In this document: positions 1 through 64,000 of the stretch, piece by piece
Layout of the letters: each line of letters opens with the position of its first letter
Numbering within the stretch: position 1 is the first letter of the stretch
Assembly: GCA_029288805.1 (NCBI GenBank)
Contig: JARIGO010000022.1
Coordinates: forward strand, 30,754 to 94,753
Direction of reading: 5' to 3'
From: Candidatus Nomurabacteria bacterium
GTDB taxonomy: Bacteria; Patescibacteriota; Minisyncoccia; Phycocordibacterales; UBA9973
Length of the DNA stretch: 64,000 nt
The notes under the pieces: model-generated
Databases searched by the model: none
What the model was told of the DNA's origin: nothing
Seen by the model: only the letters and a program-made list of their open reading frames with translations
Position numbers and translations under genes: made by a program

Positions 1-1418
1 CCTGATAAACTGGTACCCCGTTCCGATACGACAGTTTCCAAACCGTCCGGCAAGTTCTTGATAAGATCTTCGAGTTCAGCGGTATCAATAGCCTTCTGCA
101 GGTTTTCTTCCGTCACGGCAGAACTGAAGGCGATATTTTCCCGTATGGTCGTATTAAAGACGATACTATCCTGAAAGACAAAACCGACTTGCGCATGAAG
201 GGCGTGCTGATCATATTCAGTAATCATGTTGCCATCGTACAAAATGCGTCCTTCTGTCGGTATCAGCAATCCTGTCATTATATAGAGTAGCTGCGTCTTA
301 CCTGCCGCCGTAGGGCCGACAATGGCATTTCTGGTGCCTGGAGTGACACTAAATGAAATATCATCAAGCACTGATTTGTCTCCGTAGGTCATAGTAACTT
401 TTTCTACGGTTATTGCGCCTTTTAATGGAGTAGTAATGGTTCCGGTTTCTTCCGGTACAGGCGCAGACAATACCTTATAGAGACGCTGGTATGAAGCATT
501 GGCACGAGCAATAACATTACTCATAAAACCGATAATCAAAATTGGGAATATCAAGATAGCAATGTATGCATTGAATGCCGTAAAGTTACCAATGGACATG
601 TTACCAAAGATCACTGCGCGTCCTCCCACGTACACGACGATAACCACGGCCAAGTTTGCAACAAAACTTATGATAGGAATAAGAGCGGCAAAAAAGTTAA
701 CAATGTTCAAACCGTTATTCTTTGCTTCAGTATTTACAGTAAGAAATTTCTCATATTCATATTGCTGAGAATTCAATACTCGAATCAACGCAGAACCCAG
801 GATACTTTCATTAATGACCTTGTTGAGACGATCAATAATACCCTGCGTCTTTAAGAACAACGGCCTAACTCTGCCGAGCACCAAGAAGAACGTTCCGCCG
901 ATGATGGGAATAATGGCAAGAACGTACAATGCCAGCTTCCAATCAATAGTGATCAACAAGACGCTGACGCCAACAATGATAAATACTGAGGAAATAAGTG
1001 AGACGATTGCCTGAGAGACAAAGACCTTTATGGCATCGGAATCGGATGTAAGGTTTGTCAGCAAGACTGAAGGATTGGCTTCCTGGATATATGAAAAACC
1101 TTGCATGGAAATGGTCTTCATCAGTCTGTTGCGCAAGTCGCGTGCTACTCGCTCTGATGCGTAGGTTTGCATGATGTTCTGTGCGTAGGTAAAAATAAAA
1201 ATGCCGATAGCGGCAGCGCTGAATATCACAATGGTGCTATGAATGACGAGTGTGCCGGCCGTAAATTTATCCAGTGAGCTGGCGATGAGCTTTGGCACCA
1301 GCAAGGTAATACTGTTACTGACCAAAGCCAAGATGACAAGAACAATAAGCAAACCCCTGTACGGCTTCAGGAGTGAAAAGAGGCTCGGTGCGTGTTGTTG
1401 TTCAGGTTTAGTGCTCAT
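1..1418 (-). CDS. ABC transporter, fused permease/ATP-binding subunit (MsbA-like exporter); 3' end runs off window
   Basis: Minus-strand translation from the ATG at 1416-1418 gives MSTKPEQQHAPSLFSLLKPYRGLLIVLVILALV... with six TM helices, then a Walker A (AIVGPTAAGKT) encoded near 300-330. It overlaps the murG stop by 11 nt. It is absent from the ORF track because no stop lies inside the window. Confidence 0.85.
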   Translation of the reverse strand, partial: MSTKPEQQHAPSLFSLLKPYRGLLIVLVILALVSNSITLLVPKLIASSLDKFTAGTLVIHSTIVIFSAAAIGIFIFTYAQNIMQTYASERVARDLRNRLMKTISMQGFSYIQEANPSVLLTNLTSDSDAIKVFVSQAIVSLISSVFIIVGVSVLLITIDWKLALYVLAIIPIIGGTFFLVLGRVRPLFLKTQGIIDRLNKVINESILGSALIRVLNSQQYEYEKFLTVNTEAKNNGLNIVNFFAALIPIISFVANLAVVIVVYVGGRAVIFGNMSIGNFTAFNAYIAILIFPILIIGFMSNVIARANASYQRLYKVLSAPVPEETGTITTPLKGAITVEKVTMTYGDKSVLDDISFSVTPGTRNAIVGPTAAGKTQLLYIMTGLLIPTEGRILYDGNMITEYDQHALHAQVGFVFQDSIVFNTTIRENIAFSSAVTEENLQKAIDTAELEDLIKNLPDGLETVVSERGTSLS

Positions 1419-2541
1419 GTTCAAGTGCGATAGCAATGGCTTCTGCAGCTATTTCTCGTGCTGCCTCCGGCTTATAGAAACTTCTGGCTTTTTCTGCCAT
1501 AGCGTCATAGTAATCTTTACGTCCGAGGATCAAATCTATTTCGTTTTTTAATACTGATGGAGTGAGATTCGATTCTTCGATAACGACGCATGCCCCGGTA
1601 CGTGCATAGTGATAGGCATTCTTGCGCTGATGGTCCCCATGAAATACTGCGGCACTACCTGGAATGATAATAGACGGCTTGCCCCATGCTGCAATTTCAT
1701 AGATTGAAGATCCTGCACGAGAGATGATAACATCCGCCGCTCCGCCAAACATCTTGGTTTGCAAGTCGTTGAAGTATGGAAAGATCTTGTAGCGTGTGCG
1801 CTTTACGTCATCACCAAGCAAGACTTCCGCATCGGTTTTCACCTCCTCAAAATTCTTCGGACCTGTTTGATGAATGATCTGATAGTGTTGGACTAACTCA
1901 ACAACAAGTGACGTAATGCTGTCATTAATGATCTTTGCACCAAGCGAACCGCCGATAACGCCGATGGTTGGAATACTGTCATCAAGCTCAAAGAATGCCT
2001 TGGCACCTTCCTTGGCAGAAAAAGCGATAGTCTTGCGAACAGGCTGACCAGTAATAGAAACTTTCTTTTCATCGAAATACTGTGCGGCTTCTGGATATGA
2101 CAAAGCTACGCGTCGTGCGAACTTGCCTGACCATTTGTTTACGCGACCTGGCACGGTATCAGACTCATGAACGATAACTGGTATGCGCAAGATGCGAGCT
2201 GCAACAAGCACAGGAAAGGCTGCATATCCTCCCTTACTGATAATGACATCTGGATACAAACTAAATAGTTTGAAGATAGCGCCAACAACACCAAATGCTG
2301 TCTTAAAAATATCAACAAAGTTTTGCCATGAAAAGTAGATGCGGAGCTTACCGGCAGTGATGGGAATATAGGTGATGAACTGTTCGTCCAGCTCCTTTTG
2401 GTTGTATGGAGCGTTGGACATGTAATACAGCTTGAACTTGGCAAACTTTTCCTCGTCAGCAATGCGGTTCAATTCTTCCGCTATGGCAATAAGCGGATAA
2501 AAATGTCCTCCAGTCCCCCCTCCAATCAACAAGATTTTCAT
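1408..2541 (-). CDS. murG: UDP-N-acetylglucosamine--N-acetylmuramyl-(pentapeptide) pyrophosphoryl-undecaprenol GlcNAc transferase
   Basis: 377 aa. N-terminal MKILLIGGGTGGHFYPLIAIAEEL G-loop and C-terminal GT-B domain. Sits next to ftsW and mraY. Confidence 0.93.
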   Translation of the reverse strand: MKILLIGGGTGGHFYPLIAIAEELNRIADEEKFAKFKLYYMSNAPYNQKELDEQFITYIPITAGKLRIYFSWQNFVDIFKTAFGVVGAIFKLFSLYPDVIISKGGYAAFPVLVAARILRIPVIVHESDTVPGRVNKWSGKFARRVALSYPEAAQYFDEKKVSITGQPVRKTIAFSAKEGAKAFFELDDSIPTIGVIGGSLGAKIINDSITSLVVELVQHYQIIHQTGPKNFEEVKTDAEVLLGDDVKRTRYKIFPYFNDLQTKMFGGAADVIISRAGSSIYEIAAWGKPSIIIPGSAAVFHGDHQRKNAYHYARTGACVVIEESNLTPSVLKNEIDLILGRKDYYDAMAEKARSFYKPEAAREIAAEAIAIALEHEH

Positions 2542-2632
2542 ACGTCTGTATATTGTAGCGATTTTAAGGAGTTATAACAACATGAATTGACTTTTTATAA
2601 AATAAATGATGTAATCTTCAAAATTATTTGAA

Positions 2633-3205
2633 ATGGAAAATTTAAAACTTATAGGTGCAATTGTTGGCTTATTGGCTAACATCCCTCTTTTTATCGCTGT
2701 TTGGAAAGGATTAAAACAAAACTTTTCCACCTGGATGCTATGGACAATACTCGATATCATCACCACCGTCTCACTTATGAGGCAGCATGGAAATTATGAC
2801 CTATCAGGTATATACGTAGTAACTTCCTTTAGCATGAGCATGCTCTTATTGTTTAAAAAGGAAATATCATGGGAATTAACTGACACGTTAACTGTTGCTG
2901 GGGTTTTTATTTGTTTGGCTGTTTGGTATTTCTTGGGAGATGAAGCAACTACTATTGCAAGTACAGCAGCTGTGGTACTCTCAAGTTTTCCGCTGATAAA
3001 AGAGACATTCTGCAAGCCTGATGGCGGGGCAACAAAAATTTATTTTTATTTTTGTATTGCCAGTTTATTGGCACTTATCGGCGGTGATGATTTTAGCATA
3101 AAAGAATCATTATATCCTGCTGCTACATTAGGTTTTAGTTCGGTGTTGACCATACTGTCGTTAAGGAAAAATCCGACTCTAAAAGTTTTTAAAAGCCCTT
3201 CTTAG
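2633..3205 (+). CDS. hypothetical polytopic membrane protein
   Basis: 190 aa and very hydrophobic with about 5 TM segments. Diverges from murG and ends in a terminator hairpin. Confidence 0.5.
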   Translation: MENLKLIGAIVGLLANIPLFIAVWKGLKQNFSTWMLWTILDIITTVSLMRQHGNYDLSGIYVVTSFSMSMLLLFKKEISWELTDTLTVAGVFICLAVWYFLGDEATTIASTAAVVLSSFPLIKETFCKPDGGATKIYFYFCIASLLALIGGDDFSIKESLYPAATLGFSSVLTILSLRKNPTLKVFKSPS

Positions 3206-3218
3206 GGCTTTTTTCTTT
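3191..3218. terminator. bidirectional rho-independent terminator between the convergent 2633-3205 gene and ftsW
   Basis: AAGCCC-ttctta-GGGCTT hairpin followed by TTTTTTCTTT; the complement supplies A/T runs for the opposite direction. Confidence 0.6.
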
Positions 3219-4350
3219 ATGCGCTTTTTTGATATCTTGAAACATTTAAGACAATACCGGAAGCAAAGAGGGCGATGGCAAGAGAGGTTCCCCCTTGGGA
3301 GACGAAGACAAGTGGCACGCCGGTTAGTGGAAAGAGTCCGACAAGAGATGCCATATTGAGGAAGGATTGTGAGACGAGCACTGTCACGATACCGACGACA
3401 AGATATTGTCCAAACATGTCTCGAGAATTAATGGCAATTTTGTACCCTCTGATAGCCAGGAAAACATACAACACTACAAGCAATGCACTGCCGATAAAAC
3501 CGAACTCTTCACCAATAACGGCATAAATAGAGTCACCTTGCGGTTCAGGCAAGTAATTGAACTTCTGAACGCTTTGCCCCAGTCCTCTACCGAGTATTCC
3601 TCCGCTACCGATGGCAATAAGACCTTGCTGGAGCTGATATGAGGAGCCTTGTGCATCACTGGAAGGATTGATGTACGTTTTGATACGACTCATGAGGTAT
3701 GGGCGAACGAGTGCCAAAAGCAAAATACCGACAAGACCAACAACAACGATAGAAATAATCTTCTTCCATGACACCCCTGATACGAACAGCATGCTACATG
3801 CTGCGGCAGTGATCAAAATAAGACTTTTGGTATCAGGCTGAAGCAACAATGCTCCGGCAACCAATCCAAGCATGACTGTAAACGGCAAAAGCTTGTATTT
3901 AAATTCCTCTTTTTTCTTACTGGTCCATGCGAGCCATGCTGCAAAGTACGTTACGAATCCCAGCTTTAGTATTTCTGCGGGTTGAAATGATACGCCTGCA
4001 ATTGAAATCCAGCGCCGGGCACCGCCGTGCCTAAACCCTAAGTGCGGAACAAAGACTGACAGTGTTAGCAGTAGCGTAATAATGAAGATAACAAATGCAT
4101 TGTTACGCCAAAAGTGATAGGGGATTTTTATTGCCAACCACAACAACGCCATGCCACCCACGAAACCAAGGACGATCTGGGCAAATAGCACCCCGTAAAA
4201 TTTCGCGTCACTTTGCGCCAGGATACCGAGAGAGGCAGAGACAAAAGAAATAATTCCGATTACGGAAATCAGAATGACAAGGCCAAAAAAGTACGTATCA
4301 AATTGTTTTGGTTTGACGACGACTGACATATTACTTACTAATGATAACAA
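3217..4350 (-). CDS. ftsW: SEDS-family peptidoglycan glycosyltransferase (FtsW/RodA)
   Basis: 377 aa with about 10 TM helices and the conserved C-terminal SEDS block (GGILGRGLGQS...DSIYAVIGEEFGFIG). Lies between murG and mraY. Confidence 0.85.
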   Translation of the reverse strand: MLSLVSNMSVVVKPKQFDTYFFGLVILISVIGIISFVSASLGILAQSDAKFYGVLFAQIVLGFVGGMALLWLAIKIPYHFWRNNAFVIFIITLLLTLSVFVPHLGFRHGGARRWISIAGVSFQPAEILKLGFVTYFAAWLAWTSKKKEEFKYKLLPFTVMLGLVAGALLLQPDTKSLILITAAACSMLFVSGVSWKKIISIVVVGLVGILLLALVRPYLMSRIKTYINPSSDAQGSSYQLQQGLIAIGSGGILGRGLGQSVQKFNYLPEPQGDSIYAVIGEEFGFIGSALLVVLYVFLAIRGYKIAINSRDMFGQYLVVGIVTVLVSQSFLNMASLVGLFPLTGVPLVFVSQGGTSLAIALFASGIVLNVSRYQKSA

Positions 4351-5398
4351 TTACTACGCCAATGATAGCCGCTATGATGGAAACGATCCAGTAACGCATG
4401 ACAACCTTTTCCTTTGACCAGCCCAAGGCTCTGAAATGATGATGCAATGGTGCGATCTTAAAGACGCGTCGCTTGCCGCAATACTTGTATGCGCCGACTT
4501 GCAGTATCACTGAAACAGTCGTAGCGGTTAATGGCAGTGCAATGATTGGTAGTAGCAGTACTGTATTGGTAAGAAACGCTATAACGGTCAGTACTACGGT
4601 CAATCCAAGCATGCCGGTCTCACCCATATAAAAACGTGCCGGAGGAATGTTGAACCAGAGAAATGCCAAAATGCCTCCTGATATGACACCGCACAGTGCC
4701 GCAATATCAATCTGGTGCTGTACGGCGGCGATGACTGCGTATGCGGCAAAGATAATGGCCAAGACCCCGCCTGCCAAACCATCAAGCCCGTCTATGACTG
4801 AGGTGGAAAAAACAGCAAGCATCACGATGATAAAAAATGGAATGAAGAGCCATCCGAAACTAAAGATGATATGCGTAAACGGAATGAGAATGCCGGTAAC
4901 GCCAAGCTTGAAATAAAACCATGACCCAACGGCAATACCGATAGCAACAATCATACCGATCTTGACCCAGCGATTGCTCAAGACATCACTGGATTTGTCC
5001 TTCAATGCGCCTTTTACCTGCAGCAAGTCATCAGCAAGACCGATTAAAGATCCCAATAGTAATGCACCGATTGGCACTACTGTCTGACTTTTACTGAAGA
5101 AATCCATTTTTTGTGAAAGATCTGAAGGAAAGACTTTTGAAATAACCCAAATCAATGTCATGCAAATAAGTACGGATAACCAAATGATAACGCCACCGAC
5201 ACGAGGAGTAGCAAGCTCTGCGCTGCCGTCATGCACCTTTTTAAACTCATCATTAGTAATGTCATGTTCCTGGGCGCGATTATTCTTCTTCCACAGTTTG
5301 TACTTGTACATTTGTGTCGTCAGTGTTGGCGTTATGAAAATACCGATAACGAATGCGAGCGTGGTTGGTATGAAGATTTTAATGGCGTCGAGTAGCAT
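4331..5398 (-). CDS. mraY: phospho-N-acetylmuramoyl-pentapeptide transferase
   Basis: 355 aa polytopic protein. Has the DGLDGLAGG motif and the C-terminal APLHHHF signature. Confidence 0.93.
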   Translation of the reverse strand: MLLDAIKIFIPTTLAFVIGIFITPTLTTQMYKYKLWKKNNRAQEHDITNDEFKKVHDGSAELATPRVGGVIIWLSVLICMTLIWVISKVFPSDLSQKMDFFSKSQTVVPIGALLLGSLIGLADDLLQVKGALKDKSSDVLSNRWVKIGMIVAIGIAVGSWFYFKLGVTGILIPFTHIIFSFGWLFIPFFIIVMLAVFSTSVIDGLDGLAGGVLAIIFAAYAVIAAVQHQIDIAALCGVISGGILAFLWFNIPPARFYMGETGMLGLTVVLTVIAFLTNTVLLLPIIALPLTATTVSVILQVGAYKYCGKRRVFKIAPLHHHFRALGWSKEKVVMRYWIVSIIAAIIGVVIVIISK

Positions 5399-5399
5399 A

Positions 5400-5921
5400 C
5401 TATTCTTGATTTAAAAGCGTGGTTATCTTAGCTACAGTTTCGGCGTACTGAGGCAGCTGATCAGTTTGGGAAACACCAAAGTGTTCAAGCAATGCTAATG
5501 TCGGATGATATGTTATTGCACGACCGTTACCTTGAGTTTCAATCAGTCCTCTGATCTGTAATGCACGTAATGAATATGATGCATTAACACCACGGATCAA
5601 TTCTATTTCCGCCTTTGTGGCGCCTGGCTTATAGACGACAATAGCCAATGTTTCTGCACTGGCCTTGCTGAGCTCTTTTTGGAGCTCTTCCTTACGAATA
5701 GTCTCAAGCACCGCACTGAATTCTGGTCGAGTAGCCAAGGTTACACTGTCCCCTTGCCTGACAAGCATCATGGCATGGCCTTCGAAATGTTGTGAAAGTG
5801 TCGCAAGCGCTTCCTCAACAGCTTCCTGAGTAGCATCTAAAAGTTTTGCCAATCCTGAGACAGTATATGAATCAGCAGTTGCGAAAAGAATGCTTTCAAT
5901 TGTGGTTGATAGGTTATTCAT
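5400..5921 (-). CDS. scpB: segregation and condensation protein B
   Basis: Tandem winged-helix ScpB signature (IESILFATADSYTVSGLAKLL ... AIVVYKPGATKAEIELIRGVNASYSLRALQIRGLIE). Start set at the internal MNNLSTT methionine so the gene does not overlap scpA by 77 nt. Confidence 0.8.
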   Translation of the reverse strand: MNNLSTTIESILFATADSYTVSGLAKLLDATQEAVEEALATLSQHFEGHAMMLVRQGDSVTLATRPEFSAVLETIRKEELQKELSKASAETLAIVVYKPGATKAEIELIRGVNASYSLRALQIRGLIETQGNGRAITYHPTLALLEHFGVSQTDQLPQYAETVAKITTLLNQE

Positions 5922-6687
5922 AGGAAGCTTCTGCGGAACTAGTATCAATCGGCTGCGCATCAACATTCTTTTGAAGTGAAATATCCTCAAAGAGATTGTT
6001 TTGTTCAGCCGCTATTAGTCCGCGTCGTACCAACTCTAGCATACCAAGAAATGAGACAATCGTGTAGACCTTCACGCTGTGGTCATCCTGATCCGGCGAC
6101 ATGACACGAATGGCATTGAAGCTTGTTGTCATGGCGCGTTCGATGCGCTCTTGTAATGTATTCAAAACTTCACTGATGGAAATAGTTTTGTAGACGCGTG
6201 CCTCTGGTTTCTTTGGAGCAGGCGGCGGCACGCGGCCAACCATATCAAGCACCAAGCCTGGCAACTGATCGAGCAACAATTTTTCATCTGGCGCAAAGAC
6301 AACTCCGCTCAAGCGTCGTACGCCTTCGAATGACACTTTCTTGCCGTATTGTTTGGTAAGCTCACCGGCAACCTGCCCTACGATTTGATACAGTGCTACA
6401 CGACGCTCAAGGTCAGTGATGGATTCTGTTTCCTCGGGTGTCAACTCGAGGTTTGGCAACAGTGAGCGTGCTTTTATTAAAATAAGCGTCGCCGCTACGG
6501 CCAAAAAGTTTGCCACCTCTCCAGGCTGCATACCGGCTGTTTGCATGTAGGTAATGAAGTCATCCGTTACAGCGGCAAGCGAAACGTCATTCACGAACAA
6601 CTTTCGCTTTTCAATCAGTTCCAGAAGCACCTCAACCGGCCCCTCAAAGATCTCCTGCTTTATCTTAAACGTAGTGTCAGTTTCCAT
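5914..6687 (-). CDS. scpA: segregation and condensation protein A
   Basis: 257 aa. N-terminal FEGPVEVLLELIEKRKLFVNDVSLAAVTDDFITYMQ is typical of the ScpA kleisin. Lies upstream of scpB. Confidence 0.85.
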   Translation of the reverse strand: METDTTFKIKQEIFEGPVEVLLELIEKRKLFVNDVSLAAVTDDFITYMQTAGMQPGEVANFLAVAATLILIKARSLLPNLELTPEETESITDLERRVALYQIVGQVAGELTKQYGKKVSFEGVRRLSGVVFAPDEKLLLDQLPGLVLDMVGRVPPPAPKKPEARVYKTISISEVLNTLQERIERAMTTSFNAIRVMSPDQDDHSVKVYTIVSFLGMLELVRRGLIAAEQNNLFEDISLQKNVDAQPIDTSSAEASYE

Positions 6688-6726
6688 TTGCCTTCATAGT
6701 ATAACCTCTTTGTAAGGCTAAAGATA

Positions 6727-8151
6727 CTATTGTTTCGGCTTTTTTAGGACGATATGCAGTTCTTCTACCTGCTTTTCACTGATAGTGGACGGTGCGGACA
6801 TCATTGGATCCTTTCCTTCTCCAGTCTTTGGAAATGCCATGACTTCACGAATGTTTGGTTCATTCAAAAGCAGCATCATGAGACGGTCAAAGCCCCAGGC
6901 AATACCGCCGTGTGGAGGCGTGCCAAGCTTGAATGCCTGTAGCATGTGACCAAAGTCACTTTCAATAGTTTCAACTGAGTGGCCGAGCAATTCAAAAACC
7001 TTGGACAATGCTTCGAATGAGTGATTACGAATAGAACCTCCACCGATTTCAAAACCGTTCAAAACGATATCGTATTGCGTCGTAAGGATACTTCCTACGG
7101 CTTCCTTGTTCATGAGATTACTCATATGCTCTTCAATCGGTCGTGAAAATGGATTGTGCGTATACGTCCATTCACCTTGTGCGTCAGGGTTGTCACTCTT
7201 ACTGGTTGATTCGAAAAATGGAAAATCTATGACCCAGCAAAATGCGAGCGAGTTTGGATCTTCTTTGTCATTACGGATATCAGGACGGTCATTGCCATAC
7301 TGCTCCATGGCGTCTTTGTATGAAATACGAGGAAATGGAATCTCTTGGATTTTCTTTTCAGGAAAGAGCTTTTGCACAATGTTGATGAGCAATGCTTCGT
7401 TCATCTGCATCACGGCTTCGCGATCCACGAAACTCATTTCCATATCAAGCTGAGTGAATTCGGGCTGGCGATCTCCACGGCCGTCTTCATCACGCATGCA
7501 TTTTGCGAACTGGAAGTATCGTTCCACTCCACCAGTCATGAGCAGCTGCTTATACTGCTGCGGTGATTGCGGCAAGGCATAAAAATGATTTGGGTAGAGA
7601 CGTGAAGGAACAACATAGTCACGCGCACCTTCAGGGGTAGACTTTGTAAGAATAGGAGTTTCTACTTCGATGAACTTTTGGTCATGCAAAAAGTCACGTA
7701 CGTATTTTTGCACCTCATCGCGCTTTCGCATATTGCGCTGCATGCGGGCACTGCGAAGATCCAAGTAGCGGTGCTTCAAGCGAGATTCCTCACCTACTTC
7801 CTTGGTATCCACATTGATCTCAAACGGCAACGGTTCTGCTTTGTTTAAAATAGTAAGAGCAGTGATTTCCAATTCAATGTCACCATTCTGCTTGTCGGCC
7901 TGCACGTTGCGTTCTGGGCGCTTGTTGATGATACCCTCCACAGCTACGACAGATTCAGGACGGGCATCCTTTACAGCCTCAGCCATTTCAGCGGCGCGGT
8001 TTGGCAAAATAACACCCTGGATGTACCCAGTCATGTCACGGAAATCAAAAAAGACGAGCTTTCCCTGGTCGCGACGAACGTCGATCCAGCCTTTGAATAA
8101 AATAGTTTCTCCAACGTGCGCTCCCGCGTCACCAATATATGTGCGTTCCAT
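6727..8151 (-). CDS. aspS: aspartyl-tRNA synthetase, short archaeal/eukaryal-type (no GAD insertion)
   Basis: 474 aa. N-terminal OB anticodon-binding fold, class II motifs (FRDE, GGGSIRNH, GxDR). The length fits the non-bacterial type. Confidence 0.9.
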   Translation of the reverse strand: MERTYIGDAGAHVGETILFKGWIDVRRDQGKLVFFDFRDMTGYIQGVILPNRAAEMAEAVKDARPESVVAVEGIINKRPERNVQADKQNGDIELEITALTILNKAEPLPFEINVDTKEVGEESRLKHRYLDLRSARMQRNMRKRDEVQKYVRDFLHDQKFIEVETPILTKSTPEGARDYVVPSRLYPNHFYALPQSPQQYKQLLMTGGVERYFQFAKCMRDEDGRGDRQPEFTQLDMEMSFVDREAVMQMNEALLINIVQKLFPEKKIQEIPFPRISYKDAMEQYGNDRPDIRNDKEDPNSLAFCWVIDFPFFESTSKSDNPDAQGEWTYTHNPFSRPIEEHMSNLMNKEAVGSILTTQYDIVLNGFEIGGGSIRNHSFEALSKVFELLGHSVETIESDFGHMLQAFKLGTPPHGGIAWGFDRLMMLLLNEPNIREVMAFPKTGEGKDPMMSAPSTISEKQVEELHIVLKKPKQ

Positions 8152-8251
8152 AGTTCTCCCATTCTACCCGAAATAAGGCTTTTTTAAAAGCCTGGCCGCT
8201 TTGCAAGCATTGCATAGCACTGCCGAGATAAAGAAAAACTGAAGAGGAAAT

Positions 8252-8288
8252 AAAAAAGCCCTGGAACTATGTCCTAGGGCTTTTTGTT
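8252..8288. terminator. bidirectional terminator between the 8288-8758 gene and the aspS promoter region
   Basis: GCCCUGGAAC-uau-GUCCUAGGGC hairpin with 9 of 10 pairs, flanked by a T-run on the plus strand and an A-run that reads as a T-run on the minus strand. Confidence 0.5.
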
Positions 8289-8758
8289 CAACTAAACACC
8301 GATGCGTACATGGGGTTTAACGGAACACGATAGCTTGTTTGGCCTTCAAGAGGCATAAACGGCAGATCTTTTTTGGTAACGGTCAATGTTCGCATGGAGT
8401 ACATGGGATCATAAGCACGATGCTCTACAGGATCTTTTTTCTGAAAGTGTGTAAAATGAAGAAGATGGACAACGCCTTTTGGCTCCTCATACAGTAAATG
8501 ATCGAGGGTACGGTTGCATACGACGAAATCTATCGCGTATTTCTTTTCATCTATAAAGACCTTGTAATGAGAACGGCCACCTTTGATCCCGGCCACAACA
8601 ACACCCATAAAAATTGCCAGTCCGGAGAATGGTGTTGCACAAATAGCCATCTCGCCGTCAGTAAAGTGAGGCCATACCTCATTAAATTTGCTTCCACTAC
8701 CGTGAAGCAGGCACTGTTCGTGCAGAACCGCCTTGTTAAGTATCTCTGTATTGTTCAT
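8288..8758 (-). CDS. hypothetical protein, possibly a permuted papain-like (NlpC/LRAT-type) Cys/His hydrolase
   Basis: 156 aa and soluble. His-rich N-terminal segment followed by an AICATPFSG Cys segment. No confident family match from sequence alone. Confidence 0.45.
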   Translation of the reverse strand: MNNTEILNKAVLHEQCLLHGSGSKFNEVWPHFTDGEMAICATPFSGLAIFMGVVVAGIKGGRSHYKVFIDEKKYAIDFVVCNRTLDHLLYEEPKGVVHLLHFTHFQKKDPVEHRAYDPMYSMRTLTVTKKDLPFMPLEGQTSYRVPLNPMYASVFS

Positions 8759-8841
8759 GCTGTTAATTTTTTATCATTATGAATAATTATCACTATTTGT
8801 CAAATATATTGCTTTCTTTGCATTGATGATATTCTTACTAT

Positions 8842-9138
8842 ATGCAAATACCCGAAAATGGCTTTTATTACCATTACAAACACGATGAAGCGAAGGGGTT
8901 CAATGATCATGCGTATGAGGTTTTTGGAATAGCCCGCCATACGGAAGAAAAAGGATTCTTGGTGCTATACAAGCCTCTATATGAAAACGATTGGTTTATT
9001 CCTGCCAACTACCAAGCACGTCCTTTGGATATGTTTAATGAAGATGTGATTATTGACGGAAAATCAGTTCCACGGTTTACAAAGATTACTGACCTGGAAC
9101 TGATAGAAAAATTAAAATTAGTCAAAAACACAATATAA
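8842..9138 (+). CDS. DUF1653-family protein
   Basis: 98 aa. The GFYYHYKH ... YEVFGIARHTEEKGFLVLYKPLY ... WFIPANYQARPLDMF ... GKSVPRFTKI pattern matches the conserved DUF1653 core. Confidence 0.65.
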   Translation: MQIPENGFYYHYKHDEAKGFNDHAYEVFGIARHTEEKGFLVLYKPLYENDWFIPANYQARPLDMFNEDVIIDGKSVPRFTKITDLELIEKLKLVKNTI

Positions 9139-9139
9139 A

Positions 9140-9167
9140 AAGCCCAGAATATATCTGGACTTTTGTG
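9140..9167. terminator. putative bidirectional terminator between the DUF1653 gene and the ABC transporter
   Basis: Imperfect AGCCCAGA-atatat-CTGGACT hairpin followed by TTTTGTGTT. Confidence 0.3.
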
Positions 9168-10970
9168 TTAGTTCTGATTGATTGCAAATTCAGCAGCCTT
9201 ATAAAGCTTTCTAAATATGCCTCCTTCGATAACCATAAGATCACTCTTCTTTCCGTTCTCAACAATTTTGCCATTATGTAAAACAATAATGCGATCGACG
9301 ATTTTAAGTGACATGTAGCGATGTGAAATAATCAGCGCGGTCTTATCCTTAATGACAGTTTTATATTGCTCAACGATTTCTTTTTCTGCTTCAGGATCTA
9401 ATGCTGAAGTGAACTCATCGAGCAAAACTAATTTCGGATCTCTCAGCATCAAGCCAGCCAAACCAAGTTTTTGATTTTGACCGCCTGAAAGTTTTACTGA
9501 ATCCTTGAAAATCCTATCAACTTTCTGATGCAGCTGATTTGGGAGCTTTTCTGTGTATTCTTTCAAACCTACCCTCTCAAGTATTTGCCACACCTGAAAA
9601 TCACTGCACGGATATCCAGGTCGCGTTGCTAGAATAGCTGATCTAATTGTCGTCTTGAGGGTGGTAAAATCTTGAAATAATGCTCCAGTAATGTTGAGCA
9701 GGCTTTCCCGTTTCAATAACCTAAGATCAATACCGTTAACACGAATACTTCCTTTATCCGGATCGTAAAAACGCAACAACAGCATGCCAATAGTGGTCTT
9801 ACCTTCGCCGTTTTTAGCAATAAGCCCGATGGTTTCTCCCGGATTAATGACAAAACTTACACCTTGCAGTACGTAGTTTTTTGACCCAGGATACTTAAAG
9901 TACACGTCATCAAACTCAATGTGAGGAACAATAGTGTCATCAACATCAATCGCGCCGGAAACATCCTGAATAGCGGGAGCACTGTCAACGACCAGGAAAA
10001 AGTCCTCGGCTTTCTTGGATGCAATCTCCAAATCGATCAGTCCAGTTGTAGCCTGATCGAGGCTGTCAGACATTCGACTTATTGATCCAAACAGAATGAA
10101 CAATGTGCCAACTGTGGCTTCATGATGCTCAACTTTTGTGATCAAGGAAAATACCATAAACGCCAACAGAGTATAGAACCACATGTTTCCCCAGTAATTA
10201 ATAATTGCGAAGTGCTCATTGTTTCTATACTCAAAGAAATTTAACCTGCTTCGAATGCTGTCGAACATGCCGAGGAAATGACTGCGAGAGCTGTTTAATA
10301 TGGATTCTTTTGTACCGATGTAGCTAGAGAGCGTGTCCTTGTAGCGCTGCACTTCATTCAATCGTTTTTCCTGGGCATACCTTCGAACCTTACGCTTCCT
10401 TGAAAAATACATCCGAGGCGTGATCATGGCGATTACTACTATGAAATACCACCATTCAATGAATGAAAGCATGACCGCAGCCACAATCACAGTGAGTACC
10501 GAAAGTATCAAATTCCATTCAAGAAAAAATATTTCCTGGATAGCGCTTTGGTTACGATTGGCATTGTTTAATGCGTCCTGCATCTGAGGATTTTCCCTGT
10601 CTTGCAAGTCAAATTTTGCATATGACTGCCAGTAAAACCTTTGTGTTTGTTCTGTGCTGATTTCTCGAAAGCGCAATTCCAGCTTTCTCCTTGCAAATTG
10701 CAGACTTCCAGGAATGACGTCAACAAGAAAGTTAGCGATCACGGCAATGATCAGTGGTAATCCTGTAAATACAGACTTCTGACCGACAATCCTGTTGGTC
10801 AACTGTCCGAACATCCACGAATCAACTGTCCACATCTGCGTAATGATGCAGGACAAGACAAAACCGATAAGAAATAGTCTCTTATTGGCTTTGTTATTGG
10901 CAAATAAGAGCGTGTTAGTGCGCCAGATCATCCTGATACTGGAAAGCGCCTTCTGTTTTAATTTCTTCAT
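9168..10970 (-). CDS. ABC transporter, fused permease/ATP-binding subunit (MsbA-like exporter)
   Basis: 600 aa. Six N-terminal TM helices, then a C-terminal NBD with Walker A, the LSGGQNQKLGLAGLML signature and a Walker B LLDEFTSALD. Confidence 0.9.
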   Translation of the reverse strand: MKKLKQKALSSIRMIWRTNTLLFANNKANKRLFLIGFVLSCIITQMWTVDSWMFGQLTNRIVGQKSVFTGLPLIIAVIANFLVDVIPGSLQFARRKLELRFREISTEQTQRFYWQSYAKFDLQDRENPQMQDALNNANRNQSAIQEIFFLEWNLILSVLTVIVAAVMLSFIEWWYFIVVIAMITPRMYFSRKRKVRRYAQEKRLNEVQRYKDTLSSYIGTKESILNSSRSHFLGMFDSIRSRLNFFEYRNNEHFAIINYWGNMWFYTLLAFMVFSLITKVEHHEATVGTLFILFGSISRMSDSLDQATTGLIDLEIASKKAEDFFLVVDSAPAIQDVSGAIDVDDTIVPHIEFDDVYFKYPGSKNYVLQGVSFVINPGETIGLIAKNGEGKTTIGMLLLRFYDPDKGSIRVNGIDLRLLKRESLLNITGALFQDFTTLKTTIRSAILATRPGYPCSDFQVWQILERVGLKEYTEKLPNQLHQKVDRIFKDSVKLSGGQNQKLGLAGLMLRDPKLVLLDEFTSALDPEAEKEIVEQYKTVIKDKTALIISHRYMSLKIVDRIIVLHNGKIVENGKKSDLMVIEGGIFRKLYKAAEFAINQN

Positions 10971-11046
10971 CTATTAAGTTTTTAAAGTATTTTGTTTTTA
11001 TTATTATAACATATATTTAAATAATATCAATATACTTATTTCTCTA

Positions 11047-11083
11047 CAAAAAAGGTCTAGCGAATTATTCGCTAGACCTTTTG
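11047..11083. terminator. bidirectional terminator downstream of the 11086-11667 gene
   Basis: Perfect 12-bp stem GGTCTAGCGAAT-tat-TCGCTAGACC flanked by A-run and T-run. Confidence 0.65.
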
Positions 11084-11085
11084 GC

Positions 11086-11667
11086 TTATTTTGTTGCGGT
11101 GACAATAATATTTCTTGAGACACCGGAAGATAGTAGGCCATTTACTTTTTGTGGTTGATAATTTTTTAAAAACTTGATGGTAAAGCCGCTATGCTCATAT
11201 AAGTCTACAAGTTCTTTCTCTGTATAATGAACAGGACGAAACGTATCACCTGCGCCAGCCCATACTGCGGAAAATATGCCGCCTGATCGTAATGACCGCT
11301 GCAAACGATCCATTAATAACTCAATGGTTACCTTTGAATTGAATGCAATCGACTTGCCATATATAAAGTCAAAAAATGACTCCGGGGCATCATATTCATC
11401 AAATGATGAGACAATTCTTTCCAGGCGCTTATCGTCTAAAGAAATAATGTCATTATCAAGCAAGGATATGCTTGTATCGACATTTATTACACAAGAGAAG
11501 CCTGCTTCATTTAATAAATAATTTGAGTTTACCAAACAGGCATCTCCTAAAATCAATGCGTTTTGTTTTTGAGAGACAAGCCTTGAAGTATTGATCATCA
11601 TAGGTTGGACGCGGCCAGATTCACGCTCTTTAAGAATGGCCTTACGCCACGGATCTTTTGTTTCCAT
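11086..11667 (-). CDS. putative class I SAM-dependent methyltransferase-like protein with a degenerate G-loop
   Basis: 193 aa. ALILGDACLVNSN lies where motif I should be, VINVD looks like an acidic beta2 end, and LRSGGIF looks like post-motif II. The fold call is tentative. Confidence 0.4.
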   Translation of the reverse strand: METKDPWRKAILKERESGRVQPMMINTSRLVSQKQNALILGDACLVNSNYLLNEAGFSCVINVDTSISLLDNDIISLDDKRLERIVSSFDEYDAPESFFDFIYGKSIAFNSKVTIELLMDRLQRSLRSGGIFSAVWAGAGDTFRPVHYTEKELVDLYEHSGFTIKFLKNYQPQKVNGLLSSGVSRNIIVTATK

Positions 11668-11761
11668 TAGTATTTATTTAAGGTGGATTTTTATAAATTA
11701 TACTTAATTATATGAATAAGTCAATAGTTCTGTATTTTATCCTTTCATAAATTATCAAACG

Positions 11762-11790
11762 TAAAATTCCCGATTTCTCGGGAATTTAAT
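11762..11790. terminator. terminator downstream of the 11793-12296 gene
   Basis: AATTCCCGA-tttc-TCGGGAATT hairpin with flanking T-runs. Confidence 0.55.
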
Positions 11791-11792
11791 TT

Positions 11793-12296
11793 TTAAGTAG
11801 AAGTAGACAGAAGTGCTTCACAGCCCTTTTTCTTCTGCTGAAATTCTTTTACCTTATCTTCAACGTCAGCAATAAGTTTTACGGGTGATTGCTTAATTTG
11901 CTCAATCTTCCGCGGGGCATCCGTGATGTATTCTTCATATCGTTCTATTTCGCTTTGAAGAAATTTATCCTGCCATACAGGATCATTTGAAACACGTATC
12001 TCAGTCTCCTTCCTTCTTTTTCTGAATATTTTTATGTTAATAATTATACCCCATACAGGAAGAGATACTAATACCACATAACCCAGAGCTCTTGTTATAC
12101 CCTCCATTACTGAACGATTTTTCGTATCAAGAAACCCGTAAGAAAAGGTCAGATATGCCACTAGCAGCATCCACGCTATCGTGAGGACCAATAATTTCAC
12201 AGGGTCGACAGGAAAGGCAATATTTTGGCCTTCTTCTGAGCAATACATCTGATACGCTCCTTTTTTAAGCCATTCAGGCTTTTCTGTATTTTCCAT
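11793..12296 (-). CDS. hypothetical membrane protein (2 TM) with a charged C-terminal tail
   Basis: 167 aa with two adjacent TM helices and a Lys/Glu-rich C-terminus. Sits between two ABC exporter genes. Confidence 0.45.
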   Translation of the reverse strand: MENTEKPEWLKKGAYQMYCSEEGQNIAFPVDPVKLLVLTIAWMLLVAYLTFSYGFLDTKNRSVMEGITRALGYVVLVSLPVWGIIINIKIFRKRRKETEIRVSNDPVWQDKFLQSEIERYEEYITDAPRKIEQIKQSPVKLIADVEDKVKEFQQKKKGCEALLSTST

Positions 12297-12358
12297 TGTT
12301 GTTTAATTTAAAGGTTTTTATTACATTACCATTTAATATTAAATTGTCAATGGATTAT

Positions 12359-14164
12359 CTATGACATCAAGATCTGATTCTTAATTAGTTCTTTATAGTC
12401 TTCAGATGTTTTTTCTAATTCCTTATGTGTTCCCTGCGCTACAACTTTTCCTTTTGCTACTACAAAGATAATGTCTGCATCCATCACGGTTGAAAGACGG
12501 TGCGCGATGATAATAGTGGTTCTTCCTTGGGCACTGCGGTTTATGGCATCATGAATCAGCTTTTCATTGATTGAGTCCAGCGCAGATGTGGCTTCATCAA
12601 AGATCAAAATCTTCGGATCTTTAATCAATGCGCGTGCAATACCAATACGCTGGCGCTCACCGCCTGAAACCTTAATTCCCCCTTCACCAATAACAGTTTC
12701 CAAACCGTGATCCTTAAGCTTGGCAATAAAATCAGTAAGTGAGGCATCCTCAACAGCTTTTTGAAGCTTCTCTTCTGGAACTTCTGCATCTGCGGGTAAG
12801 CCGAACAAAATGTTTTCCTTAATACTGCGATCAAACAGGTCAATCTTTTGTTCAACATTTCCGATACGAGAACGCAACCAGTGCAGATTCATTTCCTTAA
12901 GCTGAACGTCATCAATCAAAATTTCTCCCTCGGTAGGATCATAAAAGCGACGCATGAGATTTACGATAGTGGATTTTCCTGAACCGGATACGCCGACAAA
13001 ACCAATTTTTGCACCGGCTGGTATGACAAAACTGACATTAGAAATAGTATGCTCTTCTTTCTTATCATCGGTTTCAGATTCTTCCTCTTCTTCTTTTGCG
13101 GACTTACGGTACGGATATGCAAAACTAACATTTTTAAATTCAATTTTTCCTTGTAGGTCATCAATTATTATCCCATTTTCATTCGTATCAATATCCGGCT
13201 TGATGGTAAAGAGGTCAAACATTTTTCTAATTTCAACAATCTGAAAGAGCATTTGGCGTTGGGTACTCATAATATTCTGCAGATTTCCAAAAATCGCCCC
13301 TGTCCATGAAAAGAGCGTAACGAACATGCCCGCTGAATGCTTTCCAATAAGAATCAGATACACGCCAAGACCAAGGGTTGCGTACTGACCAACAACTATC
13401 AGTATCCTGTGCAGGTAATAAGGTCTGAGGTAGCCCAGCCATCCGGAAGTGGCAAACTCGGTAACATCTTCAGCAAAGACATTGAAGTCATCAACCGTCT
13501 TAGCCTCCTGTCCTTCAGCGATAATTAACGTAGAGTTACGATATAACTCAGAAGATAACTTTGACTGCGACTGGTATTTCTTTCGAATCTGCTCTGCCTT
13601 TGGAAAGAATTTTTTATTACGACGAAGAGACACCCAGATATATACAGCCACAAAGACGGTTGCCACCGCAGCTACTTTCCAGTCAAAAATTGCCAATACT
13701 ACCAATGTAACCAGGGATTGCAAGCCTGCAGGAAGAACATTATAGAGAATCGCATACATCAAATTCTCAAGAGAACTTTGTCCCTTGCTTATGACACTTT
13801 GCTTTACGCCGGAGTGCTCATTTATATGCTGACCGATTGAATAAGCAAAATTCTTATGCAAAGAATCGACGGAAAAAGCCTTTTCAATATGGTCATCAAG
13901 GTGTTTTAGTTCAGTAGCTTCTTTTAACCACCATAGTCCGACTGACTGAAAAAGAGAAACAACAAAAGAGATGCCCAGGAATATAAATGTGAGGCGAATA
14001 TTGCCATGAATGACAGCATCTACGCCTTTACCAAACAAATATGGCGCTACAGTTCCGATTAACTGGATAAGAACAAGCATTCCTGTGATCACGAAAAGGT
14101 ATTTTCGAAATGGGCGAAAAAAGGCAAATACCCGTTTTAAAAATGTTATGTTTTCATTTTGCAT
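12359..14164 (-). CDS. ABC transporter, fused permease/ATP-binding subunit (MsbA-like exporter) with an acidic insert
   Basis: 601 aa. TM domain followed by an NBD with LSGGERQRIGIARALIKDPKILIFDEATSALD. Carries an unusual EEEEESETDDKKEE insert before the NBD beta-strand. Confidence 0.9.
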   Translation of the reverse strand: MQNENITFLKRVFAFFRPFRKYLFVITGMLVLIQLIGTVAPYLFGKGVDAVIHGNIRLTFIFLGISFVVSLFQSVGLWWLKEATELKHLDDHIEKAFSVDSLHKNFAYSIGQHINEHSGVKQSVISKGQSSLENLMYAILYNVLPAGLQSLVTLVVLAIFDWKVAAVATVFVAVYIWVSLRRNKKFFPKAEQIRKKYQSQSKLSSELYRNSTLIIAEGQEAKTVDDFNVFAEDVTEFATSGWLGYLRPYYLHRILIVVGQYATLGLGVYLILIGKHSAGMFVTLFSWTGAIFGNLQNIMSTQRQMLFQIVEIRKMFDLFTIKPDIDTNENGIIIDDLQGKIEFKNVSFAYPYRKSAKEEEEESETDDKKEEHTISNVSFVIPAGAKIGFVGVSGSGKSTIVNLMRRFYDPTEGEILIDDVQLKEMNLHWLRSRIGNVEQKIDLFDRSIKENILFGLPADAEVPEEKLQKAVEDASLTDFIAKLKDHGLETVIGEGGIKVSGGERQRIGIARALIKDPKILIFDEATSALDSINEKLIHDAINRSAQGRTTIIIAHRLSTVMDADIIFVVAKGKVVAQGTHKELEKTSEDYKELIKNQILMS

Positions 14165-14168
14165 ACTA

Positions 14169-15138
14169 TTACTGTGTTAGCCCTATCGCTTCATACACGT
14201 CAAAGATTTTTTTCATGGCGATGTCGTTGGCTTTCATGGCGCCTTCGACGAGGATTTGCTGAACGAGTTTTGGGTTGGCAGCAAAGTAGTCACGACGAGC
14301 ACGCATTGGCGTTACGAAGTCGATGATATCCTTGATGAGCATTTTTTTTGCATCACCATAGCCAAGACCTTTGGTATATTGGGCTTTTAATTCTTCTGAG
14401 CCATTAAAGAGCTTGTGAATCTGATAGATAACGAGTTCATCAGGATTCTTTTCCTCATCCTTACCACGAGAGTCAGTAGTGATACCCATGACTGCTTTCG
14501 TGATTTCTTCATCAGTACCAAATAACGGGATGATGTTGCCATAACTTTTTGACATCTTTTGCCCGTCAGTACCCGGAATGACTTCCACTTCTTCCAAGAT
14601 AAGTTCCTTCGGTAGCTTGAATAGTTCTCCGTACTGATTGTTGAACTTACCAGCGATATCACGTGCGTACTCAACATGCTGCTTCTGATCCTTTCCTACA
14701 GGAACAACATCAGTGTTATAAAGCAAAATATCTGATGCCATCAGTACAGGATAATCAAATGTACCGACATTTACTTCTGCTTTCTTTGCCTCAGCATCTT
14801 TGAAGGCATGGGCACGCATAAGATATGGCACTGTTACGAGATTGTTGAATACCCACGTGAGGTTAGCATGAGCCAAAACATCAGACTGTTTGAACAATGT
14901 CACTTTTTCTGGATCAAGACCTGCACCCAAGTAGTCAAGAATAAGATCATGAGTATCTTGCATAAGCTTGTCCTTTGCAGGAAGGCCGGTCAGCGCATGC
15001 AGGTTCGCAATGAAGATAAAACTATCGTGAGTATCCTGTAAATCAACGAATTGTTTCAATGCGCCGAAGTAATTACCGAAATGCAGACGACCAGTTGGCT
15101 TCATGCCAGAAAATAGACGAGGTTTTGTGGATTCCATG
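14169..15138 (-). CDS. trpS: tryptophanyl-tRNA synthetase
   Basis: Class I HIGH-like GRLHFGNYFG, VGKDQKQHVEYARDIA and KMSKS (GQKMSKSYGN). Start moved to the MESTKPRLFSG methionine, which is preceded by TATGAT-N6. Confidence 0.9.
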
Positions 15139-15144
15139 GGGATA

Positions 15145-15150
15145 TCATAC
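15145..15150 (-). promoter_or_regulatory. -10 box (TATGAT) 6 nt upstream of the trpS ATG, consistent with a leaderless transcript
   Basis: Minus-strand sequence tggTATGATatccccATG with no Shine-Dalgarno. Confidence 0.4.
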
Positions 15151-15216
15151 CAAAAAATAAGGGCTTTTGGAAATAAGGAGAAAAGAGATGAGTTTTTTAT
15201 CAAGAAGTAATGGTGA

Positions 15217-15222
15217 TACAAT
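15217..15222 (+). promoter_or_regulatory. -10 box (TACAAT) 6 nt upstream of the dnaB ATG
   Basis: gtgaTACAATaaaggcATG. The same geometry appears at the diverging trpS. Confidence 0.4.
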
Positions 15223-15228
15223 AAAGGC

Positions 15229-16614
15229 ATGTCTAAGTCTCCTATGGCCACTCACACACTTCGCATTCCTCCTCACGATCTTGAGGCTGAACAAGCGGTT
15301 CTTGGTGCCCTCATGCTTCGCCCGAGCGCTATTCACGATATTGTGGATTTGCTGACACCTGAAATGTTTTATGCCAAGAAGCACAGCATCCTGTACAAGA
15401 CCATTATTGAACTCTCCAACAAAAACGAACCAATAGACGTGCTGTCTGTAGCTGCAAAGCTCAAGGAAAAGAAATGCTTGGAAGAAATCGGCGGTAATGC
15501 CTACCTTAACGAGCTTATGGGCAACGTGCCTTCTACCGTGAACATTCGTCACTATGCTGAAATTGTCTACAAAAAGTACGTATTGCGCTCATTGATCGAT
15601 GCATCTGAAAACATTGCTACCATTGCCTACGATCAAAACGACATGGAAGTGACAGAAATATTGGATACTGCAGAAAAAAGCATCTTTCGTATTTCTTCTG
15701 GCATGAACACAAAGAATGCCTTTGTGTCTATTAAGAATTCCTTGATGGAAACAATGGAGCAGACCATTCGCCTCTCTGAATCAAAGGATGAAATTCGTGG
15801 TGTTCCTACAGGATATACGGATCTCGACGCATTGACTGCCGGCTTGCAAAAGTCCGACCTTATCATTCTTGCAGCACGTCCAAGTATGGGTAAGACAACG
15901 TTTGCCCTTGATATGGCACGTAACGTGGCATTGTCAGGCACTCCTGTCGGCATCTTTTCATTGGAAATGAGCGCGCAACAGCTCGTACAGCGTATGCTTT
16001 CAGCCGAAAGTCGCGTTGACGCCTGGAGTATTCGTACTGGTCACGGTCTTTCAACGCATCACTTCACCGCATTGCAGGAAGCGGCGAGCCGTTTGCAAAA
16101 GGCTCCTATCTACATTGATGACCAGGCTGGTAACTCTATCGTCAAAATGCGTTCCGTGGCACGCCGCCTCAAGAGTGAACACGGCCTCGGACTTATCGTT
16201 GTGGACTACTTGCAGCTCATGACTACCAGTAAGAGCTACGACAATATGGTGAACCAAGTGACAGAAATCTCTCGTTCATTGAAGCAATTGGCTCGTGAAC
16301 TTGATGTTCCAGTACTTGCATTGTCACAGCTTTCTCGTGCCGTTGAATCACGCGGCGGTCGTCCTCGTCTTTCTGACCTTCGTGACTCTGGTTCCATTGA
16401 GCAAGACGCCGACTTGGTTATGTTCATTCACCGTGAAGACCGCTACAAGGAACAGCACGAAAAGGACAACATTACTGAAATCCTGATTGAAAAACACCGT
16501 AACGGTGCGGTTGGTATGGTGCAACTGCTCTTTGATGGCAAGACTACGTCATTCTTGAACATGGACAAGACGCATGTGCCGGTACAAAAGGCCGCATCTC
16601 TTGATGACTTCTAA
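15229..16614 (+). CDS. dnaB: replicative DNA helicase
   Basis: 461 aa. N-terminal PPHDLEAEQAVLGALML, Walker A ARPSMGKTTFALD, and the RecA-like C-terminal domain. Confidence 0.95.
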   Translation: MSKSPMATHTLRIPPHDLEAEQAVLGALMLRPSAIHDIVDLLTPEMFYAKKHSILYKTIIELSNKNEPIDVLSVAAKLKEKKCLEEIGGNAYLNELMGNVPSTVNIRHYAEIVYKKYVLRSLIDASENIATIAYDQNDMEVTEILDTAEKSIFRISSGMNTKNAFVSIKNSLMETMEQTIRLSESKDEIRGVPTGYTDLDALTAGLQKSDLIILAARPSMGKTTFALDMARNVALSGTPVGIFSLEMSAQQLVQRMLSAESRVDAWSIRTGHGLSTHHFTALQEAASRLQKAPIYIDDQAGNSIVKMRSVARRLKSEHGLGLIVVDYLQLMTTSKSYDNMVNQVTEISRSLKQLARELDVPVLALSQLSRAVESRGGRPRLSDLRDSGSIEQDADLVMFIHREDRYKEQHEKDNITEILIEKHRNGAVGMVQLLFDGKTTSFLNMDKTHVPVQKAASLDDF

Positions 16615-17236
16615 TATGCATAACGACTCAGTCGATCGACTCGCAAAACTCTTTTTGAAATTTCCCGGGATTGGTGAACGCCAAGCCCGTCGTTTTGCAT
16701 ACTTTATCCTGACCCAGCAGGAAGGCTATGTGGATTCGCTTGCGAGAGCGCTTGTAGCAGCGCGCACCCATGCCAATACCTGCGCGCGCTGTCTCCGCAT
16801 CTTCGAAGGCTCTGTAGAATCTTCTGGTGGTCTCTGCAACATTTGTAGCGATGAACACCGCGACCAAAGCAGTATTGTTGTTGTAGAAAAAAGTCAGGAT
16901 ATCGAAAGTTTCAATCGCACTGACTATAACGGCCTCTTCTTCGTATTAAACGGCCTCATTCCTATCGTGCAAAAAGACATCATTGCCGGTACTAATGCCC
17001 AAAAACTTATTGATCGCGTACGAAAAGATACATCTGAGAATGTACTACAAGAAGTCATCCTGGCATTTCCTGTTACTCCAAACGGCGAACATACCGACAG
17101 CGCCATCCGCGAACTGCTCTCACCTATTTCCCTTGACCTAACCATTACCTCCCTCGGCCGCGGCCTCTCTACCGGCGCAGAACTCGAATACGCCGATCCG
17201 GCATCCCTTGAAGCGTCACTTAAAAAGCGAGAATAA
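16604..17236 (+). CDS. recR: recombination protein RecR
   Basis: HhH segment LAKLFLKFPGIGERQARRFAYFIL, C4 zinc finger CARC...CNIC, and a Toprim domain. The start overlaps the dnaB end. Confidence 0.9.
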   Translation: MTSNMHNDSVDRLAKLFLKFPGIGERQARRFAYFILTQQEGYVDSLARALVAARTHANTCARCLRIFEGSVESSGGLCNICSDEHRDQSSIVVVEKSQDIESFNRTDYNGLFFVLNGLIPIVQKDIIAGTNAQKLIDRVRKDTSENVLQEVILAFPVTPNGEHTDSAIRELLSPISLDLTITSLGRGLSTGAELEYADPASLEASLKKRE

Positions 17237-17271
17237 AAAAATCAGGAGGTCGGACCTCCTGATTTTTTTAT
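17234..17271. terminator. bidirectional rho-independent terminator shared by recR and rplU; copy 1 of a repeated palindromic terminator
   Basis: AAAAAAATCAGGAGGTCgGACCTCCTGATTTTTTT; a near-identical copy occurs at 33552-33590. Confidence 0.75.
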
Positions 17272-17628
17272 TTACGCGATAGCGTTAATCTTTACTTTGA
17301 TGTAAGGCTGGCGATGGCCATTCTTTTTCATGTAGCGGCTCTTTTGCTTGTACTTGATAACCGTTACCTTTGGAGCGCGGCCTACAACGACAACTTCACC
17401 ACTTACTACAACCCCTGATACGAGTGGAGTGCCGATAACAGTAGTAGCACCGTCATCTGTAAGCAAAACCTGGTCAAATGACACAGCGTCGCCTTTCTTA
17501 CTTTCTTCCTTAAACTTTTCAATAGTAATAGTGTCGCCTACTGCTACGCGGTACTGCTTGCCTCCAGTCTTAATGACTGCAAACCCTGCCGCTGAGGCCT
17601 TTTTAGTTGTCTTTTTTGTAGTTGCCAT
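17272..17628 (-). CDS. rplU: 50S ribosomal protein L21 with a basic N-terminal extension
   Basis: AVIKTGGKQYRVAVGDTI ... KKNGHRQPYIKVKI matches the L21 signature. Confidence 0.9.
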   Translation of the reverse strand: MATTKKTTKKASAAGFAVIKTGGKQYRVAVGDTITIEKFKEESKKGDAVSFDQVLLTDDGATTVIGTPLVSGVVVSGEVVVVGRAPKVTVIKYKQKSRYMKKNGHRQPYIKVKINAIA

Positions 17629-17682
17629 ATTGAGCCAATAGTATACCTAATTAAGGATATTTTGCAAGTATCCTAATAATGT

Positions 17683-17688
17683 TATACT
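17683..17688 (+). promoter_or_regulatory. promoter TTGCAA-N15-TATACT with the -10 box 7 nt before the ATG
   Basis: ttTTGCAAgtatcctaataatgtTATACTgaaaaccATG. Confidence 0.4.
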
Positions 17689-17695
17689 GAAAACC

Positions 17696-18505
17696 ATGAT
17701 TTCCCGCTATACATACCACGGTTTAACCTGGGTCGACCTTGAATCCCCAAGTCGGGAAGAAATCCTCCATATTAGCGAAGAATTTGGCCTTACCAAGCTG
17801 GTCGAAGAAGAGATGTTTTCCAGCACTCTGCGCTCAAAAGTGGACCTCTATGACAACTTTATTTACCTGATCCTACACTTCCCTGTTTTTAACAAAAACA
17901 ACAAAATGCGTAATGACCAGGAACTAGACTTCATCGTCGGCAAGAACTTTATCATTACTGTTCGATATGAACTCATTGATCATATCGGGCATTTTGCATC
18001 ACTCTTTGAAAACATTGAGAAGATCGACCAAAACAGAAAGATTACCGATACCGGCATCATGTTCATGGAAATGATGAAGCATTTGTACAAGGCTTCTGCC
18101 AAACAGCTGGAAGAAATTACGAACCGCATTCCTGAAATCGAGCACAATATTTTCAATGATCGCGAGGAAGCCATGGTTAAGATCATTTCCCAAACTAATC
18201 GCAAACTCCTGGACTTCAAGCAGGCTATCCGTTTTCATGAACACATCCTTAACTCATACGCTTCGGCAAGCAAGCGCTTCTTTGGCGACAACTATAGTTA
18301 CTATTCAGAAGTCATTATTTCTGAATTTAATAAAGTGAACTTCACCCTTGAAGGACATCATGACCTGCTCAAAGAATTGCAGCGTACCAACGACTCATTA
18401 CTCGCAACAAAATCAAATGCCATTCTTAAGCGCCTTACCATTGTCAGTGTCATAGCAACAGTACTTGCTGCCATAGCTGGTTTTGCCTTCTTACTGCATA
18501 AATAA
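17696..18505 (+). CDS. CorA-family Mg2+/Co2+ transporter homolog, truncated at TM1; lacks the GMN pore motif and TM2
   Basis: 269 aa. The CorA N-terminal cytoplasmic domain is conserved (HGLTWVDLESPSREEI...FGL..L.EEE...LRSKVDLYDNFIYLILHFP). The protein ends LTIVSVIATVLAAIAGFAFLLHK*, just before where YGMNF would sit. Confidence 0.6.
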   Translation: MISRYTYHGLTWVDLESPSREEILHISEEFGLTKLVEEEMFSSTLRSKVDLYDNFIYLILHFPVFNKNNKMRNDQELDFIVGKNFIITVRYELIDHIGHFASLFENIEKIDQNRKITDTGIMFMEMMKHLYKASAKQLEEITNRIPEIEHNIFNDREEAMVKIISQTNRKLLDFKQAIRFHEHILNSYASASKRFFGDNYSYYSEVIISEFNKVNFTLEGHHDLLKELQRTNDSLLATKSNAILKRLTIVSVIATVLAAIAGFAFLLHK

Positions 18506-18506
18506 T

Positions 18507-19877
18507 ATGAAACTCTATAACACCAAATCTCGTTCAATTGAAGAATTCACGCCGCTTACGGACGGTATTGTCACCATGTATGCCTGCGGTCCTACAGTCT
18601 ATGACTATACACACATTGGTCATATGAAGAAGTACATTGGCGATGATGTATTGCGTCGCACGCTGACGTTGCTCGGATATGACGTGAAGCATGTCATGAA
18701 TGTCACCGATGTGGGCCACCTCAGTGACGACGGAGACGAAGGTGAGGACAAGCTTGAAAAAGGAGCAAAAAAAGAAGGCAAGACCGTATGGGACATTGCA
18801 GCGTTTTATACTGACTATTTCCATAATACGATGAACGCCGTAAACGTTCTTCCTCCTACCATTGAAGCGAAGGCTACTGACCATATCACAGAAATGATTG
18901 CCTTGGTTGAAAAGCTTGTAGCTGAAGGCATTGCATACGAAACTGCGCATGCTATTTATTTTGATGTTACAAAGGATCCTCACTACGGTGAGCTGTCAGG
19001 TCAGAAGCTCAGTGAAAAGGAAACTGCGGCTCGTGACGATGTCGTTATCGATCCTGACAAGAAAAATCCTGCCGACTTTTCACTCTGGTTCAAGCGTGTT
19101 GGCAAGTTCGCTGACCATGCCATGTACTGGCCTTCTCCATGGGGTGACGGCTTTCCTGGTTGGCACATTGAATGTTCTGCAATGGCCATGCACTATCTTG
19201 GCGAGACTATTGATATTCACACTGGTGGTATTGATCACGTACCGGTGCACCATGAAAATGAAATCGCGCAAAGTGAATGTGCGACCCACAAGCAGTTTGT
19301 CCGATACTGGGTACATCACGACTTCCTAAACGTTGAAGGCGAAAAAATGTCGAAGAGTAAGCAGAACTTTTATACTATCGAAGACATCGTAGCACGAAAG
19401 ATCAATCCTCTTGCCACTCGTCTCATGTTCATGCAGACAAGCTACCGTAAGCCCATGAACTTCACCTGGGATTCATTGGATACCGTTAACCAGCAGTTTA
19501 AGAAGTTACAGAAATTTGCGGCCCATCATGACACTGTGGGCACTATTAGCGAGACATACAAAGCTGCCTTTATCGATGGACTGAGTGATGACCTAAATAC
19601 TGCTAAAGCCATTGCAACCATGTGGGAACTGCTTGGCGACAATACCATTTCGGAAGAAGACAAATGGGCAACACTTTTGATGTTTGATACCGTACTTGGC
19701 TTGCAGCTTGATCAAGTTGAGAAGTTCAGCATTTCCGAAGAAGCATCATTGCTTGTTGAAGCTCGCGACAAGGCTCGTGCAGAAAAAAACTACGCCGAGT
19801 CTGATGAATTCCGCAGACAGCTCGAAGGCTTAGGATATGAAGTCCTAGATACCGCCGAAGGTACAAAGCTACAATAA
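18507..19877 (+). CDS. cysS: cysteinyl-tRNA synthetase
   Basis: MYACGPTVYDYTHIGHMKKYI at the HIGH region, KMSKS, and a Zn-binding Cys. Start set at MKLYNT, directly after the preceding stop. Confidence 0.9.
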   Translation: MKLYNTKSRSIEEFTPLTDGIVTMYACGPTVYDYTHIGHMKKYIGDDVLRRTLTLLGYDVKHVMNVTDVGHLSDDGDEGEDKLEKGAKKEGKTVWDIAAFYTDYFHNTMNAVNVLPPTIEAKATDHITEMIALVEKLVAEGIAYETAHAIYFDVTKDPHYGELSGQKLSEKETAARDDVVIDPDKKNPADFSLWFKRVGKFADHAMYWPSPWGDGFPGWHIECSAMAMHYLGETIDIHTGGIDHVPVHHENEIAQSECATHKQFVRYWVHHDFLNVEGEKMSKSKQNFYTIEDIVARKINPLATRLMFMQTSYRKPMNFTWDSLDTVNQQFKKLQKFAAHHDTVGTISETYKAAFIDGLSDDLNTAKAIATMWELLGDNTISEEDKWATLLMFDTVLGLQLDQVEKFSISEEASLLVEARDKARAEKNYAESDEFRRQLEGLGYEVLDTAEGTKLQ

Positions 19878-19879
19878 GA

Positions 19880-19912
19880 AAAGACCCTCGTACAAAGTAC
19901 AGGGTCTTTTTG
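19880..19912. terminator. bidirectional terminator between cysS and the 19913-20479 gene
   Basis: AAGACCCT-cgtacaaagtac-AGGGTCTT hairpin followed by TTTTG. Confidence 0.65.
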
Positions 19913-20479
19913 TTAGGCAGCTATATGCCTTAATTCATCATAAATGTCCGGAGCAACCTCTTGAACAGCGGCTTCCCAGGCTTTTACCACTTCCGTTTCG
20001 GCGGCATAATGCTGTTTTGAAAAGTTAAACACCCTGAAAAAGTTATACTTCATATCTTCGGGATAGTTTCTCAAAGAGAGCATCGTGCGGCTGAACATTT
20101 TTTGAGTAGCAAATGCCTCAATGGCAGTTTGTGGATAGCCCATAAATGCTCCATACAAACGATGGTAATGGCTTTTAACAGAAGTTACCTTTGAACCTTC
20201 CTCAACAAGTTTGTAGAAATTTACCATGTTTTCGTAGGTATCGCTGATGCAAACGGTCGCCCTATAAGCGTCACTTACGTTCTTTTCCTTTTTTAGGCAA
20301 TCGCAATGCAACCCAATGGTTCTAAGGGTTCTGAGAACATGGAGCGCAGGATCGTTGTAGGAAAACAAATCAAGTTCCACGCCTGAGCGATATCCTAACA
20401 GCAGTAATACAATCATGGCTTTAGGCTGAGATCCAATGCTTAGGTTCTGCAATAGCTGAATTTTTTCTTTAGTTGTCAT
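19913..20479 (-). CDS. hypothetical protein
   Basis: 188 aa and soluble, with no recognisable motif. Wedged between cysS and lysS. Confidence 0.45.
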   Translation of the reverse strand: MTTKEKIQLLQNLSIGSQPKAMIVLLLLGYRSGVELDLFSYNDPALHVLRTLRTIGLHCDCLKKEKNVSDAYRATVCISDTYENMVNFYKLVEEGSKVTSVKSHYHRLYGAFMGYPQTAIEAFATQKMFSRTMLSLRNYPEDMKYNFFRVFNFSKQHYAAETEVVKAWEAAVQEVAPDIYDELRHIAA

Positions 20480-20521
20480 GGGATATAATTTTTCCCAATT
20501 TTACCTCATTTACACGATATG

Positions 20522-21991
20522 TCAATTATCTTGACGTGGCTTGAGTAGCGGAAAGAGCTGTGTCTCGCGAAGTGGCTTGTCCACCAAAAAAGCAAAGAAT
20601 CGTTCCCCGCCAATACCAAATCCAAAGGCTGGAGGCATGCCGTGTTCAAGCATCTCCACAAATTCATCATCTGACATCATGGCCTCTTCATCCCCTGACT
20701 CAATGAGTTGTTTTTGCAATGCAAAGCGTTCTGCCTGGTCCACTGGATCGTTTAATTCTGAGAAGCCATTGGTACATTCCGCACCCGCCAGGATAAGTTG
20801 TACACGTTCCGTAAGAAGTGGGTTTTCGGGCTTGGCTTTTGCCAATGGAGATACAAGCTTTGGCACGTCAATAAGCCATGCTGGTCCACTAATTTGCTTA
20901 CGGCAGTATTTCCATAATGTATCGGTTAGACGTTCTTTATTAGCTCCCTTATAGCTCACGCCAAGCTCTGCGAGTTTCGCCTTCATTTCATCTTCGGTCG
21001 CTTCAAGAACATTGATTCCAGTTTTTTCCAACACAATATCTACGTATGAAATGCGAGGCCATTCTGGAGCAGAAAGATCAAAAGAATGTCCGCGAGTATT
21101 GAATTGCAATGTACCGAATGTCTGTTCCACTACCGTCTTAAGCATACGCTCTGTAAACTCAATGCCTTTATTGTAATCCATGTACGCTGCATAAAATTCC
21201 ATGTTGGTGAATTCTTGCAAATGCTCTGGACTGGAACCTTCGTTACGGTAGACACGACCGATTTCAAACACTTTTGGAAAACCGGCTGCTAGTAAACGTT
21301 TCTGCCATAATTCACCTACTGAAATACGCATGTACACATCCATATCAAAGTCATTATGATGTGCTTGAAATGGTCGCGCTTCTGCCCCACCGGTTGTGAC
21401 TTCAAGCGTTGGTGTTTCTACTTCCAGGAAGTCTTCATTAATCAAAAAATTGCGAATGCTCTGCCAAAACTTTGCCTTCTTGATAAACATGTCACGCAAG
21501 TCAGTGTTTTGGAGAATATCCAAGTATCGCTTCCGGTAGCGCTCATCATCATCCTTCAGGCCATACCATGCATCAGGAATAGGACGAAGACTTTTTGTCA
21601 GCATCTTCCAATCCTGCACAAAGATACTTTGCGCGCCCCGCTGGGTGGTATATGCAGTACCGATCACTTCCACGAAGTCACCGATGTCTACAGTATCAAC
21701 AAATAAATCATAAATGGACTTATCCATTTCATCAGCCTTAAAGAATGCCTGGATTTTGCCAGTACCATCATAGATATCACAAAACGTAATGCCGCCCTGG
21801 CCACGCTTGCTCATGATACGTCCTGCCAATGTAACAATATCCTTGCCTGATTCATACAAGTTGAATCGGTCAATAAACAACGCAATGGTGTCAGTGCGAT
21901 GTGTTTCAGCTGGATATGGATTAATGCCCTGTTCTTCCAATAACGCTTTCTTTTTCAGACGATCTGCCCGGAGTTCTTCTAGTGATGCCAT
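20522..21991 (-). CDS. lysS: lysyl-tRNA synthetase, class II
   Basis: 489 aa. N-terminal OB fold (AGRIMSKRGQGGITFCDIYDGTGKIQ) and class II motifs including FEIGRVYRNEG. Confidence 0.92.
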   Translation of the reverse strand: MASLEELRADRLKKKALLEEQGINPYPAETHRTDTIALFIDRFNLYESGKDIVTLAGRIMSKRGQGGITFCDIYDGTGKIQAFFKADEMDKSIYDLFVDTVDIGDFVEVIGTAYTTQRGAQSIFVQDWKMLTKSLRPIPDAWYGLKDDDERYRKRYLDILQNTDLRDMFIKKAKFWQSIRNFLINEDFLEVETPTLEVTTGGAEARPFQAHHNDFDMDVYMRISVGELWQKRLLAAGFPKVFEIGRVYRNEGSSPEHLQEFTNMEFYAAYMDYNKGIEFTERMLKTVVEQTFGTLQFNTRGHSFDLSAPEWPRISYVDIVLEKTGINVLEATEDEMKAKLAELGVSYKGANKERLTDTLWKYCRKQISGPAWLIDVPKLVSPLAKAKPENPLLTERVQLILAGAECTNGFSELNDPVDQAERFALQKQLIESGDEEAMMSDDEFVEMLEHGMPPAFGFGIGGERFFAFLVDKPLRETQLFPLLKPRQDN

Positions 21992-22006
21992 ATGGTACTC
22001 AGTATA

Positions 22007-23074
22007 CTATATTCCTTCCTTTTTTAGTTCCTCTATCACCTCCTTGGCATGTTTGGAAAGTTTTTCCGGCAAGGTAATGTTCAACTTCACGATGAAGTTT
22101 CCTCGTTTTGAACCATGAGGTACGCCAAAATGTTTCAACACTACCGTGTCGCCAATCTTAGTACCAGCAGGTACGGCAACAGTCTGCTGACCATCTAATG
22201 TTTCAACTGCATAGGTTGCTCCCAGCAATGCGTCAGTAAGCTTAATAGAAAGCGTGCTGGTAAGGTCGTTTCCATTGCGAACAATTGTCTTATGAGGTGT
22301 CACTGAAACACGGACGTACAAATCTCCTGATGGGCCGCCTTTGATAGCCTCACCCATACCTTGCAAGCGAAGTGTCTCACCGTTTTGAATGCCGGCAGGT
22401 ACTGACACCTTGATAGTGCGAGGTTCATTTACGACACCCTTACCCTTACATGTCTGACATGCTTCATCGGGAATCTTTCCAGTACCGTCACACTTATTAC
22501 AAATCTGTGTAGTAGCAATAGAGCCGAGAATGGTACGCTGTACGCTTTTTACTACACCGTTACCATTACACTGATCACAGGTGTGAAGCTTGGTGCCAGG
22601 CTTTGCGCCATCACCATGACAGGTATTACACGTTGAGGGCTTGGTAATGCGAAGTTCCTTTTCAACGCCAAAGATGGACTCCTTGAAGTCGAGCGCAATG
22701 CTGGTTTGCAAATCCGCACCACGACGATTCTTGGCACGACGACTGCCGCCACCAAACATCTCTCCGAAAATATCGCCCATATCAAAACCGAATCCACCAT
22801 CCTGTGTGAACTGTGAGAAATCAAACCCATCAAAGCCGCCACTGTATCCGCCTCCACCCATTTGTGGTCCCGCGGATCCAAACTGGTCGTACTGAGCGCG
22901 CTTGTTGTCATCAGACAGTATCTGATACGCCTCATTCACTTCTTTGAATTTCTTGTCATCACCGCCATTTTTATCAGGGTGATGCTTATGAGCAAGCTTG
23001 TGAAAAGCCTTTTTGATCTCTTCTTTTGAAGCCTTTTTTTCCACTCCCAAAATATTGTAATAGTCTTTACCCAT
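22007..23074 (-). CDS. dnaJ: chaperone DnaJ
   Basis: J domain (DYYNILGV...HPDKN), G/F-rich linker, and four CxxCxGxG zinc-finger repeats. TATAAT sits 7 nt upstream of the ATG. Confidence 0.92.
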
Positions 23075-23245
23075 ATGTCTAATTATACCATGCAAAACAG
23101 CCGCTAAATGCGGCCGTTTTGCGAGATTTAGCTAATAAGTACGTATTATCGGTGTCGAAGAGAAACTGTCTTCCCTTCTGCCTTTCGCTTTTTCTTTGCA
23201 GCTACTTTGCGCTTCTTGTTCATAGTGCGAACACTATATCACAGA

Positions 23246-25132
23246 CTAGGCAGAAGCGGTAGTGTCTTCTGCGGCCGCATCCTTTGCTTCTCCCTCTGAA
23301 GCCTGCCCTTCCGCTGGCTGAGATTCAGCATTTTGCTTATTCATGTATTCACCGATCTTCTGCATTTCAGTTGAAAGCTCGTGAATCTTTGCCTCGATAG
23401 CCGCCTTGTCTGTACCGTCCTTTGTAGTGCGAAGCTCGGCGATTTTTGCATTCACGCCCGTCTTAATATCTTCAGGAATCTTGTCCGCATTATCCTGTAA
23501 TGCCTTTTCTGCAGTGAAGATATTCATGTCCGCAGTGTTCTTCACGTCAGCAAGCATTTTCTTTTCCTCATCTTCCTTGGCATGCAGTTCCGCATCCTTC
23601 TTCATGCGTTCGATATCATCCGGAGTAAGACCTGATGATGCTTCGATACGAATGGTCTGTTCCTTGCCGGAAGCCTTATCAAGTGCCTTCACGTTCAAGA
23701 TACCGTTAGCGTCAACATCGAATGACACTTCAATCTGTGGCATGCCGCGTGGTGCTGGTGGAATACCATCAAGCACAAAGCGTCCCAAGGACTTATTGTC
23801 AGCCGCCATCGGACGTTCACCCTGCACAATGTGAATTTCCACACTGGTTTGGTTGTCTGAAGCGGTTGAGAAGACCTGTGACTTTGATGACGGGATAGTT
23901 GTATTGCGTTCAATCAGTTTTGTCGCAACATTTCCCATGGTTTCAATACCGAGTGAAAGCGGAATAACATCCAAGAGCAAGACATCCTTCACGTCACCTT
24001 GCAATACACCGGCCTGAACAGCGGCACCGAGTGCTACCACTTCATCAGGGTTAATAGTGAGGTTTGGTTCCTTACCGAAGTACTTCTTCACTTCTTCAAC
24101 GATTTTTGGCATGCGAGTCTGGCCACCAACCAAAATTACTTCGTTGATGTCTGCAATCTTAAATCCAGACGCATCAAGTGCACGCTTTGTGATTTCGATA
24201 GAGCGAGTCACGAATTCTTCAGCCAATGATTCAAGCTGAGCGCGAGTCATTTTGATGAGCAAGTGCTGAGGTCCTGCATCAGTAGAAGTAATGAATGGAA
24301 TGTTGATTTCAGTTTCAAGCGTTGTTGAAAGTTCGATCTTTGCCTTTTCTGCCGCCTCATCAAGACGCTGCAATGCAAGCGGGTCACCCATGACATCAAT
24401 ACCGCTTTGCTTCTTGAATTCACCAGCGATCCAATTCATGATCTTCAAGTCGATATCACGACCGCCCATCATAGAGTCACCGTCAGTAGACTTCACTTCG
24501 ATGACATCATCAGACACTTCAAGAACGGATACGTCGAACGTACCTCCACCAAGGTCGAAGATCACGATCTTTTCATCCTTCTTTGTGTTCAGACCGTATG
24601 CGAGTGCAGCCGCTGTTGGTTCGTTGATGATACGCTTCACATCGAGACCGGCAATAGCTCCGGCATCCTTTGTTGCCTTACGCTGTGCATCGTCGAAGTA
24701 TGCAGGCACGGTGATGATAGCTTCGGTGATTTTCTCACCAAGCTTCGCTTCCACGTCTGCTTTGATCTTTTGCAGGATCATGGCAGATACTTCTTCGGGA
24801 CGGTAATTCTTATCGCCAAGCTTTACTAGAATGCCCCCATCAGGCCCTTTTGAAACCTGAAATGGAGAAGTCTTGATAACTTTATCCATGCCATGGTCGT
24901 CATACTTGTGACCCATGAAGCGCTTAATACCATAAATAGTATTCTGCGGATTGGTAATAGCCTGACGCTTTGCGAGCAAGCCAACAAGAATGTCGCCGTT
25001 CTTACCTTGCGCCACAATAGAAGGCGTTGTGCGTGCCCCTTCAATATTTTCAATAATTTTTGGCTGTCCACCTTCAATGATGGCAACAGCTGAGTTTGTA
25101 GTTCCTAAGTCAATTCCGATTATTTTAGCCAT
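23246..25132 (-). CDS. dnaK: chaperone DnaK (Hsp70)
   Basis: 628 aa. [18 protein letters not shown] and all Hsp70 signatures are present. Confidence 0.97.
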
Positions 25133-25218
25133 ATTATGTTTAAAGAATTACGTTATTAATTTCAGTTTAAATTCAGTACTAATCTGTATTTCCTAAGTCA
25201 GTCCTTTCTATTGAATTT

Positions 25219-25259
25219 ACAAGTATAACGTAGTTATACTTGTATTCCGCGATCGCGAA
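25219..25259. promoter_or_regulatory. two adjacent palindromic operator-like sites in the dnaK / PaaX-like divergent intergenic region
   Basis: A 25-bp perfect inverted repeat ACAAGTATAACGtAGTTATACTTGT at 25219-25243, then a CCGCGATCGCGG-like palindrome at 25246-25259. Neither matches CIRCE or HAIR consensus. Confidence 0.4.
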
Positions 25260-25303
25260 ATACATGTTGATAGTATACCAATCTTCTGATACTATGCAAG
25301 TAT

Positions 25304-25849
25304 ATGGAACAGAGAAAACCCAAACCAAACTATTCAAAGAGAATATTGGCTCTTTTGGGTAACAAACCTGCTATTTCTATAGCCGATTTAGAGGAAAATC
25401 TTATATCCTCGCTCACGCTATCTAATGCTAAGCATGCGCTAAAGCGCTCGCTTAGAGGCCTAGAAGAGGCAGGATTGATCGAAACCCACCATTCTGGACA
25501 GCAGACCTATTCCCGCCTGACGCGTGAAGGTAAACGCAAGGCATACAGCATTAGTCTGGATCATGAAAATACCGTTTTTAACCCGGCATGGGACGGCAAA
25601 TGGCGCATTGTCCTGCTCGACCTTTCCGAAGACCGCAAATCAGAACGCGAAGGCCTCCGTTATCTCCTCAAAAAAGCCGGCTTTATGTTGCTCAAAAATT
25701 CTGTTTGGATCTCCCCGTATCCGTTCGAGCATCTTTTTATGAACATCAAAAAAGACCTCGGGCTAACAACAGAACTAATGATCTTTGTGACAGATACATT
25801 AGACCCGGAAACAGAAGCAGCCTTTACTGAATTATTAAATCGTCTGTAA
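25304..25849 (+). CDS. compact PaaX-like winged-helix transcriptional regulator
   Basis: 181 aa. The N-terminal wHTH (RILALLGNKPAISIADL...LEEAGLIETHHSGQQTYSRLTREGKRKA) and the C-terminal WDGKWRIVLLDLSEDRKSEREGLRYLLKKAGFMLLKNSVWISPYP match the PaaX N- and C-domains. Confidence 0.5.
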   Translation: MEQRKPKPNYSKRILALLGNKPAISIADLEENLISSLTLSNAKHALKRSLRGLEEAGLIETHHSGQQTYSRLTREGKRKAYSISLDHENTVFNPAWDGKWRIVLLDLSEDRKSEREGLRYLLKKAGFMLLKNSVWISPYPFEHLFMNIKKDLGLTTELMIFVTDTLDPETEAAFTELLNRL

Positions 25850-25923
25850 CAAAAGCGCAACATATGGCGTATGTATCAATATGGGTATACACCCTGTTTT
25901 AGTACTTAATCCAACATACATCT

Positions 25924-26247
25924 ATGTCTACAATAGTAAATAATCCGAATGGAACGAGTGATAATGGAAACGGTCTTGGTGTCCTCTTGGTAATCATTGT
26001 AATTCTTATAGTAGGCTTTCTTATTTACCGATTTGGCTTTGCTTCAAGCAGAACATCAGCTACGCCGTCTACCATTAATGTCAGCGTTCCTGACAACTCT
26101 AGTGGCAACGGATCCGGCGGAAGCTCCCCTGCCCAGCCGCAGAGTAGTACCACTACCACACAGCAAACCAGCACTCAGCCTTCGACTTCAAATCCAGCAC
26201 AGCAGACCAACAGCACTTCAAGTAGCACAACTACCACTACGCACTAA
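25924..26247 (+). CDS. hypothetical membrane-anchored Ser/Thr/Gln/Pro-rich low-complexity protein
   Basis: 107 aa. One TM helix (LGVLLVIIVILIVGFLIY) followed by an S/T/Q-rich tail. Confidence 0.4.
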   Translation: MSTIVNNPNGTSDNGNGLGVLLVIIVILIVGFLIYRFGFASSRTSATPSTINVSVPDNSSGNGSGGSSPAQPQSSTTTTQQTSTQPSTSNPAQQTNSTSSSTTTTTH

Positions 26248-26257
26248 TCACCAGAAT

Positions 26258-26293
26258 AAAAATCTCCGAGAGTTTAACTCTCGGAGATTTTTA
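26258..26293. terminator. bidirectional terminator between the 25924-26247 gene and grpE
   Basis: ATCTCCGAGAGTT-taa-CTCTCGGAGAT hairpin followed by TTTTTAT. Confidence 0.7.
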
Positions 26294-26297
26294 TATG

Positions 26298-26918
26298 CTA
26301 TTTAACTTTATATACTGACACTCTCGCTGCTCGCAATACGGTATTGCCCAATTTGTACCCCTGCTGCAAGACTGCAGAGATTTTGTGTTCGAGTAATGCG
26401 TCAGTGGTTTCTGTTTCAGACACTGCTTCATGAAGCGCAGGATCAAAGGTTTCCCCTACCGCACCAAAGGCTGTGAAGTTACGATCCTTCAATACCGTCA
26501 TAAGCTGCTGATAGATGTATTCCACACCAGTGCGCCAGTTAGCATCAACTTTCTCCCATGCTTCCTTATTGCTCATAGCCATAGAGAAACTATCGACAAC
26601 CGGTATCAATTCCTCAATAAAATTTTCCTCTATCAAGCCGCGCATGCGCTTACGATCCTCTTCCTGGCTTTTCTGCAGGTTGGCATAGTCCGCACGTGAA
26701 CGCTGCCAGCCATCCAGGTACTCCTGCTTTTCTTTTGTAAGCAGAGCGATTTTTTCTCTGAGATCCTTCGTCTTCTTGGCACCTCCGAGGGCATTTCCCT
26801 CCTCATCGCTCGCCTCAAATACCATATCCGCATCCTGGTCAATTTCCGTATGGGTAGCCACGTTTGGCGCCTCAATCTCGTCTGATTGCACTACTGAATT
26901 GTATTCATCGTCTTTCAT
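26298..26918 (-). CDS. grpE: nucleotide exchange factor GrpE
   Basis: GrpE C-terminal signature (LIPVVDSF ... QQGYKLGNTVLRAARVSVYK). Start moved to MKDDEYN because a TATAAT box lies 7 nt upstream of that ATG, inside the longer caller ORF. Confidence 0.85.
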   Translation of the reverse strand: MKDDEYNSVVQSDEIEAPNVATHTEIDQDADMVFEASDEEGNALGGAKKTKDLREKIALLTKEKQEYLDGWQRSRADYANLQKSQEEDRKRMRGLIEENFIEELIPVVDSFSMAMSNKEAWEKVDANWRTGVEYIYQQLMTVLKDRNFTAFGAVGETFDPALHEAVSETETTDALLEHKISAVLQQGYKLGNTVLRAARVSVYKVK

Positions 26919-26925
26919 ATGGTTG

Positions 26926-26931
26926 ATTATA
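26926..26931 (-). promoter_or_regulatory. -10 box (TATAAT) 7 nt upstream of the grpE ATG
   Basis: Minus-strand sequence ttttgTATAATcaaccatATG. Confidence 0.4.
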
Positions 26932-26940
26932 CAAAAAAGC

Positions 26941-26990
26941 ACAAACAAAAACACCCCTTTCGGGATGTTGTTTGTTTTTAACGCTTTGAC
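26941..26990 (-). terminator. terminator of the rpsI-containing r-protein transcript
   Basis: Minus-strand RNA ACAUCCC-GAAA-GGGGUGU stem with a tetraloop, followed by UUUUUGUUUGU. Sits just upstream of the grpE promoter. Confidence 0.4.
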
Positions 26991-27376
26991 CACTGTGGGG
27001 CCTTGCGAGCTTTCTTGAGACCGAACTTGCGGCGTTCCTTTGAACGAGGATCGCGCTTGAGGAATCCTTCCTGCTTGAGCTTTGTCTTGTCAGACTCATC
27101 CTCTACAACGAGAGCACGAGCGAGACCGTGACGTACAGCTTCTGCTTGAGAGTGGATACCACTGCCCTTTACGTGTACAGATACAGCGTATGCCTTATCT
27201 GCAATCTTGAAAGGATCAGTAACGATCTTTTGCAATTCTTCTGTTGGGAAGTATGTAGCAAGATCCTTATCGTTGATCACATAGCTGGCCTTGGTAGCTG
27301 CACTGATGCGTACGCGTGCAGTTGCAGTCTTACGTCGTCCAATTGTTTCTGTATATTGTTTCTTTGTAGTAGCCAT
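26978..27376 (-). CDS. rpsI: 30S ribosomal protein S9
   Basis: 132 aa. The C-terminal ...KKARKAPQWSKR is the S9 hallmark. Confidence 0.93.
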   Translation of the reverse strand: MATTKKQYTETIGRRKTATARVRISAATKASYVINDKDLATYFPTEELQKIVTDPFKIADKAYAVSVHVKGSGIHSQAEAVRHGLARALVVEDESDKTKLKQEGFLKRDPRSKERRKFGLKKARKAPQWSKR

Positions 27377-27380
27377 AATG

Positions 27381-27725
27381 TTATTCAGTGATAGTGAGAG
27401 CTTTCATCATCCCATTCTTAAGCTTGTTATCAGGAAGCATACCCTTTACGGCAATACTGATTGCTTCTTTGTATCCTTTCTTTTCGACTGTGTGAGCCAT
27501 ACTCAACTGCTTCAAGCCACCTGGATAACCAGAGAATCGGTTATAAAACTTTTCCTGAAGTTTCTTTGGAGAAACCTTAAGCTTGCCTGCGTTGATAACG
27601 GTAACAGTGTTACCTGAAAGCGCATTGCGAGCGAAGTCAGTCTTGTCCTTGCCAATAAGCAAAGCAGCTACTTCTGAAGCGAGACGACCGAGTGATTTGT
27701 TTGTTGCATCAATAGTGTGGTTCAT
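27381..27725 (-). CDS. rplM: 50S ribosomal protein L13
   Basis: IDATNKSLGRLASEVAALL ... matches the L13 N-terminus. Start set at the internal methionine MNHTIDA. Confidence 0.9.
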   Translation of the reverse strand: MNHTIDATNKSLGRLASEVAALLIGKDKTDFARNALSGNTVTVINAGKLKVSPKKLQEKFYNRFSGYPGGLKQLSMAHTVEKKGYKEAISIAVKGMLPDNKLKNGMMKALTITE

Positions 27726-27729
27726 ATAA

Positions 27730-28083
27730 TTATAGGAGTTCAATTAGAGCCATTGGACTTGCATCTTCCTTGCGAGGAGCAAGCTTGACGATACGAGTGT
27801 ATCCACCTGCTCGTTCTGTGTAGCGAGGAGCAATGTCGCTGATAAGCTTACTAACAACAGTTTCGTTGTTGTAAAAACCAGCAAGCAACAAACGGCGAGC
27901 TGCAAGAGTAGGATTCTTGGCCTTAGTAATAAGCTTTTCAATATTTGGGCGGAGTTCCTTTGCCTTTGCTTCAGTAGTCACGATACGACCATGAAGAACA
28001 AGCGAAGCTGCTAGGCCCTTGAGAAGCGCGTGACGCTGATTGCTTGAGCGTCCGAATTTTCGATTGGCATTGTGATGTCTCAT
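27730..28083 (-). CDS. rplQ: 50S ribosomal protein L17
   Basis: MRHHNANRKFGRSSNQRHALLKGLA... is the L17 signature. Confidence 0.93.
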   Translation of the reverse strand: MRHHNANRKFGRSSNQRHALLKGLAASLVLHGRIVTTEAKAKELRPNIEKLITKAKNPTLAARRLLLAGFYNNETVVSKLISDIAPRYTERAGGYTRIVKLAPRKEDASPMALIELL

Positions 28084-28117
28084 AATGGTTTACGTTAAGT
28101 TCCGAGAGTATACGGTA

Positions 28118-29122
28118 TTAGTCCTTTAAAGACAAGTTGAACTGAGCAAGGGCTTCTTTGATTTCAGTAATACCTTTATCGCCGATACCGTCGATTTCAA
28201 GAAGGTCGTCTACACGCTTGCGTGCAATACCACCAACAGTACGAATGTTTGCAGCTGAAAGCGCATTCAATGTACGAGTTGAAAGTCCGATACTGTCGAT
28301 ACGATTTTTCAATACGTCAGTAACATCTACTGCTTCCTCATCAGATGCAGCTGTTTCTTCGTCTGAAATCATAGAATCCATTACTGGAGCCTTTGCAGTT
28401 GTCTGTGCTTGTATGTCAGCAATGATCTTTCCACTATCAACTGAGATGATAGCTGCAAGTTGTTCAATCATTGTCTGTACTGATGTTTCAAGAGCTTCTC
28501 GAGGAGAAAGTGTGCCATCAGTTTCGATTGTAAGTCGAAGGCGGTTAAAGTTAGTCTTATCCCCCACACGCATTTCCTCTACGTCATAGCTCACGCGACG
28601 AATTGGAGAGAAAATTGCATCCAAGAAAATAGTACCAATATCTGCCTTCTGCTTGTGATGTGCATCACGAGGCACGAAGCCAAGACCACGTTCGATAGTG
28701 ATCTCAACATTCAAAGCGGCCTTACCGGTGATTTCACAAATGTACTGGTCTGTATTTGATACAGTTACTGCACCCTTGGCATTGATGTCAGCGGCAGTAA
28801 CGATCTTTGGTCCTTTTACTGAAAAAGAAACTTTTGCTGGCTCATCACCAACAAGCTGGAAGCGAACGTTTTTTAGGTTTAGCAAAATAGTGATAACGTC
28901 TTCCTTCACGCCTTCGATAGTAGAAAATTCGTGTGATACGCCATCGATTTTGATAGCGGTAATAGCTGCACCTGGAAGTGAAGAAAGGATGATGCGTCGT
29001 AGAGAGTTACCGAGTGTGTAACCGTATCCTGGAACCAAGCCATCTATTTCAAAGATGCCTTTGTTACCCTCTTCAAGTATTGCTTTTGGTTTTGATGGAA
29101 GAATGATTTTTTGCTCGCTCAT
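28118..29122 (-). CDS. rpoA: DNA-directed RNA polymerase alpha subunit
   Basis: YGYTLGNSLRRIILSSLPGAAIT N-terminal domain and the C-terminal alpha-CTD. Start set at MSEQKIILP. Confidence 0.93.
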   Translation of the reverse strand: MSEQKIILPSKPKAILEEGNKGIFEIDGLVPGYGYTLGNSLRRIILSSLPGAAITAIKIDGVSHEFSTIEGVKEDVITILLNLKNVRFQLVGDEPAKVSFSVKGPKIVTAADINAKGAVTVSNTDQYICEITGKAALNVEITIERGLGFVPRDAHHKQKADIGTIFLDAIFSPIRRVSYDVEEMRVGDKTNFNRLRLTIETDGTLSPREALETSVQTMIEQLAAIISVDSGKIIADIQAQTTAKAPVMDSMISDEETAASDEEAVDVTDVLKNRIDSIGLSTRTLNALSAANIRTVGGIARKRVDDLLEIDGIGDKGITEIKEALAQFNLSLKD

Positions 29123-29173
29123 ATAGTGAAATATAGTACCATTATTTTGTAATTCGTGCAACTTTGTGTTCTA

Positions 29174-29785
29174 TTAACGACTGTAGAACTCAAGAACGGT
29201 TTCCAACTGAAGAAATGACTCTTCATTTTTTGGCTTAGCGACAACTTCTGCCTGAAGGGCTTCAGGGGTAAGCTTCAACCATTTTGGCCAAGTGTAATTT
29301 TTTACCTTAGTACTAAAATCCGTAAAGATTGGACTCTTGCGAGAACCTTCACGCACTGCAATAACATCTCCAACGTGTACGGCTTGTGACGCTACTGTAG
29401 ATTTCTTCCCATTGACGGTGAAGTGCCCATGAGAAACAAGCTGACGTGCGAAGCGACGAGTATGTGCAAAACCAAGACGGTATACAACGTTATCAAGACG
29501 ATTTTCTAGTTCTTCGAAGAGCTTGTCAGTTACAGGCATGCCCTTAACTGCAGTTGCACTTTTCACATAGTTTGAAAGCTGACGTTCACTGATACCATAT
29601 GAAAAACGCACCTTTTGCTTCTCAATAAGCTGGGTACCGAAACCAGACAATGCCTTTGGGCGCTTGCCTTTTCCTATCTTTGACTTCTTTGCTTCAGATA
29701 GGAGGTACTTTGGAGTCTGACACTTTTCGTACACACCAGCTCCAAGGCGACGACACATTTTGTATTTTGCTGCTACATTACTCAT
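29174..29785 (-). CDS. rpsD: 30S ribosomal protein S4
   Basis: 203 aa. S4 N-terminal and S4 RNA-binding domains. Canonical position after rpsK. Confidence 0.93.
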   Translation of the reverse strand: MSNVAAKYKMCRRLGAGVYEKCQTPKYLLSEAKKSKIGKGKRPKALSGFGTQLIEKQKVRFSYGISERQLSNYVKSATAVKGMPVTDKLFEELENRLDNVVYRLGFAHTRRFARQLVSHGHFTVNGKKSTVASQAVHVGDVIAVREGSRKSPIFTDFSTKVKNYTWPKWLKLTPEALQAEVVAKPKNEESFLQLETVLEFYSR

Positions 29786-29800
29786 ACGTTTATATAATTA

Positions 29801-30235
29801 CTATACTCTTCGAGGCTTCTTTGCCTTAGGACCATTGTGAGGAACCGGTGTACGGTCCTTGATTGATAATAGTTCGATACCAGGTGCAACGAAGGCACGA
29901 ACCAATGGTTCACGTCCACTACCTACACCCTTGATCACTGCGTGTACTTCCTTGATACCAGCAGTTACGGCCTTTTCAGCCAATACTTCACCTACCTTTG
30001 AGGCAGCGAATGGAGTACCCTTTTTAGCACCCTTGAAGCCAAGTGAGCCAGATGAAGACCAGAAAAGGATATTTCCCTTTACGTCACTAACAACTGCCTT
30101 TGTATTGTTGAATGTTGCTTCAATAGCCAACACTGCTGTAGTGAGTTTCTTTTTTGGAGTGCGTCCAACAGCGCGACCGCGCTTGTCTGCGTCCACCAAT
30201 TGTCCTTCTTGAGTTGCAATTCGTTTCTTTCCCAT
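29801..30235 (-). CDS. rpsK: 30S ribosomal protein S11
   Basis: 144 aa with the S11 signature. Confidence 0.93.
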   Translation of the reverse strand: MGKKRIATQEGQLVDADKRGRAVGRTPKKKLTTAVLAIEATFNNTKAVVSDVKGNILFWSSSGSLGFKGAKKGTPFAASKVGEVLAEKAVTAGIKEVHAVIKGVGSGREPLVRAFVAPGIELLSIKDRTPVPHNGPKAKKPRRV

Positions 30236-30240
30236 ACTAA

Positions 30241-30621
30241 TTATGTCTTACTTTCCTTACGGCGACCACTTCCCATAGTGTTGCGAACGTTACCGCGAAC
30301 AGTACGAGAGTTTGTTTTTGTGCGCTGGCCGTTTACTGGTAATTTGCGCATGTGACGAACGCCACGGTATGCCTTGATATCTTTCAAGCGCTTGATGTTT
30401 GCTGAGATTTCACGCTTGAGGTTTCCTTCAATTGTGCGGTCTTCAATATTCTTACGAATAGTGTTTTCCTGGTCAACAGTAAGATCTGTTGGTTTTGTTT
30501 CTGGAGCTACACCAGCATCAGTAAGTACTTTCACTGCTGTTGCGCGACCAATACCATACAAAGTGGTAAGACCAATATCAAGTCGCTTTTCATTTGGAAT
30601 GTTTATACCTAAAATACGCAT
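30241..30621 (-). CDS. rpsM: 30S ribosomal protein S13
   Basis: MRILGINIPNEKRLDIGLTTLYGIGRATA... Confidence 0.95.
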   Translation of the reverse strand: MRILGINIPNEKRLDIGLTTLYGIGRATAVKVLTDAGVAPETKPTDLTVDQENTIRKNIEDRTIEGNLKREISANIKRLKDIKAYRGVRHMRKLPVNGQRTKTNSRTVRGNVRNTMGSGRRKESKT

Positions 30622-30634
30622 ATAGTACTAAATT

Positions 30635-30745
30635 TTATTGTTTCTGCTTGTGCTTAGGGTTGTCGCAGATCACCACTAAGTGCCGATTGCGCTTCACAAT
30701 CTTACACTTATCACACATTTTTTTAACTGTTGATTTGATCTTCAT
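30635..30745 (-). CDS. rpmJ: 50S ribosomal protein L36
   Basis: 36 aa. [36 protein letters not shown] carries the C-x2-C-x12-C-x4-H zinc ribbon. It falls below the ORF track size cutoff and was found by reading the gap between infA and rpsM. Confidence 0.85.
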
Positions 30746-30795
30746 AAAATAAAAAATTGCAGCTCAATGAGTCAAGCGGGAGTAGTATATACTAT

Positions 30796-31017
30796 TTACC
30801 CTCTTCTGACAATACGTCCTTTTCCACCGTAGGGATCGAGCAAAACATCGACTGTATCGCCCACCAAAACCTTGATTCTGTGGAGTCGCATCTTCCCTGC
30901 GAGATAACAAACGAGAGTATCACCCGAATTATTTCCACCGACAAGTTCTACCCGAAACATAGTATTCGGAAGAGCTTCTTGGACGACACCTTTAACTGGT
31001 TCTTCTTGTGCTGACAT
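30796..31017 (-). CDS. infA: translation initiation factor IF-1
   Basis: 73 aa S1-like OB fold (VVQEALPNTMFRVELVGG...). Confidence 0.95.
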   Translation of the reverse strand: MSAQEEPVKGVVQEALPNTMFRVELVGGNNSGDTLVCYLAGKMRLHRIKVLVGDTVDVLLDPYGGKGRIVRRG

Positions 31018-31060
31018 TTGCAGATGACACTATACTAAATTTTCTTATACGGGTCAAGCA

Positions 31061-32347
31061 TTATTTCACTTCTACCGTTATGCGATCTGATTTATACGGG
31101 AAATACGGCGCCCAAAACGGAAATAATGAGTATTGTGCCGTGTCTATTTCTTGAATTCCGCTTAAGGCACCCATAAATGACCCGCGTGATATGCCCAAAA
31201 CGTCTTGTTTAACGGCATCAAGCGGTACGTTGGTAATGATGGTACCCGTTCCAGAAACATCAAGACTGATTGAGCTAGGAATGCCATTTGGATCTGTAGG
31301 CAACGCTGTCATTGGTGTCACATGAATGCCTCCAAGATCCGGAATGCTCACGTCGGGATAGACATGGTCACTGATAGCTTTTGCCGCTATTGCCTGCTCA
31401 AAACCGTCTCGAGGAACAAGGTATGACACCATAGTACCTTTCAAGGTAGCAGAAAACTGAATAGTATTTCCTTGCAAGACGGTGGCATTGTTATCGATGG
31501 CAGTAAACTGCAGACTTGGAAACGTTATAAGGTTGCTTGGAATCTGTGAACTGGTTTCTCGAGACAGTTTCTCTTCCAAGGCTGCCTGCAGTGTTGCCAA
31601 CGCTTGTTGTTTGTCAGCATCAGAAAGAGTATGCATTGCCCCGTTTTGTCCACCCGTGATGGCACCCGCAGAGCTAGCGTAAAAAGTTTTTGAATTAGCA
31701 CCTGTCCAACCGCTAATGGTAAATGTAGTGCCGTCGGAATTATACGCAGGGCCAACACCTGCGGCAGTGATGGCTACCGTTGCACTGCCGGCAGTTTTTT
31801 TGTTACCAGTTCCCGTGTACCCAGGAACACTGACCGTGGCAGTAGTCACATATTTCTCGCCATTGGCGCCAGTTAGCGTGGTGCCGCTGCGTACAGTCTG
31901 ACTCTTTGTGCTGTATTGATTGAAAATGACGGCCTGACCGGTAGCCTTTGTGGTACTAGTAGTCATGGCTGAACCAAAGACCTGACGCGTTACCGAGTCA
32001 GTTACTACCATAGTTTGGAATGACAGGCGGCCCGGATCTGCAATGTTTTGATTTTGCACGTCGACTTCGGTATCAAGCAGTGAGAATGGGATTTGGCGCT
32101 GAGTGACGATAACCTTGGCATGCACAAAAATCATGCCGCCAAGATAGAGCAAAACAATAAAAGCCAATGCTCCTCCTACGATAAAGATTTTCTTCCATCG
32201 AGAACGTGGAGACTCCTCTATATATGTCTTTTCTATAATGCGAGGACGGCGTGGTGGCTGAGCAGGCAATGTCGCCTCCTTGTCCAAGTCATGCTCGCCT
32301 TTGTCTTGGTGATCCTTGCGAATCACGTCATAGAGTTTCAATGCCAT
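31061..32347 (-). CDS. hypothetical bitopic membrane protein: basic cytoplasmic N-terminus, one TM, Thr/Gly/Ala-rich extracytoplasmic domain
   Basis: 428 aa. TM at about residues 55-77. The large T/G/S-rich region suggests a surface or stalk protein. No confident family match. Confidence 0.45.
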   Translation of the reverse strand: MALKLYDVIRKDHQDKGEHDLDKEATLPAQPPRRPRIIEKTYIEESPRSRWKKIFIVGGALAFIVLLYLGGMIFVHAKVIVTQRQIPFSLLDTEVDVQNQNIADPGRLSFQTMVVTDSVTRQVFGSAMTTSTTKATGQAVIFNQYSTKSQTVRSGTTLTGANGEKYVTTATVSVPGYTGTGNKKTAGSATVAITAAGVGPAYNSDGTTFTISGWTGANSKTFYASSAGAITGGQNGAMHTLSDADKQQALATLQAALEEKLSRETSSQIPSNLITFPSLQFTAIDNNATVLQGNTIQFSATLKGTMVSYLVPRDGFEQAIAAKAISDHVYPDVSIPDLGGIHVTPMTALPTDPNGIPSSISLDVSGTGTIITNVPLDAVKQDVLGISRGSFMGALSGIQEIDTAQYSLFPFWAPYFPYKSDRITVEVK

Positions 32348-32354
32348 ATCAGTA

Positions 32355-33512
32355 TTATATCAATCGTTCAATAAAAAGCGCGCCGAGTGCCAAGCCGGTA
32401 TCAGGTTGCTCCATGCTGATAACCTTTATAGAGGATGAAAGGTTAAGAATGTCCACAAAATGCACATCAATCTCTGAAACGGCTGCGCTATGCAGTAAGA
32501 ACGGATCGGTACTGATAGTTTGACTAAATACATTTTCAAAGCGATGGTCAGACACAACATAGCAATCCGAAGGAAATCGCACGCTGGTATTGCCTTGATC
32601 AACAAGCGCATGAAAACCTTTCTGCCAGGTAGCGGAAAAAGACTGTAATGCTTTTTCAATAACACGACCGTTATTTGGAGAAAGTTTCTTAAGGCGGTAT
32701 GCCTCCACCAATGTGCGGGCTTCCATAAGACTGCCAGTCACATTGCTCAATGTGCGATAGAGTTCATATGTACCAACTGGAAATGACTGTTGGGAAATAA
32801 CAGCACTGTTTTTTACAAATGCCACATCCGTCACTTCTTCACCAACATCAACGATGACGCAATCCTTGGCAATGCCGCCATTGTCACGAAGAGCCACGAA
32901 TGCAGCGTATGAGCCAGTGGTAACCTGTATCTTTCGATCACCATAGCTCCGGCGCAGGATACTGGTAAAGCGTTCTGCTACAACCTTTGGTATAAGCGTG
33001 ACATGGAGGACGATTTCAAGCGATTGCACTTTTTTGCCATACGGATCGGCAGTTTCATAGCCATTCAACAGCACATGCGAGAGTTGCTGTTCAGCCAACG
33101 CAAACGTATCTCCAAGCTTTTGATTGTCACCGTCAGGCTGTTTCAGCAAAAAGGCAATTTCCTTTTCAATAAGCGAGTCAACAAGACGCTGCGTGCATGA
33201 AAATGCCGTTGCTCTGTTGTATGTAATAGTGCGCGTGTAGGAGTTATACCACGGTGAACCCAATACTACCTGAATCATGGAAGGATGGTGCACATCCGCA
33301 GTGCGAACATGCTGTATGACGGTTTCCAATGTCTTGGCAGTGTCCTCAACAAAGCGCTCTATGGTTATTTCTTCCTCAAGACCGCTATCACGACGTTCTT
33401 GTACAAGGATAGTGACAGAATTTTTTCCATCGACGTGTTCAACCAATGCATGCGCACCACCAACACTACTCGAACTAATATCAAAGACAGCAACTGCAGT
33501 GCTTTTACTCAT
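32355..33512 (-). CDS. actin-like ATPase-fold protein (PilM/FtsA-like ASKHA family)
   Basis: 385 aa. The N-terminal VAVFDISSSSVGGA phosphate-1-like motif and CVIVDVGEEVTDVAFV phosphate-2-like motif are typical of the FtsA/PilM/MreB fold. Confidence 0.5.
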   Translation of the reverse strand: MSKSTAVAVFDISSSSVGGAHALVEHVDGKNSVTILVQERRDSGLEEEITIERFVEDTAKTLETVIQHVRTADVHHPSMIQVVLGSPWYNSYTRTITYNRATAFSCTQRLVDSLIEKEIAFLLKQPDGDNQKLGDTFALAEQQLSHVLLNGYETADPYGKKVQSLEIVLHVTLIPKVVAERFTSILRRSYGDRKIQVTTGSYAAFVALRDNGGIAKDCVIVDVGEEVTDVAFVKNSAVISQQSFPVGTYELYRTLSNVTGSLMEARTLVEAYRLKKLSPNNGRVIEKALQSFSATWQKGFHALVDQGNTSVRFPSDCYVVSDHRFENVFSQTISTDPFLLHSAAVSEIDVHFVDILNLSSSIKVISMEQPDTGLALGALFIERLI

Positions 33513-33551
33513 GCGTACAGTATAGCAGTAAAAAATATTTTTTTGTTGTTA

Positions 33552-33590
33552 ATAAAAAATCAGGAGGTCCGACCTCCTGATTTTTTATGA
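33552..33590. terminator. terminator after alaS; copy 2 of the repeated palindromic terminator
   Basis: AAAAAATCAGGAGGTCcGACCTCCTGATTTTTT; this is the reverse complement of the 17234-17271 copy. Confidence 0.75.
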
Positions 33591-35324
33591 AAGTGTTGCC
33601 TTGATGCGGCGCACGCCGGCAGCGACGGCTTCTTCTTTTTGAATCTTGAATGTTCCAAGATCGCCAGTGTGCTCAACGTGAGGGCCACCACAAAACTCTT
33701 TTGACACCGCATTTCCCTCTTTGTCTTCGATAAAGTACACACTGACAGTATCAGGATACTTCGTACCAAATTCCATTTCGGCACCGATCTTTTCCGCTTC
33801 ATCACGAGGCATTTCACGACGACAAACCTGATGGTCGGCCTTGATCCATTCATTCACCTGATCTTCAACTGCTTTCTTTTCCTCATCAGTCATCTTGCGA
33901 TCAAAGTTAAAGTCGATACGCAAACGCTCTTCAGTAATGTTACTTCCCCGCTGGTGTACTTCTGGACCGAGCACTTTTTGCAATGCGGCGAGCAATAAAT
34001 GGTGTGCGGTATGAAGCTTCACGGTTATTTCGGACGTATTAGCCAACCCACCTTTGAATTTTTGCTCTGCACCTTTGCGTGACGCTTCCTGATGAGCCTT
34101 CATTTGTTCGTGAAAACCAGCCACGTCTATTTCTTGCTGTTTTTCCTGAGCAAGCTCAACGGTTAATTCAATTGGGAAACCGTATGTTGTCGCCAATGTG
34201 AACGCATCAGTACCTTTTTCAAATTCCTTTAATCCTGATTCAAGAGTTTTTTGAAACTTGTCCTCTTCGTCAGATATTACTTTTGAAATAACTAGAATAT
34301 CTAAATCAGAATAAACGTTTTTATAGAGATCAACATAGTCAGTAACGGTATTTGAGACAAAGCGCGTAGGAAGTTTTAAGTTTCTAGCCTGCATAACAGC
34401 CCGACGAATCAATCGACGCAACACGTACCCCTGATCTTTATTAGAAGGAGTAACACCGTCACCGATAAGAAACATTGCGCTACGAGCATGGTCAGCAACA
34501 ATACGAGCAGATCTTTCATTGTAATCAGTAGAAGCGAGCTTTATTGCGCTCATGAATGGTGCGAACAAATCTGTCTCAAACACATTGGACTTCCCTTGCA
34601 CCATCATCGTAATGCGCTCAAGGCCACTTCCTGTGTCCACGTTCTTTTGAGCAAGCTTGCCGATTACCACGCCATCCTTCTTTTCATACTGCATGAACAC
34701 ATCATTCCAAATTTCCACGAGATCTCCACGGTCATCCGCTTCGACGTACTGTTCATGAGACAGATCACCCAAGCCATGAGGCGTAACATCATAAAACATT
34801 TCAGTATCCGGACCACACGGACCATTGTCTCCAGGACTCCACCAGTTGTTTTTTGCTGGCAGGAAATAAATGCGATGCTCTGGAATATATTGTTTCCAAC
34901 TTTCCACCGCTTCCATATCGCGAGGAGCATTATCATCACCTTCGAAAACAGTAATATAGAGACGAGACGGATCAAGCCCAAGACCTTCTTCCTTTGAAGT
35001 GAGGAATTCAAAACTCCACTTGATGGCGTCTTCCTTAAAGTAATCACCGAGTGACCAGTTGCCGAGCATTTCAAAAAATGTCAGGTGACGCGAATCGCCC
35101 ACATCATCAATATCGCCTGTGCGAACACATTTCTGTGCTGAGACAAGACGATTGCCCTGCGGATGAGACTCGCCCATGAGATATGGTACGAGTGGCTGCA
35201 TACCAGCAGTATTAAAGAGTACTGATGGGTCGTTCTTTGGCACCAGCGATGCAGACGGCAAAATGGCATGCCCGCGCTTGGCAAAAAAGTCCAGGAATCG
35301 TTGTCGGATTTCGTTTGAGTTCAT
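33585..35324 (-). CDS. alaS: alanyl-tRNA synthetase, short form (catalytic, tRNA-recognition and editing domains; no C-Ala/DHHA1 domain)
   Basis: N-terminal class II AlaRS core, editing HxxxH/CxxxH (HTAHHLLLAALQ ... GGPHVEHTGD). Ends about 280 aa before typical bacterial AlaRS. Start set at MNSNEIRQRF. Confidence 0.88.
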   Translation of the reverse strand: MNSNEIRQRFLDFFAKRGHAILPSASLVPKNDPSVLFNTAGMQPLVPYLMGESHPQGNRLVSAQKCVRTGDIDDVGDSRHLTFFEMLGNWSLGDYFKEDAIKWSFEFLTSKEEGLGLDPSRLYITVFEGDDNAPRDMEAVESWKQYIPEHRIYFLPAKNNWWSPGDNGPCGPDTEMFYDVTPHGLGDLSHEQYVEADDRGDLVEIWNDVFMQYEKKDGVVIGKLAQKNVDTGSGLERITMMVQGKSNVFETDLFAPFMSAIKLASTDYNERSARIVADHARSAMFLIGDGVTPSNKDQGYVLRRLIRRAVMQARNLKLPTRFVSNTVTDYVDLYKNVYSDLDILVISKVISDEEDKFQKTLESGLKEFEKGTDAFTLATTYGFPIELTVELAQEKQQEIDVAGFHEQMKAHQEASRKGAEQKFKGGLANTSEITVKLHTAHHLLLAALQKVLGPEVHQRGSNITEERLRIDFNFDRKMTDEEKKAVEDQVNEWIKADHQVCRREMPRDEAEKIGAEMEFGTKYPDTVSVYFIEDKEGNAVSKEFCGGPHVEHTGDLGTFKIQKEEAVAAGVRRIKATLS

Positions 35325-35359
35325 AATTAATACTTTATCAGAAAGACCACAAAAAGCCA

Positions 35360-37177
35360 TTAGGCACGCTTCTGAGTCTTAAGCCACGCCGCATACTTTT
35401 GGGACATATCTTCAAAACTTTTCTTGTTGTTTGCAATAACCTCCTTACCGCTGACAAGCGTGATATGAGCATCTAGGTTAATAGATTTCTTATAGTGAGG
35501 CTTTTTAGAAAGGGTTTCAATTCGTTCCTTTGCGGTTTTTAGAACAGAAGGAATGGAACGGGTTACATTTCTTATATAGGGCATAGCAGAAAGTTTTTTA
35601 CCAGTGGCAATTTTAACGAGTTCAGGAAAAGTTTTTGATGAACCATACTTCCAGACCTTTTTCATTTCCTTGGCTATGTGTGGATTGTCTACGATATATC
35701 CATACTTCTTAAAGAAGTATTCACGCCACTGCGAAAGCGCCAATTCCGCTAACGCATATCCCTGATATCCACACGCATTATCCCATGCATAAATATGAGG
35801 AACTCCCAGTACCCACAACGAATCAGCCGAGTAGTCGGAATACTTTTTCATTGCTTTCTTTGCAGCCGCAATAACCTTTTCTCCGGTAAGATTTTTTATT
35901 TCGTATACTTCTTTTTCAAAACCGCACACGCACATCAAACTCATCATGCCGAGCGGCTGTATAACGTGCAACGCCCTAACCCTCCGTTCAAAAAACGAAA
36001 ATGGGTATATTTCCCCTGCAGGATTTTTAGCATACCGAGATCTCCATTCTATGCTTGAGAAGACAGTATCGAGAAACATGCTTTGGGTTTCAGCCCACGC
36101 AGTTGAAGATGGTGGGTATTCATTATTAACACAAACATCTTTCATCTCCACGTTTAGCAAGTGAGCGGCATGTCCACCTTCATGAAAAAGCGTTTCAAGA
36201 CCCAAAGAAGATTGACCCGGTAAGCCGAGTACAACGTTGCATGTTAGCTGGGCCCTTCCAGGGATACGCTTCTTTCCCTCAAAGCGAATTGGTTCCGGCC
36301 AATGACAAAAGCCGTTGTCATATTTGCCCGCTCTGTCCAACAAATCAAACACCAACGCACTGCCTTGATATGTAATGCCAAGGGCAGCAAACGACTTACC
36401 CCATCGATCCAGGCTTTCTTCAAAAGGATAATATTGATCTTCCTCTTTCACAAAAGATCCAGCCATCATATAAGAAAAGTTCCACGGCTTGCGTAAGCCA
36501 GGCATGGTCTTTTCAAGCTTACGAATGTTTTCGAATCCATATTTTGTCTTTTCATAAATAGTGTCAAACAGCGTAAAGAGTTCCTTTTTGGTCATGCCTT
36601 CTTCAGTATCAAGCTTGAAAGCATAAAAATCCTCATAGCCCAATATCCTGGCATATTCATTACGCAACTGCACCAATGTTACATAGCGGTCTACACTTTC
36701 CAAGTTAAGCTTGGTCATGGCGTCAAAACACGCCTTGCGAACTGCTTCATCATCGGAGGTTCCTATTAATGACCTCATTGCATTTCTTGCTGCCTTTATA
36801 AATTTTCCAGTCTTGGGATCAATGTATCCTTCCTTGCGAGTAGCGTGCACCGTTTCAATTTTTGTTTCCAGTGCATTGATTTTTTCCTTAAGCGCACGAG
36901 CTTCTACGGGAACTTGGTATAGTGAAAAGAATCGCTGCCAGTATCCAAGTCGCTCTTTTGTTTCTCCGGTACTATGCTTGATATATTCATCAACTGCGTT
37001 TTTTAACATTTCATTAGCACGAAACTCATTGCGAGCTTTTGAGGCCAATTCTTTTTTGTCATTAACACTATGGTCACCCATAAAGCTGATCCAGAACAAG
37101 TCTTCAAATGTGGTGTGAATCTTTGAGTAAGTCGTATTGAGATAATGTAACAGCTCATCTGCGTTTTTCCATTTCAT
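35360..37177 (-). CDS. zinc metallopeptidase, M3 (oligoendopeptidase F-like) family
   Basis: 605 aa. HEGGHAAH zincin motif about 390 aa from the N-terminus. Length and helical architecture fit PepF/M3B; M32 is not excluded. Confidence 0.55.
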   Translation of the reverse strand: MKWKNADELLHYLNTTYSKIHTTFEDLFWISFMGDHSVNDKKELASKARNEFRANEMLKNAVDEYIKHSTGETKERLGYWQRFFSLYQVPVEARALKEKINALETKIETVHATRKEGYIDPKTGKFIKAARNAMRSLIGTSDDEAVRKACFDAMTKLNLESVDRYVTLVQLRNEYARILGYEDFYAFKLDTEEGMTKKELFTLFDTIYEKTKYGFENIRKLEKTMPGLRKPWNFSYMMAGSFVKEEDQYYPFEESLDRWGKSFAALGITYQGSALVFDLLDRAGKYDNGFCHWPEPIRFEGKKRIPGRAQLTCNVVLGLPGQSSLGLETLFHEGGHAAHLLNVEMKDVCVNNEYPPSSTAWAETQSMFLDTVFSSIEWRSRYAKNPAGEIYPFSFFERRVRALHVIQPLGMMSLMCVCGFEKEVYEIKNLTGEKVIAAAKKAMKKYSDYSADSLWVLGVPHIYAWDNACGYQGYALAELALSQWREYFFKKYGYIVDNPHIAKEMKKVWKYGSSKTFPELVKIATGKKLSAMPYIRNVTRSIPSVLKTAKERIETLSKKPHYKKSINLDAHITLVSGKEVIANNKKSFEDMSQKYAAWLKTQKRA

Positions 37178-37183
37178 GCCGGT

Positions 37184-37189
37184 ATTATA
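37184..37189 (-). promoter_or_regulatory. -10 box (TATAAT) 6 nt upstream of the peptidase ATG
   Basis: Minus-strand sequence gtgtTATAATaccggcATG. Confidence 0.35.
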
Positions 37190-37208
37190 ACACTACGATT
37201 CTGAAACA

Positions 37209-37250
37209 GAAAAAAGCGTGCCACTATGTGACACGCTTCGGTTATTTGTT
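37209..37250. terminator. terminator downstream of the 37258-37479 small gene
   Basis: AAGCGTG-ccactatgtga-CACGCTT hairpin with T-runs on both strands. Confidence 0.5.
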
Positions 37251-37257
37251 TGGGATT

Positions 37258-37479
37258 TTAGTATCCGCCAAGGCCGCTTGAGATCGCGCACTGGGTGCTG
37301 CGAGGGTCGCCTCCGCGAGTTTCAACATGCGCGTTATAAGGTAATTGACCAGGGCTATAATAGACCCGCTCACGACATGAAGTGGTAGCGTATGGATCAC
37401 AAGAAGAATATACGACACAACTCGACAGGCATGGCACGATGATAGCTGCTATCATCGCCACCAGGATAATTTTTCTCAT
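37258..37479 (-). CDS. small putative lipoprotein, Cys-rich
   Basis: 73 aa. Signal peptide with an LSSC lipobox. The gene has its own TATAAT about 25 nt upstream and its own terminator. Confidence 0.35.
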   Translation of the reverse strand: MRKIILVAMIAAIIVPCLSSCVVYSSCDPYATTSCRERVYYSPGQLPYNAHVETRGGDPRSTQCAISSGLGGY

Positions 37480-37514
37480 CTATATGTTATTTTTAAACTG
37501 TCTATATTATAGCA

Positions 37515-38576
37515 CTAGTTTATTAAAAAGTCAATAACAGCACCGCCAATGACTTTTTCTCCTTTATACATAACGATAGACTGACCGAGCGGTATGGCTT
37601 CCGTAGTTTCCAATCTGACAGTCGCAGTATCAACAACCTGAAGTGGCAATAGTGACCCGTGATATCGGATCTGCGCCGTGTACTGCCTCCCCGCTTCTGC
37701 TTCGATAAACCAGTTAGTGTCTCGTAATGCGATAGTGACAACATCTCCGTGGGCTTCGGTATTCTTGGGAGACTGCGAAACCGTCAGAATGTTTTTTTCA
37801 ATATCCTTGGCAATAATATAGTACGGCGTTCGTTCAGTGCTTTTTTCCGTAATGCGAAAACCGTGACGCTCGCCCATGGTATAGAACCATACACCATCGT
37901 GCTCGCCTACTGTTTCTCCCTTTTCATTTACCACTATTCCCGGCTTCTCATCAATGTAATGCCGCAAGAAATCCTTCATATCAATATCACCAAGGAAACA
38001 AATGCCCTGACTGTCTTTTTTTGTAGCGGTAAACAACCCTGCCTTCTCCGCAATGACTCGAACGTCCTTTTTTTGTAAGTGACCTATGGGAAATTGAATA
38101 ACCGATAGTAATTCTTTTGCAATCATCCATAAGAAGTAGGATTGGTCTTTTGCAGGGTCAGCTGCCTTAAGAAGCGTGTCACCGTCGGTGACACGTGCAT
38201 AATGCCCCGTAGCAATACCATCAGCTCCATGAGTCCTGGCATAGTCCCACATGGCACCAAACTTAATGATCTTATTGCACAGCACGTCAGGGTTTGGCGT
38301 ACGACCAACTTTGTATTCGCTGATCATATAGTCAGCCACGCCTTGCTTGTATTCCTGCTCCGCATCCAAAAAATGAAACGGTATGTCCAGGACCGCGCAA
38401 ATGCGCATGGCATCGCGTTTTTCGTCCACCCACGTACATGGCACCCAGTCCGGCGCCCAGGTCTTCACGAAAATTCCATGCACGTCATATCCCTGTTCTT
38501 TCAGCAAAAAAGCCGCGACCGAGCTGTCCACTCCGCCTGATATGCCAACAAAGATTTTCTTGCCGTTCTTATTCAC
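37515..38576 (-). CDS. mnmA: tRNA-specific 2-thiouridylase
   Basis: PP-loop IFVGISGGVDSSVAA and conserved catalytic cysteines. 353 aa. Confidence 0.9.
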   Translation of the reverse strand: MNKNGKKIFVGISGGVDSSVAAFLLKEQGYDVHGIFVKTWAPDWVPCTWVDEKRDAMRICAVLDIPFHFLDAEQEYKQGVADYMISEYKVGRTPNPDVLCNKIIKFGAMWDYARTHGADGIATGHYARVTDGDTLLKAADPAKDQSYFLWMIAKELLSVIQFPIGHLQKKDVRVIAEKAGLFTATKKDSQGICFLGDIDMKDFLRHYIDEKPGIVVNEKGETVGEHDGVWFYTMGERHGFRITEKSTERTPYYIIAKDIEKNILTVSQSPKNTEAHGDVVTIALRDTNWFIEAEAGRQYTAQIRYHGSLLPLQVVDTATVRLETTEAIPLGQSIVMYKGEKVIGGAVIDFLIN

Positions 38577-38607
38577 AAGACGATACTACCATACGTTATT
38601 AAAAAAG

Positions 38608-39291
38608 TTATCGTCCTCTCCTTTTGAGCTTGGAAATGAACTTTGCATACAGAACGGCATCCTTATGAAGCGAGCGCTGGGATGCGAATAGCATTGAGAA
38701 TATTCCGAGAAAGGCAATAAGAATGGCAGACAGCTTATTAACAAGAACCATCTTCTCAGGATCCATGTCCTTCTTCAAAAATCCGATACCAATAGTCAGA
38801 ATAGACCACCAAATAACTGCGCCGATAAACATACCCAGGACAATGAATCGAGCCTGCGTAAACGTAGCATTGTTAACGACTCCTAATTCTTCAAAGATCA
38901 AAATAAATGTCAGGATGGTGGTAGGGTTTGTAATGTTTAACAGAAAGGTTGTTGCGTATGAAGAAATCAGTGATGCCCCTCGTTTTGGTTGAACTACTTT
39001 TGTTGTTTCCTGCGGAGTACTGAAAAAAATCTTGTAGGCTATATAGAGCAAGAACAGCCCTCCTATCAGACGGATGGCTGTCTCATACTTAATGAGAAAA
39101 AATGACAGTGCAGTAAAGCCAAAAGCCGACACAATCCCATAAAGGGTATCAGCGGTTGCAGCACCAAGTCCTGCCATAAATCCGGACAGCCTACCTTCCT
39201 GTAAGGTCTTGCGAATGCAGTACAAAGCTACCGGTCCAATGGGAGCAGCGATTGATATGCCGAGCACTACACCTTTTAAGAAGAAATTCAT
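38608..39291 (-). CDS. LysE/RhtB-type amino-acid exporter family membrane protein
   Basis: 227 aa with 6 TM helices. The N-terminal GPVALYCIRKTLQEG fits the LysE family pattern. Confidence 0.5.
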   Translation of the reverse strand: MNFFLKGVVLGISIAAPIGPVALYCIRKTLQEGRLSGFMAGLGAATADTLYGIVSAFGFTALSFFLIKYETAIRLIGGLFLLYIAYKIFFSTPQETTKVVQPKRGASLISSYATTFLLNITNPTTILTFILIFEELGVVNNATFTQARFIVLGMFIGAVIWWSILTIGIGFLKKDMDPEKMVLVNKLSAILIAFLGIFSMLFASQRSLHKDAVLYAKFISKLKRRGR

Positions 39292-39292
39292 G

Positions 39293-39835
39293 CTATTTCA
39301 AGTTCAACATTTTCTTGAACAGTTCGTACAGCGCATACGTATCAGCGAAGGCAGAGTGGGCTTTTTTGTTTTCGATACCGTAGTGTTCGGTCAGTGCCTT
39401 GAGAGAAAGCTTGTTCATCTCGTCATTATCTTTCATAACAGTAAACGCAATGCTGATGGTATCAAGCTTTTGGTAATGCATCTTGTTTTCAACACCAGTC
39501 TTCTTGAAAGCCTGGGTAATAAAGCCGTAATCAAATGCCATGTTATGCGCCACAAAGATAGCGCCTTCGGTTTTTTCCGCAAACAGTTTCATCGCGTCTC
39601 CGAGTGATACAGCAAAGAGCCAATCGGCTTCGTTGTATCCATTGACGCGCAATGCCGCAGGATCAGCGTCTTCTATATGTTCAGGGCGAATCTTGAGATC
39701 AAGTTGGTCAGTCACGACCAGTTCTCCGTCCTTGTACTTGGCAATGACAGCTGCCAATTCAATAATCTCCGCCACTTCAGGATCGAAGCCGGTAGTTTCT
39801 ACGTCTATAAATGCGAGGGGTTGTGGAAGAATCAT
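39293..39835 (-). CDS. DEDDh 3'-5' exonuclease (DnaQ/epsilon-like)
   Basis: Exo I FIDVETTG, Exo II AHNMAFD, Exo III HSAFADT. Confidence 0.8.
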   Translation of the reverse strand: MILPQPLAFIDVETTGFDPEVAEIIELAAVIAKYKDGELVVTDQLDLKIRPEHIEDADPAALRVNGYNEADWLFAVSLGDAMKLFAEKTEGAIFVAHNMAFDYGFITQAFKKTGVENKMHYQKLDTISIAFTVMKDNDEMNKLSLKALTEHYGIENKKAHSAFADTYALYELFKKMLNLK

Positions 39836-39836
39836 A

Positions 39837-40736
39837 TTATTTTAAAAACTTTTGAATGTTTTGTTCATGCTGACTAAAGGTAGACGCATAGTGTATGCCG
39901 CCAGATGAATCGTGTAAATAGTAGAGGTATGGCGAAGCAACCGGATTCAATGCCGCCGTGATAGCCGCAAGACCTGGATTGGAAATTGGAGCCGGAGGCA
40001 AGCCTGCCTTTTGGTACGTGATAGGAGCAGCATCCACCTGCAGACGAATGCCGTCATTGATACGCTTCCATAGAATGCCTGAGATAATGCCTCTGTCATT
40101 ATCTCCATGTGCTTCCTTTTCTATGATAGATGCCATGATGATAATCTGTTCTTCGCTATGGCCAGACTGAGCAATGGTAGAGCGCAATGGCGCCACTTTC
40201 CTTTCATATGTTTGCTGCATGGTTGCAATAACTTCCTGCGGCGTTGGCGTGGGGTAAAAGCCGTACGTATCAGGAAAGAGCTTGCCTTGATCGTCTTTTG
40301 TCAGCATGAGAAACGTTGCGGTATCAAATGAAGGAAAAACCTCCTTCAGGTGATCTGACATTTGTCCGGTGGTAAACCCTTCAGGAAATGTCACCTTTGT
40401 CCTATTAATGCCAAAATTCTTACCCGAGAATCGCAATGCGATATCAAGAGTCGACAACGGTTGGTCAAAGACATACTCACCTTCACTGATACGGGTATCG
40501 CCACCAAAGACATGCATAAAGATTTCAAACACGCGTGCGGAGTGAATGACACCGTCATGCTGCATTTCCACCGCAATATTAGGAACTGTTTCCCCTGACG
40601 TAACAACGATATGGTACGGCGCTGGAAATTTTGCCGGCGCTGAAATGAATGCCTTGTACATCGCTACTACGAAAACAACACCAAGAAATATTGTTAACAA
40701 TGCCTGCGTTACAAAACCACGTTGAAGGGACTGCAT
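39837..40736 (-). CDS. mltG: endolytic murein transglycosylase MltG/YceG family
   Basis: N-terminal TM. The C-terminal ...YQKAGLPPAPISNPGLAAITAALNP...YLYYLHD is the YceG signature. Start set at MQSLQRG to avoid a 52-nt overlap with the upstream gene. Confidence 0.8.
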   Translation of the reverse strand: MQSLQRGFVTQALLTIFLGVVFVVAMYKAFISAPAKFPAPYHIVVTSGETVPNIAVEMQHDGVIHSARVFEIFMHVFGGDTRISEGEYVFDQPLSTLDIALRFSGKNFGINRTKVTFPEGFTTGQMSDHLKEVFPSFDTATFLMLTKDDQGKLFPDTYGFYPTPTPQEVIATMQQTYERKVAPLRSTIAQSGHSEEQIIIMASIIEKEAHGDNDRGIISGILWKRINDGIRLQVDAAPITYQKAGLPPAPISNPGLAAITAALNPVASPYLYYLHDSSGGIHYASTFSQHEQNIQKFLK

Positions 40737-40737
40737 A

Positions 40738-42006
40738 CTATATAGGAAGATTTGATGGAGGCTGCGCCTTAGTTGCCTCAATACGCACAAAGCTTGAAGT
40801 CTCTGCTACTCGACCCGGTAGGTGGAACAATGTTGCCAACTCTTCGGTTGAAAGAATGTATGCCTTGCCTCCGTTGATTTCAGGATAGGTAGTGTATGTC
40901 TTTGGATTTTTAAGATCAAACCCTCCATAGAAAAATGCGCGCGCCTTGTATGCTCCCAACAAGTCTTTCTTCTTTTTGATAATCTTGCTGCCAGTCAGAT
41001 CCTGCCATGGGAAATCAAATGCGGTAGCACCGTCAGGCTTGAAACCGTTATAGTCAGAAGCCCCGTACTGACGCACCATGCCAGTCACTCCTGCAATGCG
41101 ATTGGCATCAAACTTGTCTTTCTGAGTGATATATATAGTACGAATACCCGCATCAAAACCGATCTTGCTTGCATTGCGCTCAATGGCTTCAATGACCATT
41201 TGTTCACCCTTCGTGGCACGACGCGTTGCAATGGTTTTTCCCTCTTTGTCTTTTTCCGTCAGGCTGGCATTAAAATCTCTGATGACCTGCTTAACCTTGT
41301 CGGTCCACGCCTTGTTTGACTCTTCTTCACCCTTGCTGTTCTTAACAGTAAACCGATTGGTGGCTCCACGTACCAAAATTTGAAACCAGATCTGTTCTCC
41401 CACGCCAATGGAGCCCATGAATTCTAGCATCGGCGTAATAGGATCGATACGCTGCTCTTCATCCAATGAGCCGACGGCGCGATCAAGTCCGTATTCAATA
41501 TATGTCTTGATCGGATACACTTCCTCTTTGTTGGTAAGCGCAAAGTTACAACCCCACAACTGGATGGGACCATCCTTGGTAAAGTCCGGCACTGACTCGG
41601 TGTAATCCTCGACTTCTGTCACCTCTGCTTGTGGATACTGGGCGTAAACTTGTGATTGGATAATGCTCTTGAACTTTACTGACGTACGAATATAAAAATG
41701 AATGGATCCTTCAATGGAAACGATTTCAAGCGAGAACCAGTTGCGCACCGCTCCGCCCCAGTATTTTTGCAGCCAGTTGCCGTGTCCTCCTGTTTGGTAC
41801 AAGGAGTTCAGCACAAGTTCCATAGCCAATGGTGATTTGAAAACTTCCTTTGGCGGCTTAACTTCAAGCAGAGTCCACTTTATGGAACGTAAAAAAAGCG
41901 TCTGAATGTAACTCATCCAGAGATGCCACGCCAAGTATGAAAGAAGGGGTATGGCAATGATCAGCTCGATACATTGAACAATGAACGAGGAGCTCGGGTT
42001 TTGCAT
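40738..42006 (-). CDS. hypothetical N-terminally membrane-anchored protein of unknown function
   Basis: 422 aa. One N-terminal TM, then a mixed alpha/beta domain with no recognisable catalytic motif. Lies immediately downstream of the pilin-like gene. Confidence 0.45.
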   Translation of the reverse strand: MQNPSSSFIVQCIELIIAIPLLSYLAWHLWMSYIQTLFLRSIKWTLLEVKPPKEVFKSPLAMELVLNSLYQTGGHGNWLQKYWGGAVRNWFSLEIVSIEGSIHFYIRTSVKFKSIIQSQVYAQYPQAEVTEVEDYTESVPDFTKDGPIQLWGCNFALTNKEEVYPIKTYIEYGLDRAVGSLDEEQRIDPITPMLEFMGSIGVGEQIWFQILVRGATNRFTVKNSKGEEESNKAWTDKVKQVIRDFNASLTEKDKEGKTIATRRATKGEQMVIEAIERNASKIGFDAGIRTIYITQKDKFDANRIAGVTGMVRQYGASDYNGFKPDGATAFDFPWQDLTGSKIIKKKKDLLGAYKARAFFYGGFDLKNPKTYTTYPEINGGKAYILSTEELATLFHLPGRVAETSSFVRIEATKAQPPSNLPI

Positions 42007-42029
42007 GCTACTAGTATAGCATTGAGTAT

Positions 42030-42587
42030 TTAAAAAGTGGTACCACTTCCACCGGAAACAGTTGTTTGATTGGTGATAACCGTAGTGTTACCGGGCAAAA
42101 GCTGAAGTTGAATGCGAGCACTGAGGGACGTACCGTTTGTCGCGGCAGGACTGCTAATCACGAGGTACGCAGTGGTGCTGTGCGCCACGCCCTGAAGCGG
42201 AATGACAGAAGAAAATGTGTCATCGCCAAAGAAACTCTTGTTGATTGGAATAGTGGTGTAGGCAGATAGCACTGAACCTGTGCTGTCTACAACGTATGCA
42301 TTGAGTGCATCAGGCACGGCACTGACGTTAAGACATTGTGCAACATATCCGTTGACCGTAACGGCATTTGAAATCTGCTCTTTTTTTGTTGGAAGGCTCA
42401 CGATAAGACCGCAGCCAGGGTTGGCAGTAACAACCTTTGTTGTTTTGGTAGCGGAACCTTTTGCAGGACCGATGACGGAACCAAGTGGAGTGTTAGTAAT
42501 GGTTGTTATTAATCCAATAGCCAAGACAATGGCCAAGATTATTTCAAGTGCTCCCCATCCGCCTCCTCCAGCTGGTGCATCCGCCAT
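42030..42587 (-). CDS. type IV pilin-like protein (class III signal: G|WGALE with Glu+5)
   Basis: The N-terminus MADAPAGGGG|WGALEIILAIVLAIGLITTI has a Gly-rich leader, Glu at +5 and a roughly 20-aa hydrophobic helix. Two Cys could form a disulfide loop. The C-terminus is Thr/Ser-rich. Confidence 0.4.
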   Translation of the reverse strand: MADAPAGGGGWGALEIILAIVLAIGLITTITNTPLGSVIGPAKGSATKTTKVVTANPGCGLIVSLPTKKEQISNAVTVNGYVAQCLNVSAVPDALNAYVVDSTGSVLSAYTTIPINKSFFGDDTFSSVIPLQGVAHSTTAYLVISSPAATNGTSLSARIQLQLLPGNTTVITNQTTVSGGSGTTF

Positions 42588-42590
42588 ATA

Positions 42591-43625
42591 TTATTTCTTT
42601 GCAACCGTATAGGTGCCGTTATCGAGCTTGGTAAAGTATTTTGCGTTCTGAAGATTTACAAGAATTGTATTCTTCTTGAGGAAACGTTCCTTAAGTACGC
42701 GATCAACAACTTCTTCCTTTGTCATTGGGCCTTCCTTAACCAAAATTTCCTTGATGACGTCACGAACCACACCTGGTTTGTAACCCCATTCAGCCAAGGC
42801 ATAGTAGCCGCGACCAACAAGCACGAAGCGAGGGTCTTTGATCAATTCATTGTGAGTAGTTGCAATGTGAGTCTTGCGACCGAATGTATCAACGATAGCC
42901 TTTGCCACTTCACGGAAGTGCATTGGAGAGCCATGCTTACGCATCATGAGGAATGCATAGTCCTTGATACCGCGAGTCTTGATATTTTGTGACTGAGCAG
43001 GACCCCATTCGCCCAGGGGGTTAACGCCGATCTTCTTTGAGATATTCAACCAACGACGAGCAATTTCCTCGTTTTTGTACTGAGCAGCTACGCCTTTCAA
43101 TTCATCAAGAAAACGAGTTACGAGGTCATCCTGACTGAGCAATTCCTTGTCATCAAGACTCTTGTATACGCGATGAAGGGCACTGTGAATAACTTCTGAC
43201 AATTCCTCATCAACAGTCCAGCGAGTTTGGAAGTGGTCGTCTTCCTTGAGCTTTTTGAACTCGTCACCGAGTACCATATAAAAACGAATGTGGTTTTGCA
43301 CTGACTTATCCTTAGACACATAAGAAAGGAAGTCGTCTTCATGGACCATGGCGCCCATAGCTTCTACCAAGCCTTTGAGTTCAGTAAATACCTTGTGTTC
43401 AGCCTTAAACGCATCGCTTTTGCGAATGGCAGCAAGAGCCGCGTTTTCGATTTGACGAACGCGTTCACGAGTAATGCCATATTTCTTTCCGATTGCCTCA
43501 AGCGTCTTTGAATCCGCATTGTCTTCAAGACCATAGCGGTTGACGATGATGTCATGCGCGCGGTCCTGCAAATTTGAGAGCAGGCGCTTGCTGACTTGTT
43601 TAGGTTTAAAACTGATAGTTGCCAT
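42591..43625 (-). CDS. two-HTH protein: N-terminal sigma-70 region-4-like domain fused to a C-terminal HARE-HTH winged helix
   Basis: Residues about 14-68, RAHDIIVNRYGLEDNADSKTLEAIGKKYGITRERVRQIENAALAAIRK, follow the sigma70_r4 consensus. Residues about 225-300, GSPMHFREVAKAIV...IATTHNELIKDPRFVLVGRGYYALAEWGY, follow the HARE-HTH consensus found in RNAP delta. Confidence 0.5.
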   Translation of the reverse strand: MATISFKPKQVSKRLLSNLQDRAHDIIVNRYGLEDNADSKTLEAIGKKYGITRERVRQIENAALAAIRKSDAFKAEHKVFTELKGLVEAMGAMVHEDDFLSYVSKDKSVQNHIRFYMVLGDEFKKLKEDDHFQTRWTVDEELSEVIHSALHRVYKSLDDKELLSQDDLVTRFLDELKGVAAQYKNEEIARRWLNISKKIGVNPLGEWGPAQSQNIKTRGIKDYAFLMMRKHGSPMHFREVAKAIVDTFGRKTHIATTHNELIKDPRFVLVGRGYYALAEWGYKPGVVRDVIKEILVKEGPMTKEEVVDRVLKERFLKKNTILVNLQNAKYFTKLDNGTYTVAKK

Positions 43626-43714
43626 GTGTCTTTATTGTTATTTTTATATAATTATCTCTATACTTTATCATGGATATAAAAAAAGTCAAACTCTTGTCAA
43701 GTATCGCTTTGGGA

Positions 43715-44767
43715 CTAGAACAGCCGTCTAATGTCCCCTATTGTCAGAATTACCATTAACAATAAAAGCAGTAAAAATCCAATAGCGTGAATGATATTAA
43801 CGGTATTCTTGGAAAACTTCCTGCGGGTGATAGCTTCCAGCAACACTACTACCAACCGTCCGCCATCGAGGGCCGGAAATGGCATAATGTTGATAACTGC
43901 CAAGTTTACGGATATCGCAGCCGTAAATGCCAACAGGTAGGTGAATCCAATGCTTGCGGCACTACCCACTTCCTGAGCCAAACCAACCGGTCCGACCAGA
44001 CTGCTTGCTGCGCTATTGTGATGGAAGATACCCGCAAAGAGACTTGCGAGCGTAGTGAATATTTCCCCACTTGTTGTATAGGTTTCGCTTACGGCAGTCT
44101 TGAATGATTGCCATAGAGACAGCCGTTGCTGCACTACTGGCTCAATAGCGAGACCGATAATACGGGTAATCTTGTTTCCGGTTGGGGTAATGGAAGTAGT
44201 GTGAAGTGAACCAAGGTGCTTGTACTGCACTGTCACCGGTCCTGCATTCTTAACGATTGCCTCATGAAGCGCCTCAGTTGTGATATCAGAAGTCAGTGTA
44301 GTGGCACCGACTGATACGCTACTAATAGTGTCTCCTACTGCCAAGCCACTTTTTGCAGATGGTGAATTAGCAACGACACTCACTACTGTCGCCGTACCAT
44401 GATCGCTGGCTACTGGCATGCCGATGGCATATGCGGCGGTAAACAAGACGATGGCAAGCAAAATATTGCAGATCACTCCCGCTACGAGTACTGCGCTTTT
44501 GAGATACCATGGTTTTGATTCAAACTGCTTTTCTACCGGAGCGGTCTGTTCCAAACCATCTTCACCGGCTATTTTTACAAAGCCGCCGATGGGCAACGCA
44601 TTGATAGAGTATGTTGTCTCCCCTTTCTTCCATGAAAAAATGCGCGGAGGAATACCGAAACCAAATTCATCAACGATCATGCCGCTCTTGCGGGCAATGA
44701 AAAAGTGACCCCATTCGTGTACGAGTACGGTTACCAACAGCACCAAGATGAAAATGAGTATGGTCAT
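43715..44767 (-). CDS. rseP: site-2 protease, M50 family (RseP-like) with a PDZ domain
   Basis: HEWGHFFIARK HExxH in TM1, a central PDZ domain, and a C-terminal LDGG motif. Confidence 0.85.
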   Translation of the reverse strand: MTILIFILVLLVTVLVHEWGHFFIARKSGMIVDEFGFGIPPRIFSWKKGETTYSINALPIGGFVKIAGEDGLEQTAPVEKQFESKPWYLKSAVLVAGVICNILLAIVLFTAAYAIGMPVASDHGTATVVSVVANSPSAKSGLAVGDTISSVSVGATTLTSDITTEALHEAIVKNAGPVTVQYKHLGSLHTTSITPTGNKITRIIGLAIEPVVQQRLSLWQSFKTAVSETYTTSGEIFTTLASLFAGIFHHNSAASSLVGPVGLAQEVGSAASIGFTYLLAFTAAISVNLAVINIMPFPALDGGRLVVVLLEAITRRKFSKNTVNIIHAIGFLLLLLLMVILTIGDIRRLF

Positions 44768-44770
44768 ATA

Positions 44771-45307
44771 TTAGCTTAAAATTTCAGCTTCCTTCTTTTT
44801 GAATAGTGATTCGAGATCATTGTTGCCTGTATCAGTAATTGCCTGTGCGTCATCCTTGGCATTGCGAGTCACGTCTTCCGGTAGCTTTTGATCCTTAACA
44901 GCGTTGAGAAAGTTTTCACGAGCCTTGCGAATAGTAATACGAGCGTCTTCAAGACGTTCCTTGGCGATCTTGGCAAGCTTTTGGCGAGTCTCACTGGTAA
45001 GTGCAGGAATAATGACACGGATACCGCTATCATCCACTGCGATAGAAAAACCAAGATCAGACGTATGCAATGCGCGCTCGATATCCTTGATCTGTCCCTT
45101 GTCCCATGGCACTACGCGAAGGGTCTTTGGATCCTCAATGGTAGTAGACGCCACGTTCTTTAACGGCTGCAATGAACCATATGCTTCAACCATGACACCA
45201 TCAAGCAATGCCGGTGCGGCACGTCCTGTATGAATCTGTGAATATTCTTTTGCAAGCCATTCCTGTGCTTGCTTAACTTCTTGTTTGAAAGGATTTAAAT
45301 CGTACAT
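44771..45307 (-). CDS. frr: ribosome recycling factor
   Basis: ...IHTGRAAPALLDGVMVEAYG... matches RRF. Start set at MYDLNP, with TATACT 8 nt upstream, rather than the upstream GTG. Confidence 0.93.
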   Translation of the reverse strand: MYDLNPFKQEVKQAQEWLAKEYSQIHTGRAAPALLDGVMVEAYGSLQPLKNVASTTIEDPKTLRVVPWDKGQIKDIERALHTSDLGFSIAVDDSGIRVIIPALTSETRQKLAKIAKERLEDARITIRKARENFLNAVKDQKLPEDVTRNAKDDAQAITDTGNNDLESLFKKKEAEILS

Positions 45308-45325
45308 AGGATTGCAGTATAACAC

Positions 45326-45361
45326 ATGAGAGCTGCTGAGCAGCTCTCATCGTTTTTTTTT
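45326..45361 (+). terminator. strong palindromic hairpin with a T9 tract on the plus strand, located between two minus-strand genes
   Basis: ATGAGAGCTGCT-g-AGCAGCTCTCAT followed by CGTTTTTTTTT. Confidence 0.4.
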
Positions 45362-45989
45362 ACAAGACCATACTGGCTGCGTATTCCAGTACGTACTTTG
45401 TTGGAAGATTGCCGGCAAAGAGCATACCCTTGGCTTTGTAGATGATATCCGCTTTCTGGGGCGTCTTACGCACGTAGGCTTCGAGCATGTCGAGCATTTC
45501 TACGGCTTTGGCACGACGCGTTGCAGCATCGTCTTCAGCATCACTGGCAAATTCTTCCTTGATCTGTGCTAGCAGCCCCTCTCTACTCAGGGGTCGAACC
45601 CCCAAGTCAGGAGATCCGACCTCCTGAGTGGCGGTGTGCAAAAGCATGACGCGAGAACGAATAGTGATCGGTACGAGATATGGATACGGCGTCATTAAAA
45701 CAATAGTCGTATCCAGATCTGGTTCTTCGAGTGCTTTCAAAATAATCTGTGCGGCATCCGGAGAAAAGACGGAAAAGAAAATAATGTACAAACGATCAGT
45801 GCCAGTGCCTTCATTGACGAACTCTACCAATGCTCGAGCATGATCTGTCGTAAATCGTGGTACTGACAACGCGCTCGTGAACGGATTCTGAATCATGGCA
45901 GTCGCCAAAAAACTATCAAAGTCCTTTTCGCTGCTTTGTATGAGAAATGTTTTTTGCGGAGCGAGTATTGCAACGTCATCAATAGTCAT
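45360..45989 (-). CDS. DNA polymerase III delta-prime-like (HolB-like) clamp-loader subunit, short and without a P-loop
   Basis: 209 aa. LKALEEPDLDTTIVLMT resembles the box VII region and IRSRV resembles sensor 2. No Walker A is present. Confidence 0.45.
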   Translation of the reverse strand: MTIDDVAILAPQKTFLIQSSEKDFDSFLATAMIQNPFTSALSVPRFTTDHARALVEFVNEGTGTDRLYIIFFSVFSPDAAQIILKALEEPDLDTTIVLMTPYPYLVPITIRSRVMLLHTATQEVGSPDLGVRPLSREGLLAQIKEEFASDAEDDAATRRAKAVEMLDMLEAYVRKTPQKADIIYKAKGMLFAGNLPTKYVLEYAASMVL

Positions 45990-46001
45990 ATCACTATTGT
46001 A

Positions 46002-47021
46002 CTACCGCTTTGCAAGAATGGAACGCTTATAGTCATCAAGGTGTCCAAGCAAGATACCAGTACCTTTCGCAACGCAGTACAGAGGATCATCAGACAGGCG
46101 AACCTTTACGCCGGTTTGCTCCTGAATGAGTTCAGCCAAATTTTTCAATGAAGACGTTCCTCCGGTCATAACGATACCGTAGTCGATAATATCTGATGCA
46201 AGCTCAGGTGGAGTATTTTCCAATACAGTCTTGATAGCCTTGATAATAATTTCCAATTCATACTGAATGGCCTTTACCAATTCATTGGTAGTGATAGTAA
46301 GCGTTTTTGGGAGACCGGTAACAATATCTCGTCCTTTGACCTCTCCGCTAACGTCGGGGCTAACAGGCAATGCGGAACACAATGTCTTCTTTACTTCTTC
46401 TGCTGTTTGGTCACCAATAGCGACATTGTACGTATGACGAATGTAGTCGATGATGGCTTGGTCAAACTTATTACCAGCGCATTTCACTGATGTTGAAGCG
46501 ATGATACCGCCAAGTGAAATTACGGCCACGTCAGTAGTACCTCCACCAATATCGATGACCATGCATCCGCGAGGTTCATTAATAGCAATACCTGCACCAA
46601 GCGCTGCAAGGATTGGTTCCTTTACAATGATGGCAGTACGCGCGCCAGCTTTCATGGTTGCCTCAATGACAGCGCGACGCTCTGTGGAAGTGATGCCAAC
46701 AGGTACAGACACAAGTACATCAGGCTTGAAGAGCGATGTTCGACCCAAGGCTTTGTTGATGAAGTGATGCAGCATGGCATACGTCACGGTGTAGTTGGCG
46801 ATGGCGCCATCCTGCATAGGGCGGTGTACAGAAACAGAGTCAGGATTCTTCCCCAACATGTCCTTGGCATCGTTACCGATAGCCTCAATAGTGCGAGTGG
46901 TACGGTTCACGGCCACCACGGTCGGCTCATTGAGCACAATGCCCTCACCTGCCATAAATACCAAGGTATTGGCAGTACCCAGGTCGATACCAAGCTTCTT
47001 TTTTCCAGGAAGTTTCCACAT
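46002..47021 (-). CDS. mreB: rod shape-determining actin homolog MreB
   Basis: KKLGIDLGTANTLVF and the full MreB signature set. 339 aa. Confidence 0.95.
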   Translation of the reverse strand: MWKLPGKKKLGIDLGTANTLVFMAGEGIVLNEPTVVAVNRTTRTIEAIGNDAKDMLGKNPDSVSVHRPMQDGAIANYTVTYAMLHHFINKALGRTSLFKPDVLVSVPVGITSTERRAVIEATMKAGARTAIIVKEPILAALGAGIAINEPRGCMVIDIGGGTTDVAVISLGGIIASTSVKCAGNKFDQAIIDYIRHTYNVAIGDQTAEEVKKTLCSALPVSPDVSGEVKGRDIVTGLPKTLTITTNELVKAIQYELEIIIKAIKTVLENTPPELASDIIDYGIVMTGGTSSLKNLAELIQEQTGVKVRLSDDPLYCVAKGTGILLGHLDDYKRSILAKR

Positions 47022-48926
47022 ATGAATGACTATAGTATAGTGGCGTTAATGTTTATTGCAACAGTCATTCCTATCAGCAAAGGCATTCCTTTTGACACTC
47101 TGAGTTATTTCAGCGGTGAGCAGCTTGCTGTCGGTACCATTGTGTCTGTGCCATTTGGCAAGCAAAAGATCAATGCCATCGTTGCAGAGTGCCAAAATCT
47201 GTCCGAAGCCAAGACTGCCGTCAAGCAAGCCTCCTTTTCCATGAAAAAAATTTCCGCGACGGTCGGTCACGTGCCACTGCTTGGGGCCGTCATCGACGGT
47301 TTGCAGGACACTGCAGCCCGAACACTGACCCCGCTCGGCGCCATTGCGGGAGCTGTCATGCCGCAAAGTCTTTTTGAATACGTTACGCCCGAAAAAATAG
47401 TAACCGCGTCAGACGCGGCTTCTCTTGAAAGTGAAAAGCAGAAGTTTACCGAGACAAGTGTTGCCGGAACTATCGATACTCGTGCTGACTACTACAAGCG
47501 ATTGATTCGCACGAGCTTTGCCGCAAAGAAAAGCATTCTCTTTATTGCGCCAACCATTAAAAACTTGGAACAATGGAAGACAACATTACAAAAAGGCATC
47601 CCGAAGCATGTAGTCAGCGTGCATAGCAAGACTACAAAAAAGGAATTGCGCAGCGCGTTTGCATTGATTAAGCAAAGTGACCGGCCGTTGATCATTTTTG
47701 CAACACCAGGATTCAGCGTCCTGCCTCGACATGATATTGGCTCCATCATAGTGGAAGACGAGAGCAGCAGTCTCTTCAAAACCAGCGACCGTTTCAAAAC
47801 TGATCTTCGCATTTTCTTGGGAGCATTTGCCAAGGCTGCAGAAATGCAGCTGTACTGGGGAGACACCATTCCTCGCTTCGAGACATTGGAGCGTACCAAG
47901 AACACGCACATGCCTCGCACCTTTATTCCTGACAAGCTGACCGTCGTGCCAGTAGAGCCATACCGCACCGTACTGCCAACAGAAGTGGTAGAGATCATTC
48001 GCCATGCTGAAAAGAAAAAGAAACGCCTCTATATATATGCCAACAGAAAAGGCGTGGCGCCACTGTCTCGCTGTAGCGATTGCGGCACCATCGTGACCTG
48101 TGAAGTCTGCGGCTTGCCGATGGTATTGAGAAATAGACGAAATGCTGAAGGGCAAGAGGAACGGTACTTCGTGTGCTCGCACTGTACTGCCACCTTACCA
48201 GCGACACACACCTGTAGTTATTGCGGCAGTTGGAATATCACGCCGATATCAATCGGTACGGAAAGCATCCGAGATGCTGTTGCCGCATTGGTAGGAACAG
48301 ACGTCATTACCACTATCGACGATGACCTGACACCAGACGGCACGACCATCGCTTCACTACTCGCGCAAAGTGAAAAGCAAAAGTTCACCATCATCATTGG
48401 CACTATCAAGGTATTGCCATTTCTCAAAAATATTAACTACTGTCTCTTTCCGTTTTTTGACCGACTGCTTTCTACACCATCACTCTATACGACAGAAAAT
48501 ACACTTCGCTTAGTAATGGAGTGCAATGAAAAAGCCGAAGACGGCGTGCTGCTCTTCACACGTCAGGCAGACTTTCCATTGATCAAGCAGTTGGAAACGC
48601 AAAAGCTCAACGCCATCATTCATGATGAACTGCAACTGCGCGAAGAAATCGGCTATCCACCGTACGGCAGCATCATAAAAATCAGCCTGACTATTCCTGA
48701 GGGATACAGACTCGCTGTCATAGAAAAAGTGCAACGCTTTGTAGAAAATATGGAAGCGACAATGATGCCACCACGCCGCATCAGCGCCGGCAGCATGAAA
48801 GTCCTCCTGACCTGGATTATCAAAACTACGGCCAACTACATAGAAGAGGAAGGTCCAACTCTCGGCGCATTTCTTTCCACCCTGCACTTCCCTTACCTAA
48901 TCGAAGAAAACCCTGAAAGACTATAA
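47022..48926 (+). CDS. primosomal protein N' (PriA) homolog with degenerate helicase motifs
   Basis: 3'-DNA-binding-domain-like N-terminus (VSVPFGKQKINAIVAEC) and the PriA Cys-rich zinc-binding region (CSDCG..CEVCG...CSHC...CSYCG). Where Walker A GxGKT should be, the sequence reads VAGTIDTRADYYKRL. The start codon abuts the mreB start codon. Confidence 0.65.
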   Translation: MNDYSIVALMFIATVIPISKGIPFDTLSYFSGEQLAVGTIVSVPFGKQKINAIVAECQNLSEAKTAVKQASFSMKKISATVGHVPLLGAVIDGLQDTAARTLTPLGAIAGAVMPQSLFEYVTPEKIVTASDAASLESEKQKFTETSVAGTIDTRADYYKRLIRTSFAAKKSILFIAPTIKNLEQWKTTLQKGIPKHVVSVHSKTTKKELRSAFALIKQSDRPLIIFATPGFSVLPRHDIGSIIVEDESSSLFKTSDRFKTDLRIFLGAFAKAAEMQLYWGDTIPRFETLERTKNTHMPRTFIPDKLTVVPVEPYRTVLPTEVVEIIRHAEKKKKRLYIYANRKGVAPLSRCSDCGTIVTCEVCGLPMVLRNRRNAEGQEERYFVCSHCTATLPATHTCSYCGSWNITPISIGTESIRDAVAALVGTDVITTIDDDLTPDGTTIASLLAQSEKQKFTIIIGTIKVLPFLKNINYCLFPFFDRLLSTPSLYTTENTLRLVMECNEKAEDGVLLFTRQADFPLIKQLETQKLNAIIHDELQLREEIGYPPYGSIIKISLTIPEGYRLAVIEKVQRFVENMEATMMPPRRISAGSMKVLLTWIIKTTANYIEEEGPTLGAFLSTLHFPYLIEENPERL

Positions 48927-48952
48927 GTATTGCGCAATATAAGAGCGCGTGT

Positions 48953-48958
48953 TATTAT
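48953..48958 (+). promoter_or_regulatory. -10 box (TATTAT) 7 nt upstream of the rpsU-like ATG
   Basis: gtgtTATTATctgacccATG. Confidence 0.35.
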
Positions 48959-48965
48959 CTGACCC

Positions 48966-49190
48966 ATGTCAATGACCAATGTAGAAATCAAGAGAAACGG
49001 GACCGAAAACGCTTTGGGTGTTATTCGTCGTTTTACTCGCAAGATGCAGGAATCACAAATCATTCCTAAAGTGAAAGGCCAGCGCTATGCAGTTCGCCCA
49101 ATCTCAAAGCTTGCGGAAAAGAACATGAAAGTAAAGCGCCTTGCACGACGCGTAGAAGTTGAAAAACTCAAAAAGCTCGGCAAAATGTAA
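48966..49190 (+). CDS. rpsU: 30S ribosomal protein S21-like
   Basis: 74 aa and very basic. GVIRRFTRKMQESQI...RYAVRPISKLAEKNMKVKRLARR resembles S21. Confidence 0.55.
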   Translation: MSMTNVEIKRNGTENALGVIRRFTRKMQESQIIPKVKGQRYAVRPISKLAEKNMKVKRLARRVEVEKLKKLGKM

Positions 49191-49192
49191 TT

Positions 49193-49576
49193 ATGATACT
49201 CGATACTGACACAATGACAGTATCCACCAAGGGCACGCTTCCACGCGTGCCTTTTTTGGCGATTAAGGAAAAGATCCTGGGAAAGAAATATGAGCTCTCC
49301 ATTCGCTTCGTTGCTCCCGCTGAAGCGCAAGCGCTCAATCAAGCGCATCGCGGTAAGGATTATATTCCCAACACATTGTCATTCCCTCTTTCAGAGACAA
49401 GCGGAGAAATCATTCTTTGTCGTTCTGCCATGCGTCGCGAGTACAAGTCATTCGACATGGATTACGATACGTATCTCATTTTTATTGTCATCCACAGCAT
49501 GCTGCATTTGAAAGGATACGAACACGGTAGTACAATGGAACGTAAGGAGCGAGATTTACTCGCGCTTTTCACTTAA
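49193..49576 (+). CDS. ybeY: rRNA maturation endoribonuclease YbeY
   Basis: HSMLHLKGYEH zinc-binding H-x3-H-x5-H motif. Confidence 0.85.
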   Translation: MILDTDTMTVSTKGTLPRVPFLAIKEKILGKKYELSIRFVAPAEAQALNQAHRGKDYIPNTLSFPLSETSGEIILCRSAMRREYKSFDMDYDTYLIFIVIHSMLHLKGYEHGSTMERKERDLLALFT

Positions 49577-49594
49577 AACATTTTTACAGAAAAG

Positions 49595-50815
49595 ATGAAG
49601 CAACAACTACGCATAGGTATAGATATCGGAACGTCCATGACCCGAGTGGTGGCATGTGTTGATGACAGCGCTGGGGGTTTACCAAAAATCGCAGCAAGCA
49701 GTTCCGTAGAAAATACCGGCATGCGTCATGGATATATCACCAACCGTGATGAAGTAGCCCTAAGCCTGAGGCATGCATTGCAGGAAGTAGAAAAGGAGCT
49801 TGGCACAAAGATCAAAACTGCTGCCATTGCCATCGGTGGCGTTGGTATCTCTTCCGAGTATGCAATCGGCAACAGTATCTCTACTCGAGCGGACGGCATC
49901 ATCAGCAAGTTTGATATTGAAAAAGCCATTCAGGATGCCGAGGGTCACATTGATCTCAAAAACAAAACTATCCTTCAGGCCTTCCCCGTCATGTTCAAGG
50001 TTGATGGCAAGGAAATTCCTGCTCGCCCCGAAGGTATTGCCGGCAGCAAGCTTGAAGTAAAGACCCTTTTTATCACCTGTTACCAACAGCATCTTGATGA
50101 CCTTCTCGCAGTAGCACAAGAATGTGGTGTTCGTATCACTGGCTTCACTCCGACCCCCCTTGCTACGCAGAAATTATTGCTGACCGACCTGCAGCGCAAT
50201 TTTGGTTGTACCCTGATCGACATCGGCGCAGAGACTGTATCAGTATCTGTTTTTGAAAATAATGACCTGACATCCCTCTTTGTCTTTGGCATCGGCTCGC
50301 TTGATATTACAAAAGACATTGCCCTTGGTTTGCGCGTCACACCGGAAGAAGCGGAGAGTATCAAGCTTGGTACCGTATCATTCCAGAACACCCCAAAGAA
50401 AAAACTTGACGAGATCATCGAGGCACGCTTGTCTGACATCTTTGAGCTGGTAGACAAATATTTTAGAAAAATTGGACGCAGCGGATTGCTTCCTGCCGGA
50501 GCCATCATCATCGGCGGTGGTAGTCGCATGCAGCTCGTTGAGACCGTAGCAAAGAACATGCTTCGCACACCGGTAAAAGTAGCGCACGTAGACCTTCCTG
50601 GTACCAAAGGCCCAGTCAAAGACAATCGTCTCCTTGTTGCGTACAGTATCGCAACTTCCAATGAAGAACCACAGCAGAGCAGTACTAAGAACAGCAACAA
50701 AGGCAGCACAACTGGCAGCATTCGCCGCTCACTGAGCCATCTCACCATCAAGTCTCCCGAAGGTGACGGCATCATCGACAGCATCAAGGCATTTTTCAAA
50801 CAACTGATTCCATAG
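49595..50815 (+). CDS. ftsA: cell division protein FtsA
   Basis: RIGIDIGTSMTRVVA N-terminus, actin fold, and a position immediately upstream of ftsZ. Confidence 0.9.
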   Translation: MKQQLRIGIDIGTSMTRVVACVDDSAGGLPKIAASSSVENTGMRHGYITNRDEVALSLRHALQEVEKELGTKIKTAAIAIGGVGISSEYAIGNSISTRADGIISKFDIEKAIQDAEGHIDLKNKTILQAFPVMFKVDGKEIPARPEGIAGSKLEVKTLFITCYQQHLDDLLAVAQECGVRITGFTPTPLATQKLLLTDLQRNFGCTLIDIGAETVSVSVFENNDLTSLFVFGIGSLDITKDIALGLRVTPEEAESIKLGTVSFQNTPKKKLDEIIEARLSDIFELVDKYFRKIGRSGLLPAGAIIIGGGSRMQLVETVAKNMLRTPVKVAHVDLPGTKGPVKDNRLLVAYSIATSNEEPQQSSTKNSNKGSTTGSIRRSLSHLTIKSPEGDGIIDSIKAFFKQLIP

Positions 50816-50816
50816 A

Positions 50817-50847
50817 AAAACCTCCGAATTAATCGGAGGTTTTTTAA
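50817..50847 (+). terminator. ftsA terminator
   Basis: AACCTCCGA-ttaa-TCGGAGGTT hairpin followed by TTTTTAATTT. Confidence 0.7.
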
Positions 50848-50861
50848 TTTGGTTTTTCGTA

Positions 50862-50887
50862 AGGCGTAAGACGCCGTGTTTTTTTGA
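50862..50887 (+). terminator. second hairpin + T8 in the ftsA-ftsZ spacer
   Basis: GGCGT-aag-ACGCC hairpin followed by GTGTTTTTTTT. Confidence 0.4.
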
Positions 50888-51135
50888 ATAACCTTTTTAA
50901 GGGTCTTACAGTTTTTGTAATATGACCACCTCCAGATGTTAGAAGTGATATTGGGGTTGGATTACCGCATAGCTCAGATTCGTTAATCCCATAAGGTCTA
51001 AGAATGCTCATAGCTTTTTAATTAGTTTAAATAAAAAATACCACTTTTATTGCCTATCGTCAATGTAATTGCCCTTTTGAAAGCATGTGGTACTATTCTG
51101 GGTATATAAATAGCCCGTGGAAGGGAGAGTGAAAT

Positions 51136-52347
51136 ATGCCAAAATTAAGCCCAGAAATTGAAACTGCCGCGCGCATCAAAGTTATTGGTGTCGGAGGCTC
51201 AGGCGGAAATGCCGTTAACCACATGATCGGAGGACGAGTTCGTTCCGTGGAATTTATCGTAATGAACACTGATGTGCAGGATTTGCATAAGTCATCAGCG
51301 GAAAAGAAGATTCACCTTGGTAAGAACCTTACGAAGGGTCTTGGTGCTGGAATGAATCCAGAAGTTGGTATGCGTGCTGCTGAGGAAACAAAGGCAGAGA
51401 TCCAAGACGCAGTAAAAGGTGCTGACATGGTCTTTATTGCTTGCGGTATGGGTGGTGGTACTGGTACTGGCGCCGCTCCAGTCGTAGCTCGCGCTGCAAA
51501 GGAACAAGGCATTCTCACTGTGGCTGTTGTTACCAAGCCATTCTTCTTCGAAGGCAATCAGCGCATGAAAATCGCTGAACGCGGCATTGAAGAACTTGAA
51601 TCTGAAGTAGACGCTATCATCGTTATTCCTAACGACCGTCTTTTGGCTATCGCCGGCAAGGACACTACATTCAAGGATGCATTCGCAAAGTGTGATGAAG
51701 TGCTTCGTCAGGCTGTTGAAGGCATCTCTGACCTTATCGCCTCTCCAGGTATCATCAACGTCGACTTCGCCGACATGAAGTCAGTGCTCACTGATGCTGG
51801 TACAGCATTGATGGGTGTTGGTTTTGCAAATGGTGACGGACGTGCAGAAAAGGCAGCTATTCAGGCTATCAACTCTCCGCTTCTTGATATCTCTATCAAC
51901 GGTGCTCGCGGCGTGCTCTTCGCCATCTCTTCCAACGACGACCTCACCATGCAGGAATTCCAGGATTCTGCGAAAGTTATCACTGAGTCTATCGACAAGG
52001 ACGCTCGCGTCATCATCGGTACCATCATGGACGACCGCATGAAGAAGGGTGAAATGAAGATCACCGTTATCGCTACTGGCTTTCCTACCGAAGGTACAAA
52101 GAAGCAAAACCTCTTTGGTACTAGTGCCCAGCAGATCTTCCAGCGTACCGCTGAAGCTCAGCCAACAGCGCAAGCTCCATTGCCACAACAGCAGGCAGCT
52201 CCTATGATTGAGCGCGAACAGCCGATTGTAAAACCAATGGTTCAAAAAGCTGATGTTCGTCCAGAACCTGAAACACTGGAACCAGAAATTGGTGACGAAG
52301 AAGATTGGGGTGCAATTCCGGCCTTCCTCCGAAGAAATAAGAAATAA
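51136..52347 (+). CDS. ftsZ: cell division GTPase FtsZ
   Basis: GGGTGTG tubulin signature, T7 loop, and a C-terminal conserved peptide DIPAFLRR. Confidence 0.97.
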
Positions 52348-52349
52348 GA

Positions 52350-52380
52350 AAAAGCCATTCCTGACGGAATGGCTTTTTTG
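52350..52380. terminator. bidirectional terminator between ftsZ and the 52391-52798 lipoprotein gene
   Basis: AAGCCATTCC-tgac-GGAATGGCTT hairpin followed by TTTTTG. Confidence 0.7.
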
Positions 52381-52390
52381 TTTGGTTGTC

Positions 52391-52798
52391 TTACCAAGGA
52401 TTTCCACAGCGTTTAAGCATTTCATTGTAATACTCCGCTGCTTCGGCTGCAGTATGACCTTCACTAATATCCGTGATCAAATCATTGGGATAAATTGAGA
52501 AGTTCCACAACTCCTCGTATTCAGAATCATTGTCTGCAGGATCCCAAAAGAACACCATCACTTCAATGCAGTCAGGATCTCCCGTCTTAAAGACGGAATA
52601 TACTCTAAGACCGTTCGACAACGCTCTATCTCGGTACAACGCATTGGATATGTTTTGCCTTATAAGACGGTCTCGTAACAATGAGTAGTCCTTGCTTTCA
52701 ATCGGCACGTGCTGATTGGCAGGTTGGATGATTTTTTGAGAACAGGATGTGGCTATAATACAAACTAGTACCAAAACCACGATTGTACTTTTTTTCAT
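52391..52798 (-). CDS. hypothetical lipoprotein
   Basis: 135 aa. Signal peptide with IATSC lipobox, a strong GGAGGG SD 9 nt upstream, and an upstream terminator hairpin at about 52878-52905. Confidence 0.5.
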   Translation of the reverse strand: MKKSTIVVLVLVCIIATSCSQKIIQPANQHVPIESKDYSLLRDRLIRQNISNALYRDRALSNGLRVYSVFKTGDPDCIEVMVFFWDPADNDSEYEELWNFSIYPNDLITDISEGHTAAEAAEYYNEMLKRCGNPW

Positions 52799-53121
52799 GG
52801 ACGGATACCCTCCTTCGGTATGGTTTTACTTTTTATCATTGTGCCATATTTTATTTTTTATGAAAAATATAAAAAGCCGACACGCGTACGTATCGGCTTT
52901 TCGTAGGCCTAACACTGAAAACCATAGAGCCTGAGTTCTTTGGCACCGCTGACGTCCCTGGTTGATTTAAACTTCTTCGCAGGTTTTGGTTGTTTCCCGT
53001 TAATTTTAACTGTGGGTTGTGGCTGATTGGGAATGTATTTCTTGTCCATAATAAAAGGTTTTTATTACTTTACTGCTACTACAAAAAAGTGTCAATTATT
53101 CCTACTTCTGGACAGGTGGAG

Positions 53122-53127
53122 TATAAT
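53122..53127 (+). promoter_or_regulatory. -10 box (TATAAT) 6 nt upstream of the trxB ATG
   Basis: gtggagTATAATgaatccATG. Confidence 0.4.
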
Positions 53128-53133
53128 GAATCC

Positions 53134-54063
53134 ATGAATTACGATCTGATTATTATTGGGGGCGCGCCGGCAGGTGTGGCTGGAGCTGTATATGCCGCTC
53201 GAAAACGCTTGAACACATTGGTTATTGCAGAGGAAATTGGCGGACAGTCAGCGGTGTCTGACACTATTTATAACTGGATCGGTACGCCTGAGATCAGTGG
53301 CCAGGGCCTGGCTGACAGTTTGAAGGCTCATTTGGAATACTACACAAAAAATGACAACACTCTTACCCTATCATTGGGTCATCGTGCTACAGCCGTTGCA
53401 AAAATTGACGGTGGATTTTCTGTGACCACAGACAAGGAAACGCACACGGCCAAAAGCGTGCTTATCGCTACCGGTTCTCGTCATCGTCACCTTGAAGTGC
53501 CGGGTGCCGCGGATTTTGAACACAAGGGTATTTTGTACTGTGCTACGTGTGACGGCCCGCTCTTTTCCGGCCAGCCTGTTGCCGTTGTTGGCGGTGGCAA
53601 CGCCGCACTTGAAGCAGTGCTACAGCTTTCTGAATACGCCTCCCATGTGACACTGCTGCATCGCCGCAATGAGTTTCGCGCAGACGCTATTACCGTAGAA
53701 AAAGTGCAGCAGCTTTCCAATGCCACTATCCTTACCAATGTCACACTGACCCACGTTACCGGCTCAGCCTTTGTTGGTGGATTGAAATACAAAAACAATG
53801 GAGACGACACCGAGCAAGAACTCGCCGTTAATGCGGTCTTCGTAGAAATCGGACAATTGCCAAATACCGACATTGTGAAGGATGTCGTTACCCTTGATGA
53901 ATACAACAAGGTCGTGGTTGACCCTACCAATCAGCGCAGTAGCGTTCTTGGCATTTGGGCGGCTGGTGATTGTACAAACGGCCTGTACCACCAAAATAAC
54001 ATTGCTGCCGGTGATGCAGTGAAGGCTATTGAGGATCTGTATATCTGGCTAAAGAAAAACTAA
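53134..54063 (+). CDS. trxB: thioredoxin-disulfide reductase
   Basis: FAD GxGxxG (IIIGGAPAG), redox CATC (ILYCATCDGPLF), and NADPH GxGxxA. Start set at MNYDLIIIGG. Confidence 0.9.
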   Translation: MNYDLIIIGGAPAGVAGAVYAARKRLNTLVIAEEIGGQSAVSDTIYNWIGTPEISGQGLADSLKAHLEYYTKNDNTLTLSLGHRATAVAKIDGGFSVTTDKETHTAKSVLIATGSRHRHLEVPGAADFEHKGILYCATCDGPLFSGQPVAVVGGGNAALEAVLQLSEYASHVTLLHRRNEFRADAITVEKVQQLSNATILTNVTLTHVTGSAFVGGLKYKNNGDDTEQELAVNAVFVEIGQLPNTDIVKDVVTLDEYNKVVVDPTNQRSSVLGIWAAGDCTNGLYHQNNIAAGDAVKAIEDLYIWLKKN

Positions 54064-54064
54064 C

Positions 54065-54676
54065 ATGTCGGCATCGCTGATCCATTTCATAACAGCGTAC
54101 GGGTATTGGGCAATTTTTTGGCTTATCTTTCTGCAGGAAATCGGCGTACCAAACCCTGTATCAAATGAATTCGTCTTGCTCTTTTCTGGATCATTGGCCT
54201 TCACCGGCTTGCTATCATTCCCTTTTATTTTTTTGACTGCAGTATTTGCGGATGTCCTTGGCGCTGCAGTGCTGTACGTAGTATTTTATTTCTTTGGCTC
54301 AGCCATCGTCAGGCATAAGCCGAAATGGCTGCCCATATCAGAAAAAAATATTGAACAACTGAAAAAGCCTCTCTCCAAATATGGCATGGGCGGTATTTTC
54401 CTCGGAAGAATGCTTCCTTTTGCACGTGGCTATGCCGCAGTGGCTGCAGGATTGTTAAACATCAAGCCGGTGAAGTTTGCCATGGCAGTCGTTGCTTCGG
54501 CACTGGTGTGGAGTGGAGGCTTCGTAACGCTTGGAGCCATTTTTGGTAAGTACTGGATACGGGTGGCAAATACAGCAGGAGGCATTGAGAAGGTATTTTT
54601 GGCCGCAATACTGCTCACTGTACTATTATTTATAATAAGGTATGCTGTAGCCAAATATAGATCTAGAAAGAAATAG
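54065..54676 (+). CDS. DedA/VTT-family membrane protein
   Basis: 203 aa with multiple TM helices and the DedA core pattern (G.P.P...F..L..G). Confidence 0.75.
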   Translation: MSASLIHFITAYGYWAIFWLIFLQEIGVPNPVSNEFVLLFSGSLAFTGLLSFPFIFLTAVFADVLGAAVLYVVFYFFGSAIVRHKPKWLPISEKNIEQLKKPLSKYGMGGIFLGRMLPFARGYAAVAAGLLNIKPVKFAMAVVASALVWSGGFVTLGAIFGKYWIRVANTAGGIEKVFLAAILLTVLLFIIRYAVAKYRSRKK

Positions 54677-54679
54677 CAT

Positions 54680-55447
54680 ATGAAATTTTCAATCATTATT
54701 CCTGCTCTAAACGAAGAAAAGATGATAGGACAAGCTCTTCAGGCCATTTTGACCCAAACGCACCAAGACTATGAAATCATAGTGGTAGATAACAACTCTA
54801 CCGATAACACTGCGTCCATTGTGGCATCATATGCGCAACAACATCAAAAAGTACGCCTCATTCCCTGTCCTTTGCAAGGACTGCTGAATGCCAGAAATGC
54901 CGGCTTGCAGGCCGCTACCGGTGACATTATCGCTCAGCTTGATGCCGATAATGTCCCTCACTCTTATTGGTTGGAACATGCTCACCGTCATTTTGTGGAC
55001 AACAGCCACATCGCTGCAGCCATTGGCGCATATGACTACGCTGACGCAATACAACGTCTGGGTGTGTTTCAAGGCATAGCGTTACGGTACGTAGGCTTTC
55101 TATCACAATCTCTCTTTTTTACCGTCGGTAATTACTACGTTCAAAAAAGAAAGTACGGTGCACTCATGCTAGGAGGAAATGCCTTTATTAAAAAAGAAGC
55201 ACTCCAAGCTGTTGGCGGATACAATACCAGCCATACCTTCTACAACGAAGACTTGGTCACCGCTAGTGCTATTGCAACAGTTGGGTATGTGAAATTCTTT
55301 TTTGACCTGACAGTCAAGACATCAGCTCGAAGGCATGCGGAAGTAGGGTTTTGGAAACTGCAAAAGCGCTACAACGTCGGAACGTTTGATGTCCTGAGAG
55401 GCAGAACTATCACGAACCAAGAGGAGGAACACTATCATCCTCACTAA
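54680..55447 (+). CDS. family 2 glycosyltransferase
   Basis: FSIIIPALNEE...YEIIVVDNNSTDNT...DADN are GT-A/GT2 hallmarks. Confidence 0.8.
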   Translation: MKFSIIIPALNEEKMIGQALQAILTQTHQDYEIIVVDNNSTDNTASIVASYAQQHQKVRLIPCPLQGLLNARNAGLQAATGDIIAQLDADNVPHSYWLEHAHRHFVDNSHIAAAIGAYDYADAIQRLGVFQGIALRYVGFLSQSLFFTVGNYYVQKRKYGALMLGGNAFIKKEALQAVGGYNTSHTFYNEDLVTASAIATVGYVKFFFDLTVKTSARRHAEVGFWKLQKRYNVGTFDVLRGRTITNQEEEHYHPH

Positions 55448-55473
55448 TCTCCACACTGTGGAGATTTTTTTAT
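55446..55473. terminator. bidirectional terminator between the GT2 gene and folD
   Basis: ATCTCCACA-c-TGTGGAGAT hairpin followed by TTTTTTTAT. Confidence 0.7.
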
Positions 55474-56273
55474 ATAAAAAATATATTTCGTAACAGTGAC
55501 ACTACGGTCAATGGACCGACACCGCCAGGCACCGGTGTGTACAAGAACGCCTTGTCAGCGCATGCAGGGTCTATATCCCCAACCAATTTTCCTGATTGCT
55601 CACTGGTTCCCGCATCAATAAGCACTACGCCCTCCTTTACCATGTCGGGAGTAATGCCATGAGGCACTCCGGTACCGGAAATGACAACGTCTGCCCCAAG
55701 CAGTGCGGCGCGTTTTTTGTCTTCAGGAGTTTCCATATCGATCCACGTATAACGAAGCTCCTGTCGATCAAGCATCATGGCAATTGGCTCTCCTACCAGT
55801 CTGCCCTTGCCAAGCACAACGATGTTCTTGCCAATCAGTATCACTTTGTGATGCCATAGTATTTCCTGTACCGCAGCGGCAACCGGGGGCGTACGTTCGG
55901 TCGTGGCATTACGATAATGCACTTTTGCATCCTCGCTGAGCATATCAATGTCATATGAAGTATCGATGCTATCAATGACCAAGTCGGTATCGATACCAGC
56001 AGGTAACGGCAACTGCACGACGATACCGTCGTACTGCTGTTCCATAGCTTCTGCCACTACAGCCAAAGCCTCAACGGTATCAGAACTGTCCTTTTGTACA
56101 TGTACCGCTTCAATGCCCACCTGCCGAGCAAGCTTCATTTTCATGCCAACAAAGCTCGTACTGGCGGCATCAGTACCAAACTGAATAAAACACACACGCT
56201 TGCTGTTTTTCTGAGCAAGCGCTGTTAGCTCCTTCACTATTGCCTCTTTTATTTCTGCGGTATTAGTTGTCAT
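55470..56273 (-). CDS. folD: bifunctional methylenetetrahydrofolate dehydrogenase/cyclohydrolase
   Basis: C-terminal TPVPGGVGPLTVVSLLRN and the NAD(P)-binding GxSxxxG region. Confidence 0.9.
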   Translation of the reverse strand: MTTNTAEIKEAIVKELTALAQKNSKRVCFIQFGTDAASTSFVGMKMKLARQVGIEAVHVQKDSSDTVEALAVVAEAMEQQYDGIVVQLPLPAGIDTDLVIDSIDTSYDIDMLSEDAKVHYRNATTERTPPVAAAVQEILWHHKVILIGKNIVVLGKGRLVGEPIAMMLDRQELRYTWIDMETPEDKKRAALLGADVVISGTGVPHGITPDMVKEGVVLIDAGTSEQSGKLVGDIDPACADKAFLYTPVPGGVGPLTVVSLLRNIFFI

Positions 56274-57435
56274 GAATATTCTTTCTTAAAATGCTATCAA
56301 TGCGCTCGGCCAAGGCCAGCATATCATCAGTCGTCTTGCCTCGTGTCGTTTCCGCTGCAGTACCAATGCGAATGCCTGAAGGGTCATTGGGTGTTTTGGT
56401 ATCAAATGGAATGGTGTTTTTATTTACAATGACCCCCTCCTTTTCCAATGCATCGCTTGCGTCCTTGCCTGATATGCCACCAATCCAGGTATCGACGAGG
56501 AATAAGTGCGTATCTGTTCCTCCTGAAATGATACGCCAGCCTTTTTCCTGCAAAGCCTGAGACAGTGTCTGGGCATTATTAATAACCTGTTGGGCATACA
56601 CACCAAACTCTGGCTGAGCTGCTTCATAGAGCGCCACGGCGATGCCAGCGATGGTATTCATGTGAGGACCGCCCTGTAAGCCTGGAAAGACTGCCTTGTT
56701 GATTTTTTCACTGTATGCCTTACGAGAAAAAATCAGCGCTCCACGCGGACCACGCAAGGTCTTGTGCGTAGTCATCATCACCGTATCCGCATACGCAAAT
56801 GGACTTGGATACACCCCACCAGCAATCAGTCCCGCTATGTGTGAAGCATCGACGTGCAGCAACGCTCCACTTTCATCTGCAATGGCACGCAAGGCATCCC
56901 AATCAATGATACGTGAGTATGCGGTATATCCGGCTACAATGACATTTGGTTTTTCCTGCAATGCAATGGCACGCAACGCATCATGATCAAGCACTTCCGT
57001 TTCCTGGTCTACTTCATACGCAATCTGCTTCCACCATTTCCCTGTTTGTGACACTTTGTGGCCGTGCGTAAGGTGTCCACCATGATCGAGCCGTAGGCCC
57101 ATAATGCTTCCTCCTTCAGGTACCAGTGCCGCATAGACAGCGAGATTGGCAGGTGATCCGGACAATGCCTGAACGTTAACTGACCATTCATCAGGAGAAA
57201 GGCTAAAGAGTTTCAATGCCCGCTGCTGCGCCAAGACTTCCAACGTATCCATGTGCTCATTACCGCCATAGTATCGCGCACCAGGATAGCCTTCCGCATA
57301 TTTGTTGGTCAACGTACTTCCCAGTGCCGTCATGACATCCTCCGAAACGTAATTCTCAGACGCAATCAAATTGACGTCTTGTTCCTGACGCTTGGCTTCG
57401 TACTGTAGCAATAGTTGTACGTCTGTATCCTTCAT
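56263..57435 (-). CDS. glyA: serine hydroxymethyltransferase
   Basis: LIASENYVSEDVMTALGS... and the PLP-lysine region TTHKTLRGPRGA. Confidence 0.95.
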   Translation of the reverse strand: MKDTDVQLLLQYEAKRQEQDVNLIASENYVSEDVMTALGSTLTNKYAEGYPGARYYGGNEHMDTLEVLAQQRALKLFSLSPDEWSVNVQALSGSPANLAVYAALVPEGGSIMGLRLDHGGHLTHGHKVSQTGKWWKQIAYEVDQETEVLDHDALRAIALQEKPNVIVAGYTAYSRIIDWDALRAIADESGALLHVDASHIAGLIAGGVYPSPFAYADTVMMTTHKTLRGPRGALIFSRKAYSEKINKAVFPGLQGGPHMNTIAGIAVALYEAAQPEFGVYAQQVINNAQTLSQALQEKGWRIISGGTDTHLFLVDTWIGGISGKDASDALEKEGVIVNKNTIPFDTKTPNDPSGIRIGTAAETTRGKTTDDMLALAERIDSILRKNIHDN

Positions 57436-57447
57436 TGGAGTAATGAT

Positions 57448-58335
57448 TTATCGAGGGAAAATATCGAGCAATTCGTTTGACTGGTAGAACAATGTACCAA
57501 GCTCGCCAAAGGCATATTGCTGACCACCGAGCGTAATGGTAGAACCCGCAACCTTAGGATTGGCATTTGGGTGTGAGGCACCAAATCCAATATTAAAGAG
57601 CGTTACCACGACATCCGGACGAGCGGTAACGTCATATCCAGACGCAGCCCATTGCGCTTCAATTTCCTTGATGAAGACCGCCGTATACAAATATGAGTAA
57701 TAGTGGTTGTGTGCATCAGTAAGACGGTTGTACAAGGTACTGTCATGATCTGCACCTGCAGGATATGCCAAGAGCGGTGCAATATTTGGACCAGGATAAA
57801 ACGGTGAGCTTGGATCGTTGGCATAGTTTTCGATCTGCGTAGCAGTATCCTGCTTGATGCCGGACACTCCCAATGAGAACTTGGACAATGAGGAAAGAAT
57901 CTTTAACGGTTCAAAATATTTCTTGAAACTTTCGCGGTTGGAAGTGAAATATCGCAATTGCTCCGGTATGACTGCAGCGGCAATCATGCGCTCTGGCACG
58001 CCCGTCTGACTTGAAACCTGCTCCAAGACACTGCCGTCTTTTGTGAGCGCATTCTGCAAGACATTCCATTCCTCGGTCTGATCCCAGTCACATGTCTTTG
58101 GCGTCTTGCCATTCACTGCCTGACAGGTGCTCGTCACTGTTGTGTTGGGCACAGCACCAAGAGAAACATTACGAACAGCGCTGGAGCCACGAACATTAAA
58201 GAGTCCGTACTGCATTGCCACAAAGACACCGGCAAAGACCAAACCGATGAACGCGAATAGCAGGATGATGATAAATACATAGCGGCGGATGCCAAACTTA
58301 GTATTGAGCCAGGAGAATGGGCGGAATTTTTTCAT
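57448..58335 (-). CDS. hypothetical N-terminally anchored extracytoplasmic protein
   Basis: 295 aa. One TM near the N-terminus, then a Cys-containing globular domain. No family assigned. Confidence 0.45.
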   Translation of the reverse strand: MKKFRPFSWLNTKFGIRRYVFIIILLFAFIGLVFAGVFVAMQYGLFNVRGSSAVRNVSLGAVPNTTVTSTCQAVNGKTPKTCDWDQTEEWNVLQNALTKDGSVLEQVSSQTGVPERMIAAAVIPEQLRYFTSNRESFKKYFEPLKILSSLSKFSLGVSGIKQDTATQIENYANDPSSPFYPGPNIAPLLAYPAGADHDSTLYNRLTDAHNHYYSYLYTAVFIKEIEAQWAASGYDVTARPDVVVTLFNIGFGASHPNANPKVAGSTITLGGQQYAFGELGTLFYQSNELLDIFPR

Positions 58336-58367
58336 GCAGACACTATACCAAAGATACCCGTATAAAA

Positions 58368-58400
58368 AAAGAAAAGCCTTTCCAAAGGAAAGGCTTTTTA
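58368..58400. terminator. bidirectional terminator bounding the housekeeping block
   Basis: AAAAGCCTTTCC-aaa-GGAAAGGCTTTT hairpin with T-runs on both strands. Confidence 0.65.
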
Positions 58401-58566
58401 ATATAACTATATAGTGAAGGTATTCAATCCGAAGAGTGAATACCGTGATTGCGAAAAGAACAGATTAAAGAACTTTTATATCTATAATGTATCAGATAGA
58501 ATGCAATTTGTCAAGGGCATTTTTAGGCAAAGGAAATGGCCCGGTTACTACGTAACCGGGCCGTGC

Positions 58567-58920
58567 TCACGACAACACTTCCCACACGCCGAAGATCGTG
58601 GAGAGCTTGTTTAGAATTGTCAGGTGGTGTTTTTGAACAAACCGTTTTATGTGTGGTTCCGCTTGGGCCACATACACAATGAACTTGCCGCGGTAGGTCT
58701 TATGAATTTCTGCATAGAATTCTTCCAAAGAAGGATTGCTATCATCAAATTCTACTTCAAACATGACAGACGTAACGTTCACGGCGGACAACACTGCCTC
58801 CGCTTCCCTAACTGTAGAAACGACGTGAATGTCATCGTTTGGCATGTACCTACGCAGGTCAGCTACAAACTTTTCAAACGGGGTCTTGCTAAAAAACAGG
58901 ACAACTTTTTTCTTTTGCAT
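58567..58920 (-). CDS. hypothetical protein with a receiver/flavodoxin-like alpha/beta pattern but no conserved phospho-acceptor Asp
   Basis: 117 aa. The VVLFF / IHVV / SVMFEVEF / FIVYVA beta-strand periodicity resembles a CheY fold. The acidic pocket residues are not conserved. Confidence 0.35.
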   Translation of the reverse strand: MQKKKVVLFFSKTPFEKFVADLRRYMPNDDIHVVSTVREAEAVLSAVNVTSVMFEVEFDDSNPSLEEFYAEIHKTYRGKFIVYVAQAEPHIKRFVQKHHLTILNKLSTIFGVWEVLS

Positions 58921-58999
58921 AATATAAAAACTTTTCTTTAGTATATATCAGATTTATTGACAAGTCAATATAGTGTGTTAAAGTAAGAAAAACATTCAA

Positions 59000-59536
59000 A
59001 TGATGAAAAAGAAAGATCTGTTGCTCGAGCAAATTCTTGGTCAGTGTTACATGGGATCCAGTACAAACTACTGGGTACCGTTGACAATCTATAACCCTGA
59101 GGCTCACTCGTACCAAACTCGTTATTTCAACGCCACGGATGTCTACCGCATGCGACAGGCGGGCATAGAGTGGCTGGTGCAAATGTGCAATCACGCTTTA
59201 GCGGAAAGATCCGAGCCATGGTGGCACCATGCATGGAACATTCGAGAACACCTTGAAGTTGACCCTGCAAAGTATATCTTTCCTGAGACGGACAAAATTG
59301 GAAGTGACGTCGAGAAAGAAAAAATTCTGCAGGCACTGTTTTGGTTTGCTAAGCAACTGTACGTTTGCAAGCGCTACAAATGGCGCCAGCCCCTCCTTTG
59401 GGAGGACATGAGAAAAGATTATCTCTCTTCAAGAAAATTTTTTGGCGCAGCTTCACCGTTCCACATACGCCTTCTGATGCTTCATATTGCCGCACAGATC
59501 GGCTACAACGAACTAGGAAATGTTGCGGGTGACTAA
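59000..59536 (+). CDS. hypothetical protein; C-terminal R-x4-H (RLLMLH) hints at a HEPN-like fold
   Basis: 178 aa, Trp-rich and helical. The call is speculative. Confidence 0.35.
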   Translation: MMKKKDLLLEQILGQCYMGSSTNYWVPLTIYNPEAHSYQTRYFNATDVYRMRQAGIEWLVQMCNHALAERSEPWWHHAWNIREHLEVDPAKYIFPETDKIGSDVEKEKILQALFWFAKQLYVCKRYKWRQPLLWEDMRKDYLSSRKFFGAASPFHIRLLMLHIAAQIGYNELGNVAGD

Positions 59537-59702
59537 ATGACCTAAGTCCTTCTTTAATACGGAGGGACTTTTTTATTTGTGAACTTGCGGCTTGCAGGAA
59601 ATAACACCCAGTTGACTACCGCTTTTACTTCCCTCTCCAAAAATCTCTTGGGAACAAAGGAGTTTTGGGAAAAAATCAGACATGATCTGGTAAACCTTAA
59701 AT

Positions 59703-60290
59703 CTATATCAAACGAAATACTGCGACAATAAACAATATCAGACCAAGAATAAACGAGGAGATGAAGGCGTAATAAATTATATTCAAAAAAAGTGCAGAGG
59801 AAGGCTTCATATTATTAGCAAACCTTTTGTTCTCCTCAATACTGTCTTCATTATACTGATCTATTTCTTCCGTAGTGAGAGTATTATCGTTCGCACTCAT
59901 TAGTATCGGCTTTATTAAGTCCAGTTGTTTCCCAAGCGACTTCATTTGTATGTCAGCGATCTTATTTAAATCCTTCCTGTCTTTTATTGGAGCATAAATA
60001 CTTAGAATAAATCCAAGTATGAACGTCAGTATAAATACATACATATCTGATCGAAGAATGATGTGGCTGAAATGTAGTGAAGACTGAAGAGCTAATGGGA
60101 TTACCACACCAACCACAACTATGCTGGCACTGATCAAAGCTAAATTTAGATTGTATTGTTTATCAGAAGTATTACGAAGTCCCTCTTGAATAAATTCAAC
60201 TTGAGAGTGATAAATGTCAGTTATTCTGTCTCTTGACCGTGAATATTCTTGCTTCGCGAGTTCCATTTGTTTTACAGAAAGTTGTGACAT
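59703..60290 (-). CDS. hypothetical membrane protein (AT-rich gene)
   Basis: 195 aa. N-terminal charged coiled segment and 3-4 TM helices. GC is noticeably lower than in the core genes. Confidence 0.45.
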   Translation of the reverse strand: MSQLSVKQMELAKQEYSRSRDRITDIYHSQVEFIQEGLRNTSDKQYNLNLALISASIVVVGVVIPLALQSSLHFSHIILRSDMYVFILTFILGFILSIYAPIKDRKDLNKIADIQMKSLGKQLDLIKPILMSANDNTLTTEEIDQYNEDSIEENKRFANNMKPSSALFLNIIYYAFISSFILGLILFIVAVFRLI

Positions 60291-60413
60291 TAATGTATTA
60301 TATCATTTTTGAGTTCGATTCCCCGTAACGTCTTAGGTTATTTTCAGAGAAATGAATTTGAAAACGGCCTTATAAATCAATGTTTATAAGTGTTTGAGGC
60401 TGTGAGCCGCGAG

Positions 60414-60485
60414 TGACCCTACGGGGAATCGAACCCCGATTAACGGCTTGAAAAGCCGGCGTCCTAACCGTTAGACGATAGGGCC
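60414..60485 (-). tRNA. tRNA-Glu (anticodon UUC)
   Basis: Manual cloverleaf: acceptor GGCCCTA/TAGGGTC, D-arm GTCT-AACGGTTA-GGAC, anticodon arm CCGGC-TTTTCAA-GCCG(T), 4-nt variable loop, T-arm CGGGG-TTCGATT-CCCCG, discriminator A, no encoded CCA. Confidence 0.85.
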
Positions 60486-60519
60486 AAATGAGCATTAGAA
60501 TAATGCCAACGTATTATAA

Positions 60520-60570
60520 ATAAAAATAGAAAAAAGTAAACCGCGCTTATGCTTCCATAAGCGCGGTCTT
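60520..60570 (-). terminator. terminator of the 60547-61080 gene; stem overlaps the stop codon
   Basis: ACCGCGCTTATG-gaag-CATAAGCGCGGT 12-bp stem on the minus strand, followed by TTTACTTTTTTCTATTTTT. Confidence 0.6.
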
Positions 60571-61080
60571 GCAAAGTAAGGGTGCGGTCTCATACCTAAA
60601 TGAATACAATTCGGCAAATACACATCCTTGATTGCTAAAAGAGACATAATAGACTTCATCCGCACGCGGTGGGTTTAGAGGAAACACCGTGCAGATAATA
60701 GGTCGTGGAGGGATACATAATGATGATTCGTCCTTCCTTGTACCGCTAAACTCAGGCTCAATTGCCTCAATGACATCACCGGAAGCAAAAACGATAAGCT
60801 TTTTCCCAGTTTCCTTCAGGAGCTTTAGAAAATGAAGCTTGCACATTTTGGGAAAACTCCTTGGCGGTAAGTGCCCGTACGTTTCCTCAATTTGTGGAGC
60901 GTCGAGATACAGGGTCCTGTGCGGATCGTTATCGTCCTCAATCATTTCCATCAGTCGTCCGGGAATTGAAATCTTGCAGATTTCAGGTTCGATACTGCTG
61001 TTCATTGGGCTCTTACACCTGGGTAATAAGCTCTTGCCATACTCAATGAATATGATCTCTGTTTCTTTAAGAAATCGCAT
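60547..61080 (-). CDS. hypothetical protein located between two divergent tRNA genes
   Basis: 177 aa and soluble, with several Cys. No recognisable family. Confidence 0.45.
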   Translation of the reverse strand: MRFLKETEIIFIEYGKSLLPRCKSPMNSSIEPEICKISIPGRLMEMIEDDNDPHRTLYLDAPQIEETYGHLPPRSFPKMCKLHFLKLLKETGKKLIVFASGDVIEAIEPEFSGTRKDESSLCIPPRPIICTVFPLNPPRADEVYYVSFSNQGCVFAELYSFRYETAPLLCKTALMEA

Positions 61081-61162
61081 AGTTAGTAAATTAAGGTATT
61101 TCTTCCAGTTTGCCTAAAATGCATTTTTTTGTCAAACTAGTCCGGTACCACTTCCCAACCCC

Positions 61163-61236
61163 GCGCGGTTAGCTCATATGGTTAGAGCGCAGCATTGACA
61201 TTGCTGAGGTGACAGGTTCGATCCCTGTATCGCGCA
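61163..61236 (+). tRNA. tRNA-Val (anticodon GAC)
   Basis: Manual cloverleaf: acceptor GCGCGGT/ATCGCGC, U8A9, D-arm GCTC-ATATGGTTA-GAGC, anticodon arm CAGCA-TTGACAT-TGCTG, variable AGGTG, T-arm ACAGG-TTCGATC-CCTGT, discriminator A. Confidence 0.9.
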
Positions 61237-61266
61237 CAGTATTAGACTGTAATTCGAAAAAGTAAA

Positions 61267-61307
61267 AAGCCTTATAACGTAAGGCTTTTTACTTTTCAAA
61301 AAGATTA
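61267..61307. terminator. long bidirectional hairpin between tRNA-Val and the GC-rich ORF
   Basis: AAAAGTAAAAAGCCTTA-taacg-TAAGGCTTTTTACTTTT, a stem of about 17 bp. Confidence 0.6.
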
Positions 61308-61325
61308 ACAATTTATAAAATATGC

Positions 61326-61607
61326 CTACACCTTGTAATGGCTGGAACCCCTGCGGAACAGCCTGTCCAGGAACCTCTTCTCAACCCTGGACTGCAGCTC
61401 CTCCCGTGACAGTGGCCTGCTGAGGTACACAAGCCGGTACAGCTGCGCCAGCCTAAAGAGCTCGTCGCGCGCCTGCTCGTCGCTCAGCACCCTTCCGTAC
61501 GCCTTCTCGTACAGCCCTTGGAACGTTTTCAAATTTTCTGGTGTCATGTCCATGCCCGCATGATGACACGCGGTGCCAGCCTTGGCCAGGGCTGAGTCGG
61601 CGGGCAA
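61326..61607 (-). CDS. hypothetical protein encoded in a GC-rich (about 60%) segment; likely horizontally acquired fragment
   Basis: 93-aa ORF. Local composition differs sharply from the flanks (runs like ctgcgccagcc, gtcgcgcgcctgctcgtcgctcag). It lies 90 nt downstream of the tRNA-Val 3' end. Confidence 0.35.
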   Translation of the reverse strand: MPADSALAKAGTACHHAGMDMTPENLKTFQGLYEKAYGRVLSDEQARDELFRLAQLYRLVYLSRPLSREELQSRVEKRFLDRLFRRGSSHYKV

Positions 61608-61658
61608 TTTACCTTACATAACTTTATTATTACTTTAAGATACAGATGCTATGATCTA

Positions 61659-62396
61659 TTGATGAAAGAAAGTATTCCATTAATAGACCCAATTTGGTAT
61701 TCCCCCGTTGTGGTGTTAAACCATGTTACAAGACTGACAAATTCACTATCTGAAAAAGACAGGAAGAGTAAGGAGTTTAGGAAGGTTGTTGAGGCACGAG
61801 CAGCCGCAATTACGCTTTTGGGTTTGATGAAGATTAACGGTACTCAATATTGGATGCAGATTGTGGATGATAAAGAGAGAAGCCCCGACATAAGAACTAT
61901 TTCCTATGCGACGGAGCAGCCGGAAAAATTTGACAACATGGAGCAGCAAGATGTCGAGGTAGTTGAATATGAGCAACATTCAGAAGGGGCCATTCCGGAG
62001 TTCTTAGCCTCGACCAAGTTTGGGCCCGGAAAGAGTTACGACGAGCAAACCCATATTCTTTGCCACCTGGGAGAAGGGACTGTCATAAATTTACCTGATA
62101 TTACTGAGATGAAAAACCAAATGGCCATAATCAATACAAAATCACCGATAGTATTATTAGGGGCAACTTCTCAGGAAGCCACTGACTATCAAATTATTCA
62201 ATTGAATCCCGGTGTTGGTATTTTGGTTGAATTCAACGTTGAGGATGAGGAGCGCATTTTATTCGGAAGGCCCGACTATAAAGGTATCATGTATTTTAAA
62301 AGGGGCTCAAGAAAACCCAGTGTGCATGATCCTAACGATAAGCATTATCCATTTGAAAATATAGGATATGTTCCTGATAAAAATGGCAATTATTGA
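61659..62396 (+). CDS. hypothetical protein
   Basis: 245 aa, soluble and acidic, in an AT-rich context. No motif assigned. Confidence 0.45.
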   Translation: MMKESIPLIDPIWYSPVVVLNHVTRLTNSLSEKDRKSKEFRKVVEARAAAITLLGLMKINGTQYWMQIVDDKERSPDIRTISYATEQPEKFDNMEQQDVEVVEYEQHSEGAIPEFLASTKFGPGKSYDEQTHILCHLGEGTVINLPDITEMKNQMAIINTKSPIVLLGATSQEATDYQIIQLNPGVGILVEFNVEDEERILFGRPDYKGIMYFKRGSRKPSVHDPNDKHYPFENIGYVPDKNGNY

Positions 62397-62523
62397 TATT
62401 ATGTTCTCCCCCACTTATTAACAATAGAGAAGTATTGTTTATCAGAATTTCTCACAAAGAAGTTCCTGACTTCGTACAATAGAGAGCACCAAGACGATAT
62501 TGACGATGTTTTTTGAAATAAAA

Positions 62524-62555
62524 AAGCCTGCAATATTTAAATAACAGGCTTCGGT
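62524..62555. terminator. bidirectional terminator between the convergent 61659-62396 and 62568-62873 genes
   Basis: AAGCCTG-caatatttaaataa-CAGGCTT hairpin with flanking A/T runs. Confidence 0.4.
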
Positions 62556-62567
62556 AGTTGAATTGGT

Positions 62568-62873
62568 TTACATCTTATGTTCCCATCCAGCTTTGGTTAA
62601 TATTTCAATTATTTGATCTTCTTTTAATTCACAGACATCTTTTTGCTGTGCATCAAAGTATTTTGCTTGACCACTTGCATAAAATGACCATGCCGGCACA
62701 CCTACTATGGTTGCGGCACTCGGACTAAAACCTATGCATGCAGAAAAGGTATCTCCTGGAGAAAATCCGAGCTCTCCTTCGAAAGTCATTCTGAACATGA
62801 GTATGTTCTCAGAATTATTTTTATCCGGAAAAACCTTTAGGTCAATTATTGTCATGACATTAACTTTATTCAT
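62568..62873 (-). CDS. hypothetical small protein (cassette gene preceded by repeat copy A)
   Basis: 101 aa. Has the same upstream repeat arrangement as the 63135-63563 gene. Confidence 0.4.
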   Translation of the reverse strand: MNKVNVMTIIDLKVFPDKNNSENILMFRMTFEGELGFSPGDTFSACIGFSPSAATIVGVPAWSFYASGQAKYFDAQQKDVCELKEDQIIEILTKAGWEHKM

Positions 62874-63011
62874 CGCTATATAAGTTTAATTGTTTACCGC
62901 AAATTCCATAAGAATTTCTGGTAAACACTTAAACCATTACAAAGAACTTTACGTTAATATAATATCACGTTTTATATTAAAAGTCAATAGATCCGTATCG
63001 GTTCAATGTCC

Positions 63012-63062
63012 TTAAATACCCTATTCCACTTCAAAATAATACCTTGCACCGTGTTCCATTAC
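63012..63062 (-). repeat. repeat copy A: diverged coding remnant (…WNTVQGIILKWNRVFKD…) homologous to copy B
   Basis: About 75% nt identity over 51 nt with 63620-63670. The minus-strand translation aligns with copy B at the protein level, but is bounded by stop codons on both sides. Confidence 0.6.
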
Positions 63063-63097
63063 TAACTCGTGACCGAACCTTTATCGCTCACAAATTG

Positions 63098-63128
63098 AAA
63101 AGGCTTCTATAAAATAGAAGCCTTTTTA
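63098..63128. terminator. terminator downstream of the 63135-63563 gene
   Basis: AAAAGGCTTCTAT-aaaa-TAGAAGCCTTTTT hairpin. Confidence 0.6.
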
Positions 63129-63134
63129 AGGAAT

Positions 63135-63563
63135 TTAAACAAAATGGAGTTCTCTGGCAGTAGTAACTTGACTGTACTCAAACAAGTCGAGCGTATGGTC
63201 GTTTAGTCGAACAGAATGGTGGAACCAAAAATTTATTCCTTTCTGAACTTCGTGGCCAGTAACCTCACAATATGCAGGGTACTGAATTGCATTAATAAAG
63301 TTTTCGATAGTCTCTTTAATGGTCGTACCACGTATCTTATCTTCAAGGGTTTTTCCATTAACATCCTTGAAGACAATGTAGCCCTCGCCAACAACGTTTA
63401 TGTAATATCCATCACCAGTAGTGGAAACGCACAATATGTTGTGGTCTTTTAAATGATAGTAACCACTTTTCCCATACGTAAATTTAAAAATTTCTTGCAT
63501 GCCTTTTAGGTATGCAAGCGGCTCCTTTTCTGTTGGAAGCAGTATTTGTTTTCTATAGTCCAT
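63135..63563 (-). CDS. hypothetical small protein, possibly SMI1/KNR4 (SUKH)-like immunity-type protein
   Basis: 142 aa. ILCVSTTGDGYYINVVGEGYIVFKD and the overall beta-rich pattern weakly resemble SUKH-1 immunity proteins. A toxin-remnant-like ORF ends 17 nt upstream. Confidence 0.35.
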   Translation of the reverse strand: MDYRKQILLPTEKEPLAYLKGMQEIFKFTYGKSGYYHLKDHNILCVSTTGDGYYINVVGEGYIVFKDVNGKTLEDKIRGTTIKETIENFINAIQYPAYCEVTGHEVQKGINFWFHHSVRLNDHTLDLFEYSQVTTARELHFV

Positions 63564-63579
63564 TTTTTTAAAGTTTTAC

Positions 63580-63726
63580 TCATATTGCCTTATGCAGAGA
63601 ATAAGTCAACCCTCTTTGTTTAAAGACCTTATTCCATTTGATAACAATATTCTGCACGGTGTCCCATTCCAGGCCGCTAACGCGCACAAATTTGACATTT
63701 CTTCCACGTAAGGTAAGGTAAAGAAA
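63580..63726 (-). pseudogene. short ORF/remnant containing repeat copy B (…RVSGLEWDTVQNIVIKWNKVFKQRGLTYSLHKAI*) ending 17 nt upstream of the 63135-63563 gene
   Basis: Open minus-strand frame of about 48 codons bounded upstream by TAA, with only TTG/GTG possible starts. It is homologous to copy A, which points to the C-terminal fragment of a larger gene family. Confidence 0.4.
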
Positions 63727-63751
63727 ATTCAAACTTTAAAAAAATACTCAT

Positions 63752-64000
63752 TATGGACCTTAAAGAAAAAACCATAAAAGACTGGCGAGAAGAGTACTTG
63801 AATGACTTCCTTCCTTCAAAGAAAAGAATGCTCCAACAAATTAACCTTCAGGAAGTGGAAATAATGACAGGGCTCATTAAGGCTATTAAAGAAGCCATCC
63901 CTGCAGGAAAATGGAAAACATATTTTGACGAACATCTTGATTACTCACTTCCGTGGGAAAGAACGGTTATTTCAAACAGCGAAGGTGCTAAGGGTCATCT
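63752..64000 (+). CDS. hypothetical protein, 5' part (continues beyond window)
   Basis: Open frame from ATG 63752 (MDLKEKTIKDWREEYLNDFLPSKKRML...) to the window edge. Confidence 0.4.

Follow-up and report, generated by a model that had tools for sequence, protein, structure and literature searches.

Leaderless transcription has been recognized in bacterial genomes by a Pribnow box located 6-8 nt from the start of operon-first genes. Genomes with this signature form group C of GeneMarkS-2, in which 25-50% of operons are affected and which, in the main text of that work, is represented mainly by Actinobacteria and Deinococcus-Thermus (Lomsadze et al. 2018, PMC6028130); CPR bacteria and Parcubacteria are absent from the lineages named in that main text. 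A leaderless transcriptome has also been reported for M. tuberculosis (Cortes et al. 2013, as cited in PMC6028130). A second class, group B, which includes Bacteroidota, comprises genomes in which one motif other than Shine-Dalgarno (SD) precedes all genes, including those internal to operons, on leadered mRNAs (main text of PMC6028130). Regarding Parcubacteria, the anti-SD motif was detected in only 48% of 16S genes, and it was concluded that SD helices probably do not form in the subgroup devoid of it (Tsurumaki et al. 2022, RNA 28:1041, PMC9297842). The main text of the latter study covers rRNA and ribosomal proteins only, and is silent on leaderless mRNAs and on how the initiation site is specified.

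The 64,000-nt stretch of a Candidatus Nomurabacteria genome analysed here, hereafter the window, resembles group C in its Pribnow box at 6-8 nt, in the share of transcription units affected (25-50%), in the lack of SD sites at the genes bearing it, in a weak -35 region, and in a start codon that is mostly AUG. It differs from group C in that the remaining genes of those genomes use SD sites, whereas SD words in the present sequences are not enriched at any position; in addition, an extended -10 element (TGn) predominates here, and the genome is AT-rich and tiny, not GC-rich. With group B of the Bacteroidota type it shares the essential absence of SD upstream of genes, but here the promoter box is confined to transcription-unit starts and is not a motif common to internal genes. 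The anti-SD-less Parcubacteria belong to the superphylum of the window, and neither the window nor its relatives show SD usage.

The reading favoured here, with a probability of about 0.8, is that the hexamers serve as the -10 element in promoters of the sigma-70 type, the majority being extended -10 promoters, and that leaderless or near-leaderless mRNAs are widespread in a lineage without SD usage. The leaderless mechanism itself is known from other bacteria; what would be new is a CPR lineage with an extensive and conserved leaderless architecture and no SD usage. A literature search for leaderless genes in CPR, Patescibacteria, Saccharibacteria, or Parcubacteria found no description; it reached the GeneMarkS-2 and Tsurumaki studies in their main texts and did not extend to the TM7x transcriptome (PMID 35975994).

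Start-Adjacent Hexamers in the Window

Positions 15139-15228 correspond to the 91-bp spacer of a divergent pair, trpS (ATG at 15137, - strand) and dnaB (ATG at 15229, + strand), with a hexamer next to each start codon. The same arrangement recurs throughout the window (Table 1). With curated starts, a TAnnnT hexamer (at least 4/6 match) lies 6-8 nt 5' of the start in 24 of 70 genes, with spacers of 6 nt in 13 genes, 7 nt in seven, and 8 nt in four (P = 1e-19 against the genome background and about 1e-10 against the AT-rich intergenic background). The start codon of these genes is ATG in 23 cases and GTG in one (mnmA). Six more genes, namely murG, rplU, scpA, infA, and two aminoacyl-tRNA synthetase (aaRS) genes, carry a good box at 9-11 nt. 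The earlier note had listed ten genes with a near-consensus -10 hexamer before the start, and all ten are present as written, including the spacers given for trpS, dnaB, grpE, dnaJ, the M3 peptidase gene, trxB, frr, and murG, the TTGCAA of the gene starting at 17696, and the hexamer of the bS21-like gene; the pattern is stronger than that note had stated.

Table 1. Start-adjacent boxes in the window, with coordinates counted from its first nucleotide; the number between hexamer and start codon is the spacer length.
Gene	Position	Strand	Architecture (5' to 3')	Start	Remarks
murG	2539..2560	-	TACAAT-10 nt-ATG	2541	near-leaderless, predicted leader ~3-4 nt
class II aaRS gene	8149..8169	-	TAGAAT-9 nt-ATG	8151	
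DUF1653 gene	8827..8844	+	TGA-TATTCT-6 nt-ATG	8842	
trpS	15135..15152	-	TGG-TATGAT-6 nt (atcccc)-ATG	15137	
dnaB	15214..15231	+	TGA-TACAAT-6 nt (aaaggc)-ATG	15229	
rplU	17626..17648	-	TTGCAA-16-TATACT-11 nt-ATG		predicted leader ~4-5 nt
corA-like gene	17680..17698	+	TGT-TATACT-7 nt-ATG	17696	TTGCAA 15 nt 5' of hexamer
class II aaRS gene	21989..22009	-	TATACT-9 nt-ATG	21991	orthologs mostly TGn-box-9 nt
dnaJ	23072..23090	-	TGG-TATAAT-7 nt-ATG	23074	
PaaX-like regulator	25287..25306	+	TGA-TACTAT-8 nt-ATG	25304	
grpE	26916..26934	-	TTG-TATAAT-7 nt-ATG	26918	directly after rpsI terminator
rpoA	29120..29138	-	TATATT-7 nt-ATG	29122	box weaker, without TG
infA	31015..31057	-	TTGACC-17-TATAGT-11 nt-ATG		predicted leader ~4-5 nt
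428-aa membrane protein	32345..32362	-	TGA-TATAAT-6 nt-ATG	32347	box inside 3' end of upstream gene (gap 7 nt)
385-aa protein	33510..33527	-	TGC-TATACT-6 nt-ATG	33512	
M3 peptidase	37175..37192	-	TGT-TATAAT-6 nt-ATG	37177	
mnmA	38574..38591	-	TGG-TAGTAT-6 nt-GTG	38576	sole non-ATG case
422-aa protein	42004..42021	-	TGC-TATACT-6 nt-ATG	42006	
frr	45305..45324	-	TGT-TATACT-8 nt-ATG	45307	
holB-like gene	45987..46004	-	TACAAT-6 nt-ATG	45989	
mreB and priA (divergent)	47019..47051	mreB -, priA +	TATAGT-7 nt-ATG each	mreB 47021, priA 47049	
bS21-like 74-aa gene	48950..48968	+	TGT-TATTAT-7 nt-ATG	48966	
trxB	53119..53136	+	TATAAT-6 nt-ATG	53134	
295-aa membrane protein	58333..58350	-	TGG-TATAGT-6 nt-ATG	58335	
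195-aa protein	60288..60305	-	TGA-TATAAT-6 nt-ATG	60290	
244-aa protein	61647..61664	+	TGC-TATGAT-6 nt-ATG	61662	

The peak is also observed under blind starts, defined as the first ATG, GTG, or TTG of each long ORF: in 10 of 74 ORFs, exactly 6 nt separate the start from the end of a TATAAT-like hexamer (at least 5/6), compared with 0.36 expected from a control rate of about 0.5% per position, taken from 2,504 other ATGs in the window. These counts, together with those for curated starts, bear out the -10 hexamers next to start codons that the earlier note had described. The identical script found the box in only 1 of 42 genes in a control stretch of E. coli K-12.

A generic sigma-70 scan with -35/-10 consensus hexamers over 14-34 kb (20 kb) gave no enrichment, with 31 sites compared with 33.8 in shuffled sequence, and this two-hexamer scan recovered only four of the start-adjacent boxes; terminator-like sites in 14-34 kb likewise showed no excess over shuffles. 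The case therefore rests on position, on the TG extension, and on conservation, not on enrichment of promoter scores.

Probable Promoter Architecture and Predicted Transcription Starts

The dinucleotide TG occupies the extended -10 position in 16 of the 24 window boxes, compared with a background of 8% (P = 1e-12). When the boxes of the relatives described below are aligned on the hexamer (n = 361), T reaches 62% and G 54% at these positions, and a weak T-rich TTG appears 5' of the box at a spacing of 17 bp. Both the TG and the TTG columns lay outside the search pattern. The predicted architecture, TGn with a weak TTG at 17 bp, is that of an extended -10 sigma-70 promoter with a weak -35 element. 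The likeness to known promoters of this class lies in the TGn, present in about 55% of the relatives' boxes as well as in the window, with a weak contribution from -35. Extended -10 promoters (TGnTATAAT) are a general class, in itself unconnected to leaderless mRNAs. Across 49 bacteria with mapped transcription start sites (TSSs), the -10-to-TSS distance is 6-7 nt (PMC12641261); the preferred spacer of 6-7 nt equals this canonical distance, which would place the A of the ATG at +1.

The position of the TSS is here deduced from geometry, and the mode of translation from established knowledge. RNA polymerase holoenzyme would recognize TGnTAnnnT, the -35 element being weak or dispensable, melt the DNA, and initiate at a purine about 7 bp downstream of the -10 element, which for spacers of 6-7 nt would be the A of the ATG. 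Spacers of 8-11 nt would lead to initiation 1-5 nt before the ATG and hence to leaders of 1-5 nt. Leaders of this length are usually counted as functionally leaderless. The 5'-terminal AUG would then be bound directly by the ribosome and initiator tRNA, with no SD/anti-SD pairing. Regarding the nucleotide at -1, pyrimidines, considered as a TSS signature, showed no significant difference between box and non-box genes, and C was more common in the 6-nt class (54/131 vs 99/707), counts that are phylogenetically redundant.

Conservation among Related Genomes

The comparison set consisted of 80 loci obtained by a DnaB-based scan, with one genome per species and DnaB identities of 94-59%. All come from MAGs whose labels read Candidatus Nomurabacteria, Paceibacterota, or Patescibacteria (some 'Saccharibacteria'), which places the window in a CPR bacterium. 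The box of dnaB is kept in 75 of 78 orthologs, 69 of them with TGn and 62 with exactly TACAAT; the box lies 6-7 nt from the start in 55 and 8-10 nt in 20, and 69 distinct spacer sequences were found. Similarly, the box is kept in 71 of 72 trpS orthologs, 69 with TGn, and in all 60 orthologs of the corA-like gene. The start codon is ATG in 71/71 trpS, 60/60 corA-like, and 73/75 dnaB orthologs. Conservation of box and distance reaches orthologs of about 40-60% protein identity, and the sequence of the spacer varies freely, which is the pattern that selection on a promoter held at a fixed distance would predict.

The signal extends beyond these three genes. Among 1,311 crudely called genes of the 80 relatives, the hexamer peaks at 6, 7, and 9 nt before the start; the 6-nt peak accounts for 8.8% of the genes, and 80 of its 115 hexamers carry TG, with TG-bearing hexamers near zero at other offsets. 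Many of the genes counted in the relatives are orthologs of one another, and the counts lack phylogenetic independence. When the relatives are divided into three tiers by identity, the share of uncoupled genes that carry the box lies at 31-47% in each. Judged from these sequences, the architecture would apply to roughly a third of the window genes and to 30-50% of uncoupled genes across the Nomurabacteria/Paceibacteria relatives.

Genomic Context of the Boxes

The boxes are placed where transcription units begin. Among the 80 related loci they precede 42% of divergent genes and 36-38% of same-strand genes separated from the preceding gene by 6-100 nt, compared with 7.5% of coupled genes (overlap or gap of at most 5 nt), or 0.9% of the latter if TGn is required. 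Genes that lack a box are either tightly coupled (gap of at most 5 nt or overlap; about a quarter) or preceded by AT-rich leaders without SD. Between the start codons of mreB and priA lie only 27 bp, which accommodate the two TATAGT boxes back to back and leave no space for a leader at either gene. Upstream of dnaJ, a 13-bp terminator hairpin (-23.7 kcal/mol, z = -6.0) is followed after 4 nt by the TGG, and the rpsI terminator (26969-26950) runs into the grpE box. The earlier note had read the hexamers as -10 boxes from which transcription starts at or beside the A of the ATG, and this reading is supported by the TG and TTG columns, the 6-7 nt spacing, the restriction to particular contexts, and the conservation among orthologs.

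Many genes possess their own box even though they are packed 7-25 nt behind the preceding gene. An alternative explanation is that the boxes are real promoters of minor importance, most expression coming from longer polycistronic or upstream-initiated transcripts in which the ATGs are internal and are reached by coupling or by SD-independent internal initiation. Read-through of this kind is plausible for the boxes at starts 32347, 45989, 42006, and 21991, which lie only 7-25 nt behind a same-strand gene with no obvious terminator between. However, it cannot feed the divergent pairs trpS/dnaB, mreB/priA, and rplU/corA-like, and terminator hairpins precede dnaJ, grpE, and the M3 peptidase gene. 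The strong purifying conservation of box and distance in 60-75 orthologs also argues that the box is a functional signal, and as a general account minor promoters within longer transcripts are considered unlikely.

Shine-Dalgarno Signals and the Route of Initiation

None of the words GGAG, GAGG, AGGA, GGAGG, and AGGAG shows a positional peak within 60 nt 5' of the starts of 1,310 genes from the related genomes, and SD-like 4-mers at -17 to -5 occur in 3.5-7.8% of genes in every context class, about the level of chance. In the window, such 4-mers precede 4 of 70 genes, compared with 24 of 42 (57%) in the E. coli K-12 control with the same script. The 6-8 nt spacers of the box genes contain no SD word. 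Upstream of trxB, a GGAG lies 5' of the box and overlaps it, and at the aaRS gene starting at 8151 a GGAG sits between the box and the predicted TSS, in the discriminator; being 5' of the predicted TSS, the latter would not be transcribed as an SD. According to the earlier note, a few genes have a clear GGAGG (the lipoprotein gene with its start at 52798, and ftsZ at 51136). Such words are no more frequent than chance and are positionally flat in the 1,310 genes of the relatives. Since SD words are both flat in position and at chance level, the lineage appears not to use SD at all, a conclusion that reaches further than the earlier note.

This lack of SD in the lineage means that some other initiation signal must exist, and the hexamer occupies a position like that of a ribosome-binding site. 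It could therefore be proposed that the TA-rich hexamer is a non-SD ribosome-binding or translation-enhancer motif in leadered mRNA, as in group B, and no promoter. Such a motif would nevertheless be expected at operon-internal genes too, whereas 7.5% of coupled genes carry the box, compared with about 40% of uncoupled ones. Moreover, RNA polymerase contacts both the TG extension and the TTG at 17 bp, elements with no known role in ribosome binding, and neither the 27-bp mreB/priA spacer nor the terminators abutting boxes leave space for an upstream promoter plus a leader. A ribosomal role of the hexamer is consequently regarded as very improbable, and the promoter reading is retained.

The promoter reading fits the anti-SD loss reported for Parcubacteria (PMC9297842), to which it adds a plausible route of initiation. 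A broader proposal, held tentatively and at slightly less than even odds, is that the lineage has given up SD/anti-SD altogether. Most independent starts would then be specified by a promoter-placed 5'-terminal AUG and the rest by tight coupling, together with a leadered, strongly promoted subset whose initiation may involve a new word distinct from SD, (C)CTTTAAA, located in the leader about 10 nt ahead of the ATG. Regarding the 16S side of this proposal, the window contains no rRNA genes, and none of five universal 16S words was found in 1.3 Mb of related loci. A metagenome search with GTCGTAACAAGGTA-N(20-45)-TTTAAAG, aimed at 16S tails that could pair with the leader word CTTTAAA, returned almost exclusively canonical tails (GGATCACCTCC followed by TTTAAAG). 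The few matched tails without anti-SD could not be assigned to this lineage and may be organellar.

Were the abandonment of SD/anti-SD true, it would supply the missing initiation mechanism for anti-SD-less Parcubacteria, and the architecture offers a concrete answer to how start codons may be chosen in the Parcubacteria described as lacking anti-SD (PMC9297842). Extensive leaderless translation would also be extended to an AT-rich lineage with ultra-small genomes, which is relevant to the view of leaderless initiation as an ancestral mode favoured under a reduced translation apparatus.

Start Codon Curation and Gene Identities

The start codons of 8 of the 24 box genes were shifted downstream of the longest-ORF start, with the motif already known when they were re-set. 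For five of the eight (trpS, dnaJ, frr, priA, and trxB), NCBIfam profile coordinates independently back the box-adjacent ATG, while three rest without independent N-terminal support; the unmoved starts of dnaB, mnmA, and mreB are backed by the same check. For instance, residue 5 of TrpS corresponds to position 2 of the TIGR00233 profile and residue 8 of DnaB to position 4 of PRK05748, and the profile begins at residues 1-4 in DnaJ, 1-7 in the mnmA product, and 3 in the trxB product. The longest ORF would overextend trpS by 38 codons (a GTG start, into dnaB), trxB by 48, and grpE by 25. A scarcely credible explanation, that the pattern is an artefact of AT-rich intergenic DNA (GC 36%, with a per-position TAnnnT rate 2.6 times that of the genome) and of starts picked to fit the motif, some of them refined after it had been seen, is refuted by the peak under blind starts, the P = 1e-10 against intergenic background, the TG that was not searched for, the conservation across 80 genomes, and the 1/42 in E. 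coli.

These starts matter for annotation, given that CPR bacteria are known almost only from automatically annotated MAGs, and start callers based on SD or on the longest ORF will place N-termini wrongly. For this clade, the box would provide a simple and testable start-calling rule, and it predicts the promoter and start architecture for expressing genes in these organisms.

Family searches confirmed the identities of dnaJ, grpE, mnmA, frr, mreB, priA, trxB, the M3 peptidase gene, and rpoA, as well as murG, scpA, scpB, and the two class II aminoacyl-tRNA synthetases, and NCBIfam profiles support those of trpS and dnaB. The gene names proposed in the earlier note hold, with one reservation: the 74-aa gene it had called rpsU-like reaches the Pfam S21 family only below threshold (E = 0.0018), and has a weak BLASTP match to E. 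coli RpsU.

Leadered Genes and the CTTTAAA Leader Word

Genes without a start-adjacent box (a TAnnnT -10 hexamer 6-8 nt before the start codon, read as the promoter of a leaderless mRNA) are frequently preceded in the window by a canonical TTGACA/TTGACT-17-TATAAT promoter, together with an AT-rich leader containing CTTTAAA or CCTTAAA. In these genes, listed in the table, the word usually lies about 9-12 nt from the ATG (range 3-17 nt), and its spacing to the ATG is less variable than that to the -10 box. The form (C)ACCTT(T)AAAA is kept in orthologs of the ABC protein starting at 10970. Among 231 leadered genes of relatives, TTAAAA, TTTAAA, and CTTTAA were 4-6-fold enriched at -26 to -5 compared with -60 to -30; about 10% of these genes carry the leader word at its peak distance to the ATG, 10-12 nt. 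The CTTTAAA-type word may act as a non-SD leader element, or the leaders may simply be rich in A and U.

The metagenome hits of a scan for 16S tails complementary to this word, nearly all with canonical tails, included seven contigs (L099, L108, L113, L124, L156, L167, and L186) of low GC content (25-38%), whose 16S-like 3' ends conserve GTCGTAACAAGGTA. In all seven, GGATCACCTCC is absent after GTCGTAACAAGGTA, and the anti-SD is therefore lacking. The 16S-like end lies near a uS13 gene in L156 and L167. These contigs could be of CPR or organellar origin.

Canonical promoters, which are strong, and leadered mRNAs also characterize two low-GC segments of the window, 8200-12300 and 60000-64000 (GC about 39-40% vs. 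44-47% in the rest), the latter containing two tRNA genes. Family searches with several small proteins of these segments gave zero matches.

Coordinates of genes and ORFs discussed in the text
Feature	Position	Strand	Remark
Promoter and leader-word genes (start codon)
ABC protein	10970	-	
	11667	-	
	12296	-	
dnaK	25132	-	
	37479	-	
ftsA	49595	+	
	63563	-	
	63753	+	
Over-long ORFs
trpS	14169-15251		
dnaJ	22007-23095		
grpE	26298-26993		
frr	44771-45325		
trxB	52990-54063		
Other features
infA (73 aa), rpmJ (36 aa)	30635-31017	-	Upstream of rpsM-rpsK-rpsD-rpoA-rplQ
344-aa protein	42591-43625	-	Sigma-70 region 4 domain (N-terminal) plus HARE-HTH domain
tRNA-Glu	60413-60485	-	
tRNA-Val	61163-61237	+	

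Start-Codon Annotation

The longest ORFs of trpS, trxB, grpE, dnaJ, and frr extend 6-48 codons upstream of box-adjacent starts supported by protein family profiles, and over-extension of these proteins is expected from gene callers driven by the longest ORF or by SD motifs.

Gene Organization at Individual Loci

The chaperone genes grpE, dnaK, and dnaJ (22007-26993) do not form a single operon: two plus-strand genes, encoding a PaaX-like regulator (25304) and a 107-aa ORF, lie among them, and the dnaK-dnaJ interval holds a strong A-tract/hairpin/U-tract terminator. Start-adjacent boxes occur at grpE and dnaJ, while dnaK has a leader instead.

Possibly, the 344-aa protein acts as an atypical transcription factor in this clade; its gene, without a start-adjacent box, is flanked by an uncharacterized gene and one for an M50 site-2 protease. 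The infA gene is preceded by the arrangement TTGACC-17-TATAGT-11-ATG. An 85-aa plus-strand ORF overlapping infA (30757-31014) was rejected as spurious. Only 27 bp separate the start codons of the divergent mreB and priA (47019-47051), and this spacer holds both TATAGT boxes back to back.

Follow-up and report, generated by a model that had tools for sequence, protein, structure and literature searches.

A minimal PaaX-type protein encoded divergently from dnaK as a candidate repressor of dnaK-dnaJ in Candidatus Nomurabacteria

Within the window, the whole 64-kb stretch of DNA that was analysed from Candidatus Nomurabacteria, an ultra-small bacterium of the Paceibacteria (CPR), the spacer between dnaK and a divergently transcribed gene contains a conserved 30-bp palindrome (25238-25267), and we consider it likely that the product of this gene, a minimal and so far uncharacterised PaaX-like protein, binds the palindrome and represses dnaK-dnaJ, and probably its own gene too. 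Comparison with related loci showed that the site, the dnaK promoter and the pairing of the two genes are conserved; binding, repression and the position of the transcription start are what we infer. The preliminary description of this DNA had proposed the divergent PaaX-like gene as a candidate dedicated repressor, and with its pairing to dnaK in about 76 of 80 loci and a conserved site it emerges as a strong one.

In the mechanism that we propose, the 181-aa protein would sit as a dimer on the 30-bp palindrome, directly downstream of the dnaK -10 box, where the bound protein would block initiation of dnaK-dnaJ transcription. The same operator abuts the -35 box of the regulator's putative, overlapping and oppositely directed promoter, an arrangement that would lead to self-repression. 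The routes that we consider most likely for relieving repression are that the DnaK system titrates the protein, in the manner of HspR, and that the protein is intrinsically sensitive to temperature or folding. As to the signal, we favour, with low confidence, chaperone titration or intrinsic thermolability, because the protein has no ligand domain and its dimerisation domain is extremely conserved. The positions of all features are compiled in Table 1.

Table 1. Features in and around the dnaK/regulator spacer, numbered from the first nucleotide of the window
Feature	Position	Strand	Remarks
dnaJ	22007-23095	-	Pfam DnaJ, DnaJ_C, DnaJ_CXXCXGXG; 3' of dnaK
dnaK	23246-25132	-	NCBIfam NF001413, E 3e-275; predicted target gene
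dnaK/regulator spacer	25133-25303		171 bp, between divergent genes
TGTATTTC box	25185-25192		within the dnaK leader, repeats the half-site core of the operator; complementary to 25257-25264
Lineage-specific perfect hairpin palindrome	25218-25244		TACAAGTATAAC-GTA-GTTATACTTGTA, 12-nt arms
Predicted operator	25238-25267		ACTTGTATTCCGCGA/TCGCGAAATACATGT, imperfect 15+15-nt palindrome, 87% complementary
Operator core	25248-25257		CGCGATCGCG, perfect; second palindrome of the preliminary description
Possible regulator promoter	25267-25295	+	TTGATA-17-TACTAT, 9/12 match, with TG
Predicted dnaK -10 box	25272-25277	-	TATACT
Predicted dnaK -35 box	25294-25299	-	TTGCAT, 16-nt spacer to -10; 3/6, weak in the window's clade
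Regulator gene	25304-25849	+	181-aa ORF, PaaX-like
107-aa ORF	25924-26247	+	membrane-like, poorly conserved
Bidirectional terminator hairpin	26256-26294		18-bp stem; divides grpE from the regulator unit
grpE	26298-26993	-	Pfam GrpE, E 8.8e-38

Gene layout and the PaaX-like protein

The layout of the region is as first described, with grpE cut off from dnaK by two plus-strand genes and a terminator. The grpE gene overlaps rpsI by 16 nt and forms the tail of an rpoA-rplQ-rplM-rpsI operon; set apart in this block behind the hairpin, it therefore cannot provide the dnaK promoter. The further suggestion that dnaK-dnaJ possesses a promoter region of its own in the spacer was borne out by a conserved dnaK-directed promoter (see below), and dnaJ is probably co-transcribed with dnaK. 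Scanning with the operator PWM returned no site near grpE in any locus, and grpE has no operator of its own in the window's lineage. No groEL, groES or clpB gene was found in the window or in the 80 related loci.

In a Pfam scan, the sole match of the regulator was to PaaX_M (PF20803), the central Cas2-like domain, at residues 94-172 (E 6.8e-20; score 71 bits, cutoff 24), while the PaaX N-terminal model gave none. The module which the preliminary description had called PaaX C-domain-like is thus the PaaX_M middle domain; PaaX_C itself had no Pfam match, the protein stopping at residue 181, right after the Cas2-like domain. With the TIGR02277 PaaX equivalog model the regulator reached 45.4 bits, far below the cutoff of 264.55. 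Since a PDB sequence search with the regulator was too weak, yielding only generic winged-helix matches of low significance, its kinship with PaaX came from a fold search. An AF2 (AlphaFold) model was built from 33 homologues (pLDDT 84.7); it displays a winged helix at residues 10-72 (H-H-H-beta-beta) followed by a beta-alpha-beta-beta-alpha-beta domain. The top match of this model in a Foldseek search against the PDB, extending across both domains, was PaaX of E. coli W (8a39; E 1.5e-5, 180 columns), followed by a PaaX-like protein of Jannaschia (3l09) and then by M. tuberculosis Rv0674 (3kfw). The modelled fold and the alignment to 8a39 both place an N-terminal winged helix of the PaaX type in the 181-aa product, in agreement with what had been read from the sequence. 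With its winged helix and Cas2-like domain, and with no PaaX_C, the protein amounts to a minimal relative of PaaX that lacks the inducer-binding domain; as modelled, it is a truncated PaaX-family factor made of DNA-binding and dimerisation modules, with no ligand domain.

Homologues of the regulator amount to 2022 clusters at 90% identity, the named top matches being MAGs of Paceibacterota/Patescibacteria. At 56-80% identity they are unusually conserved, and their Cas2-like half is near-invariant (LRYLLKKAGF...KNSVWISPYPFEHLF.NIKKDLGL). In a library clustered at 50% identity, 20 representatives were found at E <= 1e-30 versus 1215 at E <= 1e-10; thus the dnaK-linked proteins form a tight subfamily in a large family. 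The proteins of this wider family share one architecture and are about 180-200 aa long; those that were examined originate from CPR-type MAGs and metagenomes.

Conserved gene pairing, operator and promoters

The comparison set consisted of 80 loci from species-representative genomes of Ca. Nomurabacteria/Paceibacterota (795 kb; 859 kb with the window), all belonging to one deep CPR lineage, so that synteny among them may be partly inherited rather than selected. In about 76 of these loci dnaK lies divergently upstream of the regulator, with grpE and rpsI downstream on the opposite strand. Four more divergent orthologues have kept the chaperone pairing in an otherwise changed neighbourhood: in L212, dnaK adjoins the regulator and neither grpE nor rpsI is nearby; in L208, the regulator is paired with a grpE-x-x-dnaK operon; and in L213 and L214 it stands opposite grpE-dnaK-dnaJ operons. 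A relative only slightly farther away, P0135 (E 3e-36), has a tRNA synthetase gene on one side and rsmA/ksgA on the other and is not dnaK-linked, and the association with dnaK therefore belongs to the subfamily and not to the whole family. The objection raised at the outset, that the family might elsewhere keep company with unrelated genes, accordingly holds in part: the subfamily is tied to dnaK in those 76 or so loci and in the four divergent lineages, while distant members adjoin rsmA/ksgA and a tRNA synthetase gene.

Searches of the spacers for inverted repeats, together with anchored alignments, converged on one palindrome, whose family consensus is ACAAGTATTTCGCGR/YCGCGAAATACTTGT (the slash marks the centre); the consensus of this recurring spacer element has also been given as TtACAagTATTTCGCGG/TCGCGAAATACTTGT. 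Its copy in the window carries the second of the two palindromes in the preliminary description, where it was put down as of the CCGCGATCGCGG type; the actual sequence is CCGCGATCGCGA. A 34-nt PWM was derived from 74 sites in relatives, and the window copy scores 40.3 bits in it, compared with a family median of 42.7. In 79 of the 80 loci exactly one site scoring 27 bits or more was detected, always within the dnaK-regulator interval, the sole exception being L041, a locus without upstream DNA. Elsewhere in the 795 kb the scan returned no further site of at least 18 bits, and likewise none in the rest of the 64-kb window. Of the two palindromes for which conservation in relatives had been in question, it is thus the CGCGATCGCG-centred one that is conserved (79/80 loci), the perfect 25-bp repeat being confined to 5 lineages.

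Pair-by-pair counts over 72 distinct operators revealed that, within the core TTTCGYG-RY-CRCGAAA, the G/C, T/A and C/G pairs are invariant, that the right arm, nearer the regulator, is far better conserved than the other, and that, at pairs 5 and 9-12, 15-29 of the 72 operators carry uncompensated mismatches. At the centre the dinucleotide reads GT or AC, one non-palindromic step in either orientation, the AT of the window being an exception. Invariant bases, unequal arms and uncompensated mismatches together favour a DNA site over an RNA stem, and these counts argue for the palindrome being a sequence-specific DNA site. Among the dnaK-linked orthologues, the most divergent have AT-rich sequence in place of the CGCG core and retain the outer TTGACAAGT(A/T)TTT...ACTTGT arms. 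In L030, L060 and L065, insertions part the regulator from the operator; operator and promoter stay on the dnaK side, and no second operator is present near the displaced regulator. Co-variation of operator positions with regulator residues, measured as mutual information, gave a signal scattered over the whole protein; this indicates phylogenetic confounding, and the signal was set aside.

With all loci read on the minus strand, a near-consensus sigma-70 promoter of the form TTGACA(T)-N16-18-TATA(C/A)T emerges on the regulator side of the operator, directed at dnaK. A match of at least 11/12 to TTGACA-N16-18-TATAAT was found in 60 of 79 loci versus 2 of 1580 shuffles, and across loci the distance between the end of the -10 box and the centre of the operator is 19-24 nt. 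In most relatives the -35 sequence TTGACAT overlaps the start of the regulator gene, as the reverse complement of its first codons (ATG TCA A..), and this box is kept even where inserted genes displace the regulator. The predicted dnaK start in the window falls at about 25265, so that the operator would span about -2 to +28, a placement classically associated with steric repression. On the other strand, the putative -35 box of the regulator abuts or overlaps the right arm of the operator, and the ATG follows 8 nt past the -10 box; an mRNA initiated from this promoter would possibly be leaderless or nearly so. Scores for a sigma-70 promoter of the regulator were, across the relatives, no better than those of shuffles. 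A dnaK promoter lying left of the operator, its -35 box formed by the left arm, was also considered; such an arrangement is confined to some of the more distant lineages, and in the window its position is taken by the perfect hairpin palindrome.

These data bear on whether dnaK is a target at all. It is conceivable, and in our estimate unlikely, that the protein binds the palindrome and regulates itself only, or has an activating or dual role, with dnaK lying next to it through inherited gene order: all loci come from one lineage, the site also abuts the putative -35 box of the regulator, and small transcription factors are commonly autoregulated. Yet the site overlaps the start of a near-consensus promoter directed at dnaK, it remains with dnaK and not with the regulator on separation of the genes, and the pairing outlasts rearrangements that add grpE to the operon or remove the ribosomal neighbours.

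Known chaperone regulators and the wider PaaX_M family

To our knowledge, bacterial chaperone genes are controlled by a few systems: sigma-32, HrcA/CIRCE, HspR/HAIR, CtsR and RheA. For CIRCE (TTAGCACTC-N9-GAGTGCTAA), no match within 3 mismatches exists in the window or the 80 loci (859 kb). The CtsR box (tandem GGTCAAA heptads) gave one 2-mismatch match in the same 859 kb, in L047 and away from dnaK. HAIR (CTTGAGT-N7-ACTCAAG) had no match within 2 mismatches in the window; HAIR-like matches in the 80 loci were limited to L022, away from the operator, and to an extra palindrome beside the operator in L034. No HrcA domain was detected among the 21 window ORFs scanned. The absence of CIRCE and HAIR from the dnaK region of the window, noted at the start, therefore stands at these thresholds.

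HrcA is a winged-helix repressor that acts on dnaK and grpE via a palindrome and is encoded in the order hrcA-grpE-dnaK-dnaJ. The system described here resembles it in that, in divergent relatives, the regulator stands opposite a grpE-dnaK-dnaJ operon; it differs in that the regulator has no HrcA domain, no CIRCE occurs in the 859 kb, the regulator gene is divergent from the operon and not its first gene, and grpE in the window lies outside operator control. HspR, of the MerR family, is the last gene of the dnaK operon in Actinobacteria, Helicobacter and Campylobacter. With it the present system would share its proposed logic, a dedicated autoregulated repressor beside dnaK and an inverted repeat on the dnaK promoter, whereas the regulator is of the PaaX_M type and not MerR, and HAIR is missing at dnaK in the window. 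The logic of a palindrome-binding repressor beside dnaK is thus known from HspR/HAIR and HrcA/CIRCE, while protein family, operator and promoter arrangement differ from both.

PaaX is the phenylacetyl-CoA-responsive repressor of paa operons, and its C-terminal helical domain binds phenylacetyl-CoA. Winged helix and Cas2-like dimerisation domain are common to PaaX and the regulator (PF20803; Foldseek). The latter has 181 aa against the 305 residues of the 8a39 chain and no C-terminal inducer domain, scores 45 bits against the TIGR02277 cutoff of 264, and has dnaK, dnaJ and grpE as neighbours, not paa genes. PaaX represses by sterically hindering RNA polymerase and also represses its own gene (PMC9493321). 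Its operator in E. coli is TGATTC-N27-GAATCA (PMC9493321), in contrast to the predicted TTTCGCG-N2-CGCGAAA within a compact 30-bp palindrome; the half-sites are loosely similar, the spacing wholly different.

A metagenome scan was run with the operator core and no protein query. Among the matches listed, most were unrelated GC-rich sequences and one was a true dnaK locus (L150); others, in L115, L146 and L166, lie beside PaaX_M paralogues (28-33% identity) in other gene contexts. The sites in these three loci are extended perfect palindromes built on the operator's own ATTTCGCG-NN-CGCGAAAT core (TTTCGCG-N2-CGCGAAA). In L166 the paralogue gene is flanked by two identical 42-bp copies of the palindrome, and a further copy of the same palindrome occurs in L181 near a contig end, with no adjacent homologue visible there. 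The presence of one core beside paralogues is the strongest computational argument that proteins with the architecture of the regulator recognise TTTCGCG-N2-CGCGAAA.

A broader reading, which we regard as possible but on balance doubtful, would have DnaK control in Paceibacteria exerted by a minimal PaaX family, with the Cas2-like domain as sensor and recognition of TTTCGCG-N2-CGCGAAA throughout the family; the domain would sense stress either by being titrated directly, by DnaK or by unfolded proteins, or by thermal unfolding. If this reading holds true, the DnaK system of Paceibacteria is controlled by a repressor family that had not been connected with stress genes, and the winged-helix/Cas2-like family, which comprises 1,200 or more clusters at 50% identity, would be a major regulatory family in reduced genomes.

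A literature search returned nothing on chaperone regulation in CPR/Patescibacteria and nothing tying PaaX-like proteins to dnaK. Apart from the broader reading, the analysis points to a chaperone-gene repressor of a new, dedicated type, and it gives one subfamily of the large, unannotated family of small PaaX_M proteins a first probable function. Since few CPR organisms have been cultured, a regulator-operator pair delimited at the level of single base pairs offers a directly testable handle, and the operator PWM can be used for reading chaperone regulation from metagenomes.

The perfect palindrome and the predicted dnaK leader

The spacer holds a second element, overlapping the left end of the operator. 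The preliminary description had reported a perfect 25-bp inverted repeat, and ACAAGTATAAC-GTA-GTTATACTTGT at 25219-25243 is indeed exact, even extending to 12-nt arms. The window is expected to contain 0.1 perfect inverted repeats with arms of 11 nt or longer and contains 13, of which the repeat at 25218-25244 is the only one within a divergent promoter region. It is limited to 5 lineages (the window, L201, L204, L012 and L009), in which it always abuts the operator core, and is absent from L207, the closest homologue (80% identity), and from L001-L007. The 5 lineages carry 4 different stem sequences (ACAAGTATAAC, ATGAATGTTGC, ATAAGTGTTAC and ATAAGTATAACG), and still all 55 of 55 pair cells are Watson-Crick, 6 of the 11 pairs having changed on both sides; no shuffle or slid register came close to this pairing statistic. 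Pairing kept perfect through compensatory changes means that the stem itself is under selection.

Counted from the predicted start, the stem would occupy about +22 to +48 in a dnaK leader of 133 nt, and is probably a hairpin in that leader: in RNA folding it forms a stable hairpin beside the operator hairpin (leader folding z = -2.6). Such a hairpin may perhaps affect mRNA stability; the stem contains no G-U pair at all, and this may point to a role at the DNA level or to maintenance by template switching. A function as intrinsic terminator or attenuator was rejected, as no U-run lies 3' of the stem on either strand.

The leader also raises the question of whether the conserved 30-bp palindrome itself acts as RNA, that is, as a hairpin at the 5' end of dnaK mRNA that influences stability, processing or temperature-dependent translation, with the neighbouring protein not binding it. 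The predicted start does place the entire palindrome in the leader, which folds as two adjacent hairpins, and the adjoining lineage-specific stem shows compensatory evolution. The palindrome itself, however, has many uncompensated mismatches and arms conserved as sequence, and unequally so; it lies about 100 nt from the dnaK start codon, its core flanks paralogous regulator genes in unrelated contexts, and no Rfam family matched the dnaK leader. We therefore judge an RNA role for it quite improbable.

It is no more probable that the perfect repeat at 25219-25243 is a main operator of the protein, alone or together with the second palindrome, as the preliminary description would have it: the repeat is perfect, unique in the window and abuts the operator, and in the window it is similar, in its outer bases (ACAAGTAT), to the outer arm of the operator consensus, but it is found in only the 5 lineages and is missing from L207 and L001-L007, and 6 of its 11 stem positions differ between lineages with pairing intact, which fits selection on a stem and not a fixed recognition sequence. 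The conserved element is instead the CGCG-centred palindrome of 30 bp, which we take as the probable binding site of the PaaX-like protein.

Nearer to dnaK, the leader contains the copy of the operator half-site core listed in Table 1, and alignment of close relatives showed that this box is kept as (C)TGTATTTC or TAGTATTTCTAC. As for the other 12 perfect repeats in the window, those compared with the ORF list sit at or near ORF ends.

The dnaK promoter and the start of the regulator gene

Read on the opposite strand, the start codon and following codon of the divergent PaaX-like regulator gene (ATG TCA A, encoding Met-Ser) give TTGACAT, the predicted -35 box for dnaK, so that the same 7 bp would double as a promoter element and as a translation start. 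This overlap, located about 45-52 nt to the right of the centre of the operator (the conserved 30-bp palindrome between the two genes), was found in L006, L014, L020 and most of the other loci (L-numbers denote loci of related genomes or metagenome contigs). Many regulator homologues start with MS.

Additional elements and insertions beside the operator

The alignment of dnaK-regulator spacers from close relatives showed that a (C)TGTATTTC or TAGTATTTCTAC box in the dnaK leader is conserved. This box repeats the core of an operator half-site and could serve as a third half-site. In relatives devoid of the lineage-specific leader hairpin, 12 nt separate it from the operator, against about 50 nt where the hairpin is present. 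At the position equivalent to this hairpin, L034 carries another lineage-specific palindrome, CTTGGGTGTCGGACACCCAAG, which is HAIR-like with 2 mismatches. In L208, the spacer separating the regulator from the grpE-dnaK operon is unusually long (584 nt). Within it, TTGTCATTCTGAAT occurs three times in direct orientation and twice inverted (ATTCAGGATGACA), and these copies could represent either an array of binding sites or a small repetitive element.

Accessory genes were repeatedly found inserted between dnaK and the regulator (L060, L076, L030, L053 and L065), and the spacer looks like a hot spot for insertions. As judged by eye, the inserted genes include a HicA/HicB-like pair in L060 and an IS200/RayT-like transposase, apparently co-transcribed with the regulator, in L076.

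The position of grpE also varies. In the lineage of the window, grpE overlaps rpsI as the last gene of the rpoA-rplQ-rplM-rpsI block and lacks its own operator; in the more divergent relatives L208, L213 and L214, it heads an operator-facing grpE-dnaK-dnaJ operon.

Palindromes at paralogous genes and unrelated matches

PaaX_M paralogues of about 205-245 aa (28-33% identity), which possess a hydrophobic N-terminal segment, adjoin extended perfect palindromes built on the same ATTTCGCG-NN-CGCGAAAT core as the operator. In L166, the paralogue gene is flanked by two identical 42-bp copies, while in L115 the palindrome is positioned between the paralogue and rsmA/ksgA. Among the matches listed for the metagenome scan with the operator core, a conserved stretch, CAGCTGCAATTTCGCGGCCGCGAAATGGCGCA, recurred in unrelated mid-GC contigs (53-57% GC), namely L085, L093, L097, L100 and over 40 further metagenome loci, and presumably represents coding or repeat DNA conserved in another lineage.

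Other features of the window

Pfam returned no match for two ORFs (Table). A third encodes a protein combining an N-terminal Sigma70 region 4 with HARE-HTH, an unusual architecture. The window contains 13 perfect hairpins whose arms measure 11-20 nt, versus 0.1 expected; in the part of the set that was compared with ORFs, several lie at or close to ORF ends, as would fit a genome that uses terminators with long perfect stems.

Table. Positions of the features described
Feature	Locus	Position	Strand	Size
(C)TGTATTTC/TAGTATTTCTAC box	window	25185-25192		
rpsI/grpE overlap	window	26978-26993		16 nt
Sigma70 region 4 + HARE-HTH	window	42591-43625	-	344 aa
ORF, no Pfam match	window	32355-33512	-	385 aa
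ORF, no Pfam match	window	19913-20479	-	188 aa
Perfect hairpins (examples)	window	11050-11082, 17232-17272, 26256-26294, 33552-33588, 61258-61296		
Same-core palindromes	L166	8354-8371, 9029-9046		
Same-core palindrome	L115	1492		
Same-core palindrome	L146	8221		
Same-core palindrome	L181	6392		
HAIR-like palindrome	L034	5900-5920		
TTGTCATTCTGAAT/ATTCAGGATGACA copies	L208	~3560-3900		
Insertion	L060	2370-2908		
Insertion	L076	1388-2122

Follow-up and report, generated by a model that had tools for sequence, protein, structure and literature searches.

What can a sigma-70 region 4 domain do in a protein that holds no other part of a sigma factor? The question is raised by a gene in a stretch of 64,000 nucleotides from a Candidatus Nomurabacteria genome, analysed as a whole and referred to below as the window. 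In the bacteria of the candidate phyla radiation, to our knowledge, very few regulators can be recognised, and transcription is hardly studied. An initial annotation of the gene described an unusual two-HTH protein, in which region 4 is joined by a helical linker of about 150 aa to a C-terminal HARE-HTH domain, and suggested that the free region 4 might bind -35 elements or the beta-flap.

The ORF is real. It occupies positions 42591..43625 on the minus strand, running from an ATG to a stop codon at 42591-42593, and its 344-aa product is identical to an entry (P0001) of a public protein collection. We call this product S4-HARE, for a sigma region 4 (sigma4) followed by four winged helices. All features described below lie on the same strand.

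Domain architecture

Both domains recognized in the initial annotation score above their curated Pfam cut-offs. Sigma70_r4 (PF04545) matches residues 15-69 at the start of the protein with E=1.1e-12 and 47.6 bits (cut-off 24.1), and HARE-HTH (PF05066) matches residues 220-280, in two stretches, with E=3.8e-11 and 43.7 bits (gathering cut-off 25.9). The absence of sigma regions 1-3, also remarked upon at that stage, is borne out by each of the searches. Pfam finds neither Sigma70_r2 nor Sigma70_r3; sequence searches in NCBIfam and the PDB produce matches confined to the last 60 or so residues (region 4) of RpoD, SigA and RpoS, with 41-54 bits for the NCBIfam RpoD models against cut-offs of 354-800; and when regions 2-4 of E. 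coli sigma-70 and B. subtilis SigA are used as tblastn queries, the region 4 of S4-HARE alone aligns, both in the window and in 80 related loci. Likewise, tblastn detects no full-length rpoD in the 64-kb window or in 80 related loci. The domain matches the region 4 of SigA in structure as well. Having no region 2 or 3, S4-HARE cannot be a sigma factor.

We built an AlphaFold (AF2) model of S4-HARE from an alignment of 82 sequences (alignment A2) ranging from 33 to 94% identity. The model has a mean pLDDT of 93.8 and a pTM of 0.79, and includes no disordered segment and no segment with a pLDDT below 50. In this model, the sigma-70 region 4 domain (about residues 8-72; 43410..43604; pI 10.0) is followed by four winged helices. 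The first, wA (residues 76-139; 43209..43400), is acidic (pI 6.0), with an H-E-H-H-E-E succession of elements and a pLDDT above 90; the second, wB (residues 140-212; 42990..43208), is acidic as well (pI 5.3). The third, wC (residues 216-284; 42774..42980), corresponds to the HARE-HTH domain; it is basic (pI 9.8) and the most conserved of the winged-helix modules. It is followed by wD (residues 285-344; 42594..42773), a divergent second HARE-like module, basic again (pI 9.4), which has a weak Pfam match to DUF3320 at residues 285-312. The pI of the whole protein is 9.4.

Profile comparisons with hhalign link these modules to one another: wA with wB (probability 83%, E=9e-6), wB with wD (86%, E=5e-6) and the HARE domain with wD (75%, E=2.5e-5), and they show no likeness of any winged-helix module to sigma4. 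From the AF2 model and these profile links together, it follows that the supposed helical linker is made of two divergent HARE-like winged helices, complete with beta-strands. Nor does the protein end with the HARE-HTH, as had been proposed, since a fourth winged helix comes after it. Thus S4-HARE, as modelled, is a sigma region 4 with four related HARE-type winged helices, two acidic and then two basic, and the count of HTH-type modules rises from two to five.

A protein family of the Parcubacteria group

A survey of sequence collections shows that the architecture termed unusual is in fact fixed, old and common in the Parcubacteria group. A word-indexed search returned at least 8000 proteins matching S4-HARE, the best 120 of which are 329-359 aa long, align over 95% or more of the query and without exception have both Pfam domains. 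Named matches are called 'sigma factor-like helix-turn-helix DNA-binding protein' and come from Candidatus Paceibacterota, Nomurabacteria or the Patescibacteria group; nearly all named records belong to Patescibacteria/Parcubacteria. Searched exhaustively, a set of 1.84 billion cluster representatives yielded 580 clusters (50% identity) at E<=1e-30; most of the best 150 are 330-390 aa long, with matches running from end to end. S4-HARE is encoded by at least 539 species-representative genomes. The best 80 among these are Parcubacteria-group metagenome-assembled genomes (MAGs), with the exception of one 3-kb contig that is probably mis-binned. Divergent forms, about 35% identical, are present in Campbellbacteria and in a MAG labelled 'Pacearchaeota', where the neighbouring genes are plainly bacterial. 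On present evidence, the family is limited to bacteria of the Parcubacteria/Paceibacteria group, and the window protein belongs to this Paceibacteria Sigma70_r4 + HARE-HTH family by end-to-end homology, domain order and length (~345 aa).

No fusion to sigma regions 2-3 was found among the longer family members. Two apparent fusions of other kinds were set aside: a 659-aa form is explained by SecF read-through, and one bearing an AAA_14 domain probably comes from a chimeric contig. A literature search found no paper on the family, nor any on DUF8128 (PF26449), the domain of its genomic neighbour described below, in relation to it. What was known already is the domain-level NCBI name and the kinds of component involved, namely sigma-region-4 HTHs and HARE winged helices, the family itself being uncharacterised. 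The invariant recognition helix, the tandem promoter hexamers, the pairing with DUF8128 and a level of conservation above that of RRF, RseP and MnmA, to which we now turn, are new here.

Recognition helix

In a phmmer alignment, residues 14-69 of S4-HARE are matched to residues 546-600 of E. coli sigma-70. The recognition helix, T52 to E60 (TRERVRQIE; 43446..43472), thus corresponds to T583-E591 of sigma-70. Residues T52, R53, E54, R55, R57 and Q58, which align with T583, R584, E585, R586, R588 and Q589, are invariant in alignment A2, in spite of identities as low as 33%. The same is true of R30, T41, L42 and G46, which by residue count are R562, T572, L573 and G577 of sigma-70. No other part of the protein is as conserved as this block of recognition residues, whose mean column identity is 0.96. 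In sigma-70, R584, E585 and R588 set the specificity for positions -31 and -33 of the -35 element (PMC2613000). We infer from this correspondence that the region-4.2 HTH of S4-HARE binds TTGACA-like hexamers. The sigma-70 residues K593, R596 and K597, which contact activators, read N61, A65 and A66 in the S4-HARE sequence.

A tandem hexamer at the S4-HARE promoter

The gene has a core promoter of its own at 43662..43689, detected by a promoter scan with a score of 9/12 and an extended -10 TG. It consists of a -35 element TTGACT (43689-43684), a 16-nt spacer, the TG dinucleotide (43670-43669) and, after one base, TAAAGT (43667-43662). A second hexamer, TTGACA (43695..43700), is located 11 bp upstream of the -35 element and separated from it by AGAGT. 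The corresponding candidate DNA target duplex for S4-HARE is CTTGACAAGAGTTTGACTTTTT.

Upstream of the orthologues, the core promoter keeps this layout. TTGAC occurs within 140 bp upstream of S4-HARE in 76 of 80 orthologues, as against 56 of 280 control upstream regions from the same loci, the controls being based on crude ORF calls. A second TTGAC 10-12 bp further upstream is seen at 17 of the 80 S4-HARE promoters, in 13 cases at exactly 11 bp, and at none of the 280 controls. Within the window, the pattern TTGAC-N5-7-TTGAC has a single occurrence, at the S4-HARE promoter; against a chance expectation of 0.58, this match is not significant by itself and it is its position that matters. Across 82 loci, 19 of the 24 matches to the same pattern lie no more than about 130 bp upstream of the start of S4-HARE. 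Grouped at 90% identity, the loci bearing the tandem belong to 14 of 72 clusters, and at 70% to 6 of 16, so that the tandem neither goes back to one inherited event nor is universal. Allowing one mismatch in the distal hexamer gave no signal beyond the exact matches (26 relaxed versus 18 exact occurrences, where a rough chance estimate predicts about 6 extra).

Elsewhere in the window, 11 intergenic sites fit TTGAC-N15-18-TAnnnT, which implies that this genome makes ordinary use of -35 elements. We propose the distal hexamer, which would lie on the same helix face as the -35 element and one turn upstream, as a candidate operator for the sigma4 HTH of S4-HARE. Alternatively, it could belong to a second, overlapping promoter; the sequence TATATC is found 16 nt downstream of it. 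The notion that this free region 4 reads -35 elements gains support from the invariant reading residues combined with the TTGACA/TTGACT tandem at the gene's own promoter.

Gene neighbourhood and conservation

As had been noted for this locus, S4-HARE is followed on the same strand by a gene for a 185-aa pilin-like protein (42030..42587), 3 nt after its stop codon, and then, 23 nt on, by a gene for a 422-aa membrane protein (40738..42006). Gaps this short make co-transcription of the three genes likely. The 185-aa protein is fast-evolving and lineage-restricted, being detectable in 6 of 80 loci, all closest relatives. Its N-terminus reads GGGG|WGALE-IILAIVLAIGL, and the G|WGALE motif followed by a hydrophobic helix is similar in one homologue (locus L006). 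A class III signal would have Gly at -1, Glu at +5 and a hydrophobic helix, and a motif of this kind is visible by eye; Pfam and NCBIfam give no pilin profile match, and the protein has no match at all in Pfam, NCBIfam, PADLOC or PHROG.

The 422-aa protein is the conserved downstream partner. It belongs to DUF8128 (PF26449), is a single-pass membrane protein and has a fold like that of the VirB4 N-terminal domain and EccE. It has a cytoplasmic domain and ends in a conserved C-terminal tail (…PPxNLPI). In 71 of 80 loci, a DUF8128 gene in the same orientation lies directly downstream of S4-HARE; in four of the nine others the contig ends first, so that about 93% of evaluable loci have the pair. 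The association extends to three loci where S4-HARE is only 34-35% identical and where a homologue of the 422-aa protein (27-33% identity) once more comes next. The third conserved member of the cluster is a YceG/MltG gene (39837..40790; Pfam YceG, E=2e-56), which follows DUF8128 in 67 of 80 loci. Its true start is probably downstream of 40790, and the orthologue in locus L081 has 292 aa. In two divergent lineages (L084 and L085), DUF8128 is followed by a TrwB/TraG/VirD4-like ATPase, a gene absent from the window and from the surrounding 6 kb in the 80 closer loci.

The gene on the upstream side varies: it encodes LeuRS in 38, TypA in 21 and RseP in 11 of 76 loci. RseP is encoded somewhere upstream in 24 of 80 loci. 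We considered whether its adjacency could reflect an anti-sigma cleavage circuit; the case is weak, as RseP is the immediate neighbour in 11 of 76 loci and LeuRS or TypA are commoner. In the window, all genes from mreB to alaS are housekeeping genes on the minus strand, and the window also contains murG, ftsW, mraY, scpAB, dnaB, recR, dnaK/dnaJ/grpE, rpoA, ftsA, ftsZ and several aminoacyl-tRNA synthetase genes.

S4-HARE is under unusually strong purifying selection, as shown by sequence comparison over the same genome pairs. It is more conserved than RRF in 25 of 25 comparisons, RseP in 25 of 25, MnmA in 52 of 54, DUF8128 in 68 of 68 and MltG in 67 of 67, and is on a par with MreB (5 of 10), with a mild bias in favour of S4-HARE since the 80 loci were ranked by similarity to it. 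Presence in hundreds of Parcubacteria-group species, MreB-level conservation, a housekeeping-type -35-reading helix and a VirB4-like partner in most evaluable loci make S4-HARE a likely core component of these cells.

Possible functions

S4-HARE looks like a core piece of transcription or of a DNA-membrane connection in a poorly understood radiation, and we can only infer which: the candidates are a global promoter-binding factor, an accessory subunit of RNA polymerase (RNAP) and a link between DNA and membrane. The predicted site, TTGACA-N5-TTGACT, makes the question testable in vitro with recombinant protein, for which culture of the organism is unnecessary.

We tentatively favour, as possible rather than probable, a promoter-DNA-binding and autoregulated protein that reads -35-type hexamers and works with DUF8128. 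The region-4.2 HTH would read TTGACA-like hexamers, the basic wC and wD modules would add DNA contacts, and the acidic wA and wB modules may offer a protein-binding surface. S4-HARE would head a tightly packed operon comprising its own gene, the pilin-like ORF, DUF8128 and mltG; it would probably autoregulate this operon at the consensus -35/extended -10 promoter with its second TTGACA, and may act together with the neighbouring DUF8128 membrane protein. Autoregulation and the DUF8128 partnership are suggested by promoter layout and gene order. Some observations speak against this reading: the distal hexamer is present at only about a fifth of orthologue promoters, and a protein that combines MreB-level conservation with such a strong promoter would more typically be an abundant part of the core machinery than a specific regulator.

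The latter observation fits an RNAP-bound accessory factor. Region 4, which in sigma factors normally holds the flap-tip helix in a hydrophobic groove, would dock on the beta-flap tip, competing with or replacing the region 4 of the housekeeping sigma, and/or the HARE domain would dock on beta-prime in the manner of delta, producing an abundant general modulator of initiation, anti-sigma-like or delta-like. Indeed, the region 4 of S4-HARE is of the primary-sigma type, with RpoD and SigA as its best NCBIfam and PDB matches, and the conserved -35 residues would be equally expected in a protein working on RNAP, because it is normally the beta-flap that places a free sigma region 4 on DNA. In B. 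subtilis, the HARE domain of delta binds the shelf/jaw of beta-prime (PMC7749165). However, RNAP has the beta-prime jaw/shelf on one side and the beta-flap on the opposite one, and a compact S4-HARE, as suggested by its pTM, is unlikely to span both. Furthermore, the protein lacks the acidic C-terminal tail that is the effector part of delta, is basic overall, and scores below the cut-off of the delta model TIGR04567. We regard an RNAP accessory role as unlikely.

A role away from transcription deserves some weight too, although we consider it quite unlikely. Here S4-HARE would connect DNA, as an adaptor or tether, to a membrane machine built around DUF8128, which in some lineages would include the VirD4/TraG-like ATPase, and would serve as a chromosome-membrane anchor or as a specificity factor in DNA translocation, with no regulation of transcription. 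The family-wide conservation of the S4-HARE/DUF8128 pair, the ATPase that follows DUF8128 in L084 and L085, and the pilin-like ORF and MltG gene in the window cluster all point in this direction. Yet the window and the vicinity of the 80 closer loci are devoid of such an ATPase, the flanking genes, MltG among them, have ordinary housekeeping roles, and streamlined genomes can keep a gene order without physical interaction. The invariance of the -35-reading residues, moreover, suggests recognition of the promoter type.

Elements of these readings can be joined into a stoichiometric, lineage-specific general transcription factor: S4-HARE might be a dissociable RNAP subunit that gives or duplicates sigma region 4 in trans, its availability being set by the VirB4-like DUF8128 protein, which would sequester it at the membrane. 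We think this improbable. A stricter version, in which the housekeeping sigma has no working region 4 and S4-HARE supplies it in trans, is very improbable. Sigma functions split between polypeptides have precedents in SigO-RsoA of B. subtilis and in gp55/gp33 of phage T4; the primary-sigma type of region 4 with its intact -35-reading helix would suit such an arrangement, as would the use in the window of -35/-10 promoters with 16-18 nt spacing (the 11 intergenic sites above). On the other hand, family members fused to regions 2-3 were not found, no region-2 gene adjoins S4-HARE in 85 loci, nothing was found to indicate a Parcubacteria RpoD devoid of region 4, and the prior probability is low.

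Hardly credible is a function in anti-phage defence or restriction, with the HARE-HTH as a sensor of modified DNA. HARE-HTH domains are frequent in restriction and defence proteins, according to their Pfam description, and the best NCBIfam and PADLOC matches of S4-HARE are to MzaA, a defence-associated sigma factor. This match involves region 4 only, with 54 bits against a cut-off of 800, and PADLOC and PHROG as a whole return only local region-4 matches; S4-HARE has no nuclease, methylase or ATPase domain, its neighbours have no PADLOC match, and the locus, unlike mobile defence islands, is a fixed part of the core chromosome in more than 500 species. Finally, the fear that the ORF is a mis-joined or truncated rpoD fragment, raised by the presence of region 4 as the sole part of a sigma factor, can be dismissed: length and architecture are constant in the at least 8000 proteins and 539 species genomes, a conserved promoter lies directly upstream, the upstream neighbours are LeuRS, TypA or RseP and never sigma regions 1-3, and conservation and a confident fold extend over 270 further residues.

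Relation to known systems

Among the systems closest to S4-HARE, RpoD and SigA end with region 4, whereas S4-HARE begins with it, lacks regions 1.1-3.2 and continues into four winged helices. The delta subunit of Firmicutes (RpoE) has one winged helix and displaces nucleic acids with a long polyanionic tail. S4-HARE differs from it by its four winged helices, its basic pI, its sigma4 domain and the lack of an acidic tail: the match to TIGR04567 reaches 24.2 bits for a cut-off of 42, and in the place of the long, acidic and disordered C-terminus of delta there is the basic wD module. In SigO-RsoA and gp55+gp33, sigma functions are carried by separate polypeptides, one of which acts at the beta-flap or the -35 element; S4-HARE has no region-2 partner in the loci examined.

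Operons of ECF sigma and anti-sigma factors resemble the S4-HARE locus in that the promoter carries the factor's own motif, the factor gene comes first and a gene for a single-pass membrane protein stands behind it, with RseP upstream in some lineages. S4-HARE departs from this scheme, having no region 2, a variable RseP adjacency (24/80) and a partner with the VirB4-N-terminal-domain/EccE-like fold in place of an anti-sigma domain, none of which was found in the DUF8128 protein.

A PDB sequence search with the winged-helix part of S4-HARE returned only noise, and thus no sequence-level relative among solved structures. The only whole-length likeness is to proteins with winged helices in series, namely the SelB C-terminus, RPC62 of Pol III, Dcc1/Ctf18-1-8 and UFL1/DDRGK1, none of which has a sequence relationship to S4-HARE or carries a sigma4 domain. 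These Foldseek whole-length matches are weak (TM about 0.2, best E 1.6e-4) and are all tandem winged-helix arrays. Foldseek also ranked chimeras of sigma4 and flap tip above plain sigma4 as matches to S4-HARE.

A VirD4-like ATPase beside DUF8128

In two divergent lineages, whose S4-HARE (the protein joining sigma-70 region 4 to winged-helix modules) is 34-35% identical to that of the window, the gene for the membrane protein DUF8128 is followed by one encoding a TrwB/TraG/VirD4-like ATPase (L084, 9589-11559; L085, 9373-10806). Neither the window nor any of the 80 closer loci has such an ATPase near its S4-HARE and DUF8128 genes. This gene order suggests that DUF8128 and the adjoining ATPase of L084 and L085 represent a VirB4-like protein divided between two genes.

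A few genes downstream of the trio formed by S4-HARE, DUF8128 and the ATPase, the divergent locus L084 also carries a restriction-modification cluster (12978-15104), composed of two N6_N4 methyltransferases and a BsaWI-like endonuclease.

The intervening pilin-like reading frame

Between S4-HARE and DUF8128 lies a 185-aa ORF (window 42030-42587, minus strand) whose N-terminus, as read from the sequence, is type IV pilin-like: GGGG|WGALE, with a Glu at +5 and a hydrophobic helix thereafter. Profile searches with this ORF returned no match. It evolves fast, BLAST detecting a homologue in only 6 of the 80 related loci; similar small ORFs forming one family occupy the equivalent position in about 11 loci.

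Gene calls and taxonomic labels

One public gene call of 659 aa (P0170) joins SecF to S4-HARE. Since secD-secF lies immediately upstream of S4-HARE in L084 (4143-6716), we consider this fusion probably a read-through or frameshift call rather than a genuine architecture.

Within the window, mechanical ORF starts were placed too far upstream in two cases. The PriA ORF (46764-48926, plus strand, GTG start) overlaps mreB by 258 nt and spans 720 aa, versus 623 aa for its orthologue in L081. The YceG ORF (39837-40790, minus strand, TTG start) overlaps the end of DUF8128 by 53 nt; its orthologue has 292 aa.

Two contigs appear to be MAG contigs that were given the wrong label or placed in the wrong bin. 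The family member of L085 (protein P0393) is assigned to 'Candidatus Pacearchaeota archaeon', even though the genes around it are bacterial (two MreB, a MurA-like gene, GatCA and RecG); L023, only 3 kb long, carries the label Chitinophagales.

Other features of the window

Two divergent promoter-like sites at 58940-58984 have the palindromic TTGACAAGTCAA in common, and their -35 hexamers overlap, pointing toward opposite genes. Elsewhere, a gene at 25304-25849 stands alone on the plus strand with dnaK and grpE on either side; its product, of 181 aa, contains a PaaX central Cas2-like domain (E=7e-20).

Follow-up and report, generated by a model that had tools for sequence, protein, structure and literature searches.

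A conserved PriA homologue without helicase motifs, encoded divergently from mreB in a Candidatus Nomurabacteria genome

The gene at 47049-48926 of the window (the whole 64,000-nucleotide stretch of Candidatus Nomurabacteria DNA that was analysed) encodes a genuine and strongly conserved PriA homologue in which every motif for ATP binding and hydrolysis has been replaced. We consider it likely, with a probability of about 0.7, that the product is the organism's PriA orthologue, acting as a catalytically dead fork-recognition factor and primosome scaffold, and that its gene is expressed from a bidirectional promoter shared with mreB. The homology, fold, loss of motifs, conservation, selection and taxonomic spread are established in this analysis. 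An earlier note on this DNA had proposed a helicase-dead PriA serving as a primosome scaffold. The loss of all ATP motifs, together with the retention of the fold, the 3'-DNA-binding domain, the zinc region and purifying selection, supports that proposal, for which the PriA of Deinococcus radiodurans provides a characterised precedent (PMC4504706).

Results

The window protein is a divergent PriA with a complete domain set

The only Pfam match of the window protein is the PriA 3'-DNA-binding domain (PriA_3primeBD, PF17764), with a score of 28.2 bits (cut-off 22.7). The NCBIfam model TIGR00595 matches with an E-value of 5.6e-40 and 137.4 bits, short of its curated cut-off of 230.35, and all scores with the PRK05580 and PRK14873 models fall far under their own cut-offs; these sub-threshold scores mark the protein as a divergent member of the PriA family. 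Klebsiella pneumoniae PriA (4nl4) is matched at an E-value of 1.5e-24 (HMMER), and identity to the canonical PriAs (E. coli K230R and the 4NL4, 6DGD and 8FAK group) is only 17-20%. The relationship is also evident in the AlphaFold model (pLDDT 88.5, pTM 0.86), for which the best nine Foldseek matches in the PDB are all PriA structures (E-values of 2e-37 to 2e-25, TM scores of ~0.62-0.72), followed by Mfd at 1e-10. The PriA domain set is present, with the 3'-DNA-binding domain, two RecA-like lobes, the Cys-rich zinc insert of lobe 2 and the C-terminal domain. Coordinates of these and all other features are collected in Table 1.

In the model the 3'-DNA-binding domain adopts a beta-rich fold at E2-E50, and its PFGK motif (G37), Y20 and K66 are conserved among relatives. 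The register at the pocket residues D17/Y18 of E. coli PriA is ambiguous between alignments (FD=FD versus LSY=FDY), and our statements about the pocket are limited to these three elements. The eight cysteines of the Cys-rich region (C342, C345, C351, C354, C376, C379, C389 and C392) are invariant, canonical PriAs included, and presumably bind two zinc ions; in E. coli PriA this region is tied to primosome assembly. The C-terminal domain is an alpha/beta structure modelled with confidence at E541-E620 (pLDDT >90) and, in the alignment, closes with a DPExLL-like ending common to the window protein and the canonical CPR PriAs. A winged-helix domain of the E. coli/Klebsiella type is absent, the segment between the 3'-DNA-binding domain and lobe 1 being ~83 residues shorter than in Klebsiella PriA. 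The winged-helix insertion appears in the alignment only in Bacillus PriA; since the canonical CPR PriAs also lack it, this domain is not universal to the PriA family.

Table 1. Features of the priA-like locus, and dnaB, in window coordinates
Feature	Position	Strand	Remarks
dnaB, replicative helicase	15229..16614	+	Pfam DnaB_C 342 bits, DnaB 122 bits
mreB, divergent neighbour sharing the promoter region	46002..47021	-	translation; tblastn
-35-like hexamer TTTCCA, priA promoter	47013..47018	+	inside mreB codons 2-3
mreB-priA spacer, 27 bp, ATGAATGACTATAGTATAGTGGCGTTA	47022..47048	.	includes non-conserved ATG 47022-47024
Conserved, predicted bidirectional -10 core AGTATAGT	47034..47041	.	promoter scan and conservation
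priA-like gene, probable PriA pseudohelicase	47049..48926	+	625 aa plus stop; corrected CDS; homology, fold, dN/dS
3'-DNA-binding domain, N-terminal, aa 1-105	47049..47363	+	PF17764; conserved PFGK, Y20, K66
-35-like hexamer TTGCAA, mreB promoter	47056..47061	-	inside priA codons 3-5
Degenerate motif I (Walker A), AGTIDTRADYY for GVTGSGKTEVY	47463..47495	+	alignments with Klebsiella, canonical CPR and Bacillus PriAs
Degenerate motif II (Walker B/DExH), EDES for DEEH	47754..47765	+	alignments; E236, E238 invariant
Degenerate motif III, GDTIP for G(S/D)ATP	47859..47873	+	alignment; D272 invariant
Cys-rich region, four CxxC pairs	48072..48224	+	CSDC, CEVC, CSHC, CSYC
Degenerate motif V, IIIGTIKVLPFL for LIGTQMxxKGxDF	48390..48425	+	alignment
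Degenerate motif VI, VMECNEKAED for TQVAGRTGRG	48513..48542	+	alignment; arginine fingers lost
C-terminal domain, aa ~541-625, end NPERL	48669..48926	+	model and alignment

The helicase motifs have been replaced

The segment VAGTIDTRADYYKRL (47460-47504) aligns exactly at GVTGSGKTEVY of canonical PriAs. GSGKT has become IDTRA, which places R145 at the position of the catalytic lysine and removes the P-loop glycines, and in the model only 2 residues separate the strand at 134-139 from the helix at 142-158. At motif VI, QVAGRxGR is replaced by MECNEKAE, in which N493 and E494 each reach 90% conservation or more within the clade. The window protein gives no match to Pfam DEAD, ResIII or Helicase_C, all of which match canonical CPR PriAs. 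Three alignments bear on the register of the motifs, one made by HMMER against Klebsiella PriA and two by MAFFT, of which the first took in 112 relatives and the second the canonical CPR and Bacillus PriAs. For motif I the second MAFFT alignment is used, because the truncated Klebsiella fragment is misaligned there in the large family alignment. A mere shift of intact motifs is ruled out by the agreement of the three alignments and by a regular-expression scan of 391 collected proteins, in which members of the pseudohelicase family contain neither G....GK[ST] nor GR.[GA]R at the motif positions; the full motif set occurs among the 391 only in a canonical protein, P0391.

The earlier note had described a PriA homologue with a 3'-DNA-binding-like N-terminus and a Cys-rich zinc-binding insert, a degenerate Walker A and no clear DExH box. 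Each part of that description agrees with the matches and alignments above: the Pfam, TIGR00595 and 4nl4 scores for the homology, PF17764 for the N-terminus, the four CxxC pairs for the insert, IDTRA and EDES for the two motifs. Its proposal that motifs I, II and VI are lost holds against Klebsiella, Bacillus and canonical CPR PriAs alike, and its reservation that intact Walker motifs might lie out of register is answered by the three alignments, which contain none.

The replacements are conserved under purifying selection across a large CPR branch

The residues that replace the motifs are themselves conserved: this is true of 112 full-length relatives and of each of the 150 best 50%-identity cluster representatives. 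R145, E236, E238, D272 and the eight cysteines do not vary among 63 relatives whose identity is 46-82%, R145 is also invariant across the wider PriA-like family, and the pattern of motif loss recurs in relatives at 31-35% identity. dN is 0.12-0.19 with dS saturated, giving an omega of at most ~0.04-0.08, which argues that the ORF is not a pseudogene. Decay, raised in the earlier note as a possible refutation, is excluded by this value together with the invariant columns and an ORF that is intact in the genomes of more than 110 relatives.

Two narrower accounts of the distribution were also discarded. The degeneracy is not limited to one small lineage, being common to all 150 representatives, and it is not general to CPR bacteria, since the PriAs of Doudnabacteria and some Parcubacteria are canonical. 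Motif-less PriA is apparently common to a large branch of the ultra-small CPR/Patescibacteria that includes Nomurabacteria, Vogelbacteria and Paceibacterota-type genomes. A literature search on PriA in CPR/Patescibacteria yielded nothing relevant, the sole paper with both terms concerning another phylum.

The gene most likely starts at 47049 and probably shares a promoter with mreB

At CATATG (47019-47024) an in-frame ATG at 47022 touches the ATG of mreB, and a purely mechanical ORF call could reach back to this codon or as far as 46764. The contact reported in the earlier note is real, but the start that it placed there is most likely not. In relatives whose proteins are 73-82% identical the 47022 ATG reads AGG, CTG, GGG, GCG or GTG, and in three orthologous loci (L001-L003) the equivalent position is followed by an in-frame stop. 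The position equivalent to 47049, by contrast, is ATG in 48 of 49 orthologous loci and GTG in the other, and most database orthologues have 622-625 aa with the N-terminus MYIATVIPI, a few entries being annotated with a MNDYSIVAL extension. A start at 47022 is rejected on these grounds, and the true CDS is most likely 47049-48926, encoding 625 aa and leaving 27 bp between the two genes. This spacer is 25-27 bp long in 23 of 49 orthologous loci.

The note's further claim that the two genes leave no room for divergent promoters rested on the wrong ATG: a -10 hexamer for each gene lies inside the spacer. Its fallback, a later start or promoters reaching into the neighbouring coding sequence, was essentially right, with the start at 47049 and each -35-like hexamer in the opposite gene. 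On the + strand, 7 nt separate TATAGT (47036-47041) from the priA ATG, in a candidate promoter TTTCCA-17-TATAGT; on the - strand, the distance from TATACT (47039-47034) to the mreB ATG is 12 nt, in a candidate promoter TTGCAA-16-TATACT. Each promoter matches at 9 of 12 positions in the promoter scan. The AGTATAGT core was found in 47 of 50 loci, with a distance from the - strand hexamer to the mreB ATG of 12-13 nt in 41 of 47 loci and from the + strand hexamer to the priA ATG of 6-7 nt in 23 of 47. With an overlap of 4 bp, the two -10 hexamers would put the divergent transcription start sites ~21-22 bp apart.

This arrangement suggests that one compact bidirectional promoter drives priA and the divergent mreB. 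TATAGT stands only 7 nt before the priA start codon, a distance that predicts a priA mRNA without a leader, its 5' end at the ATG at 47049 or 1 nt before it, and the mreB mRNA would carry a leader of ~6 nt or none. Leaderless starts free of Shine-Dalgarno sequences are common across the window: a TATAAT-like hexamer lies 6-7 nt before the ATG in 12 of 50 window genes (0.54 expected by chance), and a Shine-Dalgarno core precedes only 2 of the 50. A search of the literature on leaderless mRNAs in CPR bacteria returned nothing specific. A plus-strand TACAAT, conserved in many orthologues, is an alternative priA -10 element that would give a leader of ~15 nt.

Accounts of bidirectional promoters (Warman et al., 2021; PMC10268837, PMC12825309) describe pseudo-symmetrical -10 elements to which RNA polymerase can bind facing either way, binding in one direction excluding binding in the other; they define such promoters by divergent start sites 7-25 bp apart, the usual optimum being 18 bp with reciprocal pairing of -7T and -11A. 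The predicted spacing of ~21-22 bp lies within that range. The mreB-priA promoter differs from those of the Warman type in that its hexamers are offset by 2 bp and it yields mRNAs of conserved genes in both directions, one transcript being predicted to lack a leader.

Gene neighbourhood

In tblastn comparisons with the 51 orthologous loci, the mreB alignment begins at residue 1 with few exceptions. The mreB gene is divergent from the priA-like gene in all 51, and also beside the more distant family member at L052, and is not adjacent to it at L054 and L055. Distant members (L052, L054) lie in the classic priA-def-fmt arrangement. Downstream of priA the window carries rpsU-ybeY-ftsA-ftsZ, and the neighbours that distant members have in common with the window are frr and holB-like plus mreB, or ybeY-ftsA-ftsZ. 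The DnaB encoded in the window has an intact Walker A motif (SMGKTT) and is the presumed client of PriA-directed loading. Pfam searches detected no priB, dnaT, dnaD or dciA among the 41 window proteins, a result that applies to these 64 kb and carries no inference for the whole genome.

Discussion

A proposed fork-recognition scaffold that would act without ATP

With the P-loop, the DExH box, motif III and the arginine fingers of motif VI replaced, ATP binding and hydrolysis by the window protein would be impossible, and ATPase activity has probably been lost throughout the pseudohelicase family, to judge from its sequences. Abandoned forks or D-loops would most likely still be recognised through the 3'-DNA-binding domain and the DNA-binding surface of the helicase core; the PriA-like protein would then nucleate the reloading of DnaB through protein-protein contacts, leaving any fork remodelling that is needed to other factors. 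DNA and fork binding, DnaB recruitment and the loss of ATPase are expected by analogy with two characterised proteins. D. radiodurans PriA has an arginine for the Walker A lysine and a degenerate Walker B motif; it neither hydrolyses ATP nor unwinds DNA, yet it associates with ssDNA and forks and contacts DnaB (Lopper, Boone & Morrow 2015, PMC4504706). The K230R variant of E. coli PriA (priA300) has lost its ATPase and supports restart (PMC5778457).

The window protein resembles D. radiodurans PriA in the arginine at the Walker A lysine, the degenerate Walker B motif, the lineage-wide retention under selection and the expected role, which would be to bind forks and recruit DnaB with no hydrolysis of ATP. 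It differs in coming from the Patescibacteria/CPR phylum and in the extent of the loss, which takes in every P-loop glycine as well as motifs I, II, III, V and VI, whereas the account of the Deinococcus protein stresses motifs I and II (PMC4504706). PriA helicase motifs have been described as bacteria-wide with the exception of Deinococcus-Thermus (PMC4504706, PMC5778457). The canonical PriAs found to be closest to the window protein are those of CPR bacteria, and the CPR loss is therefore probably independent of the Deinococcus loss. With helicase-dead PriA already known experimentally from Deinococcus, the CPR family is apparently a second and much larger natural case.

With E. coli K230R and the 4NL4, 6DGD and 8FAK structures the window protein shares domain order and fold (TM ~0.7), but it lacks their winged-helix domain and is naturally without all of the catalytic motifs. 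The canonical short CPR PriAs (P0391; P0402 from 'Candidatus Doudnabacteria'; P0442/P0444 from the 'Parcubacteria group') are of about the same length (~670 aa), likewise lack the winged helix, and have the Cys-rich region and the DPExLL-like ending. Unlike the window protein, they keep GVTGSGKT, DEEH, GDATPS and QVAGRTGR, and they match Pfam DEAD, ResIII, Helicase_C, PriA_CRR and PriA_C where the window protein matches PriA_3primeBD only.

The invariant arginine at motif I and the two glutamates at motif II possibly allow some ligand to bind at the old active site. A more elaborate proposal, which we regard as unlikely, is that R145 (helix alpha-1), E236/E238, D272 and N493/E494 form salt bridges between the lobes, locking the core in an ATP-state-like, nucleotide-independent conformation, in effect a constitutive clamp on forks that is tied to mreB by the shared promoter. 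If true, the locked clamp would load DnaB in a minimal and possibly loader-poor CPR replisome, and the mutually exclusive use of the shared promoter would tie restart capacity to cell-envelope growth.

Other readings of the locus

The same conserved residues could mean that the protein has left replication restart and become a DNA-structure sensor or scaffold, possibly linked to the co-transcribed mreB. We think this improbable. The very strong conservation of R145, E236, E238, D272, N493 and E494 does suggest a selected new feature, the divergence from mreB across a shared promoter holds at all 51 loci and at L052, and every curated PriA cut-off is missed. Yet the entire PriA domain set is kept, including the 3'-DNA-binding domain and the Cys-rich region, the priA-def-fmt synteny of distant members favours orthology, and dead D. 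radiodurans PriA still binds forks and contacts DnaB (PMC4504706). The absence of mreB beside the gene at L054 and L055 also makes its adjacency elsewhere look like inherited gene order.

Two further readings fare worse. That the protein is an active ATPase or helicase with non-canonical residues, Arg145 standing in for the lysine and E236/E238 serving as Walker B, is very unlikely: a basic residue does occupy the lysine position and two invariant acidic residues lie at motif II, but K230R by itself abolishes the ATPase of E. coli PriA (PMC5778457, PMC4504706), and the protein is without the P-loop glycines (its model leaving 2 residues for the loop), motif III, both motif VI arginines and any match to Pfam DEAD, ResIII or Helicase_C. 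It is hardly credible that the ORF is a decaying pseudogene or an annotation artefact with its true start at 47022 and no dedicated promoter. The extendable mechanical ORF and the few entries with MNDYSIVAL lend this some colour, against which stand the intact ORF in more than 110 genomes, the omega of at most 0.08, an upstream ATG that is not conserved and is stop-blocked in L001-L003, and conserved -10 hexamers at canonical distances from both starts.

Implications for comparison and annotation

If the window protein is a catalytically dead PriA, the sister CPR lineages that keep the motifs form a natural comparison set for the role of the PriA ATPase, one that also bears on replication restart in minimal-genome bacteria. 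Annotation is affected at two levels. Gene callers sometimes over-extend 5' ends into a leaderless promoter, and automatic annotation reports too few priA genes in CPR bacteria because the NCBIfam scores fall below cut-off and the 'hypothetical protein' label is applied. Proteins of the pseudohelicase family often carry that label in the databases.

PriA architecture and helicase motifs

The priA-like gene of the window encodes a PriA homologue, as an earlier note had proposed from the sequence, most likely of 625 residues. The protein scores above the cut-off for Pfam PriA_3primeBD (28.2 bits; cut-off 22.7), matches the NCBIfam PriA models with E-values of 1e-41 to 1e-20, and aligns over residues 132–554 with the sequences of the Klebsiella and E. 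coli PriA crystal structures (E 1e-24 to 1e-21). The curated NCBIfam cut-offs all lie far above its scores (for TIGR00595, 137 bits versus 230). Helicase motifs were read against K. pneumoniae PriA and against canonical PriAs of other Patescibacteria (CPR) and Bacillus, and their coordinates checked by translation. Motif I, canonically GVTGSGKTEVY, reads AGTIDTRADYY; motif II changes from DEEH to EDES, motif III from G(S/D)ATP to GDTIP, motif V from LIGTQMxxKGxD to IIGTIKVLP-F and motif VI from TQVAGRTGRG to VMECNEKAED. All these alignments uphold the note's description of degenerate ATPase/helicase motifs, and the four CxxC pairs that it listed are all present and invariant. Alignments of the degenerate CPR family show that the N-terminal 3'-DNA-binding domain (3'BD; PFGK, Y20, K66) and the Cys-rich region are kept, and that the segment following motif II is partly kept (SSxLYKTxDRxxxDxR versus SSYKQxxxPxYHAR).

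An AlphaFold2 model built with 63 relatives is confident (pLDDT 88.5, pTM 0.86), and PriA structures make up all nine of its best PDB matches (E 2e-37 to 2e-25, TM 0.62–0.72), with Mfd, UvrB and RecQ far below. In the model, two residues separate strand 134–139 from helix 142–158, with no glycine-rich phosphate-binding loop between them. The winged-helix domain of enterobacterial and Bacillus PriAs is absent; canonical CPR PriAs likewise lack it in our alignment, so its absence is not tied to motif loss. The protein shares the architectural features of canonical PriA but lacks the defining catalytic ones and stays below the curated score cut-offs. Functionally and conceptually it appears to be a PriA pseudohelicase.

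Conservation and taxonomic spread

The same motif replacements occur in 112 full-length homologues (46–100% identity), and the replacement residues are themselves kept: in the relatives' alignment R145, E236, E238 and D272 never vary, and conservation of N493 and E494 is at least 90%. For priA, dN is 0.12–0.19 and dS is saturated, therefore omega is at most 0.04–0.08, compared with approximately 0.025 for mreB. Together, the full-length relatives, conserved replacements and low omega rule out a pseudogene. Proteins from four more distant loci (L045, L046, L048 and L051; 31–35% identity) are also degenerate. An exhaustive profile search over 1.84 billion cluster representatives gave 9040 matches (697 at E ≤ 1e-30); none of the best 150 of these (27–59% identity) contains GKT, DExH or GRxGR, and the Walker A Lys position is an invariant Arg in the wider-family consensus. 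Named members of the degenerate family are Candidatus Nomurabacteria, Vogelbacteria, Paceibacterota, 'Parcubacteria group' and 'Patescibacteria group'. The search also caught a canonical protein, P0391 (GVTGSGKT, DEEH, GRTGR); its relatives carry the names Candidatus Doudnabacteria, Parcubacteria group or Patescibacteria group and have hits to Pfam DEAD, ResIII, Helicase_C, PriA_CRR and PriA_C. Since the best 150 matches are degenerate yet P0391 and its relatives are canonical, motif loss is not rare and marks one large CPR branch, though not the whole of the CPR.

Many GenBank MAGs with a Paceibacteria-type priA-mreB locus (e.g. L013–L022) are titled 'uncultured Candidatus Saccharibacteria bacterium'. 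These labels look unreliable, because the PriA and MreB of these MAGs group with those of Nomurabacteria/Paceibacterota.

Gene context and a probable scaffold role

The classic arrangement, with def and fmt downstream of priA, is seen for distant degenerate members (L052 7902–9264; L054 3442–5345); downstream of the window gene lie rpsU, ybeY, ftsA and ftsZ instead. L052 shares the rseP-frr-holB-like-mreB side with the window and L055 the ybeY-ftsA-ftsZ side, and this context argues for the PriA orthology of the window gene. The window also encodes DnaB, the presumed client helicase, with intact Walker motifs (see table), so that the erosion is specific to PriA; a TACAAT lies 6 nt upstream of the dnaB ATG.

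The suggestion of a helicase-dead primosome scaffold is favoured by the motif loss together with the kept 3'BD and Cys-rich region, and we consider it most likely because there are two experimental precedents. In D. radiodurans PriA, Arg stands for the Walker A Lys and Walker B is poor; neither ATPase nor unwinding activity is measurable, yet the protein binds ssDNA (Kd ~215 nM) and forks (~109 nM) and contacts DnaB (PMC4504706). The K230R variant of E. coli PriA is without ATPase, helicase and translocase activities, yet it remains able to support restart, both in vivo and in vitro (PMC5778457). By analogy, we infer that the degenerate CPR PriA lacks ATPase activity, binds DNA and contacts DnaB; it would recognise forks independently of nucleotide and, once bound, nucleate DnaB reloading. 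This kind of pseudohelicase is already known from Deinococcus-Thermus, and the CPR family is a further case, sharing the Lys-to-Arg change at Walker A (the CPR Arg is invariant) but differing in its phylum, in the completeness of its motif erosion and in having closely related canonical PriAs within the CPR. Our literature search found no paper on the CPR PriA pseudohelicase.

The priA start and the mreB-priA spacer

Window positions 47019–47024 read CATATG, so the ATG at 47022 does touch the mreB ATG as the earlier note claimed, but it is most likely not the priA start. The codon is AGG, CTG, GGG, GCG or GTG in relatives with 73–82% identical protein, and in L001–L003 a stop comes after it in frame, whereas at the position equivalent to 47049, 48 of 49 loci have ATG and the other has GTG. 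MYIATVIPI is also the N-terminus of most database orthologues (622–625 aa). The start-codon anomaly thus appears to be an annotation artefact.

The divergent mreB-priA pair is found in 51/51 genome loci, with a spacer of 20 to 77 bp (25–27 bp in 23/49). An 8-bp core, AGTA[T/G]N[A/G][T/C], is present in 47 of 50 loci; its minus-strand hexamer TATACT lies 12–13 nt from the mreB ATG in 41/47, and its plus-strand hexamer TATAGT 6–7 nt from the priA ATG in 23/47, window included, and otherwise at 17–36 nt. The predicted −10 elements of the two genes overlap within the spacer, which does leave room for promoters, contrary to what was first thought; the proposed alternatives of a promoter inside the neighbouring coding sequence or a later start fared better, given −35-like hexamers in the opposite gene's first codons and the ATG at 47049. 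A leaderless priA mRNA is predicted, and behind the anomaly there seems to be a neat, conserved promoter that is bidirectional and leaderless, with predicted TSSs. In prokaryotic bidirectional promoters the divergent TSSs are 7–25 bp apart, and polymerase binding in one orientation excludes binding in the other (PMC10268837; PMC12825309), a class that the mreB-priA region would fit with its predicted TSSs.

In loci with longer priA leaders (17–36 nt), a conserved (A)TGTAAAG lies 0–16 nt upstream of the ATG, between the −10 core and the start (L001–L003, L005, L007, L009, L010, L012, L030, L036 and L050). It may act in translation, as a signal other than Shine-Dalgarno, or in regulation; a true AAGGAGG occurs among these loci in L002 only.

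Leaderless-type starts and other window genes

A TATAAT hexamer (5/6 or better) stands 6–7 nt upstream of the ATG in 12 of the 50 ATG-start window genes (0.54 expected, ~22-fold), and a Shine-Dalgarno core precedes only two (6727–8151 and ftsZ at 51136). Leaderless-type starts appear pervasive in the window, a general habit that the predicted leaderless priA would fit.

Features of the window
Feature	Position	Strand	Details
priA, mechanical ORF	46764–48926	+	
priA, corrected CDS	47049–48926	+	625 aa
mreB	46002–47021	-	
Predicted priA promoter	TTTCCA 47013–47018, TATAGT 47036–47041	+	promoter scan; 17 bp between hexamers
Predicted mreB promoter	TTGCAA 47061–47056, TATACT 47039–47034	-	promoter scan; 16 bp between hexamers
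dnaB	15229–16614	+	Walker A (SMGKTT) and B intact
RecR-like gene	16574–17236	+	follows dnaB, 41-nt overlap; RecR_HhH, Toprim_4, RecR_C
Leaderless-type starts (examples)	31061–32347, 35360–37177, 40738–42006, 45360–45989, 59703–60290	-	TATAAT-like hexamer
Leaderless-type start (example)	48966–49190	+	TATAAT-like hexamer
DNA polymerase III delta/delta'-like	45360–45989	-	209 aa; adjoins mreB
Sigma70 region 4/HARE-HTH protein	42591–43625	-	344 aa
ORFs without Pfam match (E ≤ 1e-5)	32355–33512, 40738–42006, 57448–58335	-	
ORF without Pfam match (E ≤ 1e-5)	61659–62396	+	

The four ORFs without a Pfam match are sizeable (245–422 aa) and have good leaderless-type promoters. The delta/delta'-like protein, conserved beside mreB in L052, matches only positions 99–157 of the PF13177 profile, and its N-terminal part lacks a P-loop; it appears to be one more short, P-loop-less protein of the clamp-loader-like kind. 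In the 344-aa protein an N-terminal Sigma70 region 4 is combined with a HARE-HTH domain, a pairing that is unusual among transcription factors or RNA polymerase accessory proteins.
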